A DNA stretch of 33,600 nucleotides from a virus. This document shows positions 1 to 33,600 of this stretch, in pieces; positions within the stretch are counted from its first letter, which is position 1, and the number at the start of each line of letters is the position of its first letter. A program made the translations under genes and the position numbers. Below the pieces are notes generated by a model. The model was not told where the DNA came from. It saw only the letters and a list, made by a program, of their open reading frames with translations, and made no database searches. The DNA lies in the UHGV virus genome UHGV-1067530. One strand, given 5' to 3'.

Positions 1-39
1 AACAAGTTGCTAACAAGTGCCTTAAAAGCATAACTATGT

Positions 40-860
40 AGGGTTTGTTAAGAAAGAAGAGTTGTCATGTTAATAGCTTGTTAAAAAGATTAAACACTTG
101 TTAGGAACTTGTTAATTATCTTAACAAAATAACTCTTTAAAATTAACTTGTTAGTCATCTGTTAAGCATCTGTAAAGCCTATTCAGCACTTGTTAGAAAA
201 CTGTTACAGCCTTGTTAGTTCTGTTAAGAAACTGTTAAGACCTTTAAAGAGTTGTTAAGAAGATGTGAGAACTGTTAAGAGATTGTTAAGGATATTTTAA
301 AATTCTGCAAAGGGGGTGTTAAGGGGCTGTTAAGGGCTACCAAGCAGATATACATCCTAATCAGATATTTTTCAGTTCCTTCAAAGACCCTAAAAAATGA
401 CTTGATAGTCCTATTTTATAAAAATTTTAAAATTCTGAATAATTACCTATACAGTCTTTTAAAAATACAGGTAGAAACAGGCTTATAAGATACCTTGTTA
501 GTACCGTGTTAGACCTTGTGAGATAAGGTCTGTAAAGATATCCCTGTTAAGTTTGTTAAAACAGTCTATATAGAAGCTTAGTAATACCTAGTGAACACCT
601 ATAGAGGGTATCATAGCTAACATAATGGGTTAAGAGGTGTATAGGAGCTTCTAAGAGGGTATAGAGAGGTGGTTAAGGTGATTGTATAGGTTGTTAAGAA
701 GGCTTGTTAGAAGAGTGTTTAGAAGGCTTGTTAGAGGGCTAGTTAGAAGGGTTATACAGAGGGCTATTAAGACCACTAGATAGTTACTAAGATACTATAT
801 AGTACTATATAACTATATAGAGAGTAAGATTAAGAAGGTTGTTAAGAAGGATAGATATTT
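40..860 (+). repeat. Array of ~40 short same-strand repeats (TGTTAR at 46-332 and 497-558; GTTAGAAGG-like at 620-770; ACTATATAG x3 near 790-820), spaced ~10-11 bp
   Basis: Direct reading: TGTTA at 191, 202, 213, 222, 233, 253, 273, 284, 317, 328 etc.; no ORF of 60 aa or more in the region. Confidence 0.7.
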
Positions 861-910
861 TGTTCACATATGATGGTGACCCAGAGGTTGGGACAACCGA
901 TAAAATTTTA

Positions 911-942
911 TAAAAATAAAAAGCCCCCAATTAAGGAGGCTC
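911..942 (-). terminator. Putative intrinsic terminator after the 953-1504 gene
   Basis: On the minus strand: stem GCCTCC/GGGGGC with loop ttaatt, followed by a T-rich run (TTTTTATTTTT). Confidence 0.45.
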
Positions 943-952
943 TTAAGATATT

Positions 953-1504
953 TTAAATCAGTGTTTCCAGAACTGTTTTTAATGATGACTTGGTTGTCTG
1001 ATAAAAATGAGTGAATCCATTGTTGTTATCAAATATCTGCATCATGATATCATCTCCCTTGATTGGGTACACTCGGATATCATAGTGAAACCCATTAAAG
1101 ACAGCAGAACCATTACAGAACACACTAAAATCATCCACTGAGATATACTCTTCATGACCTGTGATTTTTATACAGACACCTTTACTTGGTCTCTTAGGGT
1201 TGATATCTTCCATCACAGACATACTCTGTCCACCAAGAGATACCATCGTGACCACTTTACGGTTCTTCTGTTTAAAGTACATTTTAACTTTCTGTAAAGT
1301 GTCTTCATAGAACGGATAAGACTTTTCTACAAAGATTCCTTCAAGTGGCTCTTTACCATTTCTAACTTCTCTGATATGTCGTACTGAGAAAATAAGTTGC
1401 TCTAGTATGTCAAGACTTTCTTTGGAGAGTGCTTCTCGAACATCACTCCAATCAAGAACTAGGTAGTTACCTTCAACTTCTTTTACATCCATAAGCTCTT
1501 TCAT
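953..1504 (-). CDS. hypothetical protein (183 aa)
   Basis: Intact ORF in a co-directional, tightly packed block; no motif recognised. Confidence 0.5.
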   Translation of the reverse strand: MKELMDVKEVEGNYLVLDWSDVREALSKESLDILEQLIFSVRHIREVRNGKEPLEGIFVEKSYPFYEDTLQKVKMYFKQKNRKVVTMVSLGGQSMSVMEDINPKRPSKGVCIKITGHEEYISVDDFSVFCNGSAVFNGFHYDIRVYPIKGDDIMMQIFDNNNGFTHFYQTTKSSLKTVLETLI

Positions 1505-1558
1505 TCCGCTACCTTCTAAGTTTCTATAAAGGGGCTATCAAGTAACCCCCTCAAGTTA

Positions 1559-1783
1559 CTACTCAGACTTTTCAGTCTTCTTATCGGATTTCTTACTAGT
1601 CTTCTTCTCAGCTTTCTGCTCAGGTTCCTTCTCAGAAGTTGCCTTGATAACCATATCAAGAAGCTCTGATAAGTCACTCTTCAGCAAAGTAACAGGCTGC
1701 TCGTTGTAGAAGTTTTTGTCAAGATAGACTTTAAACTCTTCTATAGAAGGGAATCCAAAAATTGGTACAGGTGTCTTAATCAT
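1559..1783 (-). CDS. hypothetical protein (74 aa), Lys/Glu-rich C-terminus
   Basis: ORF in operon context; low-complexity KKTSKKSDKKTEKSE tail. Confidence 0.4.
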   Translation of the reverse strand: MIKTPVPIFGFPSIEEFKVYLDKNFYNEQPVTLLKSDLSELLDMVIKATSEKEPEQKAEKKTSKKSDKKTEKSE

Positions 1784-1859
1784 TACTTAGTCTCTCCATA
1801 GGCATCTTTTAAGATTGCCTTGTTAATCATTTCAGCTATTGCAAAACGAACACATACAG

Positions 1860-2393
1860 CTATAATTGTAGGTTGCATTCTTTACTTACCTCTTCAAGTT
1901 TAACCTCAGAGTCCTTAAGTCGTTTCTTATGAACTCTGAACCTCATTAGTGAGATGATGATACCAGCTAAAGGAACAGCATACAAGTACCAAATATCTTG
2001 TACCTTTGCGGTAATCTGTGTAATTGTCAAATCTTGAGCTGTGTAGCTGATTACTGATACTGCCAGTAACGTTGCTAAGAAGAATGCCAGTCCCATAACA
2101 ATACTTAGGCAGCCTCTGGCATGGTGTTCATGCTTAATGCACTTATTCTTTTCGTCAACAACTCTGTTGTAGTCATTTGCAAAGTCTCTGTAGAAAGCTT
2201 TCAGGTATTCTTGAGTGTAGCCTTCAAAGCAACCTGTGCCATACCAGTAATCACCACCAAAATGTGCGATGATACCAGTATCTCCATTTGGTTTCGTCAC
2301 TCTTAAAGAAGTGTGATGGCGAGTATCCTGAAAATCTATCTTGTATCTTTCTTCGTAAATCATTTTCCAACCCCTCTCAATCGTTTGTTCCAC
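1860..2393 (-). CDS. hypothetical membrane protein (177 aa)
   Basis: Two hydrophobic segments (LSIVMGLAFFLATLLAVSVI and YLYAVPLAGIIISL) read as TM helices; a holin-like role is speculative. Confidence 0.45.
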   Translation of the reverse strand: MEQTIERGWKMIYEERYKIDFQDTRHHTSLRVTKPNGDTGIIAHFGGDYWYGTGCFEGYTQEYLKAFYRDFANDYNRVVDEKNKCIKHEHHARGCLSIVMGLAFFLATLLAVSVISYTAQDLTITQITAKVQDIWYLYAVPLAGIIISLMRFRVHKKRLKDSEVKLEEVSKECNLQL

Positions 2394-2578
2394 TCAAGGT
2401 CAACAAGTCTTTGCAGAACTTTCCCTCTAGGTGTTACACCTTTTAAATCTGCATCATAGCAATGGTAAAAATCACCTTCAGCGTGCTTACCATAGCATTT
2501 TCTGATATTCTGGCTTCTGCGATACTGTTCTAACAGGGAAAGTTTGTAGTAGTCTTCAACTGTAGTTAGTTTTTTCAT
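2360..2578 (-). CDS. hypothetical protein (72 aa)
   Basis: ORF overlaps its neighbours by 34 nt and 4 nt; true start uncertain. Confidence 0.3.
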   Translation of the reverse strand: MKKLTTVEDYYKLSLLEQYRRSQNIRKCYGKHAEGDFYHCYDADLKGVTPRGKVLQRLVDLEWNKRLRGVGK

Positions 2579-3120
2579 TCTTTCACCATAGCGTTTCTGA
2601 ACTGGCGTTGTGTTTCTCTTGTAATTTCGTTTGGAGTAAACCCTGCTTTTAGCATATCTCTGAAAAGAACTTCTAAATGATTCCTCTCAATGATGTAAAT
2701 GGCATTCTGAATAGCTGTTTTACGCTCCTTCAGGTCACTACTAATCTCTTCACACTTACTGGTAAGTTCTGTATCAACTTTCTTAAAGACTGGCATAATA
2801 TGTGTATGACCGCCCTTAGCAGCATCCATGAAAAATTTAAAAGACTCTTCAGAGTCCTTTAGAGCAATCCCTATAAAGTTTTTGTAAGCACCTGTGAAAG
2901 ATAAGGACTCAATCTCAGCAGTTGAGTATACAGTCCCTGCACACAGTCTTGCAGAAGTACTGAATGTGTGGTTTGGTGTTGTGTCAAAGTCTAAGTTCTT
3001 CAGTGGTCGGAAATAAACTGTACCGTTGTGTGAGATATGTGTTACAACAGCCTCAACACTCTTTGAAGGATTCTGTTTAACATACAAAATAATTTTATCG
3101 TGTTCTTTCACTTTAGCCAT
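2575..3120 (-). CDS. hypothetical protein (181 aa)
   Basis: ORF with overlapping stop/start to the downstream gene. Confidence 0.5.
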   Translation of the reverse strand: MAKVKEHDKIILYVKQNPSKSVEAVVTHISHNGTVYFRPLKNLDFDTTPNHTFSTSARLCAGTVYSTAEIESLSFTGAYKNFIGIALKDSEESFKFFMDAAKGGHTHIMPVFKKVDTELTSKCEEISSDLKERKTAIQNAIYIIERNHLEVLFRDMLKAGFTPNEITRETQRQFRNAMVKE

Positions 3121-3192
3121 ATCTACTCTCCAGAAACTAAAAAGGGAACTACCTCTCGATAGCTCCCATCATAATCAGTTTTGTATAATTGG

Positions 3193-3774
3193 TCAAGAGT
3201 ATTTTTTAGGCAGTAATGCACTGCGCTTGTTACTCTCTTCACTCAATAGTGCAATGAAATCATCACTTTTACCTTTCCACGGGCTAAATGAAGGGATATG
3301 CTCACGGATAGCCTCAATCACTGTTTTAAGTGCTGTGTTCTTCATCCACCAATCAGAATCTGCTGATGCTACCACGTAGTAGCCACCATCATCAGTTAAA
3401 ATTGGCTCTGAAATACATGGTGAAATCAAAGTGGTAATAATTGAACCATTGTTCATGTAGTATGTACGCTTAATAACCTTTTCAAGAAGCTTGTGAAGGT
3501 CACCAAATAGTGTTACAAGTTCTTTGTGGTCAATATCTTTTTCGAGGTTTGCTCGATACTTCAATAGTGCAGCATCAACCTCTCTGTCATTGAACTTGAA
3601 ATATTGAACTTCATCAACAAGGCAAACACTGATGTTGTTAACATTCATAGTCAGCTTGCAAACTTTTGCAGGAGAGTTGATGCTTGGTTGAAAAAGTGCA
3701 ACACACCCTTCAATATTCCCAAAGTGTTGTACAAGTGTTACTTGTGGAATGATATCCTGTTGCTCTTCGGACAT
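3193..3774 (-). CDS. hypothetical protein (193 aa)
   Basis: ORF in early-block context. Confidence 0.5.
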   Translation of the reverse strand: MSEEQQDIIPQVTLVQHFGNIEGCVALFQPSINSPAKVCKLTMNVNNISVCLVDEVQYFKFNDREVDAALLKYRANLEKDIDHKELVTLFGDLHKLLEKVIKRTYYMNNGSIITTLISPCISEPILTDDGGYYVVASADSDWWMKNTALKTVIEAIREHIPSFSPWKGKSDDFIALLSEESNKRSALLPKKYS

Positions 3775-4118
3775 TACAGTTTCCTCATTAAATACTTTTT
3801 AAGTTGTGTGTTAGGTTTCTCAAAAACTTCTATAGAAGATATCTTGACAGATTCACCACGCATACCAGTATGTTTGAATATGTAATACTCTAGCATTCCT
3901 ATGTACTTTGCTGGTAAGTCGTATTTGACATACACCGTCACAGAATCTTCAAATTCAACGACCTTTGTACCATCTTTGTAGTTAAACTCTTTAGGATGGT
4001 TGTAGTTGTCTATGTCGTACATTAAAAAGAGTCTTTTACGTTGTAAGTCAAGCTTATTTGTTAAAGACTCTTTGATATCTGCGAAGTTTTTGTAAACTGT
4101 GACATGGAGCTTACTCAT
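3774..4118 (-). CDS. hypothetical protein (114 aa)
   Basis: ORF; start overlaps the upstream gene. Confidence 0.45.
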   Translation of the reverse strand: MSKLHVTVYKNFADIKESLTNKLDLQRKRLFLMYDIDNYNHPKEFNYKDGTKVVEFEDSVTVYVKYDLPAKYIGMLEYYIFKHTGMRGESVKISSIEVFEKPNTQLKKYLMRKL

Positions 4119-4404
4119 CGTTAAACTCTCTGACGAAGAAATAGTTGACTTTGTTATTGCCTACCATAAGGTCAAAGCAGGTATTCTCAAAAGGTTTGTT
4201 GTAGGCATCATAGGAAGTGTGTGTATCAGCTACTTGTTTAGTATTGAGCTTTTTACTTGATGGGTTTAAGAGGCCACCATACAGTTTCTTGATAGCCTCT
4301 TCTACAACAGACCAGATAATTTCGTCAGTAATTTCTTCGTACAGGTCAAGTTCACGCTCTAGTGAGAAGTCACAAATAGGGAAAACAACCTGTACTTTAC
4401 TCAT
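4111..4404 (-). CDS. hypothetical acidic protein (97 aa)
   Basis: ORF; Glu/Asp-rich. Confidence 0.45.
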   Translation of the reverse strand: MSKVQVVFPICDFSLERELDLYEEITDEIIWSVVEEAIKKLYGGLLNPSSKKLNTKQVADTHTSYDAYNKPFENTCFDLMVGNNKVNYFFVREFNDE

Positions 4405-4799
4405 TAACGAATAACCTGTGAGACTTGAATTGCTTCAGTTACTGACAAGTCACCTACTTTCTCTTCTTTGATAAAAGTGAAGGTGAGTTCAACAGGTTCT
4501 TGCTCTTCTTGCTCAACTGGAACACCATTAAGCTCATCAAAGATTGACTGAGTTGTCCAGTCTTCTCCACCATCTGGATAGTGGACTGCATAAAGAGGAA
4601 ACTCTAAATTATACCAAGCAAAAACAGGACAACCGTCGGCATCATCTCGGCATCTGTGGAGATATGTGTTTGTACCTTCAAAATGCAAATGAAGATTGCC
4701 ATTCTTCTCAAAGAGAAGAGCATCTTGCAGGTCTAGTTCCTCATTTTCGCTGTAACGACTGACATCAACTTTAACGTGGATATGACTGTTATTATTCAT
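4404..4799 (-). CDS. hypothetical acidic protein (131 aa)
   Basis: ORF; many E/D residues (EQEEQEPVE, DDADG). Confidence 0.5.
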   Translation of the reverse strand: MNNNSHIHVKVDVSRYSENEELDLQDALLFEKNGNLHLHFEGTNTYLHRCRDDADGCPVFAWYNLEFPLYAVHYPDGGEDWTTQSIFDELNGVPVEQEEQEPVELTFTFIKEEKVGDLSVTEAIQVSQVIR

Positions 4800-5190
4800 A
4801 AAAACCTCTCTCTGCTTGTTCGATTTTTGCTCTTAAAATTTCACAGCGTTCTATGTGATATCTGGCCTCATGCTCATGTGTTGCCAAAGTCCTTTCAAGG
4901 ACTGTTTTATAGTAACTCGCAAGCTGCCCTCTTGTCAAGGGGTGTTCTGAAATAATATCAAGGCCACTTTCACCTAGAGTATTAAACTGCCCGTGTTCAT
5001 TTACATGGTAAGTCTCAAACTTGAACAGGCCGTTGTTAGCAGACTCGATAGGTGAGAGTTCAGCCAACTCAACAGTGAACATTGTGTGTACCCTATCACC
5101 AACTGTAACAATGTTGCTCCCAATAATTCGTACCATAGAGCCATTACGAGTGTACTTAAAAGTTCCAACATCATCAGCCCAAAGTTTCAT
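4792..5190 (-). CDS. hypothetical protein (132 aa)
   Basis: ORF preceded on the minus strand by an AGGAG-type RBS. Confidence 0.5.
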   Translation of the reverse strand: MKLWADDVGTFKYTRNGSMVRIIGSNIVTVGDRVHTMFTVELAELSPIESANNGLFKFETYHVNEHGQFNTLGESGLDIISEHPLTRGQLASYYKTVLERTLATHEHEARYHIERCEILRAKIEQAERGFYE

Positions 5191-5200
5191 AGTTTTCTCC

Positions 5201-5228
5201 TTAGAAAATAAAAAAGGCTCCCGAAGGA
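5201..5228 (-). terminator. Putative intrinsic terminator after the lysozyme gene
   Basis: Stem GGCTCC/GGAGCC with loop cgaa; on the minus strand it is followed by TTTTTTATTTT. Confidence 0.5.
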
Positions 5229-5241
5229 GCCTATGAAGATA

Positions 5242-5706
5242 TTACTTTGGATATACACTGTCAAGATAAATGTCAGCTTCCATTCTACGTCTGTTTTTCA
5301 GGCCGTTTGAAGTGACTTTCTTACCTTTGACTGTAACCTTGTTCCACCACTGCATAGCTTCTGCACAACCTACCTTATTACCAGCGTTGTGGCGCTTGAT
5401 AAATGTAGAGTCCTGCATAGCTGTGATGCCAATGTTGTATGTTTCACTTACAAGTGCGTCAAACTCATTCTGGGAAGTTGGAACCTTGATGGATTTGTTC
5501 ACTGCTGCAACGAACTTTTCAACATCTGCGAGAAGATACTGTTCAGCTTGTTCAGCCGTAATTTTCATACCCATCTTAACAGGTTTTCCGTCAATACGGA
5601 TTGTACCATACCCGATTGTTGGGATTCCGGCAGAATCTTCGTAAGCCTCTAGCTTAAGACCTTCAAAGAACTTAATAGCTTCTAAACCTTTTCTTGAGAG
5701 TTGCAT
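5242..5706 (-). CDS. Lysozyme / endolysin, T4-lysozyme-like (glycoside hydrolase family 24)
   Basis: N-terminal FEGLKLEAYEDSAGIPTIGYG matches the T4 lysozyme catalytic motif (E...D...T, [21 protein letters not shown]). Confidence 0.8.
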   Translation of the reverse strand: MQLSRKGLEAIKFFEGLKLEAYEDSAGIPTIGYGTIRIDGKPVKMGMKITAEQAEQYLLADVEKFVAAVNKSIKVPTSQNEFDALVSETYNIGITAMQDSTFIKRHNAGNKVGCAEAMQWWNKVTVKGKKVTSNGLKNRRRMEADIYLDSVYPK

Positions 5707-6338
5707 TATGCCTCCCCTGCTGGGTTAACAGTAACTGTTGCCACATTAGATGTTACAGAGCCACCTGCGCCAGTAACTACACAGGTGTAGCTTCCTGAAT
5801 CAGCAGCGGTTGCACCTTCTTTGGTGTAAGTTGCAGTAGTTGCATCGAGGATATCTTCCTCACCTTTCTTCCACTGGTAACCTGTCGCACCTGTTGCCGC
5901 AACATTCAGCGTTAAGGTCTCACCTTCAGTGATTTCTTGATTGGTTGGCTGCTGAGTGATTGCTGGTGGCTTGATAGCATCCTTCAACTTAGCATTCAAC
6001 ATTGAGAACGGCTTAACCATTGCCAGCCATTCACAATAAATTGTATCAACGTCTTTACCATTGATAATTGCATATTGTAAGTCCATGAAGAAGTCAGAAG
6101 TTCTCATTTGAGCACCGATGCTGTAAAGCAACTCATCACTAAATGGGACTTTGTAGTCTGGTTTGTAGTCAAACTCCTCAACTTCTGCAATATCAGCTTC
6201 AGGCCAATACGAACTATAGGTAAGTGGTAAAATAGCCTCTTGATATGTTCTAAAATCATATCTCTTACCAGCTTTTACGTTTGCAATGAAGCCCTTCACA
6301 AACTCTTTGAAGTCTGGGTAAGTCTTTGCTTTAATCAT
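5706..6338 (-). CDS. hypothetical protein with C-terminal Ig-like domain (210 aa)
   Basis: C-terminus (ITQQPTNQEITEGETLTLNVAATGATGYQWKKG...SGSYTCVVTGAGGSVTSNVATVTV) reads as an Ig-like fold; N-terminal ~120 aa is paralogous to the 6335-6706 product. Confidence 0.55.
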   Translation of the reverse strand: MIKAKTYPDFKEFVKGFIANVKAGKRYDFRTYQEAILPLTYSSYWPEADIAEVEEFDYKPDYKVPFSDELLYSIGAQMRTSDFFMDLQYAIINGKDVDTIYCEWLAMVKPFSMLNAKLKDAIKPPAITQQPTNQEITEGETLTLNVAATGATGYQWKKGEEDILDATTATYTKEGATAADSGSYTCVVTGAGGSVTSNVATVTVNPAGEA

Positions 6339-6706
6339 TTCTTTTTAGCCTCTAAATGTGCGTTTAGTCTAAAATAACCTTTGTGATGCGGAGATACATC
6401 ACCAACAACAATACCTTTAACCTTATAGCCTTTACCAATTACATACTGGATATCCATAAGGAATCTTCCAAGACCAACAATATGGAACATTGGATATAAT
6501 AGATTCTCAGAATCTGGAATATTGATTTCAGGTTTGTAGGTGCGTTGTTCGCTTGTCGGTGTAATATCTTCTTCAGGCCATTTACTGAGTCTCCATGTCA
6601 AAGGTGTTGGGATAACATCATTAAGGTTGTACCTTTCACCATTTTGCACGGAATTGATATAGGATTGTAGGAAGCAATAAAAGTCTTTTGCACTCTTAGC
6701 TTTCAT
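6335..6706 (-). CDS. hypothetical protein (123 aa), paralog of the 5706-6338 N-terminal domain
   Basis: Shared motifs WPEEDI/WPEADI, YKP, MDIQYVI/MDLQYAI. Confidence 0.5.
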   Translation of the reverse strand: MKAKSAKDFYCFLQSYINSVQNGERYNLNDVIPTPLTWRLSKWPEEDITPTSEQRTYKPEINIPDSENLLYPMFHIVGLGRFLMDIQYVIGKGYKVKGIVVGDVSPHHKGYFRLNAHLEAKKK

Positions 6707-6753
6707 TAAATATCCTTATAAATAGTTAAAGGGGCATCAGCCCCTATTCACAC

Positions 6754-7344
6754 TTAAGCTTTGGTCTTAAGTAGGTTCTTAAGTTTTTTAAGATTCATGC
6801 TCTCATCAAACTTAAAACCAAATCCATTGACATAATCAATGAACTCGGATTTCTTACTGAGTGACAATGCGTAACTCATATCAAAGTTCTTACTTGTTTC
6901 TGCGTCTGGACTAGAGTTCACATCAAATGAAATTTCTGTAGGCTCTTGCTTACTTTTTCTCATATTATCAATTAACAAACATGTATAGTTTGCTGGATAG
7001 AAGTTTACACTACCATCAACGTAGCTGTACTTATTATTATGGATAAGGTTGGAAAATACCTTAAGGAATGTTTCTGAGTCGTGGCAAACAAGTTTGAATT
7101 GGCTGCTCTCTCCAAGCGCAACTAATGAGTACGGACTTTCACTATCAAAGTCATAGTTTGGATTTGATGCCGTCACTGTTACACGCATCAAGTTATTAGC
7201 AATAGTCTTCTGTTTAAAAGAATTTTGAACATAGTGAAGACCCCTCTCACACTGATTGACTAGCTCTTTAAGTAGGTCATTTGCATATGGTGAGTTAATT
7301 GATACAGAGCCGTCACTATTGTAATTAAAACTTACTGTTAACAT
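6754..7344 (-). CDS. hypothetical protein (196 aa)
   Basis: ORF in early-block context. Confidence 0.5.
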   Translation of the reverse strand: MLTVSFNYNSDGSVSINSPYANDLLKELVNQCERGLHYVQNSFKQKTIANNLMRVTVTASNPNYDFDSESPYSLVALGESSQFKLVCHDSETFLKVFSNLIHNNKYSYVDGSVNFYPANYTCLLIDNMRKSKQEPTEISFDVNSSPDAETSKNFDMSYALSLSKKSEFIDYVNGFGFKFDESMNLKKLKNLLKTKA

Positions 7345-7571
7345 TTTTCAGTTCTCCTGCGATTTATAATTTTGCTGCAATAGAGAAACGAAGTAAACTC
7401 ACTGGAAGAAACCACTAAGTGTTGTTCACTAGATTGAGCCATTGCCCTGAAATACATTCCAGTCAAAGCATCATAGTGACTATTCTTTCCAATTGAGGTT
7501 ATATAGCCATGACTCTTTGCAGTTTGATATAAATCTATAATATCTGCGATTTCTAATTGGGAACTACACAT
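7338..7571 (-). CDS. hypothetical protein (77 aa)
   Basis: ORF overlapping neighbours. Confidence 0.35.
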   Translation of the reverse strand: MCSSQLEIADIIDLYQTAKSHGYITSIGKNSHYDALTGMYFRAMAQSSEQHLVVSSSEFTSFLYCSKIINRRRTEKC

Positions 7572-7735
7572 AGATAATCCTCTTGTCTTCTGTAATTTTG
7601 AAAGAACAGGTACAGACCAATTTCAGAGGACGAATAGTAGATTAATTCTACCCTTTTTGATTCCTTACAGTGATTGGTATTCTTACCTTTCTTCGGTTTA
7701 TTTGATTTTCTCATTAAGTCTCCTTTGTAGAACAA
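7553..7735 (-). CDS. hypothetical basic protein (60 aa)
   Basis: Short ORF, first in the leftward block; weak support. Confidence 0.3.
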   Translation of the reverse strand: MFYKGDLMRKSNKPKKGKNTNHCKESKRVELIYYSSSEIGLYLFFQNYRRQEDYLCVVPN

Positions 7736-7814
7736 GGCAGACCTACAGCTTTAAGTAAGATGGTACAGTAATCCATACAACAAGTCAAGAACTATTGCAA
7801 GTTAAAAAAGTTGT

Positions 7815-7854
7815 TGACAAAGCACTTGACAAGGTATAGGCTTATAAATACTTA
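7815..7854 (+). promoter_or_regulatory. Putative sigma70-like promoter region (two TTGACA boxes)
   Basis: aaaaagttgTTGACA at 7815-7820 and TTGACA at 7826-7831; weak -10 candidates (TACTTA) 17 nt downstream. Confidence 0.3.
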
Positions 7855-7963
7855 GAAGATAACTTAAAAGGTTCCTCTAAAAAGGCTATTTAAACAGATA
7901 TCTTTCTGGATATCTATCTTTTATCTTAAAAGCCTTTTAAGAGGTCTTATAAGAGGCATACCA

Positions 7964-8335
7964 ATGAAAAACAGAACAAACAAAGGCCAGTTTAAAAAAG
8001 GCCAGTCTGGAAACCCATCTGGAAGACCAAAAGGCTCTCGTAACAAAAGCTCACTCGTAAAAGCTCAACTGACCATTGATAATTCTGCTGAGTTTGCTGC
8101 AAAGTTGTTTGAAGCGATTGTTACAAGGGACGCTGCTAAGCTTGCAGAGTTCGGGTTAAACACAGACGACGTAACCATCAAGAGCATGATTGAGGTCGGT
8201 AAAACTATCATGACCCACTCAGCAGGTGAGATGAAAGCAATTGCAGCAGATACTAAGAAGACTCCTGATAACAGTAGTCAGTCTCAGACAGAAAACAAAC
8301 CAACGTTCTCTGCTGTTGCAACTCTCAAAAAATAA
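7964..8335 (+). CDS. hypothetical basic protein with N-terminal GQSGNPSGRPKGS motif (DUF5681-like)
   Basis: KGQFKKGQSGNPSGRPKGSRNK motif recalled from phage DUF5681-type proteins; not verified by search. Confidence 0.5.
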   Translation: MKNRTNKGQFKKGQSGNPSGRPKGSRNKSSLVKAQLTIDNSAEFAAKLFEAIVTRDAAKLAEFGLNTDDVTIKSMIEVGKTIMTHSAGEMKAIAADTKKTPDNSSQSQTENKPTFSAVATLKK

Positions 8336-8347
8336 TTTTAAAAGATG

Positions 8348-8377
8348 TTGACAGGCTCTACAAAGTTACTCTAAAGT
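8348..8377 (+). promoter_or_regulatory. Putative promoter upstream of the vWA gene
   Basis: aaaagatgTTGACA, 18-nt spacer, TAAAGT. Confidence 0.35.
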
Positions 8378-8416
8378 CTGTCACATCAAACAACAAATGA
8401 GAGAAGAGAGTAAAAT

Positions 8417-9832
8417 ATGAGCGAATTATTTAAACATGCGCACCTTCATGCAGGTCGAACTGAAAATGGTGCTGTAAACCATACTTCATCAATGTCTGCT
8501 CTTGTAGACTTTTACAAAGCTGCTGGTTCAAGCCGTAGCAACGTAGAAATCTTACCAGACCTGTTCTACAAAGCTTTGCGTGAGGATGTTGATGTTGCAG
8601 TTCGTATTTTACTGCATATGCGAGATGTACGAGAAGGTATTGGTGAGCGTAAAGCCTTCAGAACTGTTTTGCTTCAAGCAATTGAAGATAAAGTTTTAGA
8701 GCCTACACAGGTTCTTCGCATTATGGATAAGATTGCAGAACTTGGTCGTTTTGATGACTTCAAAATCTTCGTAGGTACTCGTTTCGAGACAGATGCCTTC
8801 AAACATTTAGAAGCAGCATTACTAGACCCTGCAACAGCAGGTTTGGCAGCCAAGTGGCTACCACGAGTCAAACCACGTCATAAGCAGTTTGTAAAACGTT
8901 TCTGTAAGTTTGCCAACTTGAGTGAGAAAGAGTATCGCACACTGTTGTCTGCGCTCTCTGATACAGTTGAGCAAAAAATCTCTGCTAATGAGTTTGGCAA
9001 GATTGACTACAGTAAGATTCCTTCACTTGCTGCTGCACGTTACCAAAAACTGTTTAACCGCAAAGATGGAGAACGCTACAAAGCTTACATCGAGTCCTTA
9101 TCAAAGGGTGAGACTAAGATTAATGCTGGTGCTGTTTACCCATACGATGTGATTAAGTCTGTTAAGTATGGTAATGCAGATGTTGCTAATGAGCAGTGGA
9201 AAGCACTACCAAACTGGATGGCAGAGGGTGAAAACATTCTCTGTATGTCTGATGTTTCACGTTCAATGTCTTGGGTGAATTTTGGCTCCATTACTACTCT
9301 GGATATTGGTGTATCACTTGCATTGTATGTAGCAGAACGCAATACAGGTTGCTTTAAAAATGAGTTAATGGTTTACTCAACAAACCCTCACTTCATCGAA
9401 CTGAGTGGTGATTTACGAAACCGTCATCGTCAGGTGATGCGGCACGTTGAATATGGCTCAACTAACTTACAAGCAGCTTTTGACCGTATTCTTGAGACAG
9501 GTAAAAGAAATAACTTGACTCAGAAAGATATGCCAAGTAAGCTTATCATCTTCTCAGATATGGAGTTCAATCAGGTTGATGGAGCTAACGGTCGCACAAA
9601 CTTTGAAGCAATCCAGAGTAAGTACAAGAAAGCTGGATACGAAATGCCACAACTGGTATTCTGGTACTTAGCAAACCGTAATGGTACTTGCGAAGTATCT
9701 GTTAAGGATAACGGTGTAGCAATGGTATCTGGTTTCTCTCCAGCCACTTTAAAAGCTCTGCTTGGTGGTGAGAAGTTTGACCCTATCAGCGTAATGCTCA
9801 AAGCAGTAATGATTGACCGTTATATCTGGTAA
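8417..9832 (+). CDS. vWA-domain protein with N-terminal alpha-helical domain; possibly Ro60/TROVE-like (DUF2828-type)
   Basis: MIDAS motif in ILCMSDVSRSMS (DxSxS), downstream YGSTNL (T) and LIIFSDMEF (D) at vWA-typical spacing; N-terminal ~270 aa has no motif I recognise; the TROVE assignment is inference. Confidence 0.55.
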   Translation: MSELFKHAHLHAGRTENGAVNHTSSMSALVDFYKAAGSSRSNVEILPDLFYKALREDVDVAVRILLHMRDVREGIGERKAFRTVLLQAIEDKVLEPTQVLRIMDKIAELGRFDDFKIFVGTRFETDAFKHLEAALLDPATAGLAAKWLPRVKPRHKQFVKRFCKFANLSEKEYRTLLSALSDTVEQKISANEFGKIDYSKIPSLAAARYQKLFNRKDGERYKAYIESLSKGETKINAGAVYPYDVIKSVKYGNADVANEQWKALPNWMAEGENILCMSDVSRSMSWVNFGSITTLDIGVSLALYVAERNTGCFKNELMVYSTNPHFIELSGDLRNRHRQVMRHVEYGSTNLQAAFDRILETGKRNNLTQKDMPSKLIIFSDMEFNQVDGANGRTNFEAIQSKYKKAGYEMPQLVFWYLANRNGTCEVSVKDNGVAMVSGFSPATLKALLGGEKFDPISVMLKAVMIDRYIW

Positions 9833-9850
9833 AAAGTTTTAAAAAGGGTA

Positions 9851-9879
9851 TTGACAATGTGTTTGATACCCTTTAATAT
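9851..9879 (+). promoter_or_regulatory. Putative sigma70-like promoter heading the tRNA array
   Basis: TTGACA (9851-9856), 17-nt spacer, TAATAT (9874-9879); the -35 sits inside the inverted repeat GGGTAT...ATACCC. Confidence 0.45.
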
Positions 9880-9941
9880 GTTCTACATAGAAACGAAACG
9901 AGAGCTTTTCTAAGATACTGAAAAATATTTTAAAAAAGTTC

Positions 9942-9971
9942 TTGACAATCACTAAAAAATAATGTTAAAGT
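9942..9971 (+). promoter_or_regulatory. Putative second promoter upstream of tRNA-Pro
   Basis: aaaaaagttcTTGACA, 18-nt spacer, TAAAGT; same architecture as the 8348 promoter. Confidence 0.35.
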
Positions 9972-9997
9972 GGTTACATAGAGTTTGAAAAGTTTAT

Positions 9998-10074
9998 CTC
10001 TGTTTAGCTCAGCTTGGTAGAGCGTTCCGTTTGGGGCGGTAAGGCCGGAGGTTCAAGTCCTCCAACAGAGACCA
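9998..10074 (+). tRNA. tRNA-Pro (anticodon TGG)
   Basis: Acceptor CTCTGTT/AACAGAG, D-arm GCTC/GAGC, anticodon loop TTTGGGG, T-arm GGAGG-TTCAAGT-CCTCC, encoded CCA. Confidence 0.8.
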
Positions 10075-10081
10075 AATTAAT

Positions 10082-10159
10082 GTTCCAGTAGACAAAATGG
10101 TATAGTCACCACTCTTTCAAAGTGGATATTTGAGGGTTCAAATCCCTTCTGGAACGCCA
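10082..10159 (+). tRNA. tRNA-Glu (anticodon TTC)
   Basis: Acceptor GTTCCAG/CTGGAAC, anticodon stem CCACT/AGTGG, loop CTTTCAA, T-loop TTCAAAT, CCA. Confidence 0.8.
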
Positions 10160-10162
10160 GTT

Positions 10163-10239
10163 TTGACAGAAGACCAATTACAGCAAACTTAATCTTATTC
10201 ATCTGAAGGTAAATCGGACAAAGAAGAGATTTGGTCTGG
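10163..10239 (+). repeat. Inverted-repeat-bounded element, copy 1 (TTGACAGAAGACC-AA-TTACAGCAA ... TTGGTCTGG)
   Basis: 5' box CAGAAGACC + TTACAGCAA, 3' box GGTCTGG; termini AGACCAA/TTGGTCT are complementary. Confidence 0.6.
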
Positions 10240-10251
10240 TCATTAAGAATT

Positions 10252-10327
10252 GCGGGTATAGAGAAAGGGCGTCTCACATGTCTCATTAGCATGGTATCGG
10301 CAGGTTCGACTCCTGCACCCGCCTCCA
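10252..10327 (+). tRNA. tRNA-Met/Ile2-like (anticodon CAT), slightly irregular acceptor/T-stem register
   Basis: Acceptor GCGGGTA, D-arm GAGA/TCTC, anticodon stem CATGT/GCATG, loop CTCATTA, T-arm GCAGG-TTCGACT-CCTGC; 3' strand ACCCGCC pairs with a 1-nt offset. Confidence 0.5.
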
Positions 10328-10329
10328 AA

Positions 10330-10397
10330 TTTACAGAAGACCGTTTACAGCAATATTTATTAAATTTTTAGCGGAAAAATTGAAAGATGTGGTCTGG
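10330..10397 (+). repeat. Inverted-repeat-bounded element, copy 2 (TTTACAGAAGACCGTTTACAGCAA ... GGTCTGG)
   Basis: 5' 27 nt identical to copy 4; internal AT-rich hairpin AATTTTT/AAAAATT. Confidence 0.6.
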
Positions 10398-10410
10398 TAA
10401 TACTAAACAT

Positions 10411-10487
10411 GGTTAGGAAGCACATAAGGTATGTGCGGTCGCCTGTTAAGCGAATGGCACAGGGTTCGAATCCCTGACTAACCGCCA
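10411..10487 (+). tRNA. tRNA-Asn (anticodon GTT)
   Basis: Acceptor GGTTAGG/ACTAACC, D-arm GCAC/GTGC, anticodon loop CTGTTAA, T-arm CAGGG-TTCGAAT-CCCTG, discriminator G, CCA. Confidence 0.75.
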
Positions 10488-10556
10488 AATTTAGGAGAGA
10501 AGCGATTGCTCACCGATTTGTAAGGTGCAAGTCCTTAGCCTGAATAGAAATTAAAT

Positions 10557-10644
10557 GTGTCGTTATCCCGTAGATGGTAGCGGTGGGGACTGTAAATCCC
10601 TTGTCATTGAGACTCGGTAGGTTCGACTCCTACACGGCACACCA
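10557..10644 (+). tRNA. tRNA-Tyr (anticodon GTA), long variable arm
   Basis: Acceptor GTGTCGT/ACGGCAC, anticodon loop CTGTAAA, ~15-nt variable arm, T-arm GTAGG-TTCGACT-CCTAC, CCA. Confidence 0.7.
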
Positions 10645-10649
10645 ACAAA

Positions 10650-10727
10650 GGTTATGTAGTTTAATTTGGTTAAAATACTCCCCTGTCACGGGAGATGATG
10701 AGGGTTCAAATCCCTTCGTAACCGCCA
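10650..10727 (+). tRNA. tRNA-Asp (anticodon GTC)
   Basis: Acceptor GGTTATG/CGTAACC, anticodon stem CTCCC/GGGAG, loop CTGTCAC, T-loop TTCAAAT, CCA. Confidence 0.75.
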
Positions 10728-10788
10728 ATTTTGAGAGGGCTATTTAGCCCCTCCCTTAAAGAGTTCTTACGAGTATTCTTTAAAGGAG

Positions 10789-10862
10789 CAGAAGACCAAA
10801 TACAGCAAGTTACTTAAAATTTCAAGCCAATTTAATTTTGAAAAATTTAAAACTTGGTCTGG
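10789..10862 (+). repeat. Inverted-repeat-bounded element, copy 3 (CAGAAGACC-AAA-TACAGCAA ... TTGGTCTGG)
   Basis: Same terminal boxes; interior is a long AT-rich imperfect hairpin (CAAGTTACTTAAAATTTCAA / TTGAAAAATTTAAAACTTG). Confidence 0.6.
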
Positions 10863-10871
10863 CTCAACAAA

Positions 10872-11006
10872 TTTACAGAAGACCGTTTACAGCAAAACTT
10901 AAACAATCTATTTCTCGGTAAAGAAAAGGAGAAGGTTCGATTCCTTCACTCGGCAGGTGTCGAGTTGGTGTAATGGTAGCACTTAAGATGATAAACAACG
11001 GTCTGG
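10872..11006 (+). repeat. Inverted-repeat-bounded element, copy 4 (TTTACAGAAGACCGTT ... AACGGTCTGG), containing tRNA-like fragments
   Basis: 8-bp terminal complementarity AGACCGTT/AACGGTCT; interior holds a T-arm (GAAGG-TTCGATT-CCTTC) followed by a D-arm-like segment. Confidence 0.6.
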
Positions 11007-11007
11007 T

Positions 11008-11151
11008 AATTATCTTTGTAGATAAGTTATTAAGCTTACCTGTGAGTATGCGACCACAAAGGGTGAAAGGGTAAATTCTAGATTTAAACCCAAAAAGGCA
11101 CATCGCTACAGACCTTAAGCAAGTCTGGGTAGCTTATCTACAAAGATAATT
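11008..11151 (+). repeat. 19-bp perfect inverted repeat (AATTATCTTTGTAGATAAG / CTTATCTACAAAGATAATT) flanking 106 nt
   Basis: Read directly: 11008-11026 is the exact reverse complement of 11133-11151; the interior contains CAGACC...GTCTGG. Confidence 0.7.
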
Positions 11152-11155
11152 TAAT

Positions 11156-11231
11156 GGAAGTGTAGCAGAATGGTGATGCGGCAGACTTTTAATCTGACAG
11201 GCGATGGGTTCGAATCCCTCCACTTCTACCA
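11156..11231 (+). tRNA. tRNA-Lys (anticodon TTT)
   Basis: Acceptor GGAAGTG/CACTTCT (G1-U72 wobble), anticodon loop CTTTTAA, T-loop TTCGAAT, discriminator A, CCA. Confidence 0.7.
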
Positions 11232-11235
11232 ATAT

Positions 11236-11312
11236 GGTTCAGTCGCAGATAAGGTAATGCAAGGGTCTCATAAGCCCTATGAATGTGGGTTCGATTCCCA
11301 TCTGAACCTCCA
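11236..11312 (+). tRNA. tRNA-Met or Ile2 (anticodon CAT)
   Basis: Acceptor GGTTCAG/CTGAACC, anticodon stem AGGGT/GCCCT, loop CTCATAA, T-arm TGGG-TTCGATT-CCCA, CCA. Confidence 0.75.
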
Positions 11313-11314
11313 AT

Positions 11315-11389
11315 TGTGGGTTAGCATAAATGGTAATGCAAACGGCTGATAACCGTTAGAAGAGGGTTCGATACCCTCACCTACAACCA
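11315..11389 (+). tRNA. tRNA-Ile (anticodon GAT)
   Basis: Acceptor TGTGGGT/ACCTACA, D-arm GCA/TGC, anticodon stem AACGG/CCGTT, loop CTGATAA, T-arm GAGGG-TTCGATA-CCCTC, CCA. Confidence 0.75.
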
Positions 11390-11404
11390 ATTTCAATAAA
11401 GTTG

Positions 11405-11433
11405 TTGACATTGAGATGTGACTACTTTATAGT
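11405..11433 (+). promoter_or_regulatory. Putative sigma70-like promoter inside the tRNA array
   Basis: aaagttgTTGACA (11405-11410), 17-nt spacer, TATAGT (11428-11433). Confidence 0.45.
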
Positions 11434-11439
11434 AACTAA

Positions 11440-11726
11440 AATACTTCAGAATATGTATAATTCAAACACCAATACATGAGCGTTAGACGTAACACAATGT
11501 GGGGAAATTTGTTGTACATATTCTGAATAGTTTTCGTTGCGTAGCGTCTATTTTGCAAATTTAAAATAAATGCAAACGACAATGTTTTTCTGGCAGTAGC
11601 TTGATAGGCTAAACACCAGTGAGGTCTTCCAATCCCTCATCAAAGAATTTGGCGTACTAGCCCACGGTATGATTAATAAGGTGGGCATCTTTAAGGGCTT
11701 TCTAAGAGAGTCTTTAAAGATAATTA
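11440..11726 (+). ncRNA. Candidate structured non-coding RNA region (ORF-free, multiple hairpins)
   Basis: No ORF of 60 aa or more; 13-bp perfect inverted repeat TTCAGAATATGTA (11445-11457) / TACATATTCTGAA (11515-11527); hairpins GCCCAC...GTGGGC, TGAGG...CCTCA, TTTGCA...TGCAAA; sits downstream of the 11405 promoter. Confidence 0.35.
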
Positions 11727-11808
11727 CGGGGCGTATCTCAGCGGTCTTCTAAACCGCCGTTAACCGAGTAAGTGGAGTATGCGGGTTCGAGTCCTGCCGC
11801 CTCGACCA
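11727..11808 (+). tRNA. tRNA-like, Arg(TCT)-type anticodon arm, atypical (no canonical D-arm, 23-nt segment before the T-arm)
   Basis: Acceptor CGGGGCG/CGCCTCG, anticodon stem GCGGT/ACCGC with loop CTTCTAA, T-arm GCGGG-TTCGAGT-CCTGC, discriminator A, CCA; the D-arm 3' strand is not identifiable. Confidence 0.45.
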
Positions 11809-11950
11809 ATTAGTTAGCAGATTACTTAGACGACCTAAGCGGGTCTTCCTGTAGGGAGGTGGTCTGTATCTCATGTTTTCCAGAACATGTAAATAATCTG
11901 AGAAGGGGCTTTACAGTGTTGAGATAATACGGTAAGCTTCGAATTATAGT

Positions 11951-12033
11951 ATGGGACGATGTTAAGACTCTAAGGCATGAGCAACGGCTTCCAACACCGT
12001 TTCAAAGGGGTTCAACTCCTCCGTCCCATGCCA
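11951..12033 (+). tRNA. tRNA-like, Trp(CCA)-type anticodon loop, atypical (7 extra nt in the D region)
   Basis: Acceptor ATGGGAC/GTCCCAT perfect, hairpin ACGGC-TTCCAAC-ACCGT, T-arm AGGGG-TTCAACT-CCTCC, discriminator G, CCA; D region is 26 nt. Confidence 0.4.
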
Positions 12034-12046
12034 AAGTCTTATTAGG

Positions 12047-12134
12047 GGTAGGTAGCGGCTAATGGTAGCCAAACTGTCTTGAAAACAGTTGCCACTGTAG
12101 AGATACGGTGAGGGTTCGACTCCTTTACTTACCG
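12047..12134 (+). tRNA. tRNA-Ser (anticodon TGA), long variable arm; CCA not encoded
   Basis: Acceptor GGTAGGT/ACTTACC, anticodon stem ACTGT/ACAGT, loop CTTGAAA, ~20-nt variable arm, T-arm GAGGG-TTCGACT-CCTTT, discriminator G. Confidence 0.7.
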
Positions 12135-12137
12135 CCT

Positions 12138-12391
12138 AATAAGATTTAAAGCCAAGCTTCATTCGGATGTCGCTTTGGTATCCCGCGTGTATTGTCGTAC
12201 ACACTGATAAAACACCTAGTAGGTGTCACGGAGAAGAGATAATATCAAGCTCTCCAAAGGTTCTAGTCACCGGATTAAACAAGACTATGCAAAGACCTTT
12301 TTAGGTCTTTTTAGAGGGCTTCTAAGGTTATTACAGCTTGTTGTGGAACCTTGTTGCTTAGGTTCTTAGAAGTTCTCTAAAAAGATTTAAT
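12138..12391 (+). ncRNA. Candidate structured non-coding region (hairpins, terminator-like stem, long CTTCTAAG/CTTAGAAG hairpin)
   Basis: ORF-free; hairpins GTGTA...TACAC, ACACCTA...TAGGTGT, GGAGA...TCTCC; AAAGACC-TTTTT-AGGTCTTT followed by a T-run (about 12288-12312); inverted repeat CTTCTAAG (12320) / CTTAGAAG (12365). Confidence 0.3.
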
Positions 12392-12469
12392 GGGAGATTG
12401 ACGGTAATTGGTAAACCTACCATCCTTAGAAGTTGGTGTTTGAGGGTTCGAATCCCTTGTCTCCTACCA
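12392..12469 (+). tRNA. tRNA with Leu-type anticodon TAG but short (5-nt) variable loop
   Basis: Acceptor GGGAGAT/GTCTCCT, anticodon stem CCATC/GTTGG (one U-U), loop CTTAGAA, T-arm GAGGG-TTCGAAT-CCCTT, discriminator A, CCA. Confidence 0.55.
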
Positions 12470-12476
12470 AATTAAT

Positions 12477-12552
12477 GCAGGTGTAGCAAAATGGTTATGC
12501 GGCTGACTCTTAATCAGTAAGACGATGGGTTCAATTCCCTCCACCTGTACCA
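12477..12552 (+). tRNA. tRNA-Lys (anticodon CTT)
   Basis: Acceptor GCAGGTG/CACCTGT, anticodon stem GCTGA/TCAGT, loop CTCTTAA, T-loop TTCAATT, discriminator A, CCA; close paralog of the 11156 tRNA. Confidence 0.7.
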
Positions 12553-12558
12553 GACATT

Positions 12559-12634
12559 TGGGTCATAGTTTATATGGTTAAAATTCGAGTTTTGCAAACT
12601 TGGGAACTGAGTTCAATTCTCAGTGACTCCACCA
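12559..12634 (+). tRNA. tRNA-Ala (anticodon TGC)
   Basis: G3-U70 wobble present in the acceptor (TGGGTCA/TGACTCC), anticodon stem CGAGT/ACTTG, loop TTTGCAA, T-arm CTGAG-TTCAATT-CTCAG, discriminator A, CCA; 1-72 is unpaired (T/C). Confidence 0.7.
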
Positions 12635-12640
12635 ATTAGT

Positions 12641-12715
12641 GCATCCATAGTTTAAACGGGAAAATTACAGTCTTCCAAACTGAGGTTGAGGGTTCGATTC
12701 CCTCTGGATGCTCCA
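12641..12715 (+). tRNA. tRNA-Gly (anticodon TCC)
   Basis: Acceptor GCATCCA/TGGATGC perfect, anticodon loop CTTCCAA, T-arm GAGGG-TTCGATT-CCCTC, CCA. Confidence 0.75.
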
Positions 12716-12721
12716 AACAAT

Positions 12722-12798
12722 GCTGCTTTCGTATAATTGGCTATTACACATCCCTTGTAAGGATGGAAATGCAGGTTCGAGTCCTGTGAGCAGCACCA
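12722..12798 (+). tRNA. tRNA-Thr (anticodon TGT)
   Basis: Acceptor GCTGCTT/GAGCAGC, anticodon stem CATCC/GGATG, loop CTTGTAA, T-arm GCAGG-TTCGAGT-CCTGT, discriminator A, CCA. Confidence 0.8.
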
Positions 12799-12799
12799 A

Positions 12800-12893
12800 T
12801 TCAGAGGTCAAGTGAAAGACCGCTGGTGTCAACTGAAGACCGTAACAAATTCCACGGAGTTGAGTTAGCGGCACAACTTCAGACCTCTTTCAC
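12800..12893 (+). repeat. Repeat/palindrome-rich spacer related to the CAGAAGACC element family
   Basis: CTGAAGACCGTAACA (12836-) resembles the 5' box; AGAGGTC...GACCTCT and CTGAAG...CTTCAG inverted repeats. Confidence 0.4.
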
Positions 12894-12968
12894 ACTCGCT
12901 TAGTTTATATGGTAAAACATCACCCTTACAAGATGAAGAAAAAGGTTCAAGTCCTTTAGTGAGTACCA
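12894..12968 (+). tRNA. tRNA-Val (anticodon TAC)
   Basis: Acceptor ACTCGCT/AGTGAGT, D-stem GTTT, anticodon loop CTTACAA, T-arm AAAGG-TTCAAGT-CCTTT, discriminator A, CCA. Confidence 0.65.
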
Positions 12969-12969
12969 T

Positions 12970-13047
12970 GTTCCAGTATCCCAATTGGCAGAGGATGCAA
13001 GCTCAAACCTTGTATTAGTGACGGTTCGAATCCGTCTTGGAACACCA
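12970..13047 (+). tRNA. tRNA with Leu-type anticodon CAA but short (6-nt) variable loop
   Basis: Acceptor GTTCCAG/TTGGAAC, D-loop AATTGGCAGAG, anticodon stem TGCAAG/CTTGTA with loop CTCAAAC, T-arm GACGG-TTCGAAT-CCGTC, discriminator A, CCA. Confidence 0.55.
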
Positions 13048-13065
13048 ATTTAAAGAGGCTATTTA

Positions 13066-13623
13066 ATGAGATATTTGAAGTATGCTTCATGGATTTTCTT
13101 AGCTTTACTAGACCCAATTGCAGCAATCCTAGCAGTTATCTTAGCACCTTTCGTAGTTCCATTCTACAGTGAGAAGAAAGGACATCTACCTTTTGGATTC
13201 AGATGGATGGAGACCTATGACAACCCGATTGATGGTGACGAAGGTCACGTTAAAAGATGGGCTAAGATTAGAAAGATTGGTAAGCTGGGTGTCTACATGC
13301 AGAGAGTTGGGTGGCTCTGGAGAAACAAAGCTTATAACTTCTCTTACCATGTATTAGGAAGAGATGTAAAAGATGTTACTAAGTGGAGAGGTAATATCAA
13401 CGTAAGTTCTGACCCTGAAGATAATCAGACTGGTTATCTCCTAATGTGGAACAACAATGCTTGGGGATTATTCGCTTTTATTCCGTCAATTAAAGTCTTT
13501 GGTAAACAGTTTTACTGGAGAATTTATGTTGGATGGAAACTAAAAAGTGTTGTCCCAGAAGAAAGAGCATTCTCAAGGGAAAGAGTTATGTTGGCATTCT
13601 TTATTCATCCACTGAGAAAGTAA
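13066..13623 (+). CDS. hypothetical membrane protein (185 aa) embedded in the tRNA array
   Basis: ORF with RBS aaagagg upstream; N-terminal hydrophobic helix WIFLALLDPIAAILAVILAPFVVPF; Trp/Arg-rich remainder. Confidence 0.6.
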   Translation: MRYLKYASWIFLALLDPIAAILAVILAPFVVPFYSEKKGHLPFGFRWMETYDNPIDGDEGHVKRWAKIRKIGKLGVYMQRVGWLWRNKAYNFSYHVLGRDVKDVTKWRGNINVSSDPEDNQTGYLLMWNNNAWGLFAFIPSIKVFGKQFYWRIYVGWKLKSVVPEERAFSRERVMLAFFIHPLRK

Positions 13624-13631
13624 AGATTTAA

Positions 13632-13707
13632 AGGGGATTAGTTTACAAGGTTAAAACCTCGGTCTTTGAAATCGAAGAAGTTGGTTCAATTCCAACATCC
13701 CCCGCCA
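13632..13707 (+). tRNA. tRNA-Gln (anticodon TTG)
   Basis: Acceptor AGGGGAT/ATCCCCC with unpaired 1-72, discriminator G, anticodon stem TCGGT/ATCGA, loop CTTTGAA, T-arm GTTGG-TTCAATT-CCAAC, CCA. Confidence 0.7.
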
Positions 13708-13709
13708 AT

Positions 13710-13788
13710 GCTCCATTACTCCAATTGGCAGAGAGGCCAGACTTAAAATCTGTGTTATGTATCGGTTCGAATCCGATATGGAGTACCA
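13710..13788 (+). tRNA. tRNA with Leu-type anticodon TAA but short (7-nt) variable loop
   Basis: Acceptor GCTCCAT/ATGGAGT, D-loop AATTGGCAGAG, anticodon stem CCAGA/TCTGT, loop CTTAAAA, T-arm ATCGG-TTCGAAT-CCGAT, discriminator A, CCA. Confidence 0.55.
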
Positions 13789-13793
13789 ATTTT

Positions 13794-13869
13794 AGCGGTA
13801 TAGCATAACTGGCAATGCAGCAGTCTCTGAAGCTGTCCTATTAAGGTTCAAATCCTTATGCCGCTGCCA
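13794..13869 (+). tRNA. tRNA-Gln (anticodon CTG)
   Basis: Acceptor AGCGGTA/TGCCGCT, D-arm GCAT/ATGC, anticodon loop CTCTGAA, T-arm TAAGG-TTCAAAT-CCTTA, discriminator G, CCA. Confidence 0.7.
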
Positions 13870-13900
13870 CTTCTAAGGGTTCTTACGAGAGTCCTTAAAT

Positions 13901-13976
13901 GTGGCCTTATCATAAACGGTAATGACCCATGCTGTGAACATGGTCTATACGGGTTCAAATCCCGTAGGTCACCCCA
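13901..13976 (+). tRNA. tRNA-His (anticodon GTG)
   Basis: Acceptor GTGGCCT/AGGTCAC, D-arm TCAT/ATGA, anticodon stem CCATG/CATGG, loop CTGTGAA, T-arm ACGGG-TTCAAAT-CCCGT, discriminator C, CCA; position -1 is T, not G. Confidence 0.8.
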
Positions 13977-13981
13977 ATTTA

Positions 13982-14058
13982 TAGTCCAAGTAGCTTATAT
14001 GGTTAAAGCGCGTGTCTGAAAAACATGAGAAGAGGGTTCAAATCCCACTGGACTACCA
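13982..14058 (+). tRNA. tRNA-Phe (anticodon GAA), acceptor register slightly irregular
   Basis: D-arm GCTT/AAGC, anticodon stem CGTGT/ACATG, loop CTGAAAA, T-loop TTCAAAT; acceptor TAGTCCA/TGGACTA pairs perfectly but leaves a 4-nt linker before the D-stem. Confidence 0.6.
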
Positions 14059-14074
14059 ATTTCAAAGGTGCTTA

Positions 14075-14809
14075 ATGAAAGAGATGACAGGACAAGGTAA
14101 GGAGATTTTTAATCTCTTAAAAACCGGTAAAGGGTTTTCTAACCCACTTATTACTGGTGCAGCAGTTCTCGGTGGAACCGTAGCTGCCTCTACATCACTT
14201 GTAAGCTCTATTAGCTCTGTAACAGACCCGACAATGAATGAGAAACTTGTTGCTGCTGGACTTACAACAGTCCTTCTAAACAGCTTTACAACAAGCCTGA
14301 CAAGCACTACAGCAACTACTAAGACCCTAACAGACTATGGTCAAAAGTCTATTGATGAGTTTTCATCACGTATGCAGGTAGCAAAGGGGTATTCCAATGT
14401 TATGGGTGCAGCAGGAGAACAAGTTGGTTGTACACCATTCAGTGGTATTATGGGTGTTGCTACAGAGTATGGTCAAAAAGCTATTGACATGATTAACAGC
14501 ACACTAGACAGTGTTAACGGTGTGTTAAGTGACTTACAAGACGCTATTGATAAGGGTCTTGATACTGTTTCTGATTTAGCTAATCAAGCTGTTAGCAAGA
14601 TTAATGAAGGTATCTCAAAGATTACAGCTTATGCAGATGAAGTTGTGCAGATGATTGAAGAAGAAGCTGCCCTTATTGCAGAGTACCTTAAAACGAATAT
14701 CAATGGGTTCTTAGCAGGTATCTTACCAGACTGGTTTGATGATGCTCGCAAAACTGGTGTAATCGACACTATTGCAACACCAGAAATGAAGAACGCATTA
14801 CAGAAATAA
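14075..14809 (+). CDS. hypothetical Ser/Thr-rich protein (244 aa)
   Basis: The ORF track starts at 14012 inside tRNA-Phe; first ATG with an upstream aaagg RBS is 14075 (MKEMTGQ...); S/T-rich N-half, helical C-half. Confidence 0.55.
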   Translation: MKEMTGQGKEIFNLLKTGKGFSNPLITGAAVLGGTVAASTSLVSSISSVTDPTMNEKLVAAGLTTVLLNSFTTSLTSTTATTKTLTDYGQKSIDEFSSRMQVAKGYSNVMGAAGEQVGCTPFSGIMGVATEYGQKAIDMINSTLDSVNGVLSDLQDAIDKGLDTVSDLANQAVSKINEGISKITAYADEVVQMIEEEAALIAEYLKTNINGFLAGILPDWFDDARKTGVIDTIATPEMKNALQK

Positions 14810-14810
14810 T

Positions 14811-14903
14811 GGAAGATTAACCCTAAAAGGTAAGGGAGCAGTTTGCTAAACTGCCAGTAGCTGAGAAATCGGTGTACCAGTTCAAGTCTGGTATCTTCCT
14901 CCA
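14811..14903 (+). tRNA. tRNA-Ser (anticodon GCT), long variable arm
   Basis: Acceptor GGAAGAT/ATCTTCC perfect, D-stem CCC/GGG, anticodon stem GCAGT/ACTGC, loop TTGCTAA, ~20-nt variable arm, T-arm ACCAG-TTCAAGT-CTGGT, CCA. Confidence 0.8.
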
Positions 14904-14907
14904 ATCT

Positions 14908-14983
14908 GAATCCGTGACAGAAATGGATATGTGCCTGTCTGCAAAACAGGTTTATAAGGGTTCAAGTCCCTTCGGATTCTCCA
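14908..14983 (+). tRNA. tRNA-Cys (anticodon GCA)
   Basis: Acceptor GAATCCG/CGGATTC perfect, anticodon stem CCTGT/ACAGG, loop CTGCAAA, T-arm AAGGG-TTCAAGT-CCCTT, discriminator T, CCA. Confidence 0.8.
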
Positions 14984-15020
14984 AGTTATTTTACTCTCTC
15001 TCAATTAAAATAATAATAAT

Positions 15021-15080
15021 GCCCTGCTATAAGTATTCTTCCTTTCGCTACCGAAGAGTATTTTTAGACAGGGCTTTTTT
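15021..15080 (+). terminator. Putative intrinsic terminator closing the tRNA array
   Basis: Outer stem GCCCTG (15021-15026) / CAGGGC (15069-15074) enclosing an inner hairpin, followed by TTTTTT. Confidence 0.45.
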
Positions 15081-15145
15081 ACAGAGTTATACTTTATAGG
15101 AAGACTTATACAGTATGTCTCTGACGTACATTGTGGTTTCTCCTT

Positions 15146-15169
15146 GACGGTCTCTGTGCCGTCTTTTTT
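15146..15169 (+). terminator. Putative intrinsic terminator or attenuator upstream of the packaging operon
   Basis: Stem GACGG/CCGTC with loop tctctgtg, followed by TTTTTT. Confidence 0.45.
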
Positions 15170-15205
15170 AAGGGGAAACAAGATTTATTATTTGGAGAAA
15201 ACATA

Positions 15206-15406
15206 ATGAGCGAGAACGTTTATAAAGAACTTTATGAAGCTAACAAGAAGTTAGAGTTTATGCAGAATACTATCATGGCAATTGCAGACAGATTATCTGT
15301 AGCAACAGGCATTGATATTAAAGAAGCATCTATGGATGCACTTCTTGATGCTGTTGATGCAAAGTTCGAAGTTAAGAAAGAAGAGACTGCGACAGACTCT
15401 GAATAA
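15206..15406 (+). CDS. hypothetical small protein (66 aa) immediately upstream of terminase; small terminase subunit not established
   Basis: ATG at 15206 preceded by RBS ggagaaaa; the ORF track's upstream extension from 15131 overlaps the terminator. Confidence 0.45.
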   Translation: MSENVYKELYEANKKLEFMQNTIMAIADRLSVATGIDIKEASMDALLDAVDAKFEVKKEETATDSE

Positions 15407-15427
15407 TTCTATTTGCGGAGGCGCTTA

Positions 15428-17029
15428 ATGGACTTAAATGCTGTTAAGCAGAAGCGAGTGGAAGATGTTAGGAAAGTCCTAGCTGGAGAGTTGGGGCTTT
15501 CTGATGAAGTAAAAGAAATTATCAAATCATTCGGTAAAGACCCCTCTAAATTCCTTCCAACTCAAATTCTGACTTTATTAAGATACACACCAGACCAAGT
15601 TCGCCTTATCTTTAAATTGATGACTGATAAGAACTATGTAGCCCCTCAGCCGGGTTCTCAAGAGGTCTTTTTAAACACTAATGCTGACTTGGTTCTCTAT
15701 GGTGGTGCTGCTGGTGCTGGTAAGACTGCTGCATTGTTAATGGACTCTTTAAGATTTATTGAAGACCCTAACTATAATGCTGTGTATTTCCGTCGAAACA
15801 CAACACAGTTACAAGGTGGTTTATGGCCTGCTGCAAAGAAACTATTTGGTAAGTTTGGTGGGATTCCTCACGAGCAGAAAATGACTATCACATTCCCTTC
15901 TGGGGCGACTATCAAGTTTACCTATCTAGAACTTGAAAAGCACGCTGAAGGTCATCAGGGTATTGAATACTCAGCTATTTACTTTGACGAAGGTACACAC
16001 TTCTCTGCTTCACAGATTTCATACCTACAAACCCGTCTACGTTCTGGTGCTGAAGGTGATTCATACATGAAGATTTCCATGAACCCAGACAGAGACCACT
16101 TTATTTATGATTGGGTAGAGCCATTCTTAGATGAAGGAGGTTATCCAGACCCTGAAAAGTGTGGTCGTATTCGTTGGTATGTAATGAATGATGGTGTGAT
16201 GGTTTCTGATTGGGAGAGAGACAAGATTCTTGAAATGTTCCCTCTTGAGATTCCTCAAACATACACCTTTATCTCTGGTACGATTGATGATAACCCAATC
16301 CTTGACTTCTTAGAACCAAAGTATCGCGGTAAGCTTGAAAACAACACTCCTGTGAACGTTGCAAGACTTCGTTTCGGTAACTGGAAGGCTCGTGCAGAAG
16401 GTTCAAACTATTGGCAAAGACAATGGTGTGAAATTGTTGATTCACTCCCAGAAGATGTATTTGATGTTAGAGCATGGGACTTAGCAGCAACTTTACCATC
16501 TGAGATTAACCCTAATCCAGACTGGACAGCAGGTGTTAAGATGGGTAAATCTAAAAAAGACGGTTGCTATTATATCATTGATGTAGTAAGATTTAGAGAT
16601 AGACCCTCTGGAGTCGAAACACAAATTAATTTGACTGCTGAAAGTGACGGTAAGCGAACTGGTATTTTTATCCCTCAAGACCCAGGCGCTGCTGGTAAAT
16701 CCTACGCGACATCCCTCATCAGGAAACTTGCCGAGAAAGGCTATCGTGCAAGAGCTAAACCAACAAATAAAGATAAAGTTACCCGCTTTGCGGGATTTTC
16801 TGCTGCTTCTGAAGCTGGACTTGTAAAAGTTTTGAGAGGTAGTTGGAACGAAGCTTATTTCCAAGAGCTTGAAGGCTTTTGTGGTGATGGCAAAACTAAA
16901 GATGACCAAGTGGATGCTACCAGTGATGCTTTCAACAGTCTTAACGAAGTTAAATTATTCAAGCCACCATCAATGGGTGCTCACACAGACTTAGTGAGAG
17001 GAAACCCATATGAGGGGCTTAGACGTTGA
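15428..17029 (+). CDS. Terminase large subunit
   Basis: Walker A LYGGAAGAGKT, Walker B-like AIYFDEGTH, C-terminal nuclease-like region; ATG at 15428 with RBS gcggagg (the ORF track start at 15413 is a TTG). Confidence 0.85.
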   Translation: MDLNAVKQKRVEDVRKVLAGELGLSDEVKEIIKSFGKDPSKFLPTQILTLLRYTPDQVRLIFKLMTDKNYVAPQPGSQEVFLNTNADLVLYGGAAGAGKTAALLMDSLRFIEDPNYNAVYFRRNTTQLQGGLWPAAKKLFGKFGGIPHEQKMTITFPSGATIKFTYLELEKHAEGHQGIEYSAIYFDEGTHFSASQISYLQTRLRSGAEGDSYMKISMNPDRDHFIYDWVEPFLDEGGYPDPEKCGRIRWYVMNDGVMVSDWERDKILEMFPLEIPQTYTFISGTIDDNPILDFLEPKYRGKLENNTPVNVARLRFGNWKARAEGSNYWQRQWCEIVDSLPEDVFDVRAWDLAATLPSEINPNPDWTAGVKMGKSKKDGCYYIIDVVRFRDRPSGVETQINLTAESDGKRTGIFIPQDPGAAGKSYATSLIRKLAEKGYRARAKPTNKDKVTRFAGFSAASEAGLVKVLRGSWNEAYFQELEGFCGDGKTKDDQVDATSDAFNSLNEVKLFKPPSMGAHTDLVRGNPYEGLRR

Positions 17030-17045
17030 TAGCTAGGTGAGAAGA

Positions 17046-18512
17046 ATGGCAGATATTACAGAAACACAAGAAAGCTTACCACCATTTAGAATGGGTGAAG
17101 TAGGTTCTTTGGGTCTGAAGGTTAAGAATGGAAGAATCTATGAAGAACCTCGTCAGGCACTAAGGTTCCCTGAAAGTATTAAAACTTTCCAATTAATGAT
17201 GCGTGACCCTGCTGTAGCAGCATCTGTAAATATTATTAAGATGTTTGTCAGAAAAGTCAACTGGAGATTTGTACCTCCAAAGGGAAAAGAGCAAGACCCT
17301 AAAATGCTTGAAAGAGCAGACTTCTTTAATTCTTTAATGGATGACATGGAGCATGATTGGGCAGATTTTATTAACTCTGTAATGTCATTCTGCACTTATG
17401 GGTTCTGTGTTAACGAGAAAGTTTATAAGAAGCGTCAGGGTAAGAAAGGAAAGTACCAGTCAAAATTTGATGATGGTCTAATTGGATGGGCTAAATTACC
17501 AATCAGAAACCAGTCAACACTTGATAAGTGGTATTTTGACGAAGACTTTAGAAAAGTTACTGGTGTTAGGCAGAATCTGAGAAATGTTTCACATATTGCT
17601 GGAGCAATTAATCTCGGAGAAAGGCCACTAACAAGAAAACTCCCACGAGCTAAATTCATGCTGTTTAAGTATGATGATGAATATGGAAACCCAGAAGGTC
17701 GTTCACCATTACTTAATGCCTATGTACCGTGGAAGTATAAAGTTCAGATTGAAGAGTACGAAGCCGTTGGTGTTTCAAGAGACTTGGTAGGTATGCCAAA
17801 GATTGGTTTACCACCAGATTATCTGGATGAAAATGCAGAACCTGAAAAGAAAGCTTTCGTACAATACTGCAAAACTGTTGTTAACGATATGATTGCTAAT
17901 GATAGAGCAGGTTTAATCTGGCCTAGATATATCGACCCAGATACTAAAGAGGATATTTTTGAGTTCTCATTAGTTTCTAGACAGGGTGCTAAAGCATACG
18001 ATACAGGTTCTATTATCGACAGATATTCCAAGCAGATTATGATGGCATTTATGTCAGATGTTCTTGCTATGGGTCAGTCAAAATACGGTTCATTCTCTCT
18101 TGCAGATTCTAAGACAAGCTTATTAGCGATGTCAGTAGATATCCTGCTGAAGCAAATTAAGAACGTAATTAACCGTGATTTAGTTGCACAGACTTACGCT
18201 CTTAATATGTGGGATGATGAAGAACATGTGCAAATCACATATGATGATATCGAAACTCCAGACCTTGAAGCAATTGGTTCTTATATTCAGAAGACTGTTG
18301 CAGTAGGTGCTTTGGAAGTTGACAAAGAGCTATCTAACAAGCTTAGAGAGCATATTGGTCTTCCTCCTGCTGATGAGTCTCAACCAGTATCTGAAAAGCT
18401 TTCTCCAAATAGCCAAAGCCGTTCAGGAGATGGCTATAAGACTGCTGGAGAAGGTACTGCAAAGACACCTTCAGCAAAAGACCCAAGCACAGCAAATAAG
18501 GCAAATAAATAA
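17046..18512 (+). CDS. Portal protein
   Basis: ~490-aa protein directly after terminase; ATG at 17046 with RBS AGGTGA; acidic/Lys-rich C-tail. Confidence 0.65.
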   Translation: MADITETQESLPPFRMGEVGSLGLKVKNGRIYEEPRQALRFPESIKTFQLMMRDPAVAASVNIIKMFVRKVNWRFVPPKGKEQDPKMLERADFFNSLMDDMEHDWADFINSVMSFCTYGFCVNEKVYKKRQGKKGKYQSKFDDGLIGWAKLPIRNQSTLDKWYFDEDFRKVTGVRQNLRNVSHIAGAINLGERPLTRKLPRAKFMLFKYDDEYGNPEGRSPLLNAYVPWKYKVQIEEYEAVGVSRDLVGMPKIGLPPDYLDENAEPEKKAFVQYCKTVVNDMIANDRAGLIWPRYIDPDTKEDIFEFSLVSRQGAKAYDTGSIIDRYSKQIMMAFMSDVLAMGQSKYGSFSLADSKTSLLAMSVDILLKQIKNVINRDLVAQTYALNMWDDEEHVQITYDDIETPDLEAIGSYIQKTVAVGALEVDKELSNKLREHIGLPPADESQPVSEKLSPNSQSRSGDGYKTAGEGTAKTPSAKDPSTANKANK

Positions 18513-19012
18513 TGGCTGAAGTTATCTCTATTTCAAATGCTACACGGGTGCATTCGTATAGAGGTGTTCTTATCATTACTGACAAGTTATCTGTAGAGGC
18601 TGGCTCAAGGGTCAGCCTTTCAGGTTATGTAAGCGATGGTGGAGCCTCTGACGTTTTCACTATTTGCAGGTTACTTGATGCACCAATGAGTGGAAAACCG
18701 TTTATTTCAGGAAATTGTAGTGAAATTGTTAAAATTCCATTTGACAGTTCATGCCTTTTGGGTGTAAAGTTATATAACTGCGAGAATAAACGTATCAATG
18801 TTAATAGCATTGAAGCCGCTTTCATTACCCTCGACACTGCATTTCAATCTCCAATGACAGTTAATAAAGAAACAAACAGACTTGAATACATTTTTTCACA
18901 AAATGATTACAAAGTACTTGTCAAAGGCAAAGTATATGATATGATTGTAAATGTGGTAGATGAATCTGGTAACCATTCAACAGTCCTTAAACAAAAAGTA
19001 AGGTTTAATTAA
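18512..19012 (+). CDS. hypothetical head-module protein (166 aa)
   Basis: ORF with start overlapping the portal stop. Confidence 0.5.
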   Translation: MAEVISISNATRVHSYRGVLIITDKLSVEAGSRVSLSGYVSDGGASDVFTICRLLDAPMSGKPFISGNCSEIVKIPFDSSCLLGVKLYNCENKRINVNSIEAAFITLDTAFQSPMTVNKETNRLEYIFSQNDYKVLVKGKVYDMIVNVVDESGNHSTVLKQKVRFN

Positions 19013-19344
19013 TGGGAACATTAACTATTGATGGTAAGAACAAAATCCTCGCCACGCTAACCCCAACGACTATTATTTTACACAATGTAGACCCAACGGC
19101 AGACCCTACAGCAAATAAGGTTACTCAGCCAGTGGCTATTTATTTTTCTGAACCGGATAATGGCTTAATTGCCTCAGAAGACACAGTTAACATTACTGTT
19201 CCAGCTTCTGCAACGGTCTCACACTATAGCTTGTGGGATGCTAACGATAAATGCGTGGCAACTGGTGCTCTTAGCAAACCTCAATTCTTTGCTGAAGAAG
19301 GTATTTATGTTATCTCTTCAGTCTCTGTAGATTTAAACAAATAG
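19012..19344 (+). CDS. hypothetical head-module protein (110 aa)
   Basis: ORF, translationally coupled. Confidence 0.5.
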   Translation: MGTLTIDGKNKILATLTPTTIILHNVDPTADPTANKVTQPVAIYFSEPDNGLIASEDTVNITVPASATVSHYSLWDANDKCVATGALSKPQFFAEEGIYVISSVSVDLNK

Positions 19345-19355
19345 GGTGAGTAAAA

Positions 19356-20702
19356 ATGAGTTCGAATATCTTCAGACTTGCTGATAGATTATTCAACCAA
19401 CCTTTACTAGCCACTGAATCATTAGCTCACTCAGCAGCAACTTATGTGAATAACAGATTGCTGGGTGATGTCCAAGCAGCAGTAAACTTTGATAAACCCA
19501 AAGGTGAAGCAAGAAGTCTTTTAAAAGTAAAAGATGACATTGCCATTATCCCTATTATGGGTGGTTTAACCCATCGTATGACATTCATTGATGCAATGTG
19601 TACAGGTGGATTAAGCTCTTATGAGGGTTTACGTAGAGGCTTTGACGAAGCTTTAGCAGATGAGTCAATTAAGACTATTGTTCTGCACATCGATTCTGGT
19701 GGTGGTGAAGCTTCAGGTTGCTTTGAATTAGCACGTCACATTATGGCTTCAAGAGGCCAAAAGAAAATTATTGCTTATGTAGATGAGTTCGCTTGTTCCG
19801 CTGCATACGCTCTTGCATCTTCTGCTGAAGAAATTATTGCATCACCAGATGCAGATGTTGGTTCTATTGGTGTCATTATGGTTCATCAGGAATTAACTAA
19901 AGCATTTGAAAAGAATGGCGTGACAATTAACGTCATCAAAGCTGGTGAGTTTAAAGGTATGGGTTCACCATTCCAAGCACTTTCAGAAGAAAGCAAAGAA
20001 AGACTTCAAAAGAGAATTAATGATACCTACGCAACCTTTACAGGTTTTGTAGCTGAATCTCGTAATCTCTCTGAAGAAGCTGTAAAGAATACTGAGGCGA
20101 ATGTTTATTCTGCTCAGGAAGCTCTTGAACTTGGTTTAATTAACTCAATCATGTCTCAAGATGATTTCTTAAATTACTTACAAGGTTCTGAAGAGGCTCC
20201 TGTAAGTTTAAACGTTAACAATTCAGGTGAAGAAATGACTGAACAAGAAAAGCAAGAACTAGAAGCTTTGCGTCTTCAGGTTGCTCAAATGAAAGCTAAA
20301 GAACAGGAAGCTGCTTTGTCAGATTTGACTAATAAGATTTCTGCTTCTGCTGAAGCTTTTGGATTTGATGCAAAAGAAGCTGCAACGACTATTTTAGGTG
20401 CTGGTCTTGATAACCCTCTGAGTGTTCTGTTTATGAATGCTATGGAAGGTGCTAACCAGAAACTTAATGAAACTATCGCGTCCCATGCTTCTGCAATGGA
20501 AGAAAAAGAATCAGAAATTACCAAGCTGAAAGAAACTGCTGGTGCTGTTCTTGAACATTCCAATGCTATGGAAGAAGTGGGTAATGACGGCGAAGCTGAT
20601 TTGGTTGAAGAAGAAAAAGAACCAGCTAAGAATGCTTCCGAAGACACCGCTGAACAACGCAAACTGGCTCTCCAGAATGCTCTAAAATCTCTTATCAAAT
20701 AA
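19356..20702 (+). CDS. Prohead protease (S49/SppA-like) fused to a scaffold-like coiled-coil C-terminal domain
   Basis: S49-like core (IVLHIDSGGGEASG, FACSAAYALASSAEE); C-terminal ~150 aa rich in E/A/K/Q. Confidence 0.7.
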   Translation: MSSNIFRLADRLFNQPLLATESLAHSAATYVNNRLLGDVQAAVNFDKPKGEARSLLKVKDDIAIIPIMGGLTHRMTFIDAMCTGGLSSYEGLRRGFDEALADESIKTIVLHIDSGGGEASGCFELARHIMASRGQKKIIAYVDEFACSAAYALASSAEEIIASPDADVGSIGVIMVHQELTKAFEKNGVTINVIKAGEFKGMGSPFQALSEESKERLQKRINDTYATFTGFVAESRNLSEEAVKNTEANVYSAQEALELGLINSIMSQDDFLNYLQGSEEAPVSLNVNNSGEEMTEQEKQELEALRLQVAQMKAKEQEAALSDLTNKISASAEAFGFDAKEAATTILGAGLDNPLSVLFMNAMEGANQKLNETIASHASAMEEKESEITKLKETAGAVLEHSNAMEEVGNDGEADLVEEEKEPAKNASEDTAEQRKLALQNALKSLIK

Positions 20703-20713
20703 GGAACACAATA

Positions 20714-21091
20714 ATGGCATATCAAGGTTTTACTAAGTTAGGTAACAGAGAACCTCTGAATGATATCATTCTTTGGGAACAGGTTACCCCAACAGGTCAC
20801 TCTCGCAAAGAGTACACTCCGGTTGCTTCAACAGAATACCGTGTAGGTGAAGTTCTGAAAGCAGATGGTACTAAGGTTACAGCAGGGCAAGAAGCTCAGG
20901 CTGATTCAGTATGTATCGTTAACTTTTATGCAGACCTGCAACTGTCTTATCATGGTCAGTTGAAAGTTGTTGGTATCCACCGTGATGCAGAACTGAAAGA
21001 CATGCTGACTCTTGAAGCAAGCGTTGACGCTGCCGCAGTCAAGAAAGCTCTGGCTGCCAAAGGTATTGATTTCGTACCAACTGGCCTGTAA
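20714..21091 (+). CDS. Head decoration protein (lambda gpD-like)
   Basis: 125-aa protein between protease and major capsid, the gpD position. Confidence 0.55.
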   Translation: MAYQGFTKLGNREPLNDIILWEQVTPTGHSRKEYTPVASTEYRVGEVLKADGTKVTAGQEAQADSVCIVNFYADLQLSYHGQLKVVGIHRDAELKDMLTLEASVDAAAVKKALAAKGIDFVPTGL

Positions 21092-21124
21092 TAACAATAA
21101 TAAGACATTCTGGAGAATTTTACA

Positions 21125-22231
21125 ATGTTGACTAATTCTGAAAAAAGCAGATTTTTCCTTGCTGACCTGACTGGTGAAGTCCAGTCTATCCCAAATACTT
21201 ATGGGTATATTTCCAACTTAGGTCTGTTCCGTTCAGCACCAATCACCCAAACTACTTTCCTGATGGACTTGACTGATTGGGATGTTAGCTTGCTTGATGC
21301 GGTAGACCGTGATAGCCGTAAAGCAGAGACTAGCGCACCTGAGCGTGTTCGTCAAATCAGCTTCCCAATGATGTACTTCAAAGAAGTTGAAAGCATTACT
21401 CCTGATGAGATTCAGGGTGTACGTCAGCCAGGCACTGCAAATGAACTGACTACTGAAGCTGTAGTACGTGCTAAGAAGCTGATGAAGATTCGTACCAAGT
21501 TCGATATTACTCGTGAGTTCCTGTTTATGCAAGCTCTGAAGGGTAAAGTTGTTGATGCTCGTGGTACTCTGTATGCTGACCTGTACAAGCAGTTCGACGT
21601 TGAGAAGAAGACTATTTACTTCGACCTTGACAACCCTAATGCTGACATCGACGCTTCTATTGAAGAACTGCGTATGCACATGGAAGACGAAGCTAAGACT
21701 GGCACTGTAATCAACGGTGAAGAAATCCACGTAGTTGTTGACCGTGTATTCTTCAGCAAACTGGTTAAGCATCCTAAGATTCGTGACGCTTATCTTGCAC
21801 AGCAGACTCCACTGGCTTGGCAACAGATTACTGGTTCTCTGAGAACTGGTGGTGCTGACGGCGTTCAGGCTCATATGAACACTTTCTACTACGGTGGTGT
21901 TAAGTTTGTCCAGTACAACGGTAAGTTCAAAGACAAGCGCGGTAAGGTTCACACTCTGGTGAGTATTGACAGCGTAGCAGACACTGTTGGTGTTGGTCAT
22001 GCCTTCCCTAACGTATCTATGCTGGGTGAAGCTAACAACATCTTCGAAGTGGCATATGGTCCATGTCCTAAGATGGGTTACGCAAATACACTTGGTCAGG
22101 AACTGTACGTATTTGAATACGAAAAAGACCGTGACGAAGGTATTGACTTCGAAGCTCACTCTTACATGCTGCCATACTGTACTCGTCCTCAGTTGCTGGT
22201 AGATGTTCGCGCTGACGCTCAAGGTGGCTAA
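21125..22231 (+). CDS. Major capsid protein (lambda gpE-like family)
   Basis: 368 aa, position after protease/decoration; C-terminal region resembles lambda E; codon usage suggests high expression. Confidence 0.7.
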   Translation: MLTNSEKSRFFLADLTGEVQSIPNTYGYISNLGLFRSAPITQTTFLMDLTDWDVSLLDAVDRDSRKAETSAPERVRQISFPMMYFKEVESITPDEIQGVRQPGTANELTTEAVVRAKKLMKIRTKFDITREFLFMQALKGKVVDARGTLYADLYKQFDVEKKTIYFDLDNPNADIDASIEELRMHMEDEAKTGTVINGEEIHVVVDRVFFSKLVKHPKIRDAYLAQQTPLAWQQITGSLRTGGADGVQAHMNTFYYGGVKFVQYNGKFKDKRGKVHTLVSIDSVADTVGVGHAFPNVSMLGEANNIFEVAYGPCPKMGYANTLGQELYVFEYEKDRDEGIDFEAHSYMLPYCTRPQLLVDVRADAQGG

Positions 22232-22251
22232 TAAACTTAGGAGGGTTATGA

Positions 22252-22701
22252 ATGTGCTATACAGGCGACCCAGCCAATAACCCTCTTGATAGAGTAAGAA
22301 TCCTCTGCACAGACACTAATAATGATGAAATTCTTATTGAGCAGTCTGTGCTAGAGTGGTTCTATCTAGAATCTGGAAAGGATGAAAAGAAAGCAGCCAT
22401 CAAAGCTCTTAAATATTTACTCTTTCAAGTAGCCAAGATGGGAGATGAGAAGGTTGGTGGTGTTTATTTACGTAACTCTTCCAGATTCAAGTCTCTGAAA
22501 GCTGTTTATGATGACCTTGTTAAAAGCTCTGTTTCAGGACTACCCTATGCAGGTGGTATTAATCAGTGTGATATTGACATGCGTCGTCAGAATCCTTGCT
22601 CTGTCAAGAAATACACAGAATATGGTGATGCTGCCAGATATGAAGGCAGAGATTACTGCAACCGTGTTAATGGCGTATTTATTATCGAGCGAGATGAATA
22701 A
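22252..22701 (+). CDS. hypothetical head-tail joining protein (149 aa)
   Basis: Position after the capsid gene. Confidence 0.45.
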   Translation: MCYTGDPANNPLDRVRILCTDTNNDEILIEQSVLEWFYLESGKDEKKAAIKALKYLLFQVAKMGDEKVGGVYLRNSSRFKSLKAVYDDLVKSSVSGLPYAGGINQCDIDMRRQNPCSVKKYTEYGDAARYEGRDYCNRVNGVFIIERDE

Positions 22702-23183
22702 TGGTTAAAAGGGTTATTCACCCCGCTAGAGCAAAATTAGTCGGGGCTATGAAGAACTTGCAAACGGCTAATGCTCAAGTTGGGTATTTTCAAGAACAAG
22801 GTCAACATAGCTCTGGTTTTTCTTATCCTGCTTTAATGTATTTACAAGAAGTTATTGGGGTTCCCTCAGCTTCTGGTAAAGTATATCGTAGGTTGTTTGA
22901 AATCACTATGATGCTAAACAAACAGACCTTGTTAGAGCAGACTAAGAAGAATCTATATAAGCAACTTAGCAGTCTCAACACAGACCCTTCAAATACCTTA
23001 GAAGCATTTGCAAAGAATGCTCAAAAGGCAATTAAAAGAGGTTTTGGTAACTCTGCTATACTCCCTCCTAACGCACCTTCCACAGTCAAGAAAAAAGGCT
23101 TTAACGCACCTCTTGTTGAGACAGGTGACTTAAGAGATAACCTTGCTTATAAAATTTCTACTAAGAAGGGTATTAAGAAATGA
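22701..23183 (+). CDS. hypothetical neck protein (160 aa)
   Basis: ORF, coupled. Confidence 0.45.
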   Translation: MVKRVIHPARAKLVGAMKNLQTANAQVGYFQEQGQHSSGFSYPALMYLQEVIGVPSASGKVYRRLFEITMMLNKQTLLEQTKKNLYKQLSSLNTDPSNTLEAFAKNAQKAIKRGFGNSAILPPNAPSTVKKKGFNAPLVETGDLRDNLAYKISTKKGIKK

Positions 23184-23581
23184 GACTCTTAAACAGACAC
23201 AGCTTTGTAGTAAAGCGTAAAGTCTCTGAAGACGGTTATTATAATGATGATGGTGATTGGGTAGCTTCACAAGATATTGTAGAGGTTAACTGTAAAGGTA
23301 ATATCCAGCCATATATCAAAGGTTCTGTAAAGAATGGTACACAGATTGCTTTACCGGAAGGTATCAGACTTACCGATACAAGAATCCTGTATACTACATA
23401 TAAACTTAGAACTTCAGATGATGTAGAGTGGAATGAGTCTGATATTGTTATGATTGATGGTCATGAGTATGAAGTATTTATGACTATGGATTGGTCACAG
23501 CAATTAGCCCATACGTCCCATTATGAATATATCATTATTAGAAGGGATAAAATGAATGCAGTTAGAAACAGCAGAACTTGA
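23180..23581 (+). CDS. hypothetical neck/tail-completion protein (133 aa)
   Basis: ORF, coupled. Confidence 0.45.
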   Translation: MRLLNRHSFVVKRKVSEDGYYNDDGDWVASQDIVEVNCKGNIQPYIKGSVKNGTQIALPEGIRLTDTRILYTTYKLRTSDDVEWNESDIVMIDGHEYEVFMTMDWSQQLAHTSHYEYIIIRRDKMNAVRNSRT

Positions 23582-24155
23582 AAAAGGTCTAGTTAGAACC
23601 TTAGTGGATGTTATTGGTCACAGATTAGCTCGTGATAAAAATAATAGGCCAAACGTAATTAGAGCTTACCCTTCTGATAACTCAAATGACAAAGGTTTAA
23701 AACCTGACCAGCCATTTATCACTGTATATTGTCAAGATGCTGCAACACCTTATGGTTGGGTTCTTGATAAGTTTGTTGAGGATGATGTAGTTTGCTACAG
23801 AATTGCTTTTCAGATTCCAGTATTAATTACGGTGAATGGTAAAGGTGCTCACAGTATTATGCTTGAGCTTAAACAACGATTAGAGATGAGTTCAGTCAGA
23901 GATTTAATCCTTGAAGAGACAGGAGCTACAGTACTAGACACTGGAGCTATCCCGAATGACTATACTTATCTCAATACAGATTTCGAAAATTCTGCGCCTC
24001 TTGTTGTAACTCTTGTAAAAAACTCAGTCCTGAAGGATGAACGTGGAAGTATTATTGAGCGTGTCATTGTTGATGGTGAGTTGGTTTATGAAGAAGGACA
24101 AGAGCCACCAGAATATACTATCCATCTAGATGTAGACTCCAAAGGGGTAAAATAA
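23556..24155 (+). CDS. hypothetical structural protein (199 aa)
   Basis: ORF overlapping the previous by 26 nt. Confidence 0.45.
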   Translation: MQLETAELEKGLVRTLVDVIGHRLARDKNNRPNVIRAYPSDNSNDKGLKPDQPFITVYCQDAATPYGWVLDKFVEDDVVCYRIAFQIPVLITVNGKGAHSIMLELKQRLEMSSVRDLILEETGATVLDTGAIPNDYTYLNTDFENSAPLVVTLVKNSVLKDERGSIIERVIVDGELVYEEGQEPPEYTIHLDVDSKGVK

Positions 24156-25508
24156 ATGTGGAATCCAATTGTTAATGTAGATATTACATTGAACACCGCA
24201 GGAACTACAAGAGAAGGTTTTGGTTTGCCACTATTCTTAGCTTCAACAGATAACTTTGAAGAAAGAGTGCGTGGTTACACTTCCTTAACTGAAGTTGCTG
24301 AAGATTTCGATGAGAATACTGCTGCATATAAGGCTGCTAAACAACTTTGGAGTCAGACTCCTAAAGTAACTCAGCTTTATATCGGTAGACGCGCTATGCA
24401 GTACACTGTATCAATTCCTGATGCCGTTACCGAAAGTACAGACTACTCAATTACTGTAGCTGCTGGCGGTGGAATTTCTCAACCATACCAGTACACAGCA
24501 CAAAGTTCAGACACTGCTGAGAACGTGTTACAACAGTTTAAAACACAGATTGAAGCTGACCCAACAATCAAAGATAAGGTTTCTGTGAATGTAACTGGTA
24601 GTAATGGCTCTGTCACAATGATTATTGCCAAAGCTGGTGATAATGACTTTGTGAAAGTAACAACCACAGCACAGACTGTATATATTGCAAGTACAACTGC
24701 TGATACAGCATCAACTGCTCTGGCAGCTATCGAAGCTTACTCTACCGACTGGTATTTCATTGCAGCAGAAGACAGAACTCAACAGTTTGTCTTAGCAATG
24801 GCTTCTGAGATTCAGGCTCGCAAGAAAATCTTCTTTACAGCTAACTCCGATGTAACAGCCCTGCAAGGTACAGAATTAGCCAGTGCAAATGATGTTCCAG
24901 CACAGCTTGCTAAGAATATGTACACTCGTACAGTTTGCTTGTGGCATCACGCAGCAGCAGAAGATTACCCAGAGATGGCATACATTGCTTATGGTGCTCC
25001 ATATGATGCAGGTTCAATTGCTTGGGGTAATGCTCAGCTAACTGGTGTAGCAGCTTCTCTACAACCATCTAATCAGAGACCTCTGACAAGTATTCAGAAG
25101 TCTGCTTTAGATGTACGTCACTGTAACTTTATTGACCTTGATGGTGGTGTTCCAGTGGTTCGTAGAGGGATTACTTCTGGTGGGGAATGGATTGATATCG
25201 TCCGTGGTGTTGACTGGTTAGAATCAGACCTGAAAACTTCTCTGAGAGACTTGCTAATTAACCAGAAGGGTGGTAAGATTACTTATGATGATACTGGTAT
25301 TACCCGTATTCGTCAAGTCATTGAAACCTCTCTGCAAAGAGCAGTCAACAGAAACTTCCTGTCATCTTACACAGTTAATGTTCCTAAAGCCTCTCAAGTT
25401 GCTTTAGCAGACAAGAAAGCTCGTATCCTGAAAGATGTTACCTTCGCAGGTATCTTAGCAGGGGCTATCTTGGATGTTGACTTGAAAGGTACAGTGGCTT
25501 ACGAATAA
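24156..25508 (+). CDS. Putative tail sheath protein (DUF3383-like)
   Basis: 450 aa, directly upstream of a small tube-like gene and a strong terminator; family assignment from memory. Confidence 0.45.
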   Translation: MWNPIVNVDITLNTAGTTREGFGLPLFLASTDNFEERVRGYTSLTEVAEDFDENTAAYKAAKQLWSQTPKVTQLYIGRRAMQYTVSIPDAVTESTDYSITVAAGGGISQPYQYTAQSSDTAENVLQQFKTQIEADPTIKDKVSVNVTGSNGSVTMIIAKAGDNDFVKVTTTAQTVYIASTTADTASTALAAIEAYSTDWYFIAAEDRTQQFVLAMASEIQARKKIFFTANSDVTALQGTELASANDVPAQLAKNMYTRTVCLWHHAAAEDYPEMAYIAYGAPYDAGSIAWGNAQLTGVAASLQPSNQRPLTSIQKSALDVRHCNFIDLDGGVPVVRRGITSGGEWIDIVRGVDWLESDLKTSLRDLLINQKGGKITYDDTGITRIRQVIETSLQRAVNRNFLSSYTVNVPKASQVALADKKARILKDVTFAGILAGAILDVDLKGTVAYE

Positions 25509-25523
25509 TAGAGGTAAATTGGA

Positions 25524-25970
25524 ATGGCTATGTATCAGCAATATTCCCCTAAAGACGTTGTATGTAGCTGGAATGGTATTGCCATTGAAGGCTTTGCCCC
25601 AGACTCATTCTTGCGTCTACAGAGAACATCACCACTTGTGACACCAGTTGTTGGTGCAGGTGGTCAGGTTGCTCTGACAAGAAATGCAGACAAGACAGGT
25701 ACTATTGAGATTGAGCTAATGCAGACTTCTCTCTCTAACCAGATGCTTTCTGCAATTCAAGCTAAACAAGACAATATGGAACTTGAAGTAGATATCTCTT
25801 CTAACTTCGTAATCTACGACCCATCAGGCTCTGTTCTGGCAACTGGTATTAATGCTTGGTTGCAGGAGTTGCCACAGATTGAACTTGGTCGTGACCAGAA
25901 CTCTAAAACTTGGATTTTTGGTTGTGAGAAGCTAGACTATACTTCTACAATTCCAGCGTCAAGTGTTTAA
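25524..25970 (+). CDS. Putative tail tube protein
   Basis: 148 aa following the sheath candidate and followed by a terminator. Confidence 0.45.
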   Translation: MAMYQQYSPKDVVCSWNGIAIEGFAPDSFLRLQRTSPLVTPVVGAGGQVALTRNADKTGTIEIELMQTSLSNQMLSAIQAKQDNMELEVDISSNFVIYDPSGSVLATGINAWLQELPQIELGRDQNSKTWIFGCEKLDYTSTIPASSV

Positions 25971-25982
25971 TAAATCCTATAA

Positions 25983-26014
25983 GGGGGAGACTTTAAAAGG
26001 TCTTCCCCTTTTTT
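25983..26014 (+). terminator. Intrinsic terminator after the tube gene
   Basis: Stem GGGGGAGAC / GTCTTCCCC with loop tttaaaag, followed by TTTTTT. Confidence 0.55.
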
Positions 26015-26043
26015 GTTTCTTTTAAAAGTATTAAGGAATCACA

Positions 26044-26442
26044 ATGAAAACAGAATTTAGAGTAATTAATGGTAAGAAAGTAAATATCGTTCTGCTTGGG
26101 GCAAGAGATGGTATTAAGATGTCTATGAAGTTGGGTAAAATTGTTGTTCCAACCTTTGCACAGATGCTATCAAGTCTGACTGACAAGGATAAGAAGGAAG
26201 CTCCAATGGTTCCATTTAAAGAACTTGTTGAAGCTTGTTTTGACAGAATTGAAGAGATTAACCTTGAAGAAATGGCAACTCTGTTATTTCAAGGGGCAAC
26301 TGTTGATGACTTCCCACTTAATATTGATACGTACTTCCAAGCAAACTATGGTGAGTTCATTGATTACTTAGCATTTGCGCTGGAGGCAAACTTCGGAAGT
26401 TTTTTCGAAGCAAGCATTTTCAAAAGCCTAACTTCTCAGTAA
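26044..26442 (+). CDS. Putative tail assembly chaperone (132 aa)
   Basis: Position immediately upstream of the tape measure gene. Confidence 0.4.
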   Translation: MKTEFRVINGKKVNIVLLGARDGIKMSMKLGKIVVPTFAQMLSSLTDKDKKEAPMVPFKELVEACFDRIEEINLEEMATLLFQGATVDDFPLNIDTYFQANYGEFIDYLAFALEANFGSFFEASIFKSLTSQ

Positions 26443-26444
26443 AC

Positions 26445-26683
26445 ATGGGCAACACTCTACAGACACCACTAACTGATGCTGCTGTAGAGGCAACCTATGA
26501 AGAAGCAGACGAGATGAAATTTGTGCTTGCTATTTATGGTATGGAAGGGTGTAAAGAAACACTTGACCAACTCTTTGCTATGACATTCTCTGATTTATTA
26601 TCATTGAGACAATTTCTTGAAATTCAGAGGTCGTATAAAGAGGAAATTGCTTACAACGAACTTAGAAGAGCAGGAAAAATGTA

Positions 26684-26684
<1 letters not shown>
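26445..26684 (+). CDS. Putative tail assembly chaperone, second small ORF (79 aa)
   Basis: Position; stop overlaps the tape measure start (TAATG). Confidence 0.4.
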
Positions 26685-32068
<5,384 letters not shown>

Positions 32069-32069
<1 letters not shown>

Positions 32070-33538
32070 TGGCAGGATTAACTACAACAGGATTACAAAC
32101 TCTAAGATATCAGGAAATTTTTGATAATATCAAATCAAGACTTCTTAGAGATATTTCACCAAACCTTGACGTTTCCGAGGATAGCCAGCTAGGTCTCTTT
32201 CTAGCTTCAATTGCAAGGTCTTTAGCAGACACCCATGAAATTCTGTCAGAAATCTATGATGGTGGAACGATTGACAAAGCTGAAGGTTTTAATCTCGATG
32301 ATATTACAGCTTTAAACGCTGTATATAGGTATGTGGCTCAGGCTACAAGAGGCCAAGTAGAGTTTACTGGAACAACTGGTGCAACAATTCCGTCTACAAC
32401 CAGATTAAGAAGCACTGCTGGTAATATCTTCTATCCAGTTTCAAACATTACATTAACGCCTTCATATTGTGTTGAAGCTATTCTTGAAGTTAACTCTTTA
32501 CGAACTGATGCAAACTATGTTATTATTATTGATAACGTTATTTTCTCTTATCAGCCAAAACCTTCAGATTCAATCACAGTACTATTAACTGAGCTTGCTA
32601 ATGCAATCAACGGCGGTATCGTAGCGAAAGCAGAAGTTGTCAATGATGGTTCAGCATTAAGGGTTTATAAAGATGAAGGTGACATTATTGCAAGAACCAA
32701 CCCTATGGTTGTAACTGCTACAACGTTCCTTACATTCACAAAAATTACAACAATCCACGACGTTGTTGCTGAGGAATTTGGTGCAATCCCTGCATTAGCT
32801 GGAACACTTATCGAGATTGAAACAACTGTAGATGGTCTTGACAGTGTATACAACCGCTATGACCTGACAACAGGTAGAAACGAAGAAACTGATACAGAAC
32901 TTCGTCAGAGATATTTAGAATCCCTGTCAGTTACTGGTGTAGGAACTCTTGATGCAATCGTAGCTGCTGTTAAGAGGGTTCAGGGTGTATCAGATGCTTC
33001 AGGTGTTGAAAATGATACTGAAGAGACAAGCTCAGAAGGACTTCCACCAAAATCTTTCAAGATTGTTGTAGTTGGTGGTCAAAATGATAATGTTGCTCAA
33101 GCAATCTGGGACACTAAACCCGCTGGTATCAGGGCTTATGGAGCTATCTTTGGGACAGCTTATGACTTAGGTAATTTAGCTCATAATGTCTATTTTAGCA
33201 GACCAACACCCAAGTATGCTTTTGTCAAAGTATCTTATTCTTTATATGATGAAGAGAGCTTGACAATCCCAGAAGAGGATATCAGAGATAGTATTGTTCA
33301 AGGTATTAACGCTTACGGCAGAACTCTGAAAGTTGGTAATGATGTTATTCCTAACAGAATCTATGGATACATTTATGATGTCATTAAAGGTGTTGAGATT
33401 AATGAAATCAAAGTAGCTCTTTCAAATAACCAGTCAGTACCTCCTAGTGATGGACAGTATACTACAGCAAGAATTACTGTTGATGGTGACCAATATACTG
33501 TATGGGAAAGTAGCCAGTACACCATTACTAAGGAGTAA
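32069..33538 (+). CDS. Putative baseplate J-like protein (Mu gp47 family)
   Basis: 489 aa, position and size. Confidence 0.5.
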
Positions 33539-33540
33539 TA

Positions 33541-33600
33541 ATGTTTCAGAAAATTGATAATGTTTATTATAAAACTCTTGATGAAAGAACTGTTACACAG
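33541..33600 (+). CDS. 5' end of next tail gene (partial)
   Basis: ATG at 33541 right after the previous stop; reading frame continues to the window end. Confidence 0.3.
   Translation, partial: MFQKIDNVYYKTLDERTVTQ

Follow-up and report, generated by a model that had tools for sequence, protein, structure and literature searches.

A phased array of short polar repeats in the terminal repeat of a Felix O1-like phage: a putative packaging platform

A repeat-rich junction between converging operons

The window, i.e. the whole stretch of 33,600 nucleotides analysed here (UHGV virus genome UHGV-1067530), finds its closest match over positions 49-20000 in Felixounavirus (Felix O1-like myovirus), with an identity of 96-99.5% and with VSe11, ST11, Mushroom and Felix O1 among the top matches; for VSe11, Mushroom and Felix O1, megablast yields 97-99.5%. 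Its left edge is occupied by an array of short repeats, which in Felix O1 lies within a 1.6-kb gene-free gap where two operons converge, between the rightward ORF23 and the leftward ORF24; the corresponding gap in VSe11 measures 1.9 kb. Because the window opens inside this gap, the sequence-only reading, which had described a non-coding array at 40-860, covered just its right part: the array is truncated by the window edge, and relatives extend about 290 bp further leftward within the repeat and then about 420 bp beyond it. The right limit of the non-coding junction is set by the gene nearest to the array, the last one of the leftward block (953-1504, minus strand), which encodes a putative 183-aa protein of phrog_4330 with no function assigned. 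An intrinsic terminator of this block was found at 944-919 on the minus strand, in agreement with the earlier placement of the array just past the terminator of a leftward operon. In VSe11, the closest relative, the same block is annotated with a lysin and a tail protein.

The region is also devoid of genes, as had been claimed, the only ORFs being of 33-41 aa, with no 3-bp periodicity. One of them, an Arg-rich ORF of 33 aa at 682-783, has no start codon in Felix O1; 11-bp indels, by which reading frames are broken, separate the relatives in the non-coding region, and hypothetical proteins are called in the junction in some GenBank records. A search of positions 1-1100 against Rfam (E <= 1) returned nothing meaningful, the best E-value (0.041, far below the gathering score) falling on the terminator. 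Promoter evidence is likewise absent, since the sigma-70 scan gave a number of sites close to chance (5 vs 4.3 expected).

The array is real and strongly non-random. TGTTAR occurs in positions 1-900 with 24 copies on the plus strand and none on the minus strand, which bears out the same-strand arrangement, and in the other 32.7 kb of the window with 37 and 19 copies, respectively. TGTTAAG is present 25 times in the whole window vs 9.0 +/- 3.1 in shuffled sequences, 13 of the 25 copies being located within the first 850 bp; when up to one mismatch is allowed, positions 40-860 hold 23 copies on the plus strand and one on the minus strand, vs 3.0 +/- 1.7 in shuffles. The ten TGTTA positions listed in the sequence-only reading (191, 202, 213, 222, 233, 253, 273, 284, 317 and 328) are all correct, the one at 202 being TGTTAC, while its figure of about 40 copies is reached by counting loose variants and drops to 24-30 under strict counting. 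The 16 sites in 40-345 share the consensus YTGTTAR(G)(A)(A), in which T-G-T-T-A is invariant.

A helical spacing of 10-11 bp had been attributed to the entire array; it is found in 40-345 and is not sustained in 480-860. In the first block, the 16 GTTAR sites are most coherent in phase at a period of 10.3 bp (Rayleigh R = 0.82, p about 0.0015-0.002, corrected for a scan of 91 periods between 7 and 16 bp). Base autocorrelation, computed without reference to the motif, peaks at lag 11 (z 6.6) and at lags 31, 20 and 42, with coding controls peaking at multiples of 3, so that the phasing of 40-345 is kept on formal analysis. Period-11 arrays were delimited by TRF at 156-178, 221-290, 310-336 and 491-512. 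In the second block, the helical phasing is non-significant (p 0.15); the repetition over 560-870 has a period of 12 bp, and positions 691-766 are taken up by a plus-strand tandem repeat of 12 bp, TTGTTAGAAGGC, in about 5 copies (4.9 by TRF; lag 12, z 6.2), whose copy number differs among relatives. Over this 12-bp block, phage skuden and some Danish wastewater phages bear a bare repeat_region annotation, which is the only one found for the internal repeats of the junction.

The terminal repeat and the layout of the junction in relatives

Several related GenBank records begin at the physical genome ends and are thereby informative on the position of the array. Both ends of CRP22 are 100% identical over 579 bp and those of MET-P1-301 are identical over 544 bp, and the record of Pr103Blw carries a 'short direct terminal repeat region' annotated at 1-581, a direct terminal repeat (DTR) which was determined with PhageTerm (PMC8303462). 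The DTRs of CRP22 and Pr103Blw begin with GCCCCCTTAACA and finish with ...TGTTAAGGGCTACC. Position 276 of CRP22 aligns with position 49 of the window and position 579 with position 341 (about 279-581 in Pr103Blw); therefore, 49-341 almost certainly represents the right half, some 293 bp, of a DTR of ~580-590 bp with the right genome terminus after base 341, followed at 342-950 by a unique non-coding leader before the leftward genes. The termini were mapped in the relatives Pr103Blw, CRP22 and UAB_Phi87 rather than in this isolate, and the window holds one DTR copy.

Lengths reported for other members of the family are of the same order. In UAB_Phi87, a DTR of 608 bp was established via Bal31 digestion and run-off sequencing (PMC4837284), and the boundary words are found 614 bp apart in its sequence; that of Ro111lw is 613 bp according to PhageTerm (PMC6454146). 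The DTR of the Kolesnikvirus SPARTY, also from PhageTerm, is 439 bp (PMC8928762), which fits the homologous boundary of Hena2 at about 437. The original Felix O1 paper inferred short terminal repeats and left the junction region undescribed (PMC3185647). Among 31 relatives, the predicted DTR lengths range from 567 to 658 bp with a quantum of about 11 bp (R 0.76-0.81, p 0.0005), which indicates that units are gained and lost whole.

The boundaries themselves are well defined. The right one, at window position 341, consists of ...TGTTAAGGGCTACC followed by AAGCAG, and its longer form, GGGCTACC followed by AAGCAGATAT, does not vary among 38 related loci; conservation of the two boundary sequences extends over 30-38 loci. 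When read outward, the left boundary of the relatives (TGTTAAGGGGGC followed by TAGC) is an inverted copy of the right one (TGTTAAGGGCTACC followed by AAGC), a similarity that is clear in Felixounavirus, Mooglevirus and Suspvirus and not obvious in Hena2. The repeat closes with a plus-strand pair of terminal sites, TGTTAAGGGGC and TGTTAAGGGCTACC, at 317-341, the boundary at its end being conserved in relatives, and the last phased site ends 8 bp before the right terminus. An exact 14-bp direct repeat, ATTTTAAAATTCTG, has two plus-strand copies straddling the DTR boundary, at 294-307 and 424-437; it sits in a deeply conserved core, GATATTTTAAAATTCTGCAAAGG, which is still recognisable in Erwinia phage Hena2 and Pectobacterium phage Arno162.

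To the right of the DTR, the unique leader opens with a highly conserved AT-rich stretch (342-480, up to 82% AT). A second plus-strand cluster of TGTTAG and TGTTAA follows at 491-560, with 11-bp and 9-bp pairs and with the variants TGTGAG and TGTAAAG, and is succeeded at 561-690 by motifs of the TATAGAG and TAAGAGG type, present on the plus strand only and mirrored in relatives by CTCTATA across the DTR. After the 12-bp tandem repeat, three plus-strand copies of ACTATATA(G/A) occupy 793-821; the three-copy motif placed after the array by the sequence-only reading is indeed real, with ACTATATAG, ACTATATAA and ACTATATAG at 794, 804 and 812. The last site pair ahead of the terminator is GATTAAGAAGG and TTGTTAAGAAGG (828-850, plus strand).

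The very start of the window is rearranged relative to all relatives. Positions 1-55 are the reverse complement of positions 25-79 of the relatives' DTR, and this inverted piece, anomalous over 1-48, is joined to DTR position ~288 via a 7-bp microhomology, TAAGAAA (window 49-55). The odd junction was found in 0 of 254 related GenBank records and, by exact search, in 0 IMG/VR contigs.

Mushroom, together with 19 further relatives of full length, served to draw the anatomy of the whole junction. Within the initial ~45 bp of the DTR, the motif is found three times on the minus strand, as TTAACA, at intervals of 11 bp. Beyond a short spacer devoid of repeats, the orientation flips to the plus strand, where about 20 strict copies are accompanied by TGTAAAG, CTTAAAAG and TATAAAG variants. 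A single stray minus-strand copy lies at window positions 120-126, all other sites past the switch being on the plus strand, and the DTR numbers about 30 sites which, except for the first three and the stray copy, are directed at the right terminus. The flanks are mirrored: on the left, the plus strand is rich in CTCTATA and CTTAAAAG, on the right in TATAGAG, TAAGAGG and TTAGAAGG. Across the full 580-bp DTR of Mushroom, the sites are coherent in phase, with a period of 10.4 bp (R 0.80, p<0.0005), and phasing at 10.3-10.4 bp is also present in Moogle and SUSP1 (R 0.80-0.95 across tests).

In an alignment of 20 relatives, conservation is higher in the 1.6-1.9 kb non-coding junction than in the ORFs on its two sides. 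In comparison with Moogle and SUSP1, the peak of conservation falls on window positions 199-498, across the terminus, with 81-83%, vs 50-75% in neighbouring genes, and in the Erwinia phages (Kolesnikvirus), positions 230-354 are the only piece detectable with BLAST. The lack of the array in homologous phages had been named by the earlier reading as something that would speak against it; its polar, mirrored layout is kept in Mooglevirus, Suspvirus and Kolesnikvirus. The DTR of Hena2 contains 12 TGTTAR on the plus strand and 5 on the minus strand, the latter at the left end; its last ten sites, in the final 200 bp of the repeat, have a period of 10.3 bp, its right flank holds 8 TTAAGA on the plus strand and none on the minus strand, and its left flank holds 11 TTCTAA, the complement, and no TTAGAA. 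Arno162, a more distant Pectobacterium phage of the Ounavirinae, has a convergent gap of 1.47 kb which is enriched in TGTTAA/TTAACA and keeps the core GATATTTTAAAATTTTGCA. In the replicating concatemer, the region is the junction of two genomes, with converging, terminated operons on both sides.

A putative packaging platform and its candidate binder

A packaging site was one of the options put forward in the sequence-only reading, and it is the one which gained support, the phased block being the right half of the DTR and ending by the mapped right terminus. The array, composed of the terminal repeat plus the adjoining leader, is probably a cis-acting platform for packaging and for the generation of genome ends. 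We lean, by a narrower preference, towards the YTGTTARG sites as putative binding sites of a phage packaging protein, the most plausible binder being the small terminase, with a DUF5681 protein as candidate; the link between array and terminase is drawn from position and architecture.

According to this proposal, the packaging machinery would assemble on the array in concatemers. Since the sites share one helix face (10.3-10.4 bp), an oligomer could reach successive minor grooves, and an oligomeric protein would touch one face of the DNA along the whole repeat, wrapping or stiffening it. The nuclease of the terminase would be set at the two symmetric boundary sites, where two-fold symmetric nicks at both boundaries, as needed by the classical T7-type model, may be introduced. 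After the staggered nicks, the repeat would be copied by strand-displacement synthesis, which would provide every packaged genome with a full DTR; staggered nicks and strand-displacement duplication of the repeat are established for T7. The mirrored flank motifs TATAGAG, TTAGAAGG and CTTAAAAG may represent accessory sites of the same nucleoprotein complex.

Helically phased repeated sites adjoining a cut site, as in sites of the pac/cos type, are present (R 0.80-0.95), whereas the location of such a site in or beside the small terminase gene is not reproduced, as the candidate gene is 7.6 kb away. A site distant from the small terminase gene is usual in T7-type DTR phages, in contrast to pac sites of the SPP1/P22 type. 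Some further observations run counter to the proposal: the repeat-bearing DNA, with its 1.6-1.9 kb, goes beyond the needs of known terminase recognition sites, the period of the second block is 12 bp and not helical, and the candidate gene, besides its distance from the array, is separated by ~7 kb, mostly of tRNA genes, from that of the large terminase subunit (TerL). The latter (15413-17029, plus strand) has a TIGR01630 domain, and its placement in the DTR-generating clade is taken from a published tree (PMC4837284).

The candidate small terminase or array binder is a 123-aa DUF5681 protein, whose gene (7964-8335, plus strand) opens the rightward late block. No small terminase has been recognised in the genus (PMC4837284), and the DUF5681 protein is a candidate for this role by gene order alone. 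Among six distant, unrelated contigs in which the gene order was inspected, TerL is the gene immediately downstream of DUF5681 in four clear cases and a weak one. In P0048 and P0041, the downstream gene is of the Terminase_6N/3/3C type and overlaps that of DUF5681; in P0054 and P0047, it is a phrog_38 TerL (2e-99 and 5e-72), while the downstream TerL match is weak in P0053 (4e-6) and missing in P0057. For the protein itself, neither Pfam nor NCBIfam nor PHROGs gave a match to a terminase, and no source was found which names it a terminase; the 91-aa ORF directly upstream of TerL in the window received no functional name from NCBIfam or PHROGs. Moreover, phased arrays were sought in the six DUF5681-bearing contigs, and support from this side is absent because only poly-A runs were found.

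As regards its structure, the AF2 model of the DUF5681 protein features a disordered arm and then a helical hairpin, with a mediocre pLDDT of 68; no match with E < 1 was obtained with Foldseek vs the PDB, and none with phmmer on the PDB sequences. The conserved N-terminal arm, GNPSGRPKGSRNK, resembles an AT-hook, and its invariant part, FKKGQSGNPSGRPKGSRNK, is identical in 9 of 12 residues to AT-hook 2 of human HMGA1. Hypothetically, arms that bind the minor groove would enable an oligomer to match TTAA cores placed one helical turn apart. A farther-reaching and rather doubtful version of this idea is a new mode of recognition, in which a DUF5681 small-terminase oligomer without HTH would coat the whole DTR, with its AT-hook-like arms in ~30 phased TTAA minor grooves. 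The inverted outermost sites would fix both nicks, so the DTR length would be set, and would evolve, in whole helical turns; autoregulation via the CTTAAAAG cluster at 7863-7941, in the leader of the DUF5681 gene itself, would also be possible.

Known systems, rival readings and implications

By analogy, the closest counterpart is the concatemer junction of T7. Dunn and Studier reportedly described, in 1983, the 160-bp terminal repeat of T7 as flanked by arrays of short repeats. On re-examination of the T7 sequence, 8 copies of CCTAAAG were located on one strand at 161-400, immediately to the right of the 160-bp repeat and with a period of 13 bp (z 8.8); the repeat itself contains three more, and related words are present left of the right repeat. 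The two junctions both combine a DTR that is short and exact with non-coding DNA, converging or terminal, and with many 7-bp words of the TAAAG type on one strand in and beside the repeat, and they share words such as CTATAGAG and TAAGAGGG. However, there is no sequence homology between them, and the T7 period of 13 bp is non-helical, whereas the Felix O1-type sites are at a helical period. Furthermore, the T7 array mainly flanks its 160-bp repeat, while here ~30 sites fill a repeat of 580 bp, four times longer, flip their orientation 45 bp from its left end and reach within 8 bp of the terminus. In T7, the small terminase gp18 is recognised and is encoded beside gp19.

SPP1/SF6 pac, lambda cosB and R1 parC are functional analogies and not relatives. 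The small terminase wraps pac sites of the SPP1/SF6 type, and lambda cosB comprises R sites plus an IHF bend; in both, short repeats recur on a single helix face and allow an oligomeric small terminase to bend or wrap the DNA and to position the large subunit for cutting, as is proposed here. They differ in that their 2-4 repeats cover 100-200 bp within or next to the gene of the small terminase, and in serving headful or cos packaging; the Felix O1-type phages, by contrast, have about 30 sites spread across 0.6-1.6 kb at a distance of 7.6 kb from the candidate gene, with packaging of the exact-DTR type. The centromere of plasmid R1, parC, bound by ParR, consists of ten 11-bp iterons, and the likeness lies in direct repeats of 11 bp in helical phase which give rise to a continuous protein-DNA superstructure. 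However, no ParR/ParM-type genes were present in the ORFs checked, the phage is lytic and the array coincides with the genome termini; the partition site envisaged by the sequence-only reading also lost ground, as no Par-family match in Pfam or PHROG was obtained in the 10 flanking ORFs scanned.

Iteron origins, such as those of P1, F, pSC101 and lambda ori, resemble the array in their clustered direct repeats beside an AT-rich stretch, and an iteron-type origin had been another option of the earlier reading. The repeats would then be iteron-like sites of an initiator and the AT-rich segment at 395-475 an unwinding element. The direct repeats do adjoin a stretch with 80-82% AT, in a strongly conserved and transcriptionally quiet region with converging operons on either side. 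Against this, units of 6-9 bp recur every 10.4 bp, about half of the 17-22 bp iterons at about 22 bp; no DnaA box (<=1 mismatch) was detected in window positions 1-1000, and the neighbouring genes encode small proteins without Pfam or PHROG replication matches, with no initiator among them. An origin would also leave unexplained why the array ends at the mapped terminus and why it is mirrored about the repeat. We regard this explanation, the strongest of the rivals, as unlikely.

The sites could alternatively serve the handling of ends in a way other than packaging, by binding a protein which protects or tethers the ends or which paces or pauses ejection. Such a role has been proposed for the repeat-rich 'injection stop' region in the terminal repeat of T5, and the array here lies in and beside the terminal repeat, has polar sites and is present at either end of the virion DNA. 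Yet the literature on the family contains no report of two-step DNA transfer in Felix O1-like phages, a candidate protein is lacking, and cutting and measuring are a better match for the inverted copies at the boundaries and for length quanta of 11 bp, which makes this role quite unlikely.

Very unlikely, in our view, is a merely structural or silencing function, exerted through intrinsic curvature or through host nucleoid proteins (H-NS, Fis or IHF type) without a dedicated phage protein. The region is AT-rich, and in the curvature prediction, positions 31-330 rank in the top 2% of 300-bp windows for local curvature, with 12.1 vs 8.8 degrees per turn (wedge model). Its overall compaction is, however, ordinary, with an end-to-end ratio of 0.77 that 22% of control segments undercut. 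The curvature is just moderately raised and is thus not the main story, and of the curved, protein-wrapped DNA suggested earlier, it is the wrapping which persists as a reasonable inference. Moreover, the exact TGTTA core is kept in all 16 sites across genera, which indicates base-specific reading and not shape alone. A non-functional slippage satellite, a non-coding RNA or a small-peptide gene, for which the unit-wise variation in copy number, the hypothetical proteins in some records and the 33-aa ORF might be adduced, is extremely improbable given a conservation across genera that exceeds that of adjacent genes, the Rfam and promoter results, the start codon missing in Felix O1 and the frames broken by 11-bp indels.

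In the literature on the family, DTR lengths are given, with no description of the internal repeats of the junction, no assigned small terminase and no origin, and the main text of PhageMaP (Bas63) holds no result for the junction region. The DTR is already known for the genus; the phased, polar and mirrored sites, the length quanta of one helical turn and the link to DUF5681 appear to be undescribed.

Typing, diagnostics and biocontrol of Salmonella and E. coli make wide use of Felix O1-like phages. Genomes of the family have been deposited by the hundreds with an arbitrary opening and with spurious 'hypothetical proteins' in the junction, and the boundary words GCCCCCTTAACA... and ...TGTTAAGGGCTACC provide a sequence-only rule to orient and close such genomes. 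Recognition of the junction also explains the assembly breaks occurring there and marks it as DNA to leave intact in engineered phages. More broadly, little is understood, T7 aside, of how phages with exact DTRs select their ends and duplicate them. The Felix O1-like family offers a long, regular and polymorphic array together with a candidate for the 'missing' small terminase, which makes the question of end choice directly testable.

Length variation and conserved boundary of the terminal repeat

The length of the direct terminal repeat (DTR) varies among Felix O1-like phages in discrete increments. When predicted from the spacing of two conserved boundary words in 31 relatives (junction loci L001-L041), it ranged from 567 to 658 bp, with values grouped at intervals of roughly 11 bp. 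In Felix O1 itself, one additional 11-bp unit is present near window position 150, and 24 bp (two 12-bp units) are missing from the tandem repeat block at 691-766.

The boundary of the DTR falls between the two copies of ATTTTAAAATTCTG, an exact 14-bp direct repeat (294-307 and 424-437, 130 bp apart), leaving one copy on each side. The first copy lies inside the core GATATTTTAAAATTCTGCAAAGG, which is kept out to the Erwinia and Pectobacterium phages.

Several GenBank records annotate hypothetical proteins within this junction. In the window, a 33-aa ORF on the plus strand (682-783) spans the 12-bp tandem repeat and would encode a predicted Arg-rich (LVRR)n peptide; since its TTG start is not present in Felix O1, the ORF is probably not a gene.

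Rearranged start of the window

The first 55 bases of the window are the reverse complement of positions 25-79 of the relatives' DTR, with 100% identity to phage Mushroom. This segment is fused to sequence starting at about DTR position ~288, and the two parts share 7 bp of microhomology (TAAGAAA) at the fusion point. None of 254 related GenBank records was collinear with window 1-110, and exact matches to the fusion junction were absent from IMG/VR. The arrangement is either a private inversion between TGTTAAGAAA sites of opposite orientation or a chimera at the contig end.

The DUF5681 protein as candidate small terminase

The small terminase of Felix O1-like phages is described in the literature as missing (PMC4837284). 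The 123-aa DUF5681 protein, whose gene (7964-8335, plus strand) opens the rightward late block, is probably this missing subunit, because distant DUF5681 genes have a large terminase gene immediately downstream. The protein has an invariant, AT-hook-like arm, GNPSGRPKGSRNK. In the window, the DUF5681 gene and the large terminase gene are separated by 24 tRNA genes (9998-14983), preceded by a plus-strand gene (8417-9832) for a 471-aa protein assigned to phrog_850 ('RNA-binding protein') and to Pfam DUF7788 and DUF2828. This gene was matched by position alone to gp130 of Bas63, which lies directly 5' of the tRNA cluster and is called Ro60-like in the Bas63 PhageMaP paper.

Short words shared with T7 and with the DUF5681-gene leader

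The T7 junction (genome ends L050/L051) has no alignable homology to the Felix O1-type junction, although both contain CTATAGAG, TAAGAGGG and TAAAG-type heptamers, which could mean that the words arose convergently or that terminases of the DTR type favour similar sequences.

Within the window, three of the seven copies of CTTAAAAG, on both strands, are located in the leader just 5' of the DUF5681 gene (7863-7953), together with TTTTAAGAGG and CTTATAAGAGG. In relatives, the same words are found within the terminal repeat, in its left half, and in the DNA flanking it on the left, and the equivalent leader of the distant Pectobacterium phage Arno162 contains five copies of TTAACA. Judging from these motifs, the DUF5681 gene may be autoregulated, or its leader and the terminal repeat may share a binding protein.

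Follow-up and report, generated by a model that had tools for sequence, protein, structure and literature searches.

What are two related genes of a Felix O1-like phage doing directly beside its lysozyme gene, when only one of them carries an Ig-like domain? The question arises from a window of 33,600 nucleotides of the virus genome UHGV-1067530, which shares 99.9% identity with Salmonella virus VSe11 (Felixounavirus). An earlier note on this DNA had described a lysozyme "followed by" two tandem paralogs of unknown function. All three open reading frames are present as back-to-back genes on the minus strand, at 6706-6335 (123 aa), 6338-5706 (210 aa) and 5706-5242 (154 aa). The adjacency is as described, whereas the order of transcription is paralog, Ig-bearing gene, lysin. 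We consider it very probable that the locus combines a canonical endolysin, a Hoc-like hexamer decoration protein (Hex-Dec) and a derived paralog made of the capsid-binding domain (CapBD) only, as one conserved unit. Most of this is known biology, with the role of the short CapBD copy as the one modest exception. The features are as follows.

5205..5232, minus strand: intrinsic terminator directly 3' of the endolysin gene, with a GC stem, UUCG loop and U-tract (terminator scan).
5242..5706, minus strand: soluble GH24 T4-lysozyme-like endolysin, 154 aa (Pfam, PHROG and PDB matches).
5706..5972, minus strand: Ig-like display domain of Hex-Dec, residues 123-210 and the stop codon (Pfam).
5973..6338, minus strand: CapBD of Hex-Dec, residues 1-122 (alignment with 9ncf_S and 9c2d_S).
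6335..6338, minus strand: ATGA overlap of 4 bp between the paralog stop codon and the Hex-Dec start codon (ORF coordinates).
6335..6706, minus strand: CapBD-only paralog, 123 aa, 14 kDa (BLASTP, phmmer and AF2 fold match).
6713-6717, minus strand: ribosome-binding site AAGGA of the paralog, downstream of the hairpin in the next line.
6730..6745, minus strand: hairpin AGGGGC-TGAT-GCCCCT between the 196-aa ORF and the paralog (sequence).
6754..7344, minus strand: 196-aa ORF of PHROG 4034, the syntenic upstream neighbor of the trio, given as context (PHROG match).

The head genes are about 15 kb away from the trio and are encoded on the other strand. Its order of paralog, Hex-Dec and lysin is invariant across 29 related loci, a divergent metagenomic phage among them, and the paralog and Hex-Dec genes show a short stop/start overlap (mostly 4 bp) or direct abutment in all 29 of the 29 related loci that hold both. 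Judging from the ATGA sequence, the two genes could be translationally coupled. The three genes would form a conserved unit of Felix O1-like phages (Ounavirinae), bounded by a conserved hairpin and a strong intrinsic terminator. The terminator has a fold energy of -12.9 kcal/mol (z -3.9), and its counterpart carries a terminator annotation in phage KhF3. The hairpin (-13.5 kcal/mol, z -2.7) has a weak T-tract, is kept in five aligned relatives, including ones with a pseudogenized paralog, and is an annotated terminator in KhF3 as well. We infer the promoter and operon structure of the trio. No promoter for the three-gene unit was identified; CTATTTATAAG, which lies upstream of the paralog, was rejected as a late-promoter motif, as it is not enriched in the window (3 matches against 1.08 expected, a number reached in 10 of 100 shuffles). 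A T4-like inh-hoc pairing, raised by a 'faint' precomputed Pfam Phage_Inh_N tag on a metagenomic homolog of the 196-aa ORF, was likewise rejected, and hmmscan of four orthologs of this ORF returned no Phage_Inh_N match at E values up to 10.

The identity of the first protein is clear. As the earlier note had proposed, the 154-aa product is a GH24 endolysin, matching Phage_lysozyme (PF00959, E 1e-40, 139 bits against a gathering cut-off of 22.3) and PHROG 7 endolysin (8e-58), and differing from the LysF1 structure (PDB 7m5i) by 5 substitutions over 154 aligned residues (E 3e-98). The alignment with LysF1 begins at residue 1, and the catalytic triad Glu-X8-Asp-X5-Thr (E15, D24, T30) is the same. 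Neither the hydrophobicity scan nor the LysF1 alignment revealed an N-terminal hydrophobic or SAR segment. LysF1 itself has no N-terminal extension and no SAR domain, and its triad, structure and biochemically demonstrated muralytic activity are published (PMC8228626). By sequence, the protein is therefore a LysO1/LysF1-type endolysin, orthologous to Felix O1 gp35/LysO1 and FAHEc1 LysF1. Like LysF1 of FAHEc1 (7M5I), Felix O1 LysO1, P22 gp19 and T4 lysozyme, it consists of a single globular GH24 domain, and nothing material differs. Its median dN/dS is 0.068. A canonical T4L-type endolysin of this kind would accumulate in the cytoplasm and need a holin encoded elsewhere, as in T4.

The Ig-bearing gene, for which the earlier note had given no function, likewise has a solved counterpart. 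Its 210-aa, 23-kDa product matches Bas63 Hex-Dec (9ncf_S, E 1e-213) and Sf14 gp20 (9c2d_S, E 3e-151), with CapBD residues 1-122 aligning to both structures at very high identity, and we conclude from these matches that it is the Hoc-like hexamer decoration protein Hex-Dec/gp20. Essentially nothing speaks against either this or the lysin identity. The note had allowed that the paralogs might prove to be ordinary structural proteins, and this is so for one of them, since the Ig-bearing gene is Hex-Dec. Cryo-EM of Bas63 and Sf14 places Hex-Dec/gp20 at the hexamer centers of the virion (PMC12609058, PMC11821841), and MS detected gp36, its Felix O1 ortholog, among the virion proteins (PMC3185647). 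The database label 'tail protein' on this gene is wrong, as it encodes a capsid decoration protein; the Bas63 paper (2025) had made the same observation. In both Bas63 and Sf14, the orthologous protein consists of a CapBD followed by Ig repeats, and its gene lies just upstream of the endolysin, outside the structural module.

The C-terminal part of the protein holds the one Ig-like domain that had been read from the sequence, at residues 124-205, where Ig_3 (5e-10), Ig_2 (7e-9) and I-set (1e-8) all score above their gathering thresholds. Relatives carry one to four Ig repeats (210, 294, 377 or 461 aa), Bas63 having four of them and Sf14 three. The repeat kept in the window resembles the terminal rather than the first repeat of Bas63 Hex-Dec, being identical at 78 of 88 positions to the fourth (terminal) repeat and at 62 of 89 to the first. 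From the published structures, the 120-residue N-terminal domain would plug, as a monomer, the center of the 60 pentamer-proximal hexamers of a T=9 capsid and point its Ig-like domains outward, of which the phage in the window would display only one.

Hex-Dec is anchored to Asp221 of the MCP by Arg79 and Arg107 (PMC12609058, PMC11821841), and in Sf14 a shift of Asp221 on the three-fold hexamers keeps gp20 off them (PMC11821841). The window conserves MCP Asp221 and Hex-Dec Arg79. However, position 107, an anchoring arginine in Bas63 and Sf14, is Met, a substitution (R107M) unique to this phage among 33 loci and 43 database clusters. Because of the loss of this anchor, capsid occupancy by Hex-Dec is not guaranteed in the phage of the window. 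The CapBD as a whole is strongly constrained across relatives, with a median dN/dS of 0.044.

The arrangement resembles that of T4 Hoc and T5 pb10, which also place one monomer at each hexamer center, combine a small capsid-binding domain with Ig-like display domains, are non-essential and have a proposed role in adhesion or aggregation. In contrast, their capsid-binding domains share no sequence homology with that of Hex-Dec. The domains also come in the opposite order to those of Hoc, and the CapBD has a topology of its own with pseudo-C2 lobes (PMC12609058). PHROGs labeled 'Hoc-like head decoration' were matched through the Ig domain only. Because the CapBD is N-terminal and matches Ounavirinae proteins only, Hex-Dec is an analogue rather than a member of the T4 Hoc family.

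The short gene is a second copy of this domain. Its orthologs are Felix O1 gp37, Bas63 bas63_0125 and Sf14 gp21, which belong to PHROG 4463 ('unknown function'). The two genes immediately upstream of the lysin are indeed tandem paralogs, with 38% identity over 101 aa (BLASTP, E 7e-17), and each protein matches the PHROG of the other (3995 and 4463). The homology and structure search of the shared N-terminal domain, which the earlier note had suggested, identified it in both proteins as the CapBD of 9ncf_S and 9c2d_S. For the short copy, phmmer matched 9ncf_S at 1.2e-11, and its AF2 model, which is of moderate confidence (pLDDT 68, pTM 0.70), matched only 9ncf_S and 9c2d_S in the PDB (TM 0.64, E 2e-5). 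An HMM search for distant homologs, run exhaustively against 1.84 billion representative proteins, gave 12 hits, all of Ounavirinae type, and neither these proteins nor the PDB yielded a homology or fold match of the paralog outside CapBDs. The protein contains no Pfam domain and stops after the CapBD, with no display domain.

The two copies differ at the anchor. The paralog shares only the CapBD with Bas63 and Sf14 Hex-Dec (~33-38% identity), and it has neither anchoring arginine: R79 is replaced by an invariant Gly and R107 by His or Gln. Across the two families, 20 columns hold one and the same invariant residue, while nine, including R79 to G, are invariant within each family yet different between them. 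Per-site conservation is correlated between the families (rho 0.40). Net charge was considered as a clue to capsid binding, but it is inconsistent within either family among the five sequences compared and is uninformative. We found no paper that discusses the 123-aa paralog, and the Bas63 and Sf14 structural papers leave it unmentioned, though both phages encode it.

The sequences of relatives also bear on how the pair arose. The Kolesnikvirus Fifi318 genes gp117-gp116-gp115 have the same synteny, with a homolog of the 196-aa ORF (gp117) placed before a single-copy CapBD decoration gene, whose fold is recognizable, and the lysin. In this genus (Fifi318, and the BIG2 protein of phiEa104) the CapBD is encoded only once, the short paralog is missing, and the display domain is of Big_2 type instead of I-set Ig. 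The duplication is therefore specific to the Felixounavirus/Mooglevirus lineage. The single-copy relatives (Kolesnikvirus and metagenomic Ounavirinae-like phages) already possess a C-terminal extension, with an Ig- or Big_2-type display domain in four of five, and four of the five resemble the Hex-Dec copy more than the short one, the higher score going to the Hex-Dec HMM. Because the outgroups have one copy with a display domain, these comparisons suggest that the short gene is the derived copy and that the Ig domain was not gained, so that the direction of change is probably the reverse of the one the earlier note had assumed. T4 and T5 are not known to have a CapBD-only paralog.

Expression data from Felix O1 place the short copy alongside its partner. 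Both ORF36 and ORF37 reach their maximum at 60 min (PMC3185647, Table 3), so the two paralogs are not early genes; the note had placed the lysin in a leftward block of otherwise early-looking small genes. The short protein has not been reported in virions. gp37 is missing from the Felix O1 virion protein lists obtained by MS (PMC3185647), which apply a 25% coverage cut-off that a 14-kDa minor component could escape, and the paralog is missing from the Sf14 table of virion proteins (PMC11821841). The capsid maps of Bas63 and Sf14 show no density on hexamers other than those that Hex-Dec occupies (PMC12609058, PMC11821841), although icosahedral averaging could blur a monomer on a three-fold axis.

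Together, we infer that the paralog is most likely an accessory modulator of capsid assembly or decoration. It arose by tandem duplication, comprises just the capsid-binding domain, is the derived and faster-evolving copy, and has kept the fold while fixing different residues at both anchoring-arginine positions. It is made late with Hex-Dec, is not retained in the virion in any amount detected to date, and would use the CapBD fold transiently in head assembly or decoration rather than form a second permanent decoration. In the version that we tentatively put forward, and for which other possibilities have to be kept in mind, it is a dispensable late accessory factor that engages the MCP hexamer or Hex-Dec transiently and modulates where or when Hex-Dec binds. 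Against this version, Hex-Dec is intact in two of three examined genomes that lost the paralog and so shows no obvious dependence on it. Another version, which we regard as unlikely, makes it a 'bald' CapBD partner or antagonist that caps sites Hex-Dec cannot use, or that competes with or chaperones Hex-Dec and thereby sets the number of Ig fibers displayed by each head. Such capping would take place on the procapsid or on the 20 three-fold hexamers.

If the 'bald' version were true, a phage would be tuning its capsid decoration via a truncated paralog, a mechanism with no earlier description. Nearly all Felixounavirus and Mooglevirus genomes carry this constrained, late-expressed CapBD copy with neither a display domain nor the known anchors, and the pair would be a clean case of decoration-protein evolution after duplication. 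Because Felix O1-type phages serve as display scaffolds and in the biocontrol of Salmonella and E. coli, any effect of the paralog on Hex-Dec loading would matter for display engineering.

Among the rival explanations, the one that survives best, though it is still rather unlikely, holds that the paralog has a function unrelated to the capsid and has merely retained the ancestral fold, for example as a decoy or inhibitor directed against a host defense that senses the capsid or its decoration, or in host takeover. Consistent with this, the paralog evolves ~2.7x faster than the Hex-Dec CapBD while still constrained, is absent from virions (PMC3185647, PMC12609058, PMC11821841) and has been lost in one lineage, as is typical of conditionally useful genes; the net charge of two paralog sequences compared also differs, at +3.8 and -2.4. 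However, its only homology and fold matches are to CapBDs, and a head-related role is favored by a gene that is strictly linked to Hex-Dec, overlaps it and is expressed late together with it. The PhageMaP text names gp124, not gp125.

A decidedly less probable rival is that the paralog is a second, permanent 'bald' decoration on capsomers free of Hex-Dec, such as the 20 three-fold hexamers, or a competitor for the 60 sites. The geometry of Asp221 differs on true three-fold axes, and competition would set the number of Ig fibers per head. In favor of this reading are the retained fold, late expression from a gene overlapping the Hex-Dec start (PMC3185647), the exclusion of Sf14 gp20 from the three-fold hexamers by the shifted Asp221 (PMC11821841), and anchor positions that hold fixed alternative residues with no drift, as expected of a re-targeted binding surface. 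Yet Bas63 and Sf14 encode the paralog and their maps have no such density (PMC12609058, PMC11821841), the protein appears neither in the MS lists of Felix O1 nor in the Sf14 virion table (PMC3185647, PMC11821841), and the gene can be lost without loss of viability. Namely, the paralog is a pseudogene in ~19 of 253 relatives, with a remnant common to the viable isolates Z31, vB_CECAV_041 and EcF-vB.

These pseudogenes, together with the lack of a Pfam family or known function, are also what could be said for the paralog being a functionless remnant of tandem duplication heading for loss. The selection analysis largely refutes this very improbable reading. The gene is intact in ~233 of 253 relatives, and it keeps a length of 122-124 aa and an intact frame in ~233 records and 51 database clusters. 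Its median dN/dS of 0.12, at dS of up to ~1-1.8, indicates purifying selection; 43 alignment columns are invariant among 26 distinct paralog sequences, and it is retained even in a phage so divergent that its copy forms a separate 50%-identity cluster.

Finally, the lysis-system reading implied by the earlier note, in which both paralogs act as holin, antiholin or lysin regulator, has the lowest probability of all and is already contradicted: its sole support is adjacency to the endolysin, conserved in the three Ounavirinae genera examined and in metagenomic relatives, but neither paralog has a transmembrane segment, one is a solved capsid protein and the other has the same fold, and the spanins, which lie ~14 kb from the endolysin in Bas63, are missing from the window.

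The note was right that no holin lies beside the lysin. The hydrophobicity scan, which served as the transmembrane check it had proposed, found no transmembrane ORF adjoining the lysin among all ORFs of at least 35 aa, and the nearest real membrane ORF is the one at 1860-2393. The product of this ORF, a homolog of Bas63 gp116, is a candidate holin, as are gp79, gp116, gp118, gp119 and gp131 of Felix O1. The adjacent holin and spanins of a holin-endolysin cassette are thus not found here. An endolysin with no adjacent holin is, however, a published Felix O1-like trait (PMC3185647, PMC6486253, PMC4319497, PMC4837284), with the endolysin stated to stand alone in Felix O1, Meda, Moogle and UAB_Phi87. 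Standing without a holin is documented for the lysin of these phages and is no peculiarity of the window. Similar to the dispersed lysis genes of T4 (e, t and rz/rz1 at separate loci), the endolysin has neither a holin nor a spanin as neighbor. No significant match to the Bas63 spanins, small membrane protein or rIIA, and no homolog of T4 t, was seen in the window. Two further candidates for lysis genes were considered. Fifi318 gp112, labeled a 'putative holin' in Kolesnikvirus, lacks a hydrophobic segment and was rejected; the window holds no homolog of gp112 or of the 2-TM gp113. The gene at 4404-4799 was rejected as a second lysin; its homolog is labeled 'D-alanyl-D-alanine carboxypeptidase' in some relatives, without Pfam support, and we treat this label as a propagated mis-annotation.

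The lysozyme gene and the two tandem paralogs that precede it lie on the minus strand, about 15 kb from the capsid gene, which is on the opposite strand. They are transcribed in the order short paralog, Hex-Dec (the Hoc-like hexamer decoration protein of Felix O1-type phages) and endolysin. The relevant features are:

6745-6730, minus strand: conserved hairpin between a 196-aa ORF and the short paralog (-13.5 kcal/mol, poor U-tract)
6706-6335, minus strand: short paralog ORF, 123 aa
6338-5706, minus strand: Hex-Dec ORF, 210 aa, sharing 4 bases (ATGA) with the short-paralog ORF
5706-5242, minus strand: endolysin ORF, 154 aa, with a one-base overlap with the Hex-Dec ORF
5232-5205, minus strand: strong intrinsic terminator directly after the lysin (-12.9 kcal/mol, z -3.9)
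20714-21091, plus strand: beta-tulip Dec gene
21125-22231: major capsid protein (MCP) gene

This region shares 99.9% identity with Salmonella viruses VSe11 and VSe102 and 90-96% with about 200 further Felixounavirus genomes, Felix O1 included; the remainder of the window is taken up by a tRNA array and by the module for head and tail. An earlier note, made from sequence alone, had described a GH24 lysozyme and two paralogs here, one of them Ig-bearing. ORF calls, Pfam, PHROG and BLASTP confirmed that observation as written, as did the paralogy of the two proteins and the lack of a membrane ORF beside the lysin. Its interpretation is supported in part only: the missing holin stands, the Ig-bearing gene is not of unknown function, the history proposed for it is probably the reverse, and the finding is largely covered by existing literature. 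With high confidence, two of the three gene functions are known. The 125-aa product of 20714-21091, just upstream of the MCP gene, is named 'tail protease' by PHROG 4146; its position and the Bas63 paper identify it as Dec, the trimeric beta-tulip decoration protein of the capsid, and the PHROG name is a mis-annotation.

The 210-aa protein has one Ig-like domain at residues 124-205 (Ig_3, Ig_2 and I-set, all over the Pfam threshold) and matches chain S of the capsids of two related Ounavirinae phages, Bas63 (9ncf, E 1e-213) and Sf14 (9c2d, E 3e-151). By homology it is the solved capsid protein called Hex-Dec in Bas63 and gp20 in Sf14, so its function is known, contrary to the earlier note. Sf14 gp20 is held to capsid-protein Asp221 by Arg79 and Arg107, flexible Ig-like domains come after the capsid-binding part, and both capsid papers liken the function to that of T4 Hoc (PMC12609058, PMC11821841). 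In purified Felix O1 virions the ortholog gp36 was detected (44% coverage), and expression of ORF36 is highest late in the infection (PMC3185647). The 'tail protein' label in databases is wrong, a point made in the Bas63 paper too. In the PhageMaP screen, the Hex-Dec gene of Bas63 (gp124) was of greater importance on E. coli S17-1 compared with three further strains.

Relatives carry 1, 2, 3 or 4 Ig repeats (210/211, 294/298, 377 and 461 aa), a variation already published, and the window Hex-Dec is the minimal, one-repeat form. Its repeat (5706-5972) is identical to the fourth, terminal repeat of Bas63 Hex-Dec at 78 of 88 positions and to the first at 62 of 89. Given the higher identity to the terminal repeat, one-repeat variants seem to have retained the last repeat, fused to the junction of repeat 1 with the N-terminal domain that binds the capsid (CapBD, residues 1-122). 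This pattern fits loss of internal repeats through recombination between repeat units; the Bas63 paper speaks of a conserved 'repeat 1'. Codon 107 (6018-6020) encodes Met, where the remaining 31 loci and 42 of 43 database clusters have Arg. Met107 is limited to this phage (the VSe11 lineage), MCP Asp221 is unaltered, and R107M may weaken capsid decoration in this phage.

The trio's one unexplained element is the short paralog, a narrow, conserved and undescribed member of the Hex-Dec CapBD family. It is a paralog of the 210-aa protein (BLASTP, 38% identity over 101 residues, E 7e-17), belongs to PHROG 4463 ('unknown function') and has as orthologs Felix O1 gp37, Bas63 bas63_0125 and Sf14 gp21. 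Residues 2-118 align to the CapBD of 9ncf_S and 9c2d_S (E about 1e-11). The same chains are the sole PDB matches of its AlphaFold2 model (pLDDT 68, pTM 0.70; TM 0.64, E 2e-5), and its BFVD matches are Ounavirinae CapBD proteins only. The family is tiny: searching 1.84 billion representatives exhaustively by HMM returned 12 matches. The Bas63 and Sf14 capsid papers mention neither this gene nor the word 'paralog'.

In more distant relatives, namely Kolesnikvirus (e.g. Erwinia phage Fifi318) and Ounavirinae-like metagenomic contigs, the CapBD gene is single-copy and lies between a homolog of the 196-aa ORF, upstream, and the lysozyme, directly downstream. The protein ends in a Big_2 domain, an Ig domain or a tail rich in Lys and Ser, and 4 of 5 single-copy outgroups score clearly better with the Hex-Dec-CapBD HMM than with the paralog HMM. 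The parsimonious history would thus run opposite to the earlier proposal that one copy had gained an Ig-like domain: a gene already bearing a display domain was probably duplicated in tandem in the Felixounavirus/Mooglevirus lineage, after which the upstream copy would have shed its display domain and evolved at a higher rate. Within the family the display module has been exchanged: Felixounavirus and Mooglevirus carry I-set Ig repeats, Kolesnikvirus has Big_2, and one metagenomic relative has the Lys/Ser-rich tail. The CapBD gene is always directly upstream of the lysozyme (Fifi318 locus L050, 1880-4361; relatives' loci L040-L043).

Per-site conservation is correlated between the two families (Spearman 0.40, p 5e-6). 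In 20 columns both families are invariant for the same residue, WPExDI, LLY, FxMDxQY and LNAxL among them; in 9 each family is invariant for a different residue, including the Arg79 column and its neighbour. The Arg79 column is Gly in every short paralog and the Arg107 column is His or Gln; therefore, neither published salt bridge is possible. The segments holding these former anchor positions are among the most conserved parts of the short paralog, which suggests, at the level of sequence, a surface that was retargeted and is not decaying.

In Felix O1, ORF37 peaks at 60 min, as do ORF36 and the genes for tail and baseplate (PMC3185647, Table 3). Good Shine-Dalgarno sequences precede both genes upstream of the lysin, and the 6745-6730 hairpin is annotated as a terminator in phage KhF3. 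From the terminator, the hairpin and the Felix O1 RT-PCR timing we infer that the trio is a discrete late unit. No promoter of the trio was identified, a candidate motif showing no enrichment. Within the lysin 3' end lies a sigma-70-like promoter (5236-5264, minus strand; TTGACA, 17 nt, TATCTT; 10/12 matches) whose -10 element stops 4 nt short of the terminator hairpin; from within the terminator's 5' arm, this promoter could start transcription anew into the downstream block (5190 leftward).

The kept fold, the replaced anchors, gene overlap and late co-expression with Hex-Dec, absence from the virion and dispensability lead us to propose, tentatively, that the short paralog would serve head assembly or decoration as a transient accessory factor, engaging capsid-protein hexamers or Hex-Dec. 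We rank below this a new function without relation to the capsid, which is unlikely; the kept CapBD fold and the pairing with Hex-Dec speak against it. Lower again, and rather improbable, is a second permanent decoration protein. The shared fold might recommend it, but gp37 is not in the Felix O1 virion protein lists (PMC3185647). Bas63 and Sf14 both encode the short paralog, and their capsid maps have no reported density on hexamers beyond those with Hex-Dec/gp20 (PMC12609058, PMC11821841).

A dead gene is very improbable beside an accessory factor. The full-length gene is found in 233 of 253 related phage records, and database clusters from complete genes are all 122-124 aa. Its median pairwise dN/dS of 0.12 compares with 0.044 in the Hex-Dec CapBD and 0.068 in the lysin. 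In 29/29 related loci with these genes the order is paralog, Hex-Dec, lysin, the first two overlapping or abutting, and this arrangement recurs in a divergent 87-kb metagenomic phage. Judged by these measures, the short paralog is evidently a real gene under constraint. An intact copy is missing from about 19 of the 253 records, and the three genomes examined (Z31, vB_CECAV_041 and EcF-vB) have a common pseudogene remnant that has lost its start codon and contains frameshifts and a ~220 bp internal deletion. This common remnant points to one ancestral loss, in a lineage that still gives viable isolates. In Shigella phage Z31 (locus L005, 2310-3070) Hex-Dec is itself split into 134 aa and 55 aa, the product being essentially CapBD only; a sequencing error is possible.

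A lysis role, for which one might cite the neighbouring lysin and against which the CapBD fold stands, is the least probable reading and also ranks below an accessory factor. The 154-aa protein is a Phage_lysozyme/GH24 member (Pfam E 1e-40; PHROG 7 'endolysin') with 5 differences over 154 aligned residues from LysF1 of phage FAHEc1 (PDB 7m5i), a monomeric T4L-like muramidase that has the triad Glu15/Asp24/Thr30 and lacks a signal-arrest-release helix (PMC8228626). Near-identity to LysF1 and the same triad, all found in the window's translation, indicate a canonical endolysin requiring a holin. A hydrophobicity scan of every window ORF of at least 35 aa found no membrane ORF adjoining the lysin, bearing out the earlier claim. 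The absence of a neighbouring holin is already documented for Felix O1-like phages, among them Meda (PMC6486253), Moogle (PMC4319497) and UAB_Phi87 (PMC4837284). In Bas63, spanin annotations lie ~14 kb from the lysin, with no holin annotation within the 38 kb examined; the window holds no homologs of these spanins. In Fifi318, gp112, annotated 'putative holin', has no hydrophobic segment, and its 54-aa neighbour gp113 has two.

A candidate holin, on sequence features, is the 177-aa product of 1860-2393 (minus strand; PHROG 4343, no Pfam), whose C-terminal half has hydrophobic segments and whose C-terminus is charged. Its positional counterpart, bas63_0116, is conditionally important on E. coli S17-1 in PhageMaP, where a tie to lysis is speculative; the product is not on the Whichard et al. 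list of Felix O1 holin candidates. We rejected 4404-4799 (minus strand) as a 'D-alanyl-D-alanine carboxypeptidase', the name given to homologs in several GenBank records (e.g. in phage adrianh): Pfam yielded nothing for it at E up to 0.1, and the label looks like a propagated pVOG mis-annotation. Facing the leftward block, a 471-aa protein (8417-9832, plus strand; PHROG 850 'RNA-binding protein') is encoded next to the tRNA array, which starts near 10000. At the corresponding position, related contigs encode proteins with DUF2828/DUF7788. The gene of the 471-aa protein adjoins a DUF5681 gene, an arrangement kept across the examined Ounavirinae-like contigs. Its location by the tRNA cluster may have functional meaning.

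What the first reader, a model, noticed from the sequence alone, without database searches (positions are those of the whole stretch)
8417..9832. vWA (MIDAS) protein with a helical N-domain encoded directly upstream of the tRNA array: possible Ro60/TROVE-like RNA-binding module
The C-terminal half carries a complete MIDAS signature (DVSRSM, then GSTN, then IIFSDME) at vWA-typical spacing. The N-terminal ~270 aa has no motif I recognise. An N-terminal helical domain followed by a vWA domain is the Ro60/TROVE architecture (Ro60 binds tRNA-like Y RNAs), and DUF2828-type proteins share it. The gene's terminator and promoter region runs straight into a 26-gene tRNA array with ORF-free structured RNA stretches. 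This may be an RNA quality-control, repair or protection module coupled to the phage tRNAs.
Basis: partly seen in the sequence, partly recalled or inferred. Interest (0 to 1): 0.65.

Follow-up and report, generated by a model that had tools for sequence, protein, structure and literature searches.

The report
Phage Ro60-like protein with Y-like RNAs
The gene encodes a ring-shaped Ro60-like RNA-binding protein already reported (in a 97%-identical ortholog) to disarm a bacterial anti-phage nuclease, and the "empty" spacers of the tRNA array next to it hold four copies of an apparently undescribed small structured RNA that accompanies this protein family in phages and bacteria.

Summary

This part is not new. 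The protein is 97% identical to Bas63 gp130, which the PhageMaP preprint describes as Ro60-like, upstream of the tRNAs, and a counter to the Ppl defence nuclease. Databases already call it "RNA-binding" or "Ro-like".

What appears new is an RNA. Four spacers of the tRNA array (10167-10243, 10334-10399, 10789-10866, 10876-11010) carry an element made of a 7-8 bp covarying closing helix, then tt-ACAGCAA, then a variable core. The same design sits beside DUF2828 genes in myco-, Listeria and Staphylococcus phages, metagenomic phages and Clostridia. In Clostridia it lies in WYL/WCX - RNA - DUF2828 - RtcB operons and includes a tRNA-like long form. ACAGCAA is enriched 10-100-fold within 600 nt of the gene, on the gene strand only. 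No Rfam family matches.

Best reading: a second, divergent Ro60-type RNP with its own Y-RNA-like partners, used by the phage for counter-defence.

The parts
8348..8377 (+). Promoter-like site (TTGACA-18-TAAAGT) 40 nt upstream of the start codon
   Evidence: Consensus scan, 10/12 match. Sequence read. Not tested functionally.
8417..9832 (+). CDS for a 471-aa Ro60-fold protein (DUF2828 + DUF7788; PHROG 850); ortholog of Bas63 gp130 and Felix O1 ORF42
8417..9211 (+). N-terminal beta segment plus all-helical (HEAT-like) ring domain, aa 1-265, with invariant TENG, RDxRxGxGER, GRxxD and KW motifs
9236..9808 (+). C-terminal vWA domain (aa 274-464) of the Ro60 type. MIDAS residues are D279/S281/S283 (9251-9265), T349 (9461-9463) and D381 (9557-9559).
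   Evidence: PF25043 hit at aa 274-455. MIDAS residues invariant. hhalign against TROVE/vWA_Ro60 proteins gives 89% probability, E 2e-6, with shared VYPYDV/VHPINV, DVSGSM and VSGF motifs.
9837..9971 (+). Two promoter-like sites sharing a TTTTAAAA-N6-TTGACA motif (9837-9879 and 9928-9971) plus a hairpin (9843-9874) between the gene and the first tRNA
9998..14983 (+). Co-oriented tRNA array (24 by ARAGORN, 25 with the Rfam hit at 11727-11805) in which the RNA elements are embedded
10167..10243 (+). Y-like RNA element, copy 1: AGACCAA-tt-ACAGCAA-44 nt-TTGGTCT. It fills the tRNA-Glu/tRNA-Met spacer.
   Evidence: Repeat family D4/D5. Helix. R1 18.3 bits full-length. R2 70.3 bits.
10334..10399 (+). 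Y-like RNA element, copy 2: AGACCGT-tt-ACAGCAA-35 nt-GTGGTCT (two G-U pairs here; ACGGTCT in Felix O1, Bas63 and Moogle). It fills the tRNA-Met/tRNA-Asn spacer.
   Evidence: R1 19.6 bits. R2 83.6 bits.
10789..10866 (+). Y-like RNA element, copy 3: AGACCAA-at-ACAGCAA-45 nt-TTGGTCT
   Evidence: R1 15.6 bits. R2 66.7 bits.
10876..11010 (+). Y-like RNA element, copy 4 (long form): 8-bp helix AGACCGTT/AACGGTCT, t-ACAGCAA, and a 101-nt multibranch core with a T-arm-like hairpin GAAGG-UUCGAUU-CCUUC
   Evidence: MFE -34.4 kcal/mol, z -3.03. R2 39.8 bits, E 2.8e-6, although this copy was not in the training set. R1 16.8 bits.
7964..8335 (+). Upstream co-oriented small ORF (123 aa, DUF5681, PHROG 4114). 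It is syntenic with the Ro-like gene in Felix O1, Moogle and P778. Context only; function unknown.

Best explanation
The window encodes a compact Ro60-type ribonucleoprotein module that the phage uses against host defence.

The protein (8417-9832) is a divergent Ro60. It has a helical ring closed by a vWA/MIDAS domain. The four helix+ACAGCAA elements in the first inter-tRNA spacers are its Y-RNA-like partners.

Proposed sequence of events:
1. The gene is transcribed from its own sigma-70-like promoter. The array is transcribed from the two promoters that follow. This is read from sequence and not tested.
2. Host tRNA-processing enzymes cut out the flanking tRNAs and so release the spacer elements as discrete RNAs of about 65-135 nt. 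This is inferred.
3. The protein binds the conserved base of the closing helix together with the unpaired ACAGCAA. This is inferred from the Ro60/Y RNA paradigm and from strict gene-RNA co-occurrence across phyla.
4. The protein neutralises host nucleases. For the 97%-identical Bas63 gp130 this has been shown: deleting it sensitises the phage to Ppl, and the protein alone rescues T7. Ppl is described as an ssDNA 3'-5' exonuclease triggered by 3'-OH ends.
5. How it does so is inferred. The most economical idea is that the ring's central cavity, which in Ro60 accepts single-stranded 3' ends, caps or sequesters such ends, or that the MIDAS face binds the nuclease. The RNAs would gate or tether the protein, as Y RNAs do for Ro60.

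In bacteria and in Listeria phages the same protein-RNA pair sits next to RtcB. The ancestral context is therefore RNA-end repair or quality control.

For: vWA homology to the Ro60 vWA: hhalign probability 89%, E 2e-6. MIDAS residues are invariant.

Orthology to Bas63 gp130: 97% identity and identical synteny. The published phenotype is, and the Ppl mechanism.

RNA elements in the window:
- Four copies form a repeat family.
- On a set chosen by homology, the closing helix is paired in 100% of 56 cells, and 4 of 7 pairs show compensatory changes. None of 500 shuffles reaches the covariation score, and slid registers give only 18-39% pairing.
- A model built from three copies plus orthologs finds the fourth copy and nothing else in the 33.6 kb on either strand.
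- All four copies are kept in Bas63, Felix O1 and Moogle.

Association of the RNA with the protein family:
- The bare 7-mer ACAGCAA occurs at 0.67-0.89 per kb (phages) and 2.47 per kb (bacteria) within 600 nt of the gene on the gene strand. On the opposite strand it occurs at 0.02-0.10 per kb, and it is at background farther away.
- It is present in 41 of 81 phage loci and 63 of 80 bacterial loci.
- An enclosing helix of at least 7 bp is found for 56 of 96 and 98 of 172 motifs, against 12 and 32 in a displaced-window control.
- Tandem copies with unrelated helix sequences flank the gene in Rumpelstiltskin, List-36 and 6ec, which have no tRNAs between the elements and the gene.
- The Clostridial long form is tRNA-like, and 8 of its 20 pairs covary. 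A model of it detects the four window copies as full-length matches.

Repair context: RtcB lies directly downstream in 20 of 80 bacterial loci, WYL/WCX regulators lie upstream, and RtcB is nearby in List-36.
Against: No experiment shows that these RNAs are expressed as discrete species or bind the protein.

gp130 alone counters Ppl for T7 in E. coli, where the Felix-type RNAs are absent. The RNAs are therefore dispensable for at least that activity.

The TROVE sequence model does not match, and the N-domain is linked to Ro60 by predicted structure only.

Rfam's YrlA and Y_RNA models do not hit the elements.

The three short copies are AT-rich, and their folding energy is not better than shuffles (z -0.3 to -0.75). 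Support for them rests on covariation and co-occurrence.

About half of the phage loci show no ACAGCAA within 600 nt, and Vibrio phage D481 shows none in 4 kb.

Ppl acts on DNA, so an RNA-centred mechanism is not obviously required.
Confidence: 0.62

Rival explanations
1. Protein-only anti-defence factor. The Ro60-like protein inhibits Ppl (and perhaps other nucleases) directly, by protein-protein contact through its MIDAS face or by capping DNA 3' ends. The neighbouring ACAGCAA elements play no part in this. They could be cis-regulatory sites through which the protein controls its own or the array's expression, or processing signals.
For: gp130 expressed alone from a plasmid, or inserted into T7, restores plaquing on Ppl cells. 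MIDAS residues are invariant, and MIDAS sites classically bind an acidic residue of a protein ligand (established knowledge of vWA domains). Elements lie in the 5' leader or 3' trailer of the gene in many lineages, as autoregulatory sites would. The short copies have weak thermodynamic stability.
Against: In the window the elements are separated from the gene by promoters and tRNAs, at +348 to +1057. That placement is awkward for cis-regulation of the gene. Long forms carry tRNA-like D and T arms, which is typical of stable trans-acting Y RNAs such as YrlA. Multiple tandem copies with different helices but an invariant bulge resemble a family of RNA ligands.
Confidence: 0.22
2. RNA repair/quality-control scaffold for tRNAs. 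The RNP recognises damaged or misfolded phage or host tRNAs, for example after cleavage by host anticodon nucleases. It then hands them to RtcB/PNK-type repair enzymes or to exonucleases, or its tRNA-like RNAs act as decoys for anticodon nucleases. The anti-Ppl effect would be secondary.
For: The DUF2828 gene is followed directly by RtcB in 20 of 80 bacterial loci. RNA ligase or kinase-like genes occur in others. RtcB and an HD phosphohydrolase lie nearby in List-36. tRNA adjacency is enriched. The long-form RNAs mimic tRNA. The canonical rsr-yrlBA-rtcBA operon responds to cleaved tRNAs, and a decoy role for YrlA has been proposed. Bas63 also encodes a polynucleotide kinase.
Against: No RtcB or RNA ligase was seen among the ORFs inspected here (about 7000-17000), nor in the syntenic Felix O1 stretch. 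The ORFs in the rest of the 33.6-kb window were not annotated. The only measured phenotype concerns a DNA exonuclease. Bas63 tRNAs were mostly non-essential on the laboratory hosts tested.
Confidence: 0.13
3. The spacer elements are generic tRNA-operon processing or spacer hairpins, or decayed tRNA remnants. Their resemblance to the Clostridial RNA is coincidental.
For: They sit exactly between tRNAs. The array also contains degenerate T-arm remnants (repeat family D1 at 10524-10554 and 12009-12039). The short copies fold weakly.
Against: The same helix+ACAGCAA design flanks DUF2828 genes where no tRNA is nearby: Rumpelstiltskin, 6ec and the large IMG/VR cluster. The motif is at background density more than 1.5 kb from the gene, even in loci rich in tRNAs. 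Helices covary. The TROVE-type control locus has no convincing element, only a 6-bp GC-rich match at +527.
Confidence: 0.03

Closest known systems
Bas63 (Escherichia phage JohannRWettstein) gp130, the anti-Ppl counter-defence protein (PhageMaP preprint, bioRxiv 10.1101/2024.10.10.617714)
   Different: The host range of the present phage is Salmonella (99.9% identical to phage Mushroom), and anti-Ppl activity is not shown for it. The authors suggested that some annotated tRNAs might be Y RNAs. The evidence here points instead to four unannotated spacer elements, two of which are overlaid in Bas63 by spurious minus-strand 'hypothetical protein' calls.
Ro60/Rsr with Y RNAs (TROVE PF05731 + vWA_Ro60 PF25045), including phage versions: Thermus phage phiLo phiRo60 with Yrl1/Yrl2, and cluster C mycobacteriophages with YrlA
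   Same: The overall fold is the same: a helical ring closed by a MIDAS-bearing vWA. The vWA is homologous at profile level. Co-oriented small structured RNAs with a closing helix and a conserved unpaired motif are encoded next to the gene. Some forms are tRNA-like, as YrlA is. The family is linked to RtcB operons in bacteria. phiRo60 is likewise proposed to blunt a host nuclease, PNPase.
   Different: There is no TROVE sequence signature. The protein is about 60-80 residues shorter than cellular Ro60. The RNA partners match neither Rfam Y_RNA nor YrlA, although YrlA is detected in the positive control McGee. The conserved RNA motif is ACAGCAA next to the helix, rather than the motif reported for YrlA-type Y RNAs. 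There are up to 4-7 RNA copies per locus. The bacterial regulators are of WYL/WCX type rather than RtcR.
DUF2828/DUF7788 family (Pfam PF11443/PF25043; PHROG 850 'RNA-binding protein'; SEA-PHAGES 'Ro-like RNA binding protein', e.g. LeBron gp53, Rumpelstiltskin gp54)
   Same: This is direct membership. Both Pfam domains score above their cut-offs, and PHROG 850 matches full-length at E 1.6e-182. The same architecture is found in 710 phage records.
   Different: None at the protein level. The databases give only a name inferred from remote similarity. No partner RNA is annotated in any record examined.
Small stable RNAs encoded inside phage tRNA clusters (T4 species 1/2 RNAs, from the author's own knowledge) and the large ornate ROOL/GOLLD RNAs that neighbour phage tRNAs
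   Same: These are non-tRNA structured RNAs interleaved with phage tRNA genes. A ROOL RNA lies about 1 kb from the DUF2828 gene in Listeria phage List-36.
   Different: There is no sequence or structure relation. ROOL/GOLLD RNAs are about 600 nt long. The present elements are 65-135 nt and track the DUF2828 gene rather than tRNAs.

Membership tests
DUF2828/DUF7788 (PHROG 850) | PF11443 and PF25043 both above Pfam gathering score; full-length match to PHROG 850 | tested here: met
   PF11443 scores 101.3 bits (cut-off 29). PF25043 scores 147.6 bits (cut-off 27.1). PHROG 850 matches at E 1.6e-182 over residues 1-471.
Ro60/TROVE | Fold: alpha-helical (HEAT-like) ring closed by a C-terminal vWA domain | tested here: met
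Ro60/TROVE | TROVE domain sequence signature (PF05731) | tested here: not met
   There is no PF05731 hit at E <= 1. A family HMM finds no Ro60 chain in the PDB at E <= 10. hhalign against a TROVE alignment does not align the N-domain.
Ro60/TROVE | Ro60-type vWA with an intact MIDAS | tested here: met
   hhalign covers A1 columns 245-452 against A2 columns 317-535 at probability 89%, E 2e-6, with shared flanking motifs. D279, S281, S283, T349 and D381 are invariant.
Ro60/TROVE | Adjacent, co-oriented Y RNA of a described class (Rfam Y_RNA RF00019 or YrlA RF02553) | tested here: not met
   There is no hit at E <= 10 in window 7300-15400, and none in 13 other DUF2828 loci. The positive control worked: YrlA is found at L089:240-317 next to the TROVE-type McGee gp233.
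Ro60/TROVE | Adjacent, co-oriented small RNA with a closing helix plus a conserved unpaired motif (stem-bulge-stem logic), some copies tRNA-like | tested here: met
   There are four copies in the window. The association is family-wide. The Clostridial long form is tRNA-like with covariation. Window copy 4 has a T-arm-like hairpin only.
Ro60/TROVE | Binds Y RNA on the outer ring surface and single-stranded 3' ends in the central cavity | not testable with these tools
   This needs EMSA/CLIP and a structure.
Ro60/TROVE | Genomic linkage to RtcB RNA-repair operons (bacterial members) | tested here: met
   RtcB (PF01139, E 2e-57) lies directly downstream (median gap 71 nt) in 20 of 80 bacterial DUF2828 loci. 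It is also nearby in Listeria phage List-36. It is not present in the part of the window that was inspected.
Anti-Ppl counter-defence proteins (Bas63 gp130) | Orthology to gp130 | tested here: met
   97% identity with no gaps and identical synteny.
Anti-Ppl counter-defence proteins (Bas63 gp130) | Relieves Ppl-mediated restriction | not testable with these tools
   Shown only for Bas63 gp130 in E. coli.
Generic vWA/MIDAS proteins | DxSxS...T...D metal-ion-dependent adhesion site in a Rossmann-like alpha/beta domain | tested here: met

The most novel reading that the evidence does not exclude
DUF2828-type proteins and the helix+ACAGCAA RNAs form a second, ancient and widespread Ro60-like RNP system, with several RNA isoforms per locus and a tRNA-like long form. 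It spans Gram-negative, Gram-positive and actinobacterial phages and Clostridial/Chloroflexi RtcB operons, and has gone unrecognised because neither part matches the TROVE or Y-RNA models. In Felix O1-type phages the RNAs are produced by tRNA processing of the array. The RNP protects phage nucleic-acid 3' ends (or tRNAs) from host defence nucleases such as Ppl.
Probability: 0.45. Interest if true: 0.8.

Novelty: new variant of a known kind. Interest (0 to 1): 0.66.

Why it matters
The protein half of the finding is already in the literature and in annotation pipelines, so on its own it would be ordinary.

The RNA half matters for three reasons.

1. It gives the anti-Ppl protein gp130 (Felix O1 ORF42) concrete candidate RNA ligands. 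Four exist in Bas63 itself, which is the experimental system. That makes the open question of how a Ro60-like protein defeats a DNA exonuclease directly testable.

2. It extends the Ro60/Y RNA paradigm to a sequence-unrelated family. This family is far more common in phages (710 of 50,697 phage records) than canonical TROVE proteins were thought to be. It also has an invariant 7-nt recognition motif that can be mutated.

3. It reassigns 'empty' spacers of a classical phage tRNA array, conserved in more than 230 sequenced Felix-type phages used for Salmonella typing and biocontrol, to a defined RNA family. It also links them to Clostridial WYL/WCX-RtcB repair operons of the gut microbiota.

Tried and rejected
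- **Sequence searches of the PDB.** Neither the single protein nor the family profile found any Ro60. Only the fold comparison shows the relation.
- **NCBIfam.** Nothing useful.
- **Rfam, at gathering and permissive thresholds.** Over the window and 13 other loci it gave no Y_RNA or YrlA. The weak tmRNA-like hits at 11332-11808 are explained by a tRNA that ARAGORN missed.
- **A universal protein partner in phage loci.** None was found. ClpP, DnaJ, Mom, RNase HII, DprA and HNH neighbours are lineage-specific.
- **The hypothesis that the annotated tRNAs are the Y RNAs.** The Clostridial model R1 matches them only over the D/anticodon/T core, as ordinary tRNAs. Full-length matches fall in the spacers.
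- **MAFFT + RNAalifold on 24 divergent elements.** This predicted no pairs because the 3' strands were out of register. It was replaced by a homology-selected alignment and by displaced-window and strand controls.
- **My first loose helix scan.** Stems of at least 5 bp produced many chance hits inside coding regions, so it was tightened.
- **Reciprocal detection with the Ounavirinae-only model R2.** It is weak in other lineages (7 hits, 5 of them beside the gene), because the helices share no sequence.
- **Literature.** The Burroughs & Aravind 2016 NAR paper on RNA repair systems and the supplements of the 2021 jumbo-phage paper are not held. I therefore could not check whether DUF2828 was already merged with TROVE there, or whether any associated RNA was noted. 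PhageMaP says nothing about Bas63 g137/g138, which overlie copies 3 and 4.
Full report
**Observation.** The window is a Felix O1-type myovirus, 99.9% identical over this gene to Salmonella phage Mushroom and 99.3% to Felix O1, where the gene is ORF42. The MIDAS motif is complete. Its five coordinating residues (D279, S281, S283, T349, D381) are invariant in 60 homologs that are only 41-88% identical to the query. A co-oriented tRNA array starts 165 nt after the stop codon. ARAGORN finds 24 tRNAs and Rfam adds one more at 11727-11805, so I could not reproduce the count of 26. Between the gene and the array lie two promoter-like sites that share a TTTTAAAA-N6-TTGACA motif, and a hairpin that is at best a weak terminator. 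A further promoter-like site precedes the gene.

**What the protein is.** Pfam assigns DUF2828 (E 7e-29) plus DUF7788 (E 4e-43). PHROG 850, labelled 'RNA-binding protein', matches end to end at E 1.6e-182. Sequence methods do not connect it to Ro60. The TROVE model does not hit, and neither the protein nor a 60-sequence family profile finds any Ro60 chain in the PDB.

As a positive control I took the canonical TROVE + vWA_Ro60 protein of mycobacteriophage McGee and built a TROVE alignment. Profile-profile comparison with it gives 89% probability (E 2e-6). The match covers only the last ring helix and the vWA, with shared VYPYDV/VHPINV, DVSGSM and VSGF motifs. The protein therefore has the Ro60 fold and a Ro60-type vWA. 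It fails the sequence definition of a TROVE protein, so I file it as a member of DUF2828/DUF7788 that works like Ro60.

**What was already known.** The family occurs in 710 of 50,697 phage records: Felixounavirus, cluster L mycobacteriophages, KVP40-like vibriophages, Listeria P100-like phages, and Staphylococcus, Campylobacter, Enterococcus, Bacillus and jumbo phages. RefSeq names it 'RNA-binding protein', some submitters 'vWFA protein', and SEA-PHAGES 'Ro-like RNA binding protein'. LeBron gp53, a cluster L1 mycobacteriophage protein that carries the same SEA-PHAGES name and has the same length (472 aa), is moderately toxic when overexpressed. I did not retrieve its sequence, so its membership of the family is inferred from the cluster L members that I did test.

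**Genomic associations.** I examined 75 non-Felix IMG/VR loci.
- 19 loci have a tRNA within 1 kb of the gene, and every tRNA found is co-oriented with it.
- On contigs of at least 75 kb, 8 are adjacent, where a generous null expects 2.5 (P about 0.004).
- 8 of 14 protein lineages include an adjacent case.
- About half of the loci have no tRNA within 10 kb. The link to tRNAs is real but partial.
- No protein partner recurs in phages.

Bacterial assemblies gave a sharper picture.
- In 20 of 80 loci, mostly Clostridia, the gene is followed after a median of 71 nt by RtcB.
- It is preceded by WYL- or WCX-domain regulators.
- 26 of 80 loci have a co-oriented 'tRNA' within 1 kb. Several of these have implausible anticodons.

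This mirrors the rsr-yrlBA-rtcBA operon of Salmonella. Listeria phage List-36 has tRNAs, the gene, an HD phosphohydrolase and RtcB in a row.

**The RNA.** The odd 'tRNAs' of the RtcB-linked loci are a conserved RNA of about 100 nt. It has a 7-bp closing helix (AAAGGCNC...GNGCCTT), an unpaired ACAGCAA directly after the 5' strand, a D arm, a short covarying stem and a canonical T arm. Eight of its 20 pairs show compensatory changes. Rfam's YrlA model does not match it, although that model does find the Y RNA beside the TROVE-type McGee gene.

A covariance model of this RNA (R1) matched the window's tRNAs only over their D/anticodon/T core. It gave full-length matches in four ORF-free spacers. 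Those spacers are a repeat family with the same layout:
- Copy 1, 10167-10243: AGACCAA-tt-ACAGCAA-44 nt-TTGGTCT
- Copy 2, 10334-10399: AGACCGT-tt-ACAGCAA-35 nt-GTGGTCT
- Copy 3, 10789-10866: AGACCAA-at-ACAGCAA-45 nt-TTGGTCT
- Copy 4, 10876-11010: AGACCGTT-t-ACAGCAA-101 nt-AACGGTCT

Copies 1 and 2 fill the spacers between tRNA-Glu, tRNA-Met and tRNA-Asn. Copy 4 folds well (z -3.0) into a multibranch core with a T-arm-like hairpin. The AT-rich short copies do not fold better than shuffles.

The helix is supported by covariation on a set chosen by sequence homology, not by pairing. All 56 cells are paired and 4 of 7 pairs have compensatory changes. These include two full swaps in Yersinia phage P778 (GGACTGT/ACAGTCC), whose protein is only 53% identical. 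None of 500 shuffles reaches the covariation score, and slid registers give 18-39% pairing. A model built from three copies and their orthologs (R2) recovers copy 4 at E 3e-6. It finds nothing else in the 33.6-kb window on either strand. Bas63, Felix O1 and Moogle each keep all four copies.

**Is the RNA tied to the protein or to the tRNAs?** It is tied to the protein. With no structural requirement, the 7-mer ACAGCAA was counted within 600 nt of the gene on the gene strand, with these results:
- In phages it occurs at 0.67 per kb upstream and 0.89 per kb downstream, against 0.02-0.10 per kb on the opposite strand.
- In bacteria it occurs at 2.47 per kb upstream, against 0.02 per kb on the opposite strand.
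- It falls to background beyond 1.5 kb.
- 41 of 81 phage loci and 63 of 80 bacterial loci carry it.
- A helix of at least 7 bp encloses 56 of 96 and 98 of 172 motifs, against 12 and 32 in a displaced-window control.
- Strict helix+motif elements number 125/29/42 (gene strand / opposite strand / shuffled) in IMG/VR loci, 16/2/5 in annotated phages, and 186/29/35 in bacteria.

Phages with no tRNA between the elements and the gene have tandem copies, each with a different helix:
- Rumpelstiltskin at +50, +111 and +245, in a gap left unannotated.
- Listeria List-36 at -330, -241 and -172.
- Staphylococcus 6ec at +29, +106 and +178.

The TROVE-type control locus has no convincing element, only a 6-bp GC-rich match at +527. 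No Rfam 15 family matches any of these elements. No deposited Felix-type record annotates them, although the region is conserved in about 233 genomes. In Bas63, copies 3 and 4 are overlaid by minus-strand 'hypothetical proteins'.

**Mechanism.**
- Shown: the fold (by prediction), the invariant MIDAS, orthology to an anti-Ppl protein, the existence and covariation of the RNA helix, and the gene-RNA co-occurrence.
- Inferred: that tRNA processing releases the RNAs; that the protein binds the helix base plus ACAGCAA as Ro60 binds Y RNA; and that the ring or the MIDAS face neutralises Ppl. For the last point, capping single-stranded 3' ends in the central cavity is attractive, because Ro60's cavity accepts 3' ends and Ppl is triggered by 3'-OH ends.

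gp130 alone rescues T7, so the RNAs are not needed for that activity. They may instead gate, tether or stabilise the protein, or serve the ancestral RtcB-linked repair role. I give the RNP reading 0.62, a protein-only inhibitor with cis-acting elements 0.22, a tRNA repair/decoy role as the main function 0.13, and coincidental spacer hairpins 0.03.

**Novelty and caveats.** The finding as handed to me (a Ro60-like vWA protein upstream of the tRNAs) is already known. The partner RNA class, and the parallel with Clostridial WYL/WCX-RNA-DUF2828-RtcB operons, appear undescribed in Rfam 15 and in the searchable literature. I could not read Burroughs & Aravind 2016, which may already have linked DUF2828 to TROVE. 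I therefore rate the whole as a new variant of a known kind, with interest 0.66.

Noticed in passing
L084 (Listeria phage List-36, NC_024364) 2426-2977: A full-length ROOL RNA match (RF03087, 91.5 bits against gathering score 99.1, E 3.8e-17). It lies between tRNAs, about 1 kb upstream of the DUF2828 gene and its three ACAGCAA elements, with RtcB 1.3 kb downstream. It is not annotated in the record.
   Followed up: no
L031, L039, L042, L054, L065 (5-7 kb downstream of the gene), L033 (upstream), L102: Several metagenomic phage and bacterial loci carry a tmRNA gene on the same strand as the DUF2828 gene (ARAGORN).
   Followed up: no
window 11727-11805: A tRNA missed by ARAGORN but found by Rfam (31.7 bits). 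It corresponds to the tRNA-Arg (AGA) annotated in Bas63. Weak tmRNA-like Rfam hits at 11332-11808 seem to be due to it.
   Followed up: partly
window 10524-10554 and 12009-12039: T-arm/acceptor-like remnants (GGTGCAAGTCC..., GGTTCAACTCC...CCA) in spacers where no tRNA is called. They are probably decayed tRNA genes. The second lies in a block conserved with Yersinia phage P778 (window 11953-12026).
   Followed up: no
window 11390-11726 and 12137-12391: Further ORF-free stretches of the array. The first folds well (z about -5 with mononucleotide shuffles). They contain no ACAGCAA element and no Rfam match, and their content is unexplained.
   Followed up: no
window 11390-13050 compared with L001 (Felix O1) 11913-14609: Felix O1 carries three HNH homing endonuclease genes (ORF44, 45, 47) inside the tRNA array that are absent from this window. 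This is relevant because Ppl is said to be triggered by 3'-OH ends made by homing endonucleases.
   Followed up: no
L087 (Yersinia phage vB_YenM_P778, PP693300) 8851-14365: About 28 tRNA genes are detected by Rfam, but none is annotated in the GenBank record. Instead several tiny 'hypothetical proteins' are called across them.
   Followed up: no
window 7964-8335: The DUF5681 small protein directly upstream has a GNPSGRPKG-type N-terminus and sits where Staphylococcus phage 6ec has its small terminase (terS - Ro-like gene - ... - tRNA - terL). It may be the Felix O1 small terminase, in which case the Ro-like gene plus the tRNA/Y-like array would be an insert between terS and terL.
   Followed up: no
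L163 377-1532; also L168, L154, L159, L167, L126: Clostridial loci carry 4-7 tandem helix+ACAGCAA elements upstream of the DUF2828-RtcB pair, with the tRNA-like long form nearest the gene. The upstream regulators are WYL/WCX proteins rather than RtcR.
   Followed up: partly
L119 and L128 (Chloroflexi MAG contigs): The DUF2828 gene sits inside an array of about 25 co-oriented tRNAs on contigs assigned to bacteria, with an AGGTTCCTT-ACAGCAA element just upstream. This may be a prophage or a mis-binned phage.
   Followed up: no

Follow-up and report, generated by a model that had tools for sequence, protein, structure and literature searches.

Does the run of tRNA genes at positions 9998-14983 of virus genome UHGV-1067530 serve mainly to supply codons, and are tRNAs the only RNAs that the region encodes? 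The window, by which we mean the whole 33,600-nt stretch of DNA that was analysed, matched Salmonella phage Mushroom, a Felixounavirus, at 100% identity; between its array region and Felix O1 the identity was 97.7%. The region belongs to a virulent phage of the Felix O1 type, Salmonella phage Mushroom, and is the tRNA gene cluster of that phage. The array itself was already known, because the Felix O1 cluster was published in 2010. The direct observations, namely the gene calls (Table 1), this identity, codon statistics, structure conservation, synteny and a modelled protein fold, are very probably best explained jointly by a codon-supply tRNA cluster together with a wider RNA island that includes Y-like RNAs and a tmRNA-like RNA.

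Table 1. Features of the array region and its flanks (window coordinates).
Feature	Position	Strand	Evidence or remark
Ro60-like protein gene (Pfam DUF2828 + DUF7788)	8417..9832	+	directly upstream of array
Two sigma-70-like promoter matches (9851-9879, 9942-9971)	9851..9971	+	10/12 consensus positions each
tRNA-Pro (UGG)	9998..10074	+	ARAGORN; Rfam 57.7 bits
tRNA-Glu (UUC)	10082..10159	+	ARAGORN; Rfam 57.0 bits
Y-like RNA E1	10164..10242	+	repeat family D6; fold; pattern scan
tRNA anticodon CAU (Met or Ile2)	10251..10327	+	ARAGORN only; below Rfam gathering score
Y-like RNA E2 (UUAC/GUAA, AGACC/GGUCU, UUUACAGCAA)	10331..10400	+	repeat family, fold; Rfam RF01414 21.2 bits
tRNA-Asn (GUU)	10411..10487	+	ARAGORN; Rfam 48.0 bits
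tRNA-Tyr (GUA), long variable arm	10557..10644	+	ARAGORN; Rfam tRNA-Sec 29.6 bits only
tRNA-Asp (GUC)	10650..10727	+	ARAGORN; Rfam 65.2 bits
Y-like RNA E3 (GAGC/GCUC, AGACCAA/UUGGUCU, AUACAGCAA)	10786..10865	+	repeat family; fold z = -2.1; pattern scan
Y-like RNA E4, long form	10873..11009	+	fold -35.5 kcal/mol, z = -2.4; pattern scan
Structured spacer RNA, 22-bp closing stem	11010..11150	+	z = -6.2
tRNA-Lys (UUU), G1.U72	11156..11231	+	ARAGORN; Rfam 54.4 bits
tRNA anticodon CAU, second copy, G1-C72	11236..11312	+	ARAGORN; Rfam 55.6 bits
tRNA-Ile (GAU)	11315..11389	+	ARAGORN; Rfam 63.4 bits
Best sigma-70-like match in region (TTGACA-17-TATAGT)	11405..11433	+	11/12 positions; precedes tmRNA-like RNA
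Hairpin of ~90 nt inserted at 5' end of tmRNA-like RNA	11438..11534	+	z = -5.4
tmRNA-like RNA core, unannotated	11527..11726	+	IMG/VR loci, covariation; Rfam matches below threshold
tRNA-Arg(UCU)-like, non-canonical, unannotated	11727..11808	+	Rfam tRNA 31.7 bits; covariation
tRNA-Trp(CCA)-like, atypical D region	11951..12033	+	fold z = -2.8; covariation in 13 variants
tRNA-Ser (UGA), sole gene without complete genomic CCA	12047..12136	+	ARAGORN; Rfam 33.2 bits
Long near-perfect hairpin spacer	12301..12390	+	z = -3.8
tRNA-Leu (UAG), 78 nt	12392..12469	+	ARAGORN; Rfam 40.0 bits
tRNA-Lys (CUU)	12477..12552	+	ARAGORN; Rfam 56.9 bits
tRNA-Ala (UGC)	12559..12634	+	ARAGORN; Rfam 48.0 bits
tRNA-Gly (UCC)	12641..12715	+	ARAGORN; Rfam 59.6 bits
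tRNA-Thr (UGU)	12722..12798	+	ARAGORN; Rfam 54.7 bits
tRNA-Val (UAC)	12894..12968	+	ARAGORN; Rfam 60.0 bits
tRNA-Leu (CAA), 78 nt, without long variable arm	12970..13047	+	ARAGORN; Rfam 44.0 bits
Protein gene in array, DUF7338 ('holin' in RefSeq)	13066..13623	+	annotation, Pfam
tRNA-Gln (UUG), A1.C72 mismatch, G73	13632..13707	+	ARAGORN; Rfam 56.6 bits
tRNA-Leu (UAA), 79 nt, without long variable arm	13710..13788	+	ARAGORN; Rfam 47.5 bits
tRNA-Gln (CUG)	13794..13869	+	ARAGORN; Rfam 57.0 bits
tRNA-His (GUG), RefSeq 'pseudo'	13901..13976	+	ARAGORN; Rfam 53.3 bits
tRNA-Phe (GAA)	13983..14058	+	ARAGORN; Rfam 45.0 bits
Protein gene in array, DUF7217	14075..14809	+	annotation, Pfam
tRNA-Ser (GCU)	14811..14903	+	ARAGORN; Rfam 46.2 bits; missing from Mushroom record
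tRNA-Cys (GCA)	14908..14983	+	ARAGORN; Rfam 56.0 bits; missing from Mushroom record
First terminator-like hairpin + T run 3' of array	15146..15163	+	consensus match only

The original prediction, made by hand from the DNA sequence, was of about 26 tRNA genes, and it was confirmed. ARAGORN called 24, all on the + strand and with exactly the predicted ends (9998-14983), and Rfam model RF00005 gave 23 matches that reached its gathering score of 29 bits (E-values 3e-12 to 6e-3). The union of the two programs is 25 genes, all on the + strand within the same limits; they disagreed at 3 sites, 11727-11805 (the Arg-like gene of the hand-made list) being found by Rfam only and the first CAU gene and tRNA-Tyr by ARAGORN only. 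The Trp-like gene was called by neither (best Rfam match tRNA-Sec, 16.9 bits), and it enters as the 26th through compensatory changes. All 26 genes in the hand-made list were right, as were the anticodons given for them, since the programs together give 25 and the Trp-like gene is backed by relatives. The array therefore consists of 24 canonical and 2 non-canonical genes (Arg-UCU-like and Trp-CCA-like) on a single strand, with 25 distinct anticodons; the canonical genes serve 18 amino acids, and functional Arg-like and Trp-like genes would bring this to all 20. Three genes (CAU-10251, Tyr and His) are weak or 'pseudo' by other tools, tRNA-Tyr being labelled 'pseudo' both in RefSeq and in the Felix O1 paper.

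The structural details first noted by eye were borne out as well. CCA is encoded in 25 of the 26 genes, the exception, Ser-UGA, ending in CC-U. A G1.U72 wobble occurs in 4 genes (both Lys, Leu-UAG and Leu-UAA) and a 1-72 mismatch in 3: CAU-10251 (U.C, with U at position 37), Ala (U.C, with G3.U70 and A73) and Gln-UUG. Leu-UAG has A73 and, like the other two Leu genes, is without a long variable arm.

We compared 8,847 phage codons with 15,985 E. coli codons and observed that the phage over-represents the codons cognate to its own tRNAs (mean log2 ratio +0.59 versus -0.50; Mann-Whitney p = 0.0099). The phage and host percentages were 52 and 2 for AGA (of Arg codons), 42 and 9 for ACA, 54 and 17 for CCA, 12 and 3 for CTA, 28 and 9 for both TTA and TCA, and 42 and 24 for AAG. 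Compensation for codon bias, as originally proposed, is supported by the over-use of A-ending codons read by the phage's U34 tRNAs; the same argument was made earlier in the Felix O1 paper. The main task of the set is very probably to provide decoders for a phage of 39% G+C in a host of 52% G+C, with a U34 tRNA for the over-used A-ending codon in almost every 4- or 6-codon family and with Lys-CUU added for AAG. The genes are probably expressed from host-type promoters as multi-tRNA precursors, from which host RNase P and 3' nucleases would excise tRNAs, CCA being pre-encoded, that could then be charged. The two promoter matches that precede the first tRNA are consensus matches only, and the total of promoter-like matches in the region was not above that in shuffled sequence. 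Any benefit of the array appears to be conditional, because the tRNAs of the related phage Bas63 are mostly dispensable on four laboratory strains.

A rival reading is that the array serves mainly to make good the loss of host tRNAs to anticodon nucleases (PrrC, RloC, colicin E5/D-type enzymes, retron or PARIS effectors), the phage copies being resistant because their sequences differ. We regard this as a possible but rather unlikely main role. Identity between the phage tRNAs and their E. coli counterparts is just 58-72%, and every anticodon stem differs; the hypothesis is in print for other phages, and gp130, the Bas63 orthologue of the neighbouring Ro60-like gene product, has been reported to be Ro60-like and to counteract the Ppl defence. 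In favour of it, too, are differences from the anticodon loops of E. coli K-12, which are confined to His, Pro, Glu, Leu-UAG and the two Gln genes, UUG and CUG (position 32, position 38 or both, and in Leu-UAG also position 37). Lys-UUU is the target of PrrC, and Tyr and Asp are those of colicin E5. Of the known E. coli nuclease targets, these three were compared with host copies, and against the defence reading all three 7-nt loops proved identical to those of the phage, the Lys-UUU loop being that of lysT. Moreover, the choice of anticodons tracks phage codon usage closely, a match that is not expected under the defence model, and the window showed no gene for a tRNA ligase or for repair. 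Replacement after nuclease attack is neither shown nor refuted for the array in general, and the classic targets lend it no support. The pair of Lys isoacceptors (82% identical; repeat family D8), which had been offered as a hint of evasion, is a weak one. The Lys-CUU isoacceptor is absent from E. coli and Salmonella; it fits codon supply as well as evasion, since it matches the raised use of AAG and has no host counterpart.

The 2 non-canonical genes bear on the same decoding function. In the Arg-like gene a 7-bp acceptor stem is followed by a 7-nt linker, UAUCUCA, in place of the D arm; the anticodon loop reads CUUCUAA, the variable region measures 23 nt, and a T arm and ACCA follow. Compensatory changes were found in all 3 stems among 11 distinct versions (24 IMG/VR loci). 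The Felix O1 authors had expected an AGA tRNA and reported it missing, and at the site where this phage has its D-armless gene, Bas63 carries a canonical tRNA-Arg(UCU). The D-armless gene fills the place of the missing AGA tRNA, although the amino acid is uncertain because in this phage the gene carries G3.U70 and A73, the alanine identity set. The Trp-like gene has a C31.A39 mismatch, and its cloverleaf with A1-U72, G73 and CCA is kept among 13 variants in relatives, with compensatory changes in the anticodon stem (ACGG/CCGU to UAAG/CUUA) and the T stem and with the loop CUCCAAA in most of them.

The gaps between the tRNA genes hold non-tRNA RNAs, which the earlier reader missed. Four of these, E1-E4, are unannotated, lie downstream of the Ro60-like gene and share covarying stems and a UUACAGCAA motif. 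In E1 the outer stem (UGAC/GUCA), an AGA bulge and the inner stem (AGACCAA/UUGGUCU) are joined to UUACAGCAA, and the Rfam match to Dicty_Class_I_RNA is below threshold (19.7 bits). In E4 a permuted tRNA-like module, composed of a T arm (10931-10947), a loop-capped acceptor-like stem (10948-10965) and a D-arm-like element (10967-10982), sits inside the basal stem and the UACAGCAA motif, a layout that recurs in long forms beside other Ro60-like genes.

The upstream gene product is predicted to fold like Ro60: the AF2 model (pLDDT 87.7) gave Ro60/TROVE chains as all of its top 12 Foldseek PDB matches, over the full length, and the MIDAS residues D279/S281/S283 are invariant. Within 700 nt of Ro60-like genes in 80 phage loci, the RNA pattern matched 66 times on the same strand, representing 42 different stems and at least one match in 50 of the loci, against 7 on the opposite strand and 1-6 for scrambled motifs. 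The density was 0.60 per kb there versus 0.066 per kb elsewhere, a ninefold enrichment beside genes whose products are just 38-47% identical. Ro60-like genes also adjoin same-strand tRNA arrays (211 same-strand tRNAs versus 0 opposite) and, in 7 loci, canonical tmRNAs. These observations suggest that E1-E4 are Y-RNA-type partners that the Ro60-like protein may bind.

The authors of PhageMaP speculated that some annotated tRNAs act as Y RNAs or tRNA mimics for the Ro60-like protein. That such genes here work in this way and not as decoders seems improbable to us. The atypical CAU-10251, the 'pseudo' Tyr and His genes, the three short-armed Leu genes and the D-armless Arg-like gene would fit such a role, but the atypical genes retain 7-nt anticodon loops with U33, and their anticodons suit phage-preferred or unique codons (AGA, TGG). 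The E1-E4 family is the better candidate, having the hallmarks of Y RNAs: a terminal bulged stem, a conserved motif, one tRNA-like module and proximity to Ro60-like genes.

A further spacer RNA resembles a tmRNA. Its core contains a conserved UAGUUUUCGUU and a candidate tag ORF (11572-11604, GCA..TGA, ANDNVFLAVA*), followed by hairpin A (11619-11640), hairpin B (11653-11671) and a terminal hairpin (11687-11722); there are two pseudoknots, A (11629-11632 with 11649-11652) and B (11660-11665 with 11681-11686). The Rfam scores are below threshold (tmRNA 15.4 bits, tmRNA_permuted 24.9 bits), ARAGORN called no tmRNA at the element, and no recognisable tRNA-like domain was found within the core. We found 69 IMG/VR loci with 11 in-frame tag variants, which fit AN[DE]xx[FY]LA(A)VA* and differ by synonymous changes and one 3-nt insertion. 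Both pseudoknots are supported by covariation, with 93.1% of cells paired versus 32-42% when slid and 15 of 25 pairs compensatory. The element recurs in enterobacterial phages that are unrelated to one another (lambdoid, Kuttervirus, N4-like and Felix-like) and also in E. coli, where 135 of 5,426 genomes carry it; most relatives have a -10 box about 8 nt upstream of UUAGUUUUCGUU.

Could the non-tRNA spacers be mere processing signals, terminators or functionless remnants, such as a decaying tmRNA pseudogene? Many are plain long hairpins (that at 11010..11150 holds a mini AGAC-CUUAAGCAA-GUCU-GG hairpin), HNH endonuclease genes shuffle the region, the ~90-nt hairpin comes and goes among relatives, being missing in most, and the tmRNA-like element has no tRNA-like domain; tmRNA fragments are also known by-products of island integration. 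We nevertheless consider this improbable. What integration leaves behind is the 3' end of ssrA and not the tag, whereas homology of the element to E. coli ssrA is limited to the tag. In a remnant the tag frame would not have stayed open, with substitutions that are synonymous and pseudoknot changes that are compensatory, in lambdoid, Kuttervirus and Felix-like phages alike; nor does a lack of function agree with the enrichment of UUACAGCAA RNAs beside divergent Ro60-like genes.

In the aggregate, the cluster is a wider RNA island and more than a tRNA array, with functions for the additional RNAs that we infer. The four Y-like RNAs and the tmRNA-like RNA, unannotated like the D-armless Arg-like gene, merit follow-up. 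The candidate tag-coding RNA is probably tmRNA-derived; we know of no route by which a tag-coding RNA without a tRNA-like domain reaches the ribosome. E1-E4 do not match Rfam YrlA and do not have GNCGAA/CGAA, a motif of the Y RNAs known from bacteria and phages; in their combination of a stem with UUACAGCAA they resemble the Class I RNAs of Dictyostelium.

The tRNA array of the window is real and had been described accurately in the original prediction, which parsed 26 genes by hand. ARAGORN called 24 tRNA genes, all on the plus strand; in each, the acceptor stem has 7 bp, the anticodon loop has 7 nt with U33, and a T arm is present. A covariance-model scan had been set beforehand as a check on the hand calls, most of which it did not reject: 23 genes scored at or above the RF00005 gathering score of 29 bits (range 31.7-65.2 bits). 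The two tools showed three discrepancies. The Arg-like gene was called by Rfam only (31.7 bits), and one CAU tRNA and tRNA-Tyr were called by ARAGORN only; the latter two, together with the Trp-like gene, fell below the RF00005 gathering score. Because the union of the tools amounts to 25 genes, and the remaining Trp-like gene is backed by covariation among variants from relatives, the hand-parsed list is correct gene for gene. Its statements that nearly all genes encode CCA, and that several have G1-U72 or an unpaired 1-72, also held, with CCA in 25 of the 26 genes, G1.U72 in four and a 1:72 mismatch in three. All three tRNA-Leu genes are 78-79 nt in length and, unlike bacterial tRNA-Leu, are without a long variable arm, although A73 is retained.

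Positions of the array, its genes and its spacer elements
Feature	Position	Remark
Ro60-like protein gene (gp127)	8417-9832	directly 5' of the array
tRNA array	9998-14983	plus strand
Y-like RNA E1	10164-10242	
CAU tRNA	at 10251	ARAGORN-only call
Y-like RNA E2	10331-10400	
Structured spacer	10488-10556	
tRNA-Tyr	at 10557	ARAGORN-only call
Y-like RNA E3	10786-10865	
Y-like RNA E4	10873-11009	
Multibranched RNA	11010-11150	z = -6.2
Promoter match	11405-11433	best of the region; between tRNA-Ile and the Arg-like gene, ahead of the tag
Hairpin	11438-11534	~90 nt; z = -5.4
tmRNA-like RNA	11527-11726	
Tag ORF	11572-11604	
Structured spacer	11686-11722	
Arg-like gene	11727-11808	Rfam-only call, 11727-11805
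Trp-like gene	11951-12033	z = -2.8
Structured spacer	12301-12390	
tRNA-Leu	12392-12469	
Structured spacer	12803-12888	
tRNA-Leu	12970-13047	
tRNA-Leu	13710-13788	
tRNA-Ser(GCU)	14811-14903	
tRNA-Cys	14908-14983	
DUF7338 protein gene		within the array; annotated 'holin'
DUF7217 protein gene		within the array

The 4,986-base region matches Salmonella phage Mushroom (KP143762 / NC_041923, genus Felixounavirus) at 100% identity and Felix O1 at 97.7%, and it is collinear with Felix O1, with the same gene order; 237 phage records cover at least 80% of it. The tRNA array itself is therefore already known, since the authors of the Felix O1 genome reported 22 tRNAs, three groups of them and a single one further downstream, and had already made the codon-compensation argument (Whichard et al. 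2010, PMC3185647). Published and RefSeq annotations of the Felixounavirus cluster likewise carry 22 tRNAs, and no spacer RNA is annotated in them. In the Mushroom RefSeq record (NC_041923.1 / KP143762; locus L001 of our set) all 22 tRNA features stand on the wrong strand, and tRNA-Ser(GCU), tRNA-Cys, the Arg-like gene and the Trp-like gene are absent. Terminase, portal and structural genes follow on the 3' side of the array. HNH homing endonuclease genes occur at various array positions in Felix O1, FO1a, Alf5, SME50 and bumzen; the Mushroom array is shorter because it has no such gene inside.

The suggestion that the array compensates for codon bias was supported when we compared 8,847 codons of 38 window ORFs with 15,985 codons of 39 E. 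coli K-12 genes (G+C 39.3% for the phage and 52.0% for the E. coli host loci). Codons that pair exactly with phage anticodons had a mean log2 phage/host ratio of +0.59, versus -0.50 for the others (Mann-Whitney p = 0.0099). The codon-supply reading is favored because each of the ten over-used codons tabulated here is read by a phage U34 tRNA or, for AAG, by Lys-CUU. All nine U34 tRNAs of four- and six-codon families match codons that are enriched 1.5- to 26-fold, with Val GTA at the weak end and Arg AGA at the strong end. The array is in this sense a textbook case of a virulent, AT-rich phage that carries its own decoders.

Codons over-used by the phage, as a share of all codons for the same amino acid
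Codon	Phage	Host
AGA	52%	2%
ACA	42%	9%
CCA	54%	17%
CTA	12%	3%
TTA	28%	9%
TCA	28%	9%
GGA	16%	6%
GCA	41%	20%
CAA	51%	24%
AAG	42%	24%

We also compared 14 phage tRNAs, anticodon loops included, with their E. coli isoacceptors, Asn and Arg excepted. Overall identity was 58-72%, and every anticodon stem differed. The 7-nt loops were the same as in E. coli for Lys-UUU, Tyr, Asp, Gly, Thr, Val and one CAU tRNA. They differed at positions 32/38 in Leu-UAG, His and the two Gln tRNAs, and at position 38 in Pro and Glu. Lys-UUU, Tyr and Asp are classic targets of PrrC and colicin E5. Evasion of anticodon nucleases by phage tRNAs, an idea from van den Berg et al. (2023), is thus a possible role of the array, one to which the loop sequences give no specific support. 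In the Bas63 study, the tRNAs of that phage were mostly non-essential on four laboratory strains.

Two genes of the array are non-canonical. In the Arg-like gene a 7-bp acceptor stem is followed by a 7-nt linker, UAUCUCA, that replaces the D arm, and then by a 5-bp anticodon stem whose loop, CUUCUAA, holds the anticodon UCU; a variable region of 23 nt, a normal T arm and ACCA complete the gene. With an exact-pattern scan we located the element in 24 viral contigs and in 11 distinct versions, with covariation in all three stems (for example CGGGGCG/CGCCTCG, ACGGCCG/CGGCCGT and GCCCCGG/CCGGGGC); the linker UAUCUCA was invariant across these versions, though the search pattern did not impose it. 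By BLAST the element is present, unannotated, in rV5-like, T5-like and jumbo phages; unassigned metagenome phage contigs carry it as well. Bas63 and other Felix-like phages have a conventional tRNA-Arg(UCU) in this slot. The Felix O1 authors expected a tRNA for the heavily used AGA codon and did not find one (PMC3185647); the Arg-like gene, a D-armless tRNA passed over by standard finders, is probably the 'missing' AGA decoder of Felix O1-type phages. Its escape from such finders may mean that tRNA genes are undercounted in surveys of phage tRNAs and in work on codon adaptation. Caution is needed on the amino acid that the gene would carry: the Felix-like copy combines G3.U70 with A73, the alanine identity set, whereas the other copies have G3-C70.

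The Trp-like gene was called neither by ARAGORN nor by Rfam. It folds as a cloverleaf, with an atypical D region and a C31.A39 mismatch. Among thirteen variants from relatives, both the anticodon stem (ACGG/CCGU to UAAG/CUUA) and the T stem showed compensatory changes; the loop is CUCCAAA in most relatives, and A1-U72, G73 and CCA are present in all of them.

The spacer ahead of the Arg-like gene contains a tmRNA-like RNA. Its tag ORF, GCA AAC GAC AAT GTT TTT CTG GCA GTA GCT TGA, encodes ANDNVFLAVA*, and the 10-11-residue consensus of the tags, AN[DE]xx[FY]LA(A)VA*, is similar to ANDENYALAA of E. coli. Rfam tmRNA models aligned only weakly to the tag region, at 15-25 bits versus a gathering score of 47. 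BLAST and pattern scans located the same module in lambdoid phages (in HK633 it lies between pR' and the gene for the holin), in Kuttervirus, in N4-like phages and in other contigs. It was also present in 135 of 5,426 complete E. coli genomes (2.5%), and neither there nor in the phage groups is it annotated. We observed eleven tag variants, all in frame (ANDNVFLAVA, ANEEMYLAVA, ANDNQYLAVA, ANDDIYLAAVA, ANDNTFLAVA and six more), with synonymous changes and one 3-nt insertion among them. An ORF in the +1 frame that overlaps the tag, MQTTMFFWQ*, is not conserved, and its AUG is absent in three groups. The AUA at -6 to -4 of the resume codon GCA is conserved, as in E. coli tmRNA, where it sets the frame. 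Also as in tmRNA, the stop codon lies within a hairpin and pseudoknots follow to the 3' side; unlike tmRNA, there are only two pseudoknots 3' of the tag, and a PK1 on its 5' side was not established.

We tested this structure, consisting of the stop-codon hairpin and two hairpin-type pseudoknots, on an alignment of 19 sequences. In total, 93.1% of the cells were paired, versus 32-42% when the partners were slid, and 15 of the 25 pairs had changed on both sides (9/9 for the pseudoknot pairs). The covariation score was 0.48 versus 0.08-0.17, a value that none of 500 shuffles reached. Because most Felix-like phages have a -10 box only about 8 nt 5' of a conserved UUAGUUUUCGUU, the RNA probably starts about 45 nt 5' of the resume codon in most relatives. 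Recent capture of host ssrA does not account for the element, whose homology is confined to the tag and whose megablast search misses ssrA in E. coli genomes. A 2014 census listed no phage tmRNA outside the mycobacteriophages and Bacillus phage G, and our literature searches on a phage tmRNA-like RNA returned nothing relevant. In four lambdoid loci (L003, L087, L107 and L151) GUGCUCUUUCC flanks the module on both sides, about 270 nt apart, which suggests that the module arrived there as an inserted cassette. The hairpin that separates the promoter-like site from the tmRNA-like core occurs in Mushroom and Bas63, and most relatives do not have it, which gives it the look of a mobile hairpin insertion.

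In its coding half the element is tmRNA-like, and the tRNA-like domain that defines tmRNA (acceptor stem with G3.U70, T arm and CCA, enclosing the rest through helix P2) was not found in it: an acceptor stem with T arm and CCA was joined to the module in none of five phage groups. ARAGORN at default settings reported no tmRNA in 60 of 61 extended loci, and a custom acceptor/T-arm scan found nothing common to the phage groups. Several candidates were considered and rejected. Relaxed ARAGORN and the Rfam tmRNA_permuted model proposed a 'permuted tmRNA' built from the 3' half of tRNA-Ile; this tRNA has U3-A70, the proposed 5' partner lies in the hairpin insertion that most relatives do not have, and the relaxed run gave many false tags. 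The D-armless G3.U70 element just downstream was rejected as the acceptor as well: relatives have an ordinary tRNA-Arg in its place, and its copies in other phages show G3-C70. Other lambdoid copies do not preserve the pair seen in HK633 (5' GGGCUGG / 3' CCGGCCACCA, some 400 nt from each other), and a Kuttervirus pair, GCUGUUU / AAACGGC-U-CCA, contains U3.G70 and faces competition from a local hairpin of 13 bp. In Salmonella phage PhiSH19, a Kuttervirus (L004, positions 600-3096), the module lies in 2.5 kb without an annotated gene, where several tRNA-like shapes stand on long stems, one of them with an acceptor GCCGUU/AACGGC-U-CCA and an 8-bp P2-like helix.

The tmRNA-like RNA might be the coding piece of a split tmRNA, the acceptor piece of which would be supplied from elsewhere. 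Alternatively, its targets might be SmpB, S1 or RNase R, to which it would serve as ligand or decoy; t(m)RNA fragments have been described as cofactors of the anti-CRISPR AcrIIIA1. With either a split tmRNA or a decoy, the phage would interfere with ribosome rescue in a new manner.

The other spacer RNAs of interest follow the gene for gp127. By sequence, this protein matches only DUF2828 and DUF7788 in Pfam, with no Pfam TROVE match and no PDB match; the fold search alone succeeded. In a Foldseek search of the PDB with a structure model of gp127 (pLDDT 87.7), the 12 best matches were all Ro60/TROVE chains, over the full length (E = 4e-8 to 3e-6; TM 0.49-0.67), including Xenopus Ro60, Deinococcus Rsr and the Ro60 of Thermus phage phiLo. 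The modelled protein has the HEAT-repeat ring and the vWA domain with a MIDAS motif by which Ro60 is recognized, and the motif, DxSxS, is invariant. A preprint on the Bas63 orthologue, gp130, takes the same Ro60-like view, reports that gp130 counters the Ppl defence and guessed that some Bas63 'tRNAs' are Y RNAs.

In the gaps between the first tRNAs there are four paralogous elements, E1-E4 (repeat family D6), which start 332-1,041 nt past the stop codon of the Ro60-like gene and on its strand. The 5' side of each consists of an outer 4-bp stem strand, an AGA bulge, AGACC(N) and (U)UACAGCAA, and the 3' side of (N)GGUCU, a G bulge and the outer stem strand; both stems covary between the paralogues. 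E4 has in addition a T arm, a loop-closed acceptor-like stem and a D-arm-like hairpin, a module predicted to be the permuted tRNA mimic typical of YrlA. In several respects these elements are like the bacterial and phage Y RNAs (YrlA/YrlB with Rsr; Yrl1/2 of phiLo): they adjoin a Ro60 gene on the same strand, their 5' and 3' ends are paired in a bulged stem, and they have short and long forms, the long one with T arm, capped acceptor-like stem and D arm. They differ in the conserved motif, which is GNCGAA/CGAA in the known Y RNAs and UUACAGCAA here. Rfam YrlA gave no match at the E1-E4 sites, and the Ro-binding motif GNCGAA(N)G is not present in these elements.

The generality of this arrangement was assessed at 80 loci with gp127 homologues, most of which are 38-47% identical. 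Because MAFFT left the 3' strands out of register, we searched for the UUACAGCAA RNAs by pattern scans instead of a covariance model, with strand, position and scrambled-motif controls; the pattern was a 7-bp stem strand, 1-3 nt, NCAGCAA and a perfect partner strand. There were 122 matches on the strand of the gene and 31 on the opposite strand; within 700 nt of the gene the numbers were 66 and 7, and scrambled motifs gave only 1-6 near-gene matches. Match density was 0.60 per kb near the gene versus 0.066 per kb elsewhere, at least one near-gene copy was present in 50 of the 80 loci, and 42 different stems were represented. The short forms measure 46-67 nt. A T-loop motif was found in 9 of 24 long forms outside Felix-like loci, versus none of 33 short forms. 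In the short RNAs of six loci (L018, L019, L021, L023, L031 and L080) AGCAA is often repeated two or three times in the variable loop, in the pattern ACAGCAA ... AAGCAA ... AGCAAA, as if there were several sites for one factor. The E1-E4 type appears to be a Y-RNA-like class that has not been described and that goes with DUF2828-type Ro60 homologues, and the Ro60-like protein, which counters defence in the sister phage, thereby gains concrete candidate RNA partners.

The only Rfam family that matched predicted Y-like sites was RF01414, Dictyostelium Class I RNA. The scores were 19.7 bits for E1, 21.2 bits for E2 and 24.4 bits in each of two distant loci, and all four matches were full-length to the model; the gathering score of 41.5 bits was reached by no site in the 138 kb scanned. 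Class I and phage RNAs are both about 45-65 nt long, with a 6-7 bp stem that joins the ends, a motif (CC)UUACAGCAA directly 3' of the 5' strand, a variable A-rich middle and a 3' end ...CUG(U). The 11-nt Class I motif, CCUUACAGCAA, is complete in nine phage loci; in the phage short forms the motif columns C, A, G, C, A, A show no variation, U is present in more than 90%, and the 3' end is ...CCUG. The likeness can be seen when DdR-21, one of the Class I RNAs, GUUGACCUUACAGCAA...GUCAACUG, is set beside phage E1, AGACCAAUUACAGCAA...UUGGUCUG, and the phage RNA of locus L018, AGGUUCCUUACAGCAA...GGAACCUG. Class I RNAs differ in their eukaryotic hosts and a pol-III-type upstream element, and they have no known link to a Ro60-like protein, unlike the phage RNAs, which lie beside Ro60-like genes; they have been reported as unique to Dictyostelia. 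We regard this resemblance of sequence and architecture as a lead and not as a membership. It nevertheless offers a question of amoeba biology a testable protein partner. If the resemblance is true kinship, a Ro60-like/vWA protein would have the Class I RNAs as its Y-RNA-like ligands; the obvious candidate would be DDB_G0281243, an uncharacterised protein and one of four pulled down with DdR-21. Literature searches on DUF2828 and DDB_G0281243 returned no domain information.

That the spacer RNAs are conserved, structured elements is well supported; their functions are inferred. On a further-reaching view, possible but short of probable, the spacers would hold two undescribed RNA families. One would be a tmRNA-derived, tag-coding RNA that has lost, or never had, a tRNA-like domain and on which selection acts, for both coding and structure, in unrelated enterobacterial phages and prophages; the other would be the stem + (CC)UUACAGCAA RNAs, as partners of DUF2828-type Ro60-like proteins and a viral counterpart of the Dictyostelium Class I RNAs. 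The first family, if it is what it appears to be, would amount to a new way of using, or interfering with, trans-translation.

Other spacers are structured as well. The multibranched RNA that follows E4 is very stable, with a 22-bp closing stem, and contains a mini AGAC-CUUAAGCAA-GUCU-GG hairpin similar in stem and motif to the Y-like RNAs. Four further spacers fold with z of -2.6 to -5.8 versus shuffled sequence, and might serve as processing sites or be additional small RNAs.

Of the 75 non-Felix loci that have a Ro60-like gene, 24 possess at least three same-strand tRNAs; over all 75 there were 211 same-strand tRNAs versus none on the opposite strand. A canonical tmRNA, also on the same strand, lies within about 6 kb of the Ro60-like gene in seven loci (L035, L037, L043, L046, L058, L066 and L068), and three of the seven tags end in ...ELAVA*. 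Because same-strand tRNAs and tmRNAs accompany the Ro60-like genes in this way, we conclude that phages have a recurrent 'RNA island' made up of Ro60-like genes, Y-like RNAs, tRNAs and tmRNA-type RNAs, and that the window is one version of it. Matches to group I introns were seen in two loci with Ro60-like genes and tRNAs (L028, 11696-11922, 71.5 bits; L081, 4253-4443, 40.9 bits).

The tRNA regions of T4 and T5 are known for clustered tRNA genes on one strand, small stable RNAs (species 1 and 2 of T4) and homing endonuclease genes. T4 has 8 tRNAs and a tRNA repair system, Rnl1/Pnk, directed against PrrC; unlike in T4, no such repair genes were seen in the window. The nearest described analogue is found in the cluster C mycobacteriophages (Bxz1, Rizal), which, like the window, combine a near-complete tRNA set, a Ro60-type protein with adjoining small RNAs and a tmRNA-type RNA. 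Each of the last three components differs in kind, however: cluster C phages have a recognisable TROVE Ro60, YrlA-type Y RNAs with GNCGAA and a canonical tmRNA that ARAGORN finds, whereas the window has a DUF2828/DUF7788 protein recognisable by fold alone, small RNAs with UUACAGCAA and a tag RNA without a tRNA-like domain.

What the first reader, a model, noticed from the sequence alone, without database searches (positions are those of the whole stretch)
10163..11006. Family of four inverted-repeat-bounded elements (CAGAAGACC...TTACAGCAA ... GGTCTGG) between tRNA genes
Four copies (10163-10239, 10330-10397, 10789-10862, 10872-11006) share a 5' box and a 3' box whose ends are mutually complementary (AGACCAA/TTGGTCT, AGACCGTT/AACGGTCT). 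Copies 2 and 4 share 27 identical 5' nucleotides, while the interiors differ and are AT-rich hairpins. Related AGACC/GGTCT and TTACAG boxes recur at about 11110, 11840, 11907, 12290, 12340 and 12836. They could be small structured RNAs, processing or regulatory hairpins, or miniature mobile/recombination elements.
Basis: seen in the sequence. Interest (0 to 1): 0.65.

Follow-up and report, generated by a model that had tools for sequence, protein, structure and literature searches.

The report
Phage Y-RNA-like partners of Ro60-like protein
The four repeats between the tRNA genes of this Felix O1-type Salmonella phage are most likely small non-coding RNAs (one carrying a rearranged tRNA-like domain) that partner the Ro60-like RNA-binding protein encoded just upstream, and the same RNA design sits beside that protein's gene in very diverse phages, in no Rfam family and in no paper I found.

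Summary
CAGAAGACCNNNTACAGCAA occurs exactly four times on the + strand (0.1 expected by chance), and each copy is closed by a complementary NGGTCTGG.

The window is Salmonella phage Mushroom (Felixounavirus). Each element has a 7-8 bp terminal stem (5' AG...CU 3', then G), a single-stranded box U[A/U]CAGCAA right after the 5' strand, and a variable interior. Copy 4's interior is a circularly permuted tRNA-like domain in the order variable arm, T arm, closed acceptor hairpin, D arm. This is the layout of bacterial Y RNA YrlA.

The gene 335 nt upstream (8417-9832; Pfam DUF2828+DUF7788) has a predicted fold that matches Ro60/Rsr over its full length. In 75 distant phage loci encoding a homologue (40-47% identity), the box is five- to eight-fold enriched on the gene's strand within 1.5 kb of the gene. 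The stem sequence differs completely between loci. Mycobacterium, Staphylococcus, Listeria and Campylobacter phages show the same elements. The tRNA region of T5, which lacks the gene, has none.

The short copies also closely resemble Dictyostelium Class I RNAs (stem + UUACAGCAA + CUG). No Rfam family matches at its gathering score.

Verdict: a new, widespread Y-RNA-like family. Expression and protein binding are inferred, not shown.

The parts
8417..9832 (+). Gene for the Ro60-like RNA-binding protein (471 aa; Pfam DUF2828 + DUF7788; phrog_850 'RNA-binding protein'); 97% identical to Bas63 gp130
   Evidence: Pfam and PHROGs. The AlphaFold2 model has pLDDT 85 and pTM 0.84. The top 11 Foldseek PDB hits are all Ro60/Rsr/TROVE structures aligned over the full length, E 3e-8 to 4e-7, TM 0.5-0.66. 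Identity to bas63_0130 is 458/471.
9851..9971 (+). Two sigma-70-like promoter matches (9851-9879, 9942-9971) ahead of the tRNA / small-RNA cluster
   Evidence: Consensus scan, 10 of 12 matches each. After the hairpin at 9843-9874 there is no terminator-like site on the + strand until 14132 (weak) and 15113-15163. These are consensus matches only.
10167..10239 (+). Element 1 (short type): 5' strand AGACCAA 10171-10177, box TACAGCAA 10179-10186, 3' strand TTGGTCT 10231-10237, then GG; lies between tRNA-Glu and tRNA-Met
   Evidence: Weak full-length hit to Rfam RF01414, 19.7 bits.
10334..10397 (+). Element 2 (short type): 5' strand AGACCGT 10338-10344, box 10346-10353, 3' strand GTGGTCT 10389-10395 (two G.U pairs); lies between tRNA-Met and tRNA-Asn
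   Evidence: RF01414 21.2 bits. Relatives have ACGGTCT at the 3' strand.
10789..10862 (+). Element 3 (short type): 5' strand AGACCAA 10793-10799, box 10801-10808, 3' strand TTGGTCT 10854-10860; lies after tRNA-Asp
   Evidence: RF01414 15.3 bits.
10876..11006 (+). Element 4 (long, YrlA-like type): 5' strand AGACCGTT 10880-10887, box 10888-10895, 3' strand AACGGTCT 10997-11004
10898..10987 (+). Permuted tRNA-like domain of element 4: anticodon-stem analogue CTTAA 10898-10902 / TTAAG 10983-10987; variable-arm hairpin 10907-10930; T arm GAAGGTTCGATTCCTTC 10931-10947; closed acceptor hairpin ACTCGGC-AGGT-GTCGAGT 10948-10965; D arm GTGTAATGGTAGCAC 10968-10982
   Evidence: The minimum-free-energy fold shows a four-way junction. 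The T arm is kept in 10 long variants with compensatory changes. The acceptor hairpin has a different sequence but still pairs in Moogle and Sf16. ARAGORN calls a tRNA only after the two halves are swapped back, with an artificial anticodon loop and CCA added; it finds nothing in the native order.

Best explanation
The four elements are genes for small non-coding RNAs of the Y-RNA kind: three short ones of about 60-70 nt and one of about 125 nt. They would serve the Ro60-like protein encoded at 8417-9832.

Proposed mechanism:
1. The elements are transcribed with the tRNAs from the promoters at about 9850-9970.
2. They are released by the enzymes that cut out the flanking tRNAs: RNase P at the 5' end of the next tRNA, then RNase E and 3' exonucleases, which stop at the terminal stem.
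3. Each RNA folds so that its two ends pair (5' AG-N5-6 ... N5-6-CU 3', followed by G). This presents the single-stranded box U[A/U]CAGCAA next to the stem.
4. The stem plus box is the proposed docking site for the Ro60-like ring.
5. The variable interior is the effector module. In element 4 it is a permuted tRNA mimic, as in bacterial YrlA. It could recruit tRNA-handling or RNA-decay/repair enzymes, or gate the protein's cavity.

The resulting ribonucleoprotein probably acts in RNA surveillance or repair and in counter-defence during infection.

Shown here by computation: the anatomy, the tRNA-like domain, the Ro60-like fold of the neighbouring protein, and the phylogenetically wide, strand-specific co-occurrence with a covarying stem. 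Inferred: expression as discrete RNAs, the processing route, binding to the protein, and the function.
For: 1. Four exact copies of a 17-base pattern, against 0.1 expected.
2. The neighbouring protein is Ro60-like by fold. The top 11 PDB hits are all Ro60/Rsr/TROVE over the full length, including phage phiLo Ro60, while the next hits cover only the vWA domain. Mycobacteriophage homologues at 33% identity are annotated 'Ro-like RNA binding protein'.
3. Non-circular association in 75 distant loci (40-47% protein identity). The bare 8-mer T[AT]CAGCAA occurs at 49.6 per 100 kb on the gene's strand within 1.5 kb of the gene, against 6.5-10.3 elsewhere. Of those 106 boxes, 98 have G at position -7, which the search did not impose. 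In the classes without members the fractions are 1/55, 3/22 and 0/9. The two less clean classes give 5/10 (opposite strand inside the gene) and 17/36 (same strand beyond 1.5 kb). 54 of the 75 loci have a complete stem-box-stem element there, at 36 per 100 kb against 2.2-3.3 in the other intergenic classes.
4. The stem sequence changes completely between phages, for example AGACCAA/TTGGTCT, GGACTGT/ACAGTCC, AGAGCAC/GTGCTCT, TGGTTCC/GGAACCA and AGGATAG/CTATCCT. The box, the G at -7 and the trailing G (51 of 54) stay fixed. All 7 pairs show changes on both sides.
5. The same elements lie beside the gene in Yersinia phage P778 (3), Mycobacterium phage Snenia (3), Staphylococcus phage 6ec (3), Listeria phage List-36 (3), Campylobacter phage F370 (2) and a 149-kb metagenomic phage (4, followed by 19 tRNAs).
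6. Each of several genomes has one long variant with T arm, closed acceptor hairpin and D arm. Two of these score as Rfam YrlA with significant E-values: L012 39.1 bits, E 4e-5; Snenia 39.3 bits, E 3e-5.
7. Negative control: 24 kb of the T5 tRNA region, which has no DUF2828 gene, holds 0 elements on either strand.
8. Known Y RNAs are encoded within about 4 kb of Ro60 on the same strand and include tRNA mimics (PMC4201824). Phage phiLo Ro60 binds two adjacent Y-like RNAs (PMC12135203).
9. For Bas63, whose gp130 is 97% identical, the PhageMaP authors noted the Ro60 fold and guessed that Y RNAs hide among the tRNA genes, but did not identify them. Bas63 has all four elements.
Against: - No transcript, end-mapping or binding data exist for these RNAs.
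- The protein matches no Pfam TROVE model, and no PDB Ro60 by sequence.
- The box is not the GNCGAAN0-1G / CGAA motif of known bacterial and phage Y RNAs.
- Copy 4 gives no Rfam YrlA hit even at E<=10.
- Bas63 gp130 expressed alone, from a plasmid or from T7, is enough to counter the ppl defence. The RNAs are therefore not strictly needed for that activity, unless host RNAs can substitute.
- 17 of the 75 distant loci have no box within 1.5 kb of the gene.
- The percentage of paired cells is circular, because elements were selected for pairing.
Confidence: 0.75

Rival explanations
1. The elements are stand-alone decoy or sponge RNAs that act without the Ro60-like protein. Examples would be tRNA or anticodon-loop mimics that soak up host anticodon nucleases or tRNA-modifying enzymes, or Class-I-like RNAs that bind another protein such as a host RRM protein. 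On this reading their position next to the Ro-like gene reflects only a shared 'RNA conflict' gene neighbourhood.
For: - Copy 4 is a tRNA mimic.
- Some distant short elements carry a hairpin UUGA-CUUUUAA-UCAA that resembles the tRNA-Lys(UUU) anticodon arm.
- Neighbouring genes in distant loci include a T4 Rnl1-type RNA ligase, a metallophosphoesterase and RtcB.
- gp130 works against ppl without the RNAs.
- The one shown direct binder of a Dictyostelium Class I RNA is an RRM protein.
Against: The invariant part is the stem plus box, not the mimic module. That invariant part tracks one protein family across Actinobacteria, Firmicutes, Campylobacter and Proteobacteria phages, usually within a few hundred nucleotides and always on the same strand. 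This is what a specific protein-RNA pair would look like.
Confidence: 0.1
2. The elements are processing punctuation of the polycistronic tRNA transcript: hairpins that guide RNase III, RNase E or RNase P cuts, or protect ends. They would have no function as free RNAs.
For: - They lie between tRNA genes inside one probable transcription unit.
- Other spacers in the cluster are also strongly structured.
Against: - A processing hairpin does not need an invariant 8-nt single-stranded box or a tRNA-like domain.
- In many distant loci the elements lie next to the Ro-like gene with no tRNA nearby, for example L132, which has 0 tRNAs, and Staphylococcus phage 6ec, where the three elements lie between two protein-coding genes and the nearest tRNA is about 1.4 kb further on.
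- The T5 tRNA cluster has none.
Confidence: 0.07
3. The elements are miniature inverted-repeat mobile DNA elements, or recombination or homing-endonuclease target sites, that act at the DNA level.
For: - They have terminal inverted repeats and occur in several copies.
- HNH endonuclease genes invade this tRNA region in relatives.
- Copy number by the exact pattern varies from 3 to 4.
Against: - All copies are on one strand.
- The stems contain G.U pairs (copy 2 GTGGTCT; Moogle AGGCC/GGTCT and AGACTGT/ACGGTCT) that are mismatches in the complementary strand.
- The flanks show no target-site duplication.
- Positions are syntenic between Felixounavirus and Mooglevirus.
- The 'inverted repeat' sequence differs between phages while the internal box is fixed.
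- The apparent loss of a copy is a point change in the box (TGCAGCAA in Bas63).
Confidence: 0.03
4. The elements are self-cleaving ribozymes or another known structured RNA class that flanks tRNAs.
For: Phage tRNA arrays are known to hold ribozymes and large structured RNAs (own knowledge). A ROOL RNA lies near the Ro-like gene of Listeria phage List-36.
Against: No ribozyme family matches, even at E<=10. The conserved core is only a stem plus an unpaired 8-mer, too small for the known catalytic folds.
Confidence: 0.03

Closest known systems
Bacterial and phage Y RNAs, especially YrlA/YrlB (Rfam RF02553; Chen et al. 2014, PMC4201824) and Yrl1/Yrl2 of Thermus phage phiLo (PMC12135203)
   Same: - Encoded close to, and on the same strand as, a Ro60-type ring protein.
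- The 5' and 3' ends pair into a stem beside a conserved unpaired motif.
- One RNA per genome carries a tRNA-like domain in the order V-T-AS-D with a closed acceptor stem, alongside shorter YrlB-like companions.
- Several RNAs are cut from one precursor.
- Long variants in distant phages score 39 bits against RF02553 (E about 3e-5).
   Different: - The partner protein belongs to Pfam DUF2828/DUF7788, not TROVE.
- The conserved motif is U[A/U]CAGCAA, not GNCGAAN0-1G / CGAA.
- No member reaches the Rfam gathering score of 69, and copy 4 of this window gives no hit at all.
- Here the RNAs are embedded in a 24-tRNA array.
Dictyostelium Class I RNAs (Rfam RF01414; Kjellin et al. 2021, PMC7919456)
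   Same: - About 60 nt long and A/U-rich.
[quoted passage not shown]
- A conserved unpaired motif directly follows the 5' strand. The Rfam consensus is CCUUACAGCAA; the window has (A/G)(A/U)UUACAGCAA.
- Conserved AAG start and CUG(U) end. The phage consensus is AA[A/U]G...C[U/A]G.
- The rest of the RNA is variable, and the genes are clustered.
- RF01414 is the only Rfam family that hits all three short copies, each across the whole model.
   Different: - The scores (15-29 bits) are below the gathering score of 41.5.
- The G that opens the stem is one nucleotide closer to the box.
- The elements are of phage, not eukaryotic, origin.
- There is no DUSE promoter.
- The shown direct protein partner in Dictyostelium is an RRM protein, not a Ro-like protein.
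- Class I RNAs are reported to be unique to Dictyostelia.
Metazoan Y RNAs with Ro60
   Same: A Ro60-fold ring protein paired with small RNAs whose paired ends carry the protein-binding determinant and whose loop is a variable effector module.
   Different: There is no sequence similarity. The metazoan site is a bulged helix (GGUCCGA), and the RNAs are polymerase III transcripts, not operon-processed.
Circularly permuted tRNA genes (Cyanidioschyzon merolae)
   Same: In copy 4 the 3' half (T arm, 3' acceptor strand) precedes the 5' half (5' acceptor strand, D arm).
   Different: Copy 4 has no anticodon arm, no encoded CCA, only a 4-nt AGGT loop closing the acceptor, and no bulge-helix-bulge motif. 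It is a mimic inside a larger RNA, not a gene for a working tRNA.

Membership tests
Bacterial/phage Y RNA (YrlA type, RF02553) | Encoded within about 4 kb of a Ro60 orthologue on the same strand | tested here: met
   The elements start 335-1044 nt after the stop of the 8417-9832 gene, on the same strand. The predicted fold of that protein matches Ro60/Rsr over the full length.
Bacterial/phage Y RNA (YrlA type, RF02553) | The partner protein carries the TROVE domain by sequence | tested here: not met
   Pfam gives only DUF2828 + DUF7788 at E<=0.01. No PDB Ro60 is found by phmmer or by profile search.
Bacterial/phage Y RNA (YrlA type, RF02553) | GNCGAAN0-1G (CGAA) motif near the 5' end | tested here: not met
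   All four copies have U[A/U]ACAGCAA at that place. The CGAA motif is absent from the intergenic elements of relatives.
Bacterial/phage Y RNA (YrlA type, RF02553) | tRNA-like domain in the order V, T, closed acceptor stem, D, enclosed by the paired 5'/3' ends | tested here: met
   Met by copy 4 (10898-10987). Copies 1-3 lack the domain, as YrlB does.
Bacterial/phage Y RNA (YrlA type, RF02553) | Score at or above the Rfam gathering score (69 bits) | tested here: not met
   Copy 4 gives no hit at E<=10. The best relatives score 39.1 and 39.3 bits.
Bacterial/phage Y RNA (YrlA type, RF02553) | Expressed as a stable RNA bound by the Ro protein | not testable with these tools
   Needs RNA sequencing or Northern blots, plus co-immunoprecipitation or gel-shift assays.
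Dictyostelium Class I RNA (RF01414) | Short terminal stem joining the 5' and 3' ends, conserved in structure but not in sequence | tested here: met
   A 7-8 bp stem. All 7 pairs change on both sides across phages.
Dictyostelium Class I RNA (RF01414) | 11-nt motif next to the 5' strand, with T3, C6, C9, A10 and A11 near-invariant | tested here: met
   Copies 1, 2 and 4 read AATTACAGCAA or GTTTACAGCAA and fit all five positions. Copy 3 (AAATACAGCAA) has A at position 3.
Dictyostelium Class I RNA (RF01414) | Mature ends AAG... and ...CUGU | tested here: inconclusive
   The DNA reads GAAG...CUGG(U) here, and the consensus in other phages is AA[A/U]G...C[U/A]G. The RNA ends have not been mapped.
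Dictyostelium Class I RNA (RF01414) | Score at or above the Rfam gathering score (41.5 bits) | tested here: not met
   The window copies score 21.2, 19.7 and 15.3 bits. The best phage relative scores 28.8 bits.
Dictyostelium Class I RNA (RF01414) | Dictyostelid gene with a DUSE promoter about 60 nt upstream | tested here: not met
   This is a phage genome. The elements lie inside a tRNA operon behind sigma-70-like promoters.
tRNA (RF00005) | Canonical cloverleaf in 5'-to-3' order with an anticodon arm | tested here: not met
   Neither ARAGORN nor Rfam calls anything in 10876-11006. ARAGORN calls a tRNA only after artificial re-permutation.
Miniature inverted-repeat transposable element | Terminal inverted repeats with target-site duplication, either orientation, scattered insertion sites | tested here: not met
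   One orientation only, no flanking direct repeats, syntenic sites, and G.U pairs in the stems.
Known self-cleaving ribozymes / other Rfam families | Match to a curated covariance model | tested here: not met
   There is no such match at the gathering score or at E<=10.

The most novel reading that the evidence does not exclude
The stem + U[A/U]CAGCAA RNAs of phages and the Class I RNAs of Dictyostelium may be the same ancient RNA family, the dedicated ligand of DUF2828-type Ro60-like proteins. DUF2828 proteins also occur in plants and mimivirus-like sequences. If so, Class I RNAs would be the Y RNAs of a second Ro branch, and would not be unique to social amoebae. A DUF2828 protein would then be their missing partner.
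Probability: 0.25. Interest if true: 0.9.

Novelty: new variant of a known kind. Interest (0 to 1): 0.78.

Why it matters
1. It names the RNA partners that the PhageMaP authors only suspected for Bas63 gp130. That Ro60-like protein counters the ppl defence and boosts T7 when transplanted. This makes the ribonucleoprotein directly testable in a tractable E. coli phage.
2. It defines a compact RNA family (stem, 8-nt box, swappable module) that no Rfam model captures. tblastn finds the partner gene in 710 phage records, and every phage group sampled here carries the elements beside it: Felix O1-type phages, a Pecentumvirus Listeria phage (List-36), and Staphylococcus, Campylobacter, Mycobacterium and large metagenomic phages. 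These regions are often mis-annotated with spurious small ORFs.
3. It shows that the Ro/Y-RNA partnership, with its tRNA mimicry, extends to a second, sequence-unrecognisable branch of Ro60-like proteins that uses a different recognition motif.
4. The near-identity of the short form to Dictyostelium Class I RNAs offers a concrete hypothesis for an orphan eukaryotic RNA class.

Tried and rejected
- A covariance model built from end-trimmed elements (R1) could not bridge the long variable interior. It mis-paired the 3' strand and was abandoned in favour of explicit pattern-plus-pairing scans with strand and location controls.
- Single-sequence folding z-scores of the copies are unremarkable, so thermodynamic stability is not the evidence.
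- Sequence searches of the protein against PDB, both single-sequence and profile, found nothing useful. Only the predicted fold revealed Ro60. NCBIfam had no model.
- The afdb50 structure library was unavailable. I therefore could not check for eukaryotic DUF2828 structures, including Dictyostelium.
- Literature searches for DUF2828, PF11443, UCP015417 and 'Ro-like' + phage + Y RNA found no description of these RNAs. The 2011 DdR-21 pull-down paper and the 2020 Ro60 review are not held.
- A working permuted tRNA gene was considered and rejected for copy 4, because it has no anticodon arm and no CCA.
- CRISPR-repeat mimics, retron msr/msd and terminators were considered. They were rejected on anatomy: no reverse transcriptase gene, no U tract, and no repeat similarity.
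- Single matches to the Felixounavirus-type pattern in eight unrelated viral contigs have no closing stem nearby and look like chance matches.
Full report
**Identity of the window.** Bases 9800-13100 are 100% identical to Salmonella phage Mushroom (Felixounavirus, NC_041923, reverse strand). They are 95-99% identical to Felix O1 and many E. coli and Salmonella relatives. The finding lies in the phage's tRNA cluster: 24 tRNA genes, all on the + strand.

**The observation.** CAGAAGACCNNNTACAGCAA matches exactly at 10167, 10334, 10789 and 10876. Nothing else matches in 33.6 kb, even with three mismatches allowed (0.10 expected). Each copy ends with a complement of its own 5' strand followed by GG:
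- Copies 1 and 3: AGACCAA/TTGGTCT.
- Copy 2: AGACCGT/GTGGTCT.
- Copy 4: AGACCGTT/AACGGTCT.

Copies 2 and 4 share 28 identical nucleotides. The interiors differ. Folding energies of single copies are ordinary. The site at about 11110 is a hairpin with a box-like loop inside a different structured RNA.

**Anatomy.** The layout is constant:
- (A)AG opens a 7-8 bp stem.
- Exactly 8 nt after that A comes the unpaired box U[A/U]CAGCAA.
- A variable interior follows.
- The 3' strand ends in CU, followed by G.

Copy 4's interior folds as a four-way junction. It has a 5-bp helix (CTTAA/TTAAG), a long hairpin in the variable-arm position and a T arm with a canonical GGTTCGATTCC. It also has an acceptor-like helix closed by a 4-nt loop (ACTCGGC-AGGT-GTCGAGT), and a D arm with U8, A14, G18G19 and A21 in place. 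This is a tRNA read starting in the anticodon stem, which is the V-T-AS-D order described for bacterial YrlA (PMC4201824). ARAGORN finds nothing in the native order. It calls a tRNA once the halves are swapped back and an artificial anticodon loop and CCA are added. That test is contrived, but it shows that the arms are tRNA-like.

**The neighbouring gene.** The ORF at 8417-9832 ends 335 nt before copy 1.
- It matches Pfam DUF2828 + DUF7788 and PHROG 850 'RNA-binding protein'. It matches no PDB sequence.
- An AlphaFold2 model built from a 34-sequence alignment (pLDDT 85, pTM 0.84) was searched against PDB. The top 11 hits are all Ro60, Rsr or TROVE structures aligned over the full length (E 3e-8 to 4e-7, TM 0.5-0.66). 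They include Ro60 of Thermus phage phiLo. The next hits cover only the vWA domain.
- tblastn finds homologues in 710 phage records. These include mycobacteriophage genes annotated 'Ro-like RNA binding protein'.

**Comparative test.** I fetched 80 viral-contig loci encoding homologues. 75 of them are distant, at 40-47% protein identity.
- Without using any pairing criterion, the 8-mer T[AT]CAGCAA occurs at 49.6 per 100 kb on the gene's strand within 1.5 kb of the gene. Elsewhere the rate is 6.5-10.3 per 100 kb.
- 98 of those 106 boxes have G at position -7. In the classes without members the fractions are 1/55, 3/22 and 0/9. The opposite strand inside the gene gives 5/10. The same strand beyond 1.5 kb gives 17/36, which suggests further true members there.
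- Complete stem-box-stem elements are found there in 54 of the 75 loci, at 36 per 100 kb against 2.2-3.3 in the other intergenic classes.
- Stem sequences are unrelated between phages. The geometry, the G at -7, a U-A pair in the middle of the stem and the trailing G (51 of 54) persist. All seven pairs show changes on both sides. The percentage paired in that call is circular, because I selected for pairing.
- Closer relatives keep the elements at syntenic sites, with G.U-containing variants: Mooglevirus has 4, Yersinia phage P778 has 3, and an 88-kb contig has at least 3.
- Very distant phages also carry them directly beside the gene: Mycobacterium phage Snenia has 3, one of them tRNA-like. 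Staphylococcus phage 6ec has 3. Listeria phage List-36 has 3, with an RtcB ligase gene nearby. Campylobacter phage F370 has 2.
- A 149-kb metagenomic phage repeats the whole architecture of this window: the gene, four elements, then 19 tRNAs.
- The T5 tRNA region (24 kb, no DUF2828 gene) has none.

**Long variants.** They occur in many genomes, commonly one per genome. RNAalifold on ten long variants recovers the closing stem and the T arm, with compensatory changes. Two long variants score as Rfam YrlA with significant E-values but below the gathering score: 39.1 bits (E 4e-5) and 39.3 bits (E 3e-5), against a gathering score of 69.

**Transcription context.** Promoter-like sites lie at 9851 and 9942. 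After the hairpin at 9843-9874 there is no terminator-like site on the + strand until 14132 (weak) and 15113-15163. The elements are separated from the flanking tRNAs by only 4-13 nt. Release by the tRNA-processing enzymes is therefore the simplest route. This step is an inference.

**Comparison with known families.** The best fit in function is the Ro60/Y-RNA system. The shared features are a Ro-fold protein, adjacent same-strand small RNAs whose ends pair beside a conserved unpaired motif, and one tRNA mimic plus shorter companions. Membership in YrlA as defined fails on three counts: the protein family by sequence, the CGAA motif, and the Rfam threshold.

Unexpectedly, the only Rfam family that hits all three short copies across its whole model is Dictyostelium Class I RNA (RF01414; 21.2, 19.7 and 15.3 bits; 28.8 bits in a distant phage; gathering score 41.5). 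The published definition is an RNA of about 60 nt with a 6-bp covarying terminal stem, an 11-nt motif next to the 5' strand, an AAG start and a CUGU end (PMC7919456). The Rfam consensus for the motif is CCUUACAGCAA. This fits the phage elements almost point for point, with the stem-opening G one nucleotide closer to the box. Class I RNAs are reported to be unique to Dictyostelia. Their shown direct binder is an RRM protein. Three further pulled-down proteins are not named in the text I could read. DUF2828 proteins exist in plants and mimivirus-like sequences. I could not test whether Dictyostelia encode one.

**Caveats.**
- Nothing here shows expression or binding.
- gp130 alone rescues T7 on ppl, so the RNAs are not indispensable for that activity.
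- 17 of the 75 distant loci show no box near the gene.
- My trimmed covariance model failed as a search tool.

**Verdict.** The repeats are real. They are very probably genes for a previously undescribed, widespread family of Y-RNA-like small RNAs that serve a DUF2828-type Ro60-like protein. This is a new variant of a known kind of system, with an open and potentially far-reaching link to Dictyostelium Class I RNAs.

Noticed in passing
window 11006-11155 (+): A separate conserved structured RNA directly after element 4. It has a closing stem of about 24 bp and a folding z-score of -6.3, with compensatory changes against Mooglevirus. It contains a hairpin, CAGAC-CUUAAGCAA-GUCUG (11109-11127). 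In Moogle the stem is AAACC/GGUUU while the loop (CUUUAGCAA) is kept, so the loop resembles the box of the four elements.
   Followed up: partly
window 11727-11805 (+) and 11949-12038 (+): Two tRNA-like sequences that ARAGORN does not call. The first scores 31.7 bits as tRNA in Rfam and corresponds to tRNA-Arg(TCT) of relatives. The second folds as a cloverleaf with a 10-bp acceptor stem and a 9-nt 'anticodon' loop, ends in GCCA, and is called by no tool.
   Followed up: partly
window 12301-12390, 12803-12889, 10488-10556, 10728-10788 (+): Other tRNA spacers are also strongly structured: a long hairpin with z -5.2 and others with z -2.6 to -3.1. The cluster holds more non-tRNA structured RNA than the four elements.
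   Followed up: no
window 11400-11726 (+): A near-consensus promoter (TTGACA-17-TATAGT at 11405-11433) is followed by about 300 nt with no called gene and only weak tmRNA-like Rfam matches.
   Followed up: no
L090 (Bas63) 3149-3423, and GenBank records of relatives: Small minus-strand 'hypothetical protein' ORFs (bas63_0137, bas63_0138; eight such ORFs in the GEC_vB phages) are annotated over elements 3 and 4 and the neighbouring structured RNA. They are probably spurious.
   Followed up: partly
L034 5801-5859, L050 5754-5817, L008 9799-9858: Short elements in three unrelated phages carry the same interior hairpin, UUGA-CUUUUAA-UCAA, which looks like the anticodon arm of tRNA-Lys(UUU). It may be a decoy for anticodon nucleases.
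   Followed up: no
L088 1426-1977 (Listeria phage List-36); L088 5810-7021; L132 3279-4391 and 6842-7555: A ROOL RNA (91.5 bits, just under the gathering score of 99.1) lies about 1 kb upstream of the Ro-like gene. RtcB, a T4 Rnl1-type RNA ligase and a metallophosphoesterase are neighbours of the Ro-like gene in distant phages, which gives an RNA-repair context.
   Followed up: no
window 7964-8335 (+): A DUF5681 gene immediately precedes the Ro-like gene, in the same place as in Felix O1. Mooglevirus and Yersinia phage P778 have a small ORF of the same size at that position. It could be a further component of the module.
   Followed up: no

What the first reader, a model, noticed from the sequence alone, without database searches (positions are those of the whole stretch)
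10756..13897. Hairpins with a conserved 14-nt loop (GTTCTTACGAG..) and differing stems, plus a recurring GCTTCTAAGG box
Hairpin 10756-10783 is TTAAAGA-[GTTCTTACGAGTAT]-TCTTTAA and hairpin 13874-13897 is TAAGG-[GTTCTTACGAGAGT]-CCTTA. The loop matches at 12 of 14 positions while the stems differ yet stay complementary, which is the pattern expected for a functional RNA hairpin recognised through its loop. Related boxes occur at 11696-11722 and 12316-12372. They may be processing or protein-binding sites in the polycistronic tRNA precursor.
Basis: seen in the sequence. Interest (0 to 1): 0.55.

Follow-up and report, generated by a model that had tools for sequence, protein, structure and literature searches.

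The report
Conserved leader hairpins in phage tRNA array
The two look-alike hairpins are real, conserved RNA stem-loops in the spacers of a Felix O1-type phage's tRNA gene array, but their supposed 14-nt loop is mostly base-paired; they belong to a small, previously undescribed family restricted to this phage group, most likely processing or stability signals in the long tRNA precursor.

Summary
The window is Salmonella phage Mushroom (Felixounavirus). The "14-nt loop" is not a loop: it extends the stem through tandem G·U pairs to a UACG tetraloop (H2: UAAGGGUUCU-UACG-AGAGUCCUUA). Natural variants turn those G·U pairs into A-U.

The two "boxes" are also hairpins of the same family: H3 (11687-11721) and H4 (12307-12384). 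Each ends 3-8 nt before a tRNA 5' end; H1 precedes a Y-RNA-like gene.

Evidence for a sense-strand RNA element:
- Pair-preserving substitutions in all members.
- G·U versus A·C oppositions of 38:5.

The 15-nt core GTTCTTACGAGAGTC is identical in an Erwinia phage that lacks the Ro60-like gene. The family is therefore independent of Ro, and it is confined to Ounavirinae. HNH endonuclease insertions lie elsewhere.

Best reading (about 0.4): cis-acting leader or spacer hairpins that guide endonucleolytic processing or stabilisation of the polycistronic precursor, analogous to RNase III action on T4 tRNA precursors. The nuclease is inferred, not shown.

More interesting in passing: four Y-RNA-like genes interleaved with the tRNAs carry a UACAGCAA motif. 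That motif is strongly enriched next to Ro-like genes in diverse phages.

The parts
10733..10753 (+). GC-rich hairpin A (GAGAGGGCU-AUUU-AGCCCCUC) directly upstream of H1.
   Evidence: Read from the sequence. Its core GGGCU/AGCCC is paired in the fold of 10650-10870. Loop and stem variants occur across loci.
10751..10788 (+). H1. Core hairpin 10756-10783 is UUAAAGAGUUCU-UACG-AGUAUUCUUUAA: 12 pairs, one U·U, one G·U. A 4-bp CUCC/GGAG basal extension surrounds it. H1 lies between tRNA-Asp and the Y-like RNA E3.
Evidence: RNAfold gives -13.3 kcal/mol, z -3.7, and the hairpin is kept in the 221-nt context fold. R1 scores 46-50 bits in all Felix, Susp and Moogle loci. Only 2 of 28 sites vary.
10786..10865 (+). 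Y-RNA-like element E3, which starts where H1's basal extension ends (GGAG and GAGC overlap). Listed as context for H1.
   Evidence: Repeat families D6, D13 and D18. The fold shows an outer helix GAGC/GCUC, a 3x1 internal loop, an inner helix AGACCAA/UUGGUCU, then UACAGCAA.
11660..11686 (+). GC-stem hairpin (GCCCAC...GUGGGC) directly upstream of H3.
   Evidence: Fold. Erwinia phage Pistou has the compensated version GCCCCG...CGGGGC.
11687..11721 (+). It ends 5 nt before the tRNA-Arg(UCU)-like gene. It is a diverged paralog of H1/H2 and the positional ortholog of the canonical copy in Erwinia phages.
   Evidence: -17.6 kcal/mol, z -5.2. Variants preserve pairing: Sf13/Sf18 change C-G to U·G and G·U to G-C, L014 changes G-C to G·U, and L012 has an AG insertion that lengthens the stem. 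R1 hit of 16.6 bits. Leader alignment with Pistou.
11727..11805 (+). tRNA-Arg(UCU)-like gene served by the H3 leader.
   Evidence: Rfam tRNA, 31.7 bits. Annotated tRNA-Arg TCT in relatives.
12291..12310 (+). Terminator-like hairpin AAAGACC-UUUUUA-GGUCUUU followed by a U run; it overlaps the 5' arm of H4.
   Evidence: Read from the sequence. Only the loop varies across loci.
12307..12384 (+). It ends 7 nt before tRNA-Leu(UAG).
   Evidence: RNAfold of 12285-12392 gives -37.6 kcal/mol, z -5.2. RNAalifold on 9 variants finds 20 pairs with none broken; 8 pairs vary, including U-A to G-C. H4 is retained upstream when an HNH gene is inserted into tRNA-Leu.
12392..12469 (+). tRNA-Leu(UAG), the first tRNA of the block behind H4.
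   Evidence: ARAGORN; Rfam.
13874..13897 (+). H2: UAAGGGUUCU-UACG-AGAGUCCUUA, 10 pairs including tandem G·U/U·G. It lies in the 31-nt spacer between tRNA-Gln(CUG) and tRNA-His and ends 3 nt before tRNA-His.
   Evidence: RNAfold gives -8.0 kcal/mol, and the hairpin is kept in the MFE and centroid of the 183-nt precursor fold. Variants GGG to GGA (G·U to A-U) occur in 9 loci, and GAGAGU to GAGAAU (U·G to U-A) in L003. R1 scores 45-50 bits in all relatives. Only 2 of 24 sites vary, against 14 of 76 in tRNA-Gln.
13901..13976 (+). tRNA-His(GUG), directly behind H2.
   Evidence: ARAGORN; Rfam, 53.3 bits.

Best explanation
H1 and H2, together with H3, H4 and the alternative 'form B' hairpin, form a family of paralogous stem-loops. 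They fold in the sense-strand RNA of the polycistronic tRNA/small-RNA precursor of Felix O1-like phages (Ounavirinae).

Their stems are AU- and GU-rich, 10-20 bp long, and capped by a U-A-N-R loop. The canonical core is GUUCU-UACG-AGAGUC. They sit in 5' leaders or spacers, usually right after a GC-rich hairpin and 3-8 nt before the first nucleotide of a tRNA. H1 instead sits before a Y-RNA-like gene.

I think they act in cis as structural punctuation of the precursor. In this reading they are recognition or entry sites for a host endoribonuclease: double-strand cleavage by RNase III for the long ones, or structure-guided RNase E cleavage in the flanking AU-rich single strands. Cleavage would separate the blocks of the precursor and could leave a hairpin end that slows exonucleases.

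Shown: the hairpins exist, are conserved in structure and position, work only on the transcribed strand, and are independent of Ro and of homing endonucleases.

Inferred: that they are cleaved or bound at all, and by which enzyme.
For: The extended stem is supported by folding and by pair counts: 91.7% of cells paired against 36-62% for slid registers, and 3 pairs change on both sides.

Substitutions preserve pairing in every family member. H2 and H1. H3. H4: 20 pairs, none broken in 9 variants. Form B: 3 double compensatory changes. The two copies outside the array have compensated lower stems.

Sense-strand G·U versus A·C oppositions are 38:5 overall, and 15:1 for the six Mushroom paralogs. 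That fits an RNA on the + strand, the strand of all the tRNAs and of the promoters at 9851, 9942 and 11405.

Position is constant. The core always lies 7 nt (H2) or 13 nt (Kolesnikvirus copy) before a tRNA 5' end in 21 viral contigs. H3, H4 and the Pistou copy close long spacers that contain a promoter or terminator, just before the first tRNA of a block.

H4's 20-bp stem has the size of a classical double-stranded RNase III substrate.

Precedent: E. coli RNase III takes part in maturing phage T4-encoded tRNAs (review PMC4810235).
Against: No RNA-end data exist for any of these phages, so no cleavage has been shown.

H2 has only 10 bp, short for RNase III, unless the possible GCCAC/GUGGC flanking helix counts.

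RNase III and RNase E do not need a specific apical sequence, so they do not explain why 15 nt of the core are identical between Felix-like and Erwinia phages, or why H1 and H2 vary less than a neighbouring tRNA gene.

A stable hairpin left on a tRNA 3' trailer would, if anything, hinder exonucleolytic trimming.

Most tRNAs in the array have no such hairpin.
Confidence: 0.4

Rival explanations
1. The hairpin is a sequence-specific binding site for a dedicated protein, phage or host. Its apical part (UUCU-UACG-AGAG) is read by a factor that regulates processing, stability or modification of the neighbouring RNAs. This is.
For: The 15-nt core GTTCTTACGAGAGTC is identical in Felixounavirus, Mooglevirus and Suspvirus H2 and in the Kolesnikvirus leader copy, although the surrounding leader is only partly alignable. 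UUACGAG or UUAACGAAG persists in two tandem hairpins of Yersinia phage P778. H1 and H2 each have only 2 variable sites. The 16-nt core is found only in Ounavirinae-type contigs.
Against: At the same leader position many phages carry H3 (loop UAA, slipped register) or the very different form B, so the core is dispensable there. No candidate protein co-varies with the hairpin: the Ro-like gene is absent from Pistou, and the 'RegB-like' gene is a widespread vs.1-type protein.
Confidence: 0.2
2. The hairpins are generic structural insulators or relics. They are spacer modules copied along with tRNA cassettes. They are kept only because a self-contained hairpin stops leader sequence from mispairing with adjacent tRNAs. 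No trans-acting factor is involved.
For: The members are clearly paralogs with shared base-stem sequence. The two hairpin forms and the two tRNA-Arg alleles occur in all four combinations, as expected for freely recombining modules. Different tRNAs follow the hairpin in different phages: His, Arg, Leu-UAG and Leu-CAA.
Against: The core is identical across genera, and variability is lower than in a tRNA gene. Most tightly packed tRNAs in the array manage without any hairpin. Two further copies lie outside the tRNA array.
Confidence: 0.15
3. The hairpins are cis-acting transcription elements (put-like or nut-like). The nascent hairpin acts on host RNA polymerase so that it reads through the many terminator-like structures of the array and of neighbouring operons.
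For: Felix O1 encodes no RNA polymerase or known polymerase modifier, and how it passes its many terminators is an open question (PMC3185647). Family hairpins sit directly after terminator-like hairpins: H4, and the two copies at KP143762 32611 and 32753. They recur about every 0.6-1.6 kb along the array.
Against: There is no similarity to boxA/boxB or to the two-stem put RNAs. An element placed after a terminator cannot affect that terminator. Nothing here was or could be tested computationally.
Confidence: 0.1
4. The hairpins are part of the Ro60-like/Y-RNA system: a binding site for the vWA/Ro-like protein, or a marker of its substrates.
For: The Ro-like gene (8417-9832; DUF2828 + DUF7788) lies just upstream of the array. 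H1 abuts the Y-like RNA E3, and the same tRNA-Asp, hairpin(s), Y-like RNA order is kept in Yersinia phage P778.
Against: Erwinia phage Pistou has the canonical hairpin but no Ro-like gene and no UACAGCAA elements. In 67 diverse Ro-like loci (572 kb) the model gives no significant hit, and TTACGAG occurs 17 times on the sense strand against 23 on the antisense strand. H2, H3 and H4 precede ordinary tRNAs.
Confidence: 0.04
5. The element acts at the DNA level, as a homing-endonuclease target or insertion site, an operator palindrome or direct repeat (AGRGTYCTTA twice, 12 nt apart), or a weak promoter.
For: HNH genes are frequent in this array. The two arms of H2 are also near direct repeats. TTAAAG-N17-TTTAAA has promoter-like spacing. 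The two extra copies lie in a repeat-rich intergenic region upstream of a promoter.
Against: HNH insertions map inside tRNA genes with a target duplication, and H4 is left intact. G·U versus A·C asymmetry of 38:5 means the 'palindromes' are imperfect as DNA but perfect as sense RNA. Natural variants improve pairing while reducing direct-repeat similarity. The promoter scan does not call these sites.
Confidence: 0.05

Closest known systems
RNase III processing of the phage T4 tRNA cluster precursor
   Same: It is a phage-encoded polycistronic tRNA precursor made by host polymerase. A double-stranded leader element lies 5' of the first tRNA of a block. The host is an enterobacterium. [quoted passage not shown]
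   Different: No sequence similarity was tested or is expected. Cleavage of the Felix-type hairpins has never been shown. There are several copies per array, and one (H2) lies between two tightly packed tRNAs. The details of the T4 site rest on my memory of the older literature, not on a tool result.
Phage T7 intergenic RNase III sites (R1.1 type)
   Same: Both are intergenic hairpins in a polycistronic phage transcript, with stems interrupted by small internal loops. H1 is 4 + 12 bp, the two 32.6-kb copies are 4-6 + 12 bp, and the Gln-H2-His fold is 5 + 10 bp around a 3x3 loop. After cleavage such a hairpin would remain as a protective 3' end.
   Different: The T7 sites separate mRNAs, not tRNAs. 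Total helix length here is mostly 10-17 bp, at or below the usual two helical turns; only H4 reaches 20 bp. Proximal and distal box rules were not evaluated.
UNCG-tetraloop hairpins
   Same: H1, H2 and the Kolesnikvirus copy are capped by UACG.
   Different: The closing pair is U-A, not the C-G that gives the extra stability of cUNCGg. Other family members have UAA, UAAG or UAAA loops, and P778 hairpin A folds with a UUAC loop. The tetraloop type is therefore not a family constant.
Bacterial Y RNAs (YrlA/YrlB) bound by Ro60/Rsr
   Same: A Ro60-like gene lies next to small structured RNAs, one with a tRNA-like module. H1 lies directly 5' of one of them. Chen et al. 2014 describe the YrlA architecture (PMC4201824).
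   Different: The hairpins themselves have no closing bulged helix, no GNCGAAN0-1G motif and no tRNA-like module. They also occur in a phage without Ro. The resemblance concerns their neighbours E1-E4, not H1 and H2.
Lambda nut boxB / HK022 put antitermination RNAs
   Same: They are short cis-acting hairpins in nascent phage RNA placed near terminators.
   Different: boxB is a 5-bp GC stem with a GNRA-like pentaloop next to boxA, and put is a two-stem RNA of about 70 nt. Neither matches, and no Rfam family was hit.

Membership tests
RNase III processing hairpin | Continuous or coaxial double-stranded RNA of about two helical turns (about 20 bp), or two helices of about 10 bp around an internal loop. 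| tested here: inconclusive
   H4 has a 20-pair basal stem. H3 has 16 bp, H1 12 + 4 bp and H2 only 10 bp. H2 gains a possible extra 5 bp across a 3x3 loop in the precursor fold.
RNase III processing hairpin | rnc-dependent cleavage with a 2-nt 3' overhang in vivo or in vitro. | not testable with these tools
   No RNA-end data were found for any Felix-like phage. My one literature search for transcript-mapping data was too loosely worded to be informative.
UNCG tetraloop hairpin | A UNCG loop closed by a C-G pair. | tested here: not met
   The loop is UACG but the closing pair is U-A in H1, H2 and the Pistou copy.
Intrinsic (rho-independent) terminator | A GC-rich stem followed by a run of U. 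| tested here: not met
   The stems are AU/GU-rich and are followed by AAAGGAG (H1) or AAAUG (H2). The terminator scan does not call them. The GC hairpins just upstream of H4 and of the 32.6-kb copies do look like terminators.
Y RNA / YrlA (Ro60-bound) | The 5' and 3' ends form a bulged helix with a Ro-binding motif (GNCGAAN0-1G in YrlA), and the RNA is encoded next to Ro60. | tested here: not met
   H1 and H2 are simple hairpins without that motif. They are present in Pistou, which lacks Ro, and are not enriched in 67 Ro-like loci. The motif definition is from PMC4201824.
Any curated RNA family (Rfam 15) | A score at or near a family's gathering threshold. | tested here: not met
   There are no hits at H1, H2 or H3. 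H4 gives only chance-level microRNA-precursor matches, which reflect a long hairpin.
tRNA fragment / T-arm remnant | A 5-bp stem with a 7-nt UUCRANY loop, or recognisable flanking tRNA parts. | tested here: not met
   H2 shares the TAAGG/CCTTA stem with the T arm of the preceding tRNA-Gln. However, its loop region is 14 nt, pairs internally, and is not called by ARAGORN or Rfam.
Homing-endonuclease insertion or target site | HEG insertions map at the element, and the element is lost or split when a HEG is present. | tested here: not met
   In L011 and L033 the HNH gene is inserted after the first 11 nt of tRNA-Leu, which are duplicated, and H4 is intact upstream. The FelixO1 HNH genes lie elsewhere in the array.
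Sigma-70 promoter | -35 and -10 hexamers with at least 9 of 12 matches at 16-18 nt spacing. | tested here: not met
   The scan finds promoters at 9851, 9942 and 11405 but none at the hairpins.

The most novel reading that the evidence does not exclude
The invariant core GUUCU-UACG-AGAGUC is the recognition site of a dedicated, still unknown factor that controls the fate of the phage's tRNA and small-RNA precursor. One form of this is a cis-acting RNA that makes host RNA polymerase read through the highly structured array. Another is a specific nuclease or chaperone site that times the release of tRNA blocks. Either would be a new kind of phage RNA control element specific to Ounavirinae. Separately, the neighbouring UACAGCAA-bearing RNAs may be a widespread, undescribed family of phage Y RNAs partnered with the DUF2828 Ro-like protein.
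Probability: 0.12. Interest if true: 0.7.

Novelty: new member of a known kind. Interest (0 to 1): 0.38.

Why it matters
Felix O1-type phages are used for Salmonella typing and in phage therapy. They carry more than 20 tRNA genes, yet nothing is known about how their long tRNA precursor is made and cut.

A conserved, multi-copy leader hairpin gives a concrete handle for experiments. It marks where to look for processing events and which nucleotides to mutate. It also corrects the picture of a 'loop-recognised' motif.

The follow-up showed that the same array encodes several Y-RNA-like genes next to a Ro60-like protein. In phage Bas63 that protein was recently reported to counter the Ppl defence system (PMC11482910). 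That makes the RNA partners of the protein directly testable.

If the hairpins turn out to be ordinary RNase III or RNase E sites, the result is useful for annotation but not surprising.

Tried and rejected
- **Rfam.** Searches at gathering and permissive thresholds matched no family at the hairpins or the Y-like elements.
- **Homing-endonuclease target idea.** Rejected: the insertions map inside tRNA-Leu and H4 is retained.
- **Ro60/Y-RNA link for the hairpins.** Rejected on Pistou and on the 67 Ro-like loci.
- **RegB-like endoribonuclease (CPT_Mushroom127).** Considered as a co-varying partner and dropped. tblastn shows it is a widespread T4 vs.1-type protein in about 1,950 phage records, so its distribution is uninformative and the annotation is doubtful.
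- **Relatives of Yersinia phage P778.** None found in the phage collection or in IMG/VR, so that lineage is a single data point.
- **Direct-repeat or operator reading of the two arms.** Disfavoured by the variants and by the G·U asymmetry.
- **Anticodon-loop and T-arm mimicry of the core.** Considered by eye and rejected, because the required stems do not pair.
- **MAFFT alignment of H1/H2 with H3.** It put H3 out of structural register: H3 has an inserted C and a slipped apical helix. The covariance model was therefore built from H1 and H2 only.
- **E. coli genome search with a 37-nt H2 query.** Nothing found, but the test is insensitive at that length.
- **Literature search for Felixounavirus transcript mapping.** It was too loosely worded and returned nothing relevant.
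- **Alignment.** The third row (FelixO1) used wrongly guessed coordinates and should be ignored.

Full report
**Identity of the window.** The 3.7 kb around the finding is 100% identical to Salmonella phage Mushroom (KP143762; Ounavirinae, Felixounavirus). It is 95-99% identical to Felix O1 and some 200 relatives. The region is a tRNA array on the + strand: 24 genes by ARAGORN, plus a tRNA-Arg-like gene seen only by Rfam. The array lies directly downstream of a 471-aa protein with DUF2828 and a vWA-type DUF7788 domain. This protein is annotated 'RNA-binding' or 'Ro-like' in relatives. Sigma-70-like promoters on the + strand lie at 9851, 9942 and 11405. The last is the P45 promoter noted in the Felix O1 genome paper (PMC3185647). 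That paper does not mention the hairpins.

**Checking the observation.** Both hairpins read exactly as described, and GTTCTTACGAG occurs exactly twice in the window. In 23 of 200 dinucleotide-preserving shuffles of the window, some 11-mer is shared by two hairpins with stems of at least 5 bp. What makes the elements real is conservation. A covariance model built from them finds both, at 45-50 bits, in every Felixounavirus, Suspvirus and Mooglevirus locus that covers the positions.

**The '14-nt loop' is mostly stem.** RNAfold extends both stems through the supposed loop to a UACG tetraloop.
- H2 is UAAGGGUUCU-UACG-AGAGUCCUUA: 10 pairs, two of them tandem G·U/U·G.
- H1 is UUAAAGAGUUCU-UACG-AGUAUUCUUUAA: 12 pairs with one U·U, plus a CUCC/GGAG extension.

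The natural variants fit this model.
- In nine loci H2 has GGG to GGA, turning G·U into A-U.
- In L003 H2 has GAGAGU to GAGAAU, turning U·G into U-A.

On ten distinct H1/H2 sequences the 12-pair model gives 91.7% paired cells, against 36-62% for registers slid by 1-3 columns. Three pairs change on both sides. Both hairpins survive in folds of their full precursor context.

The stems are also not unrelated. The two copies are paralogs that differ at two pairs, and both differences are compensated.

**The 'boxes' are hairpins of the same family.** 11687-11721 (H3) is a 16-bp hairpin (-17.6 kcal/mol, z -5.2). 12307-12384 (H4) is a long hairpin with a 20-pair basal stem. H3 shares TAAGGG...GAGAGUC.UUUAAA with H2. 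It has an inserted C and a slipped apical register.

All members show pair-preserving change.
- H3 in Shigella phages Sf13 and Sf18 changes C-G to U·G and G·U to G-C. L014 changes G-C to G·U.
- H4 has no broken pair in nine variants. Eight pairs vary, including U-A to G-C.
- At the H3 position, seven loci including Felix O1 carry a different, branched 'form B' hairpin. The Moogle version of it has three double compensatory changes.

The two hairpin forms and the two alleles of the following tRNA-Arg occur in all four combinations.

**Strand and level of action.** Across the family, transition-type oppositions in the stems are G·U 38 times and A·C 5 times on the + strand. For the six independent Mushroom paralogs the count is 15:1. 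A DNA palindrome or a minus-strand element should show no such bias. The two arms of H2 are also near direct repeats (AGGGUUCUUA and AGAGUCCUUA). However, the observed variants lower that similarity while improving pairing. The elements are therefore sense-strand RNA structures.

**Position.**
- H2 ends 3 nt before tRNA-His.
- H3 ends 5 nt before the tRNA-Arg-like gene.
- H4 ends 7 nt before tRNA-Leu(UAG).
- H1 ends 2 nt before the Y-like RNA E3.

H1, H3 and H4 each follow a GC-rich hairpin. For H4 that hairpin is terminator-like.

HNH homing-endonuclease genes, common in this array, are inserted inside tRNA genes. In L011 and L033 the insertion follows the first 11 nt of tRNA-Leu, which are duplicated, and H4 is left intact. 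The hairpins are therefore not homing sites.

**Distribution.** A filter-free search of the whole Mushroom genome finds H1, H2 and H3, plus two weaker copies outside the window at KP143762 32611-32639 and 32753-32781. These two copies are sense to the local genes. Each follows a terminator-like hairpin and is followed by GGT-rich repeats. They persist in wV8, Sf19 and BPS15Q2 with compensated lower stems.

The key comparison is Erwinia phage Pistou (Kolesnikvirus). It keeps the synteny but has no Ro-like gene and no UACAGCAA elements. Even so, it carries AAAGGUUCU-UACG-AGAGUCUUU (26 bits, E 2e-4). This copy lies at the orthologous H3 position, after the compensated GC hairpin GCCCCG/CGGGGC and 7 nt before tRNA-Leu(CAA). 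Its 15-nt core GTTCTTACGAGAGTC is identical to that of H2.

Yersinia phage P778 has a Ro-like protein only 53% identical to the window's. After tRNA-Asp it has two tandem hairpins with UUACGAG and UUAACGAAG cores, followed by a Y-like RNA.

The 16-nt core occurs in IMG/VR only on 84-94 kb Ounavirinae-type contigs, always in a tRNA leader. In 67 diverse loci with Ro-like proteins the model gives no significant hit, and TTACGAG is not strand-biased.

H1 and H2 each have 2 variable sites, against 14 of 76 in the adjacent tRNA-Gln. The figures in that table for tRNA-His, E3 and hairpin A are inflated by indels and should be ignored.

**Mechanism.** Four things are shown:
- a paralogous family of sense-strand RNA hairpins;
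- structure and position are conserved;
- the core sequence is conserved in some copies;
- the family is independent of Ro and of homing endonucleases.

The function is inferred. I favour cis-acting punctuation of the polycistronic precursor. In this reading the hairpins are an entry or recognition site for a host endoribonuclease, either RNase III on the double-stranded stem or structure-guided RNase E in the AU-rich flanks. Cleavage would separate blocks and could leave protective ends.

In favour:
- The leader position before the first tRNA of a block.
- The 20-bp stem of H4.
- The two-helix shapes of H1, of the 32.6-kb copies and of the Gln-H2-His fold.
- The T4 precedent (PMC4810235).

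Against:
- There are no RNA-end data.
- H2 is short.
- These nucleases do not explain the invariant core.

The invariant core keeps a sequence-specific factor in play as the main rival. That rival is itself weakened because H3 and form B replace the core at the same position. Antitermination, a passive insulator or relic role, and DNA-level readings rank lower.

**Comparison with known systems.** The nearest analogues by function are the RNase III step in T4 tRNA maturation and the T7 intergenic RNase III hairpins. Membership of either cannot be claimed, because size is met only by H4 and cleavage is untestable here. The hairpins are not cUNCGg hairpins (the closing pair is U-A), terminators, Y RNAs or nut/put elements, and they match no Rfam family. 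No paper found describes them.

**Side result.** The spacers also hold four elements with a common architecture: E1 10164-10242, E2 10331-10400, E3 10786-10865 and E4 10873-11009. Each has an outer helix of 4 bp (3 bp in P778), a 3x1 internal loop, an inner helix of 5-8 bp and then single-stranded UUACAGCAA.

E4 encloses a cloverleaf-like module in the permuted order described for YrlA. ARAGORN calls a permuted construct a tRNA with one of three artificial anticodon loops.

The P778 versions covary: AGACC/GGUCU becomes GGACUGU/ACAGUCC and GGAUUC/GAAUCC.

In the 67 diverse Ro-like loci, ACAGCAA occurs 170 times on the Ro-gene strand against 35 on the other. Of the sense-strand sites, 48% have an exact 6-bp closing helix, against 24% at random positions.

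This looks like an undescribed, widespread family of phage Ro-associated RNAs. The PhageMaP preprint only speculated that some Bas63 'tRNA genes' might be Y RNAs (PMC11482910).

**Verdict.** The finding is real but more ordinary than proposed. It is a lineage-specific family of conserved leader and spacer hairpins in a phage tRNA precursor, with an unexplained invariant core.

Noticed in passing
window 10164-10242, 10331-10400, 10786-10865, 10873-11009: Four Y-RNA-like elements (E1-E4) are interleaved with the tRNAs just downstream of the Ro60-like gene. Each has a 4-bp outer helix (3 bp in P778), a 3x1 internal loop (A-G/C-A opposite G/A), an inner helix AGACC../..GGUCU and then single-stranded UUACAGCAA. 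E4 encloses a permuted tRNA-like module (T arm, closed acceptor, D-like arm), as in YrlA. The helices covary in Yersinia phage P778. In 67 diverse phage loci with Ro-like proteins, ACAGCAA occurs 170 times on the gene strand against 35 on the other, and 48% of those sites have a 6-bp closing helix against 24% at random positions. There is no Rfam match. This is probably an undescribed phage Y-RNA family.
   Followed up: partly
window 11008-11151: A further structured RNA candidate (E5) lies between E4 and tRNA-Lys. It has a near-perfect closing stem of about 24 bp around a branched core. The fold is -48.3 kcal/mol with z -6.3.
   Followed up: no
window 13900-13976: The phage tRNA-His has U at position -1 and C73, so the G-1 that bacterial HisRS normally needs is not encoded. 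Relatives have U or A at -1. tRNAscan-based annotations call this gene a pseudo-tRNA.
   Followed up: no
window 11727-11805: The tRNA-Arg(UCU)-like gene is atypical: ARAGORN does not call it and Rfam tRNA scores only 31.7 bits. By eye it has a very short D region and a long variable region. Relatives carry a second, ordinary allele (GCACCC...). The two alleles combine freely with the two leader-hairpin forms.
   Followed up: partly
L011 about 5530-6006 and L033 3887-4339 (homologous to window about 12392-12402): An HNH homing-endonuclease gene is inserted after the first 11 nt of tRNA-Leu(UAG). Those 11 nt (GGGAGATTGAC) are duplicated, so an intact tRNA gene is restored downstream. Felix O1 has three other HNH genes at different places in the array.
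   Followed up: partly
outside the window: KP143762 32579-32955 (L040): This intergenic region has two terminator-like hairpins, each followed by a diverged family hairpin and then by GGT-rich repeats (GGTAAGGTAAAGTATGG...). It is repeated 2-4 times per genome in relatives. It is annotated as a direct repeat in wV8 and lies at the very start of the record as a 'repeat_region' in phage pinkbiff. It may be a terminal-repeat or origin region, or a small-RNA locus.
   Followed up: partly
window 10488-10556: The spacer before tRNA-Tyr contains a T-arm-like hairpin (AAGGTGCAAGTCCTT), grouped with genuine T arms by the repeat finder. It is probably a decayed tRNA gene.
   Followed up: no
window about 11952-12033: This is a possible unusual tRNA-like element: acceptor-like GGGACG...CGTCCC followed by ATGCCA, a T arm GGGGTTCAACTCCTC, and an oversized anticodon-type loop. 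It was seen by eye only. Neither ARAGORN nor Rfam (E up to 5) calls it.
   Followed up: no
window 13066-13623: The ORF embedded in the array is annotated 'holin' in Mushroom. It is a DUF7338 protein (E 1e-62). It has 58-62% identical homologs in 142-180 kb phage genomes. The holin label looks unsupported.
   Followed up: no
outside the window: KP143762 85872-86420 (CPT_Mushroom127): This gene is annotated 'endoribonuclease, T4 RegB-like'. By tblastn it matches the widespread T4 vs.1-type proteins in about 1,950 phage records, some of them annotated as lysozyme-like. The RegB label is doubtful.
   Followed up: partly
window 13866-13870 with 13901-13905: In the fold of the Gln-H2-His precursor, the 3' end of tRNA-Gln (GCCAC) pairs with the 5' end of tRNA-His (GUGGC) around H2, across a 3x3 internal loop. 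This gives an interrupted 15-bp helix that competes with the tRNA-His acceptor stem. Conservation was not tested; L023 has GUGUC.
   Followed up: no

What the first reader, a model, noticed from the sequence alone, without database searches (positions are those of the whole stretch)
10925..10985. T-arm and 3' acceptor strand located immediately upstream of a 5' acceptor strand and D-arm (permuted or fragmented tRNA)
Inside element copy 4, a canonical T-arm (GAAGG-TTCGATT-CCTTC) plus ACTCGGC-A is followed after 3 nt by GTCGAGT-TG-GTGT-AATGGTA-GCAC. GTCGAGT pairs with ACTCGGC as an acceptor stem. The tRNA 3' half therefore precedes its 5' half, and the unit is enclosed by the 8-bp inverted repeat AGACCGTT/AACGGTCT. 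This could be a circularly permuted tRNA-like gene, otherwise described mainly in some algae and archaea, or a recombination scar joining two tRNA fragments.
Basis: partly seen in the sequence, partly recalled or inferred. Interest (0 to 1): 0.6.

Follow-up and report, generated by a model that had tools for sequence, protein, structure and literature searches.

The report
Phage Y RNA with permuted tRNA mimic
The "back-to-front tRNA" is real, but it is neither a broken nor a permuted tRNA gene: it is the tRNA-shaped head of a small non-coding RNA of the Y RNA (YrlA) type, one of four related RNAs in the tRNA cluster of a Felix O1-like phage, just downstream of a gene for a Ro60-like RNA-binding ring protein that is their likely partner.

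Summary
At 10931-10982 (+) a T-arm, a 7-bp self-closing "acceptor" hairpin, a 2-nt linker and a D-arm follow one another. They are enclosed by the stem 10880-10887/10997-11004, inside copy 4 of a four-copy element.

The window is a Felixounavirus (100% identical to Salmonella phage Mushroom). The module is conserved across three genera. The T and D arms are invariant, while the acceptor hairpin is rewritten with full compensation (7 bp/AGGU, 6 bp/UACG, 7 bp/8-nt loop). It is therefore a closed hairpin, not tRNA ends.

In phages whose homologue is only 38-47% identical, similar RNAs lie next to the gene, always on its strand. They have a covarying terminal stem followed by U(A/U)C(A/C)GCAA, and often a tRNA-like module.

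The canonical Ro-binding motif GNCGAA is absent, and no Rfam family matches. Protein binding and function are inferred, not shown.

Verdict: a new variant of a known kind.

The parts
8417..9832 (+). Gene for a 471-aa Ro60-like protein (HEAT-repeat ring plus vWA domain); the presumed protein partner of the RNAs
9851..9879 (+). Promoter-like site (TTGACA-17-TAATAT) ahead of the tRNA / Y-like RNA block
   Evidence: Consensus match only.
9942..9971 (+). Second promoter-like site (TTGACA-18-TAAAGT, with TG) 27 nt before the first tRNA
   Evidence: The next promoter-like site is at 11405, with no + strand terminator in between. The four RNAs are therefore probably co-transcribed with tRNA-Pro to tRNA-Ile (inference).
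10167..10239 (+). Y-like RNA copy 1 (short form, 73 nt): stem AGACCAA/TTGGTCT, UACAGCAA motif, central hairpin
   Evidence: R1 gives 40.0 bits and R2 40.6 bits.
10334..10397 (+). Y-like RNA copy 2 (short form, 64 nt): stem AGACCGU/GUGGUCU with two G.U pairs
   Evidence: R1 gives 48.7 bits and R2 44.2 bits. Relatives have the Watson-Crick version ACGGTCT.
10789..10862 (+). Y-like RNA copy 3 (short form, 74 nt): stem AGACCAA/TTGGTCT
   Evidence: Not reported by either covariance model: R1 gave no hit at E<=1 and R2 none at E<=0.01.
10876..11006 (+). Y-like RNA copy 4 (long form, 131 nt), which carries the permuted tRNA-like module; this is the finding
   Evidence: R1 gives 150.8 bits and R2 97.7 bits.
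10880..10887 (+). 5' strand of the terminal stem (AGACCGUU); pairs with 10997-11004
   Evidence: One-sided changes in relatives give G.U or U.G pairs that work only in + strand RNA.
10888..10895 (+). Conserved single-stranded motif UACAGCAA next to the stem; candidate protein-recognition site
   Evidence: Invariant in all four copies and all three genera. Consensus U(A/U)C(A/C)GCAA in distant phages.
10907..10930 (+). V (variable-arm-like) hairpin that abuts the T-arm
   Evidence: MFE fold. A different but equivalent hairpin occurs in Moogle-type phages. Weaker support than the other helices.
10931..10947 (+). T-arm: GAAGG UUCGAUU CCUUC
   Evidence: The stem is invariant across the three genera; the loop has one variable base (G/A, loop position 4) in Sf14/Sf16.
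10948..10965 (+). Acceptor-like (AS) hairpin: ACUCGGC-AGGU-GUCGAGU, closed by a 4-nt loop
   Evidence: 3 of the 6 pairs counted show changes on both sides, and 100% of cells are paired.
10968..10982 (+). D-arm: GUGU AAUGGUA GCAC (A14, G18, G19 and A21 equivalents present)
   Evidence: The same D-arm, GUGUAAYGGUAGCAC, occurs in distant loci L026 and L044.
10997..11004 (+). 3' strand of the terminal stem (AACGGUCU), followed by the conserved GG

Best explanation
**What it is.** Positions 10876-11006 encode a ~131-nt non-coding RNA of the Y RNA type. It is the long member of a set of four such RNAs. All four are probably cut out of the same primary transcript as tRNA-Pro to tRNA-Ile.

**Anatomy.**
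- The 5' and 3' ends pair into a 7-8 bp stem.
- Next to that stem lies the single-stranded motif UACAGCAA. Stem plus motif form the module shared by all four copies.
- The distal part of copy 4 folds as a circularly permuted tRNA: variable-arm-like hairpin, T-arm, an acceptor stem closed by a loop, a 2-nt linker and a D-arm. The T and D loops can form the tRNA elbow.

**How it probably works (inferred).**
- The shared stem-plus-motif module is the docking site for the phage's own Ro60-like ring protein (8417-9832).
- The tRNA-shaped head is the effector end. By analogy with Rsr-YrlA/Yrn1-PNPase particles, it either tethers the ring protein to a tRNA-binding factor or exoribonuclease, or it stabilises the RNA.
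- The likely context is RNA quality control or counter-defence during infection. The orthologous protein in phage Bas63 is reported to counter the Ppl defence system.

**Shown here:** sequence, structure, conservation, covariation, strand, the protein's predicted fold, and gene-RNA linkage across distant phages.

**Inferred only:** transcription and processing, protein-RNA binding, and the downstream partner and role.
For: **1. The geometry equals YrlA.**
- S. Typhimurium YrlA has a T stem-loop of 17 nt, an acceptor hairpin, 2 nt, and a D stem-loop of 15 nt with loop AAUGGUA (PMC4201824).
- The window has 17 nt, an 18-nt hairpin, 2 nt, and 15 nt with the same D loop AAUGGUA.

**2. Conservation and covariation within Ounavirinae.**
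- T and D arms are invariant.
- The acceptor hairpin has three fully compensated versions.
- 100% of cells are paired, against 40-48% in slid controls.
- One-sided changes give G.U pairs that are valid only on the + strand.

**3. The neighbouring protein has the Ro60 fold.**
- All other hits cover only the vWA domain.

**4. The RNAs meet the published placement criterion** for bacterial Y RNAs: within 4 kb of the Ro60 gene and on the same strand. They lie 335-1170 nt downstream.

**5. The linkage recurs in phages whose protein is only 38-47% identical.**
- A strict scan for stem plus U[AU]C[AC]GCAA finds 103 hits in 59 of 80 loci on the protein's strand. The opposite strand gives 10 hits and shuffles give 4-11.
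- Closed T-AS-D modules in 9 distant loci are all on the protein's strand and all lie inside such a stem.
- A covariance model built only from Ounavirinae copy 4 hits distant loci at up to 61.9 bits, with 35 of 35 hits on the + strand.
- The second model gives 52 of 52 hits on the + strand, in 34 of 75 distant loci. In the 33.6-kb window it hits only the element copies.
- In the fitted alignment, 98% of cells are paired and 21 of 22 pairs change on both sides.

**6. Independent literature.** Bas63 gp130, a Felixounavirus orthologue, was noted as Ro60-like and as a counter to Ppl. The authors only guessed that 'some tRNA genes are possibly Y RNAs' (PMC11482910).
Against: - The canonical Ro-binding motif (GNCGAAN0-1G / CGAA) is absent.
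- No Rfam family matches, even at E<=10 on a 301-nt query.
- The protein matches neither Pfam TROVE nor Ro60 by sequence or profile. Homology to Ro60 rests on predicted structure alone.
- There are no expression, processing or binding data.
- Phages FG1m and ESCO45 have lost copies 3 and 4 yet keep the protein and are viable. The tRNA-mimic copy is therefore dispensable for growth on the hosts these phages were isolated on.
- The anticodon-like stem CUUAA/UUAAG seen in the MFE fold is not conserved in other genera.
- A Levitt-type 15:48 pair is not evident.
- The alignment behind one search was fitted to the model, so its pair counts lean towards the structure.
Confidence: 0.75

Rival explanations
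1. A structured RNA that is real but works independently of the Ro60-like protein. It could be a decoy that soaks up host tRNA-targeting defence nucleases or tRNA-modifying enzymes. It could also be a processing or insulator element of the polycistronic tRNA transcript.
For: - The RNAs sit inside a tRNA array and begin a few nt after tRNA 3' ends.
- The tRNA-like head has the elbow determinants that many tRNA-binding enzymes recognise.
- Nothing here demonstrates protein binding.
- The canonical Ro motif is missing.
Against: - The same stem-plus-CAGCAA RNAs flank the DUF2828 gene in many phages that have no tRNA genes nearby, for example L018, L020, L022, L023, L025, L027, L029, L031, L033, L035 and L036.
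- Hits are always on the protein's strand.
- Three of the four copies in the window have no tRNA-like part but keep the stem and motif.
Confidence: 0.13
2. A decayed junction of two adjacent (tandem-duplicated) tRNA genes. The 3' end of one and the 5' end of the next survive as a pseudogene scar with no function.
For: - tRNA-tRNA junctions naturally place a T-arm about 20 nt before a D-arm, and many such junctions are seen in these arrays.
- Chen et al. warn that dimeric tRNAs can mimic YrlA.
- YrlA itself may have evolved from a dimeric pre-tRNA.
- Chance expectation is 0.13 per array when real T-arms are kept.
Against: - The module is kept in 246 of 253 records and in three genera.
- The hairpin between the arms is rewritten with perfect compensation, and its loops include a UACG tetraloop.
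- There is no CCA or spacer.
- It is enclosed by a covarying stem plus a conserved motif that is shared with three non-tRNA-like copies and with distant phages.
- It is not a recent copy of any tRNA in the array. The nearest T-arm differs at 2 of 17 positions and the nearest D-arm at 4 of 15.
Confidence: 0.03
3. A genuine circularly permuted tRNA gene (as in Cyanidioschyzon or Thermofilum). Its transcript would be circularised and then reopened at the acceptor stem to give a working tRNA.
For: - The 3' half precedes the 5' half.
- The acceptor stem is 7 bp and is followed by an A at the discriminator position.
- ARAGORN calls no Arg or Trp tRNA in the array.
- M. smegmatis YrlA, which has a 7-bp stem, is cut by RNase P and receives CCA.
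Against: - No anticodon stem-loop can be assembled from the flanks. The only candidate stem, CUUAA/UUAAG, is not conserved.
- Sister genera have a 6-bp stem with a UACG loop, and distant relatives have 0-8 bp.
- Loop bases drift (AGGT, AGAT, AGAG) with no CCA.
- Arg(TCT)-like and Trp-like genes exist elsewhere in the array.
- From general knowledge, the splicing endonuclease this pathway needs is not known in bacteria (also stated).
Confidence: 0.03
4. An intron-containing tRNA-Thr(GGT), as annotated by tRNAscan-SE in some GenBank records (129 nt, ending at the acceptor 3' strand).
For: Annotation in MZ726792 and in REP6/REP8-type records.
Against: - The proposed 5' acceptor strand lies inside Y-like copy 3 and pairs at only 5 of 7 positions in the window (read).
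- ARAGORN and the Rfam tRNA model do not call it.
- It ignores the perfectly pairing strand 3 nt downstream.
Confidence: 0.01

Closest known systems
YrlA (Y RNA-like A) of Salmonella Typhimurium, Mycobacterium smegmatis and mycobacteriophages (Chen et al. 2014, PMC4201824; Wang et al. 2018, bioRxiv 10.1101/312249, PDB 6CU1)
   Same: - The ends pair into a stem.
- The order is V hairpin, T-arm, closed acceptor-like hairpin, 2-nt linker, D-arm. That is a circularly permuted tRNA mimic.
- The D loop AAUGGUA is identical to that of S. Typhimurium YrlA.
- The RNA is encoded within 4 kb of, and on the same strand as, a Ro60-fold protein gene.
- It is accompanied by shorter Y-like RNAs that lack the full tRNA module, like YrlB.
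- Acceptor-stem length varies between species.
   Different: - There is no GNCGAAN0-1G motif. A different conserved motif, U(A/U)C(A/C)GCAA, sits in the equivalent place.
- The protein partner belongs to DUF2828/DUF7788, not to Pfam TROVE.
- The RNAs are embedded in a phage tRNA array and are probably co-transcribed with tRNAs.
- There are four copies.
- No match to any Rfam model.
Thermus phage phiLo Ro60 with Yrl1/Yrl2 (NAR 2025, PMC12135203; PDB 9KOP, 9L5Y)
   Same: - A phage-encoded Ro60-fold protein with two or more Y-like RNAs encoded beside it.
   Different: - The phiLo RNAs were picked by their CGAA motif and lie upstream of the gene.
- No tRNA-like module or tRNA array is reported for them.
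- Sequence identity of the proteins is about 15%.
Deinococcus radiodurans Yrn1 / Rsr / PNPase (the RYPER particle)
   Same: - This is the working model for function: the Y RNA tethers the Ro ring to an exoribonuclease.
- Yrn1 also carries tRNA-like features, in the other arm order. Some distant members of the present family likewise carry a D-AC-T module in normal order.
   Different: Both strands of the metazoan-type Ro-binding helix are kept in Yrn1, but not here. No PNPase link has been tested here.
Circularly permuted tRNA genes of Cyanidioschyzon merolae and some archaea
   Same: The 3' half is encoded before the 5' half. The acceptor is initially closed by a loop, and the ends are paired.
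   Different: Those genes carry a complete anticodon arm and mature into functional tRNAs through the splicing endonuclease. Here there is no anticodon arm, and the acceptor hairpin is not held at tRNA length.

Membership tests
YrlA-type bacterial/phage Y RNA | tRNA-like domain in the order T stem-loop, closed acceptor-like (AS) stem-loop, D stem-loop, with tRNA-invariant loop nucleotides | tested here: met
   10931-10982 reads 17-nt T-arm (UUCGAUU loop), 18-nt hairpin, UG, 15-nt D-arm (AAUGGUA loop). Conserved, with a covarying AS.
YrlA-type bacterial/phage Y RNA | 5' and 3' ends base-pair into a stem that carries the protein-binding site | tested here: met
   10880-10887 pairs with 10997-11004. 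The stem covaries between copies and between phages.
YrlA-type bacterial/phage Y RNA | GNCGAAN0-1G motif near the 5' end (the presumed Ro60 contact) | tested here: not met
   The 5' region reads CAGAAGACCGUUUACAGCAA, with no GNCGAA. The family consensus is U(A/U)C(A/C)GCAA instead.
YrlA-type bacterial/phage Y RNA | Encoded within about 4 kb of a Ro60 orthologue, on the same strand | tested here: met
YrlA-type bacterial/phage Y RNA | Match to a curated covariance model | tested here: not met
   No Rfam 15 family other than spurious hits at E<=10 over 10860-11160 or 10100-12100. I could not verify which Y RNA models Rfam holds.
YrlA-type bacterial/phage Y RNA | Bound by Ro60/Rsr in vivo; pseudouridine 55 and dihydrouridine made by TruB and DusA | not testable with these tools
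   Needs immunoprecipitation and modification mapping.
Canonical tRNA gene | Acceptor 5' strand, D-arm, anticodon arm, T-arm, acceptor 3' strand in that order | tested here: not met
   The order is permuted and there is no anticodon arm. Not called by ARAGORN or by the Rfam tRNA model.
Circularly permuted tRNA gene (matures to a tRNA) | The flanks rebuild a 5-bp anticodon stem and 7-nt loop, and the acceptor is held at 7 bp with discriminator and CCA processing | tested here: not met
   No anticodon loop. The CUUAA/UUAAG stem is not conserved. The AS hairpin is 6 bp with a UACG loop in Suspvirus and Sf14-type phages, and 0-8 bp elsewhere.
Ro60 / TROVE protein (the neighbouring gene) | Ring of HEAT-like helical repeats followed by a vWA domain with a MIDAS motif | tested here: met
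   AF2 model pLDDT 89.7. Full-length matches only to Ro60 structures. DxSxS (D279, S281, S283), T349 and D381 are invariant in 61 homologues.
Ro60 / TROVE protein (the neighbouring gene) | Sequence-level membership (Pfam TROVE PF05731) | tested here: not met
   Only DUF2828 and DUF7788 are hit at E<=1. phmmer and profile searches of PDB sequences find no Ro60. NCBIfam gives nothing.

The most novel reading that the evidence does not exclude
The four RNAs are the obligate RNA subunits of a previously unrecognised and very widespread class of phage ribonucleoprotein. The class pairs DUF2828-type Ro60 rings with 'CAGCAA' Y RNAs.

The protein family has more than 2,500 members in the protein database search and at least 591 confirmed loci in IMG/VR.

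In Felix O1-like phages, this particle would be the real effector that neutralises the Ppl defence system or polices the phage's own tRNA pool. The Felix-type head has a tRNA-length 7-bp acceptor stem followed by an A. It would be opened by RNase P between 10958 and 10959 and CCA-tailed, as in M. smegmatis YrlA. That would give a split, possibly chargeable, tRNA-like particle. Relatives that encode ACCA in the loop (L038, L059) hint at the same.
Probability: 0.15. Interest if true: 0.85.

Novelty: new variant of a known kind. Interest (0 to 1): 0.66.

Why it matters
- It would give a concrete RNA partner, with coordinates and a recognition motif, to a phage Ro60-like protein. That protein was recently reported to counter a bacterial defence system, and its RNAs were only guessed at.
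- It would assign a function class to two large domains of unknown function, DUF2828 and DUF7788.
- It would show that tRNA-mimicking Y RNAs extend well beyond TROVE-annotated genomes, into common enterobacterial phages that are genetically tractable (Felix O1, Bas63). The long-open question of what the tRNA-like head of a Y RNA is for could then be tested by simple deletions.
- A Y RNA sitting inside a tRNA array also fits the published idea that YrlA arose from a dimeric pre-tRNA.
- On the practical side, these ~250 phage genomes currently carry nothing, spurious small ORFs, or a false 'tRNA-Thr' over these RNAs.

Tried and rejected
- **Rfam.** Scans at gathering threshold and at E<=10, including a 301-nt query, gave no meaningful family for the element. 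The Dicty_Class_I_RNA hits (~20 bits) on copies 1 and 2 reflect only the 'short stem plus 5' motif' layout.
- **tRNA callers.** ARAGORN and the Rfam tRNA model do not call the unit.
- **Protein sequence searches.** Searches of the neighbouring protein against PDB, by single sequence and by a 61-sequence profile, and against NCBIfam found no Ro60. Only predicted structure shows the relation.
- **MAFFT alignment of distant members (A3).** It was out of register in the D-arm and the 3' stem, so I did not use it for pair counts. I used model-guided alignment instead and note that this is fitted to the structure.
- **Loose motif scan.** Background was high (137 hits on the minus strand, about 70 in shuffles), so I tightened it.
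- **Relaxed T...D scan.** It mostly returns ordinary tRNA-tRNA junctions. This shows why a closed hairpin must be required.
- **Anticodon-like stem.** CUUAA/UUAAG in the MFE fold is not conserved in other genera.
- **Levitt-type 15:48 pair.** Not supported: the base before the T stem varies between A and C, while position 15 stays A.
- **Neighbouring ORFs.** 7964-8335, 13066-13623 and 14012-14809 gave no informative family.
- **Supplementary YrlA alignments** of Chen et al. are not held. The Annual Review on bacterial Ro60 is not held.
- **Literature.** Searches for a prior description of these RNAs found only the Bas63 speculation.

Full report
**Where we are.** The window is a Felix O1-like phage. 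The 428 bases around the finding are 100% identical to Salmonella phage Mushroom and 95-99% identical to about 200 other Felixounavirus records. Positions 9998-14983 hold a + strand array of 24 tRNA genes called by ARAGORN.

Read from the sequence, on the + strand:
- T-arm: GAAGG-UUCGAUU-CCUUC, 10931-10947.
- Hairpin: ACUCGGC-AGGU-GUCGAGU, 10948-10965 (7 bp, one G.U).
- Linker: UG, 10966-10967.
- D-arm: GUGU-AAUGGUA-GCAC, 10968-10982.
- Enclosing stem: AGACCGUU 10880-10887 with AACGGUCU 10997-11004.

The minimum-free-energy fold reproduces these helices and adds a hairpin at 10907-10930 that abuts the T-arm. The unit is copy 4 (10876-11006) of an element whose head, CAGAAGACCNNNUACAGCAA, occurs four times in the window (10167, 10334, 10789, 10876) and nowhere else; 0.1 occurrences are expected by chance. 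Each copy ends in NNNGGUCUGG, and the NNN positions pair with the NNN of the head.

On its own, the pattern 'T-arm, closed hairpin, D-arm' is rare but not impossible in a tRNA array. It is expected 0.007 times per shuffled window, and 0.13 times per array if the real T-arms are kept. The case therefore rests on comparison with other phages.

**Comparison within the subfamily.** All four copies are present in Felixounavirus, Suspvirus and Mooglevirus. In copy 4:
- The T-arm and D-arm stems are invariant.
- The hairpin between them exists in three versions. Each pairs perfectly: ACUCGGC/GUCGAGU with a 4-nt loop, ACACGU/GCGUGU around a UACG tetraloop, and ACCCUUC/GAAGGGU with an 8-nt loop.
- On a plain MAFFT alignment, every cell of the 23 proposed pairs is a standard pair. 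Three of the six hairpin pairs counted change on both sides. Sliding the partner strand drops pairing to 40-48%.
- Within Felixounavirus the loop drifts (AGGU, AGAU, AGAG) while the stem stays intact.
- One-sided substitutions in the terminal stems give G.U or U.G pairs that would be A.C mismatches on the other strand. Examples are AGGCC/GGUCU, AGACUGU/ACGGUCU, and the window's own copy 2, GU/GU. The structure is therefore an RNA made from the + strand.

A closed hairpin of variable length and loop is not a pair of tRNA ends. This rules out a scar, and it argues against a tRNA precursor.

**What the shape is.** It is the published architecture of YrlA, the tRNA-mimicking subclass of bacterial Y RNAs.
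- YrlA has a terminal stem, a V hairpin, a T stem-loop, an 'AS' stem-loop, and a D stem-loop (PMC4201824).
[quoted passage not shown] It gives the S. Typhimurium domain as TSL 17 nt, AS 15 nt, 2-nt linker, DSL 15 nt, with D loop AAUGGUA.
- The window has 17 nt, 18 nt, 2 nt and 15 nt, with the same D loop.

**The neighbour.** GenBank notes on relatives flagged the ORF just upstream of the array as DUF2828.
- In the window this is 8417-9832 (+, 471 aa). It matches Pfam DUF2828 + DUF7788 and PHROG 850 'RNA-binding protein'.
- With an alignment of 61 homologues, AlphaFold2 gives a confident model, pLDDT 89.7.
- The top eleven Foldseek matches in the PDB are all Ro60 structures, aligned over the full length.
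- A DxSxS...T...D MIDAS-like set is invariant.
- Sequence methods do not see the relation.

The four RNAs lie 335-1170 nt downstream on the same strand. That satisfies the criterion Chen et al. used, namely within 4 kb and on the same strand. Promoter-like sites at 9851 and 9942, no + strand terminator, and the next promoter-like site at 11405 suggest the RNAs are co-transcribed with tRNA-Pro to tRNA-Ile and then cut out (inference).

**Does the link hold far away?** I fetched 80 viral loci that encode relatives of the protein; 75 of them are only 38-47% identical.
- About half of the 40 loci scanned with ARAGORN have tRNA genes right beside the gene on the same strand.
- A strict scan for a perfect T-arm, a closed hairpin and a D-arm found modules that do not overlap any tRNA in L021, L024, L028, L030, L032, L038, L040, L065 (two) and L089. 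All are on the protein's strand, and several have UUCG or GNRA loops. None with a hairpin of 6 bp or more was found on the opposite strand.
- Each of these modules is enclosed by a terminal stem of unrelated sequence whose 5' strand is followed by U(A/U)C(A/C)GCAA. This is the same position and nearly the same sequence as UACAGCAA at 10888-10895.
- Scanning for just 'a 7-bp stem, then this motif, closing within 40-190 nt' gives 103 hits in 59 of 80 loci on the protein's strand. The other strand gives 10 hits and shuffles give 4-11.
- Sizes fall into two classes: about 46-77 nt, like copies 1-3, and about 87-183 nt.
- Phages with no tRNA genes nearby still carry a short element directly after the gene's stop codon.
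- A covariance model built only from the Ounavirinae copy 4 finds distant members at up to 61.9 bits (E 2.6e-10). All 35 hits are on the + strand.
- A second model built from those hits gives 52 of 52 hits on the + strand, in 34 of 75 distant loci. In the 33.6-kb window it hits only copies 4, 2 and 1.
- On the model-fitted alignment, 98.1% of cells pair and 21 of 22 pairs change on both sides. Slid controls give 32-44%. This alignment leans towards the structure by construction.

**Variety in the family.**
- Some members lack the acceptor hairpin altogether yet keep the window's D-arm sequence (L026, L044).
- Some carry a tRNA-like module in normal order without an acceptor stem, in the manner of Yrn1 (L059 4734-4833, L065 4759-4852).
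- Two encode ACCA right after a 7-bp stem (L038, L059). This recalls M. smegmatis YrlA, which is cut by RNase P and CCA-tailed.

**What is and is not known already.**
- YrlA RNAs and phage Ro60 homologues are known in mycobacteriophages, CcrColossus, Bacillus phage G and Thermus phage phiLo.
- For Felixounavirus, a 2024 preprint reports that Bas63 gp130 resembles Ro60, lies upstream of the tRNA genes and counters the Ppl defence system. [quoted passage not shown]
- I found no paper and no Rfam family that identifies these RNAs.
- Database records leave the region blank, lay small hypothetical ORFs over it, or call a 129-nt 'tRNA-Thr-GGT'.

**Most likely mechanism (inferred).** The stem plus UACAGCAA is the common docking module for the Ro60-like ring. 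The variable distal part is the effector end. In copy 4 that end is a tRNA-shaped head, which could recruit or occupy tRNA-binding factors or protect the RNA. This follows the model of the Rsr-Y RNA-PNPase particle and of the phiLo Ro60-Yrl-PNPase complexes.

**Points against, or limits.**
- The canonical GNCGAA/CGAA Ro motif is absent.
- The protein's link to Ro60 is structural only.
- Nothing here shows expression or binding.
- FG1m and ESCO45 have lost copies 3 and 4 but keep the protein and copies 1 and 2. The tRNA mimic is therefore not needed for growth on the hosts these phages were isolated on.

**Verdict.** The arrangement is permuted and tRNA-like, but it is a Y RNA head and not a tRNA gene or a scar. 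I file it as working like YrlA. I do not file it as a member of the YrlA family as defined, because the defining 5' motif was tested and not met and the partner protein lies outside Pfam TROVE. It is a new variant of a known kind.

Noticed in passing
window 11008-11151 (+): A 22-nt, 95% complementary inverted repeat closes a 144-nt hairpin between Y-like copy 4 and tRNA-Lys (MFE -48.3 kcal/mol, z -5.7). The long stem covaries between Felix-type and Moogle/Susp-type phages (GUAGAUAAG/CUUAUCUAC against GCAGUGAC/GUUACUGC). A core UUCUAGAUU is invariant. No Rfam match and no CAGCAA motif. Probably another conserved structured RNA of unknown role.
   Followed up: partly
window 11727-11808 (+), with weaker hits at 11332-11725: A tRNA-like gene with a TCT (Arg) anticodon loop and no normal D-arm. 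It scores 31.7 bits with the Rfam tRNA model and is not called by ARAGORN here, but relatives annotate it as tRNA-Arg. Weak tmRNA and permuted-tmRNA hits cover it and the 400 nt before it.
   Followed up: no
window about 11950-12033 (+): A tRNA-like sequence (GGGACG...CCGTCCCATGCCA) with a T-arm, a CCA end and a possible CCA (Trp) anticodon in an oversized loop. Only a 16.9-bit tRNA-Sec hit, and not called by ARAGORN. Arg and Trp are the two amino acids missing from the ARAGORN list.
   Followed up: no
GenBank records MZ726792 (L001 861-989), AF320576, PP068124 and others; equivalent to window about 10828-10956 and 10728-11155: Public annotations of this region are misleading. Some records carry a 129-nt 'tRNA-Thr-GGT' that spans the end of copy 3 and half of copy 4. 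Others lay small hypothetical ORFs over the RNAs.
   Followed up: partly
L090 (Salmonella phage FG1m) and L091 (Escherichia phage ESCO45): Natural deletion variants. Copies 3 and 4 and several tRNAs are missing, while the Ro60-like gene and copies 1 and 2 are kept. These are ready-made material for testing what the tRNA-mimic copy does.
   Followed up: partly
L059 4734-4833; L065 4759-4852: Distant family members carry a tRNA-like module in normal order (D-arm, anticodon-like arm, T-arm), with the acceptor stem replaced by the Y-type terminal stem. This echoes D. radiodurans Yrn1.
   Followed up: no
L038 7203-7264; L059 6422-6544: Permuted modules whose 7-bp acceptor stem is followed by ACCA inside the loop. 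This suggests that some members are opened to give a CCA-ended, two-piece tRNA-like RNA.
   Followed up: no
L016 4277-4369, L017 3134-3231, L021 150-279, L028 1266-1372, L040 4734-4828: In large Vibrio-phage-like contigs, a second long class of the stem-plus-CAGCAA RNAs shares a different conserved insert, CCUUUCUGGAGGGGAAAGCAAAAACUCGCC, in place of the tRNA-like head.
   Followed up: no
L005 350-778 (Escherichia phage mistaenkt): An HNH homing endonuclease gene sits between tRNA-Asn and tRNA-Asp, where other phages have tRNA-Tyr. It is an example of mobile-element turnover inside the array.
   Followed up: no
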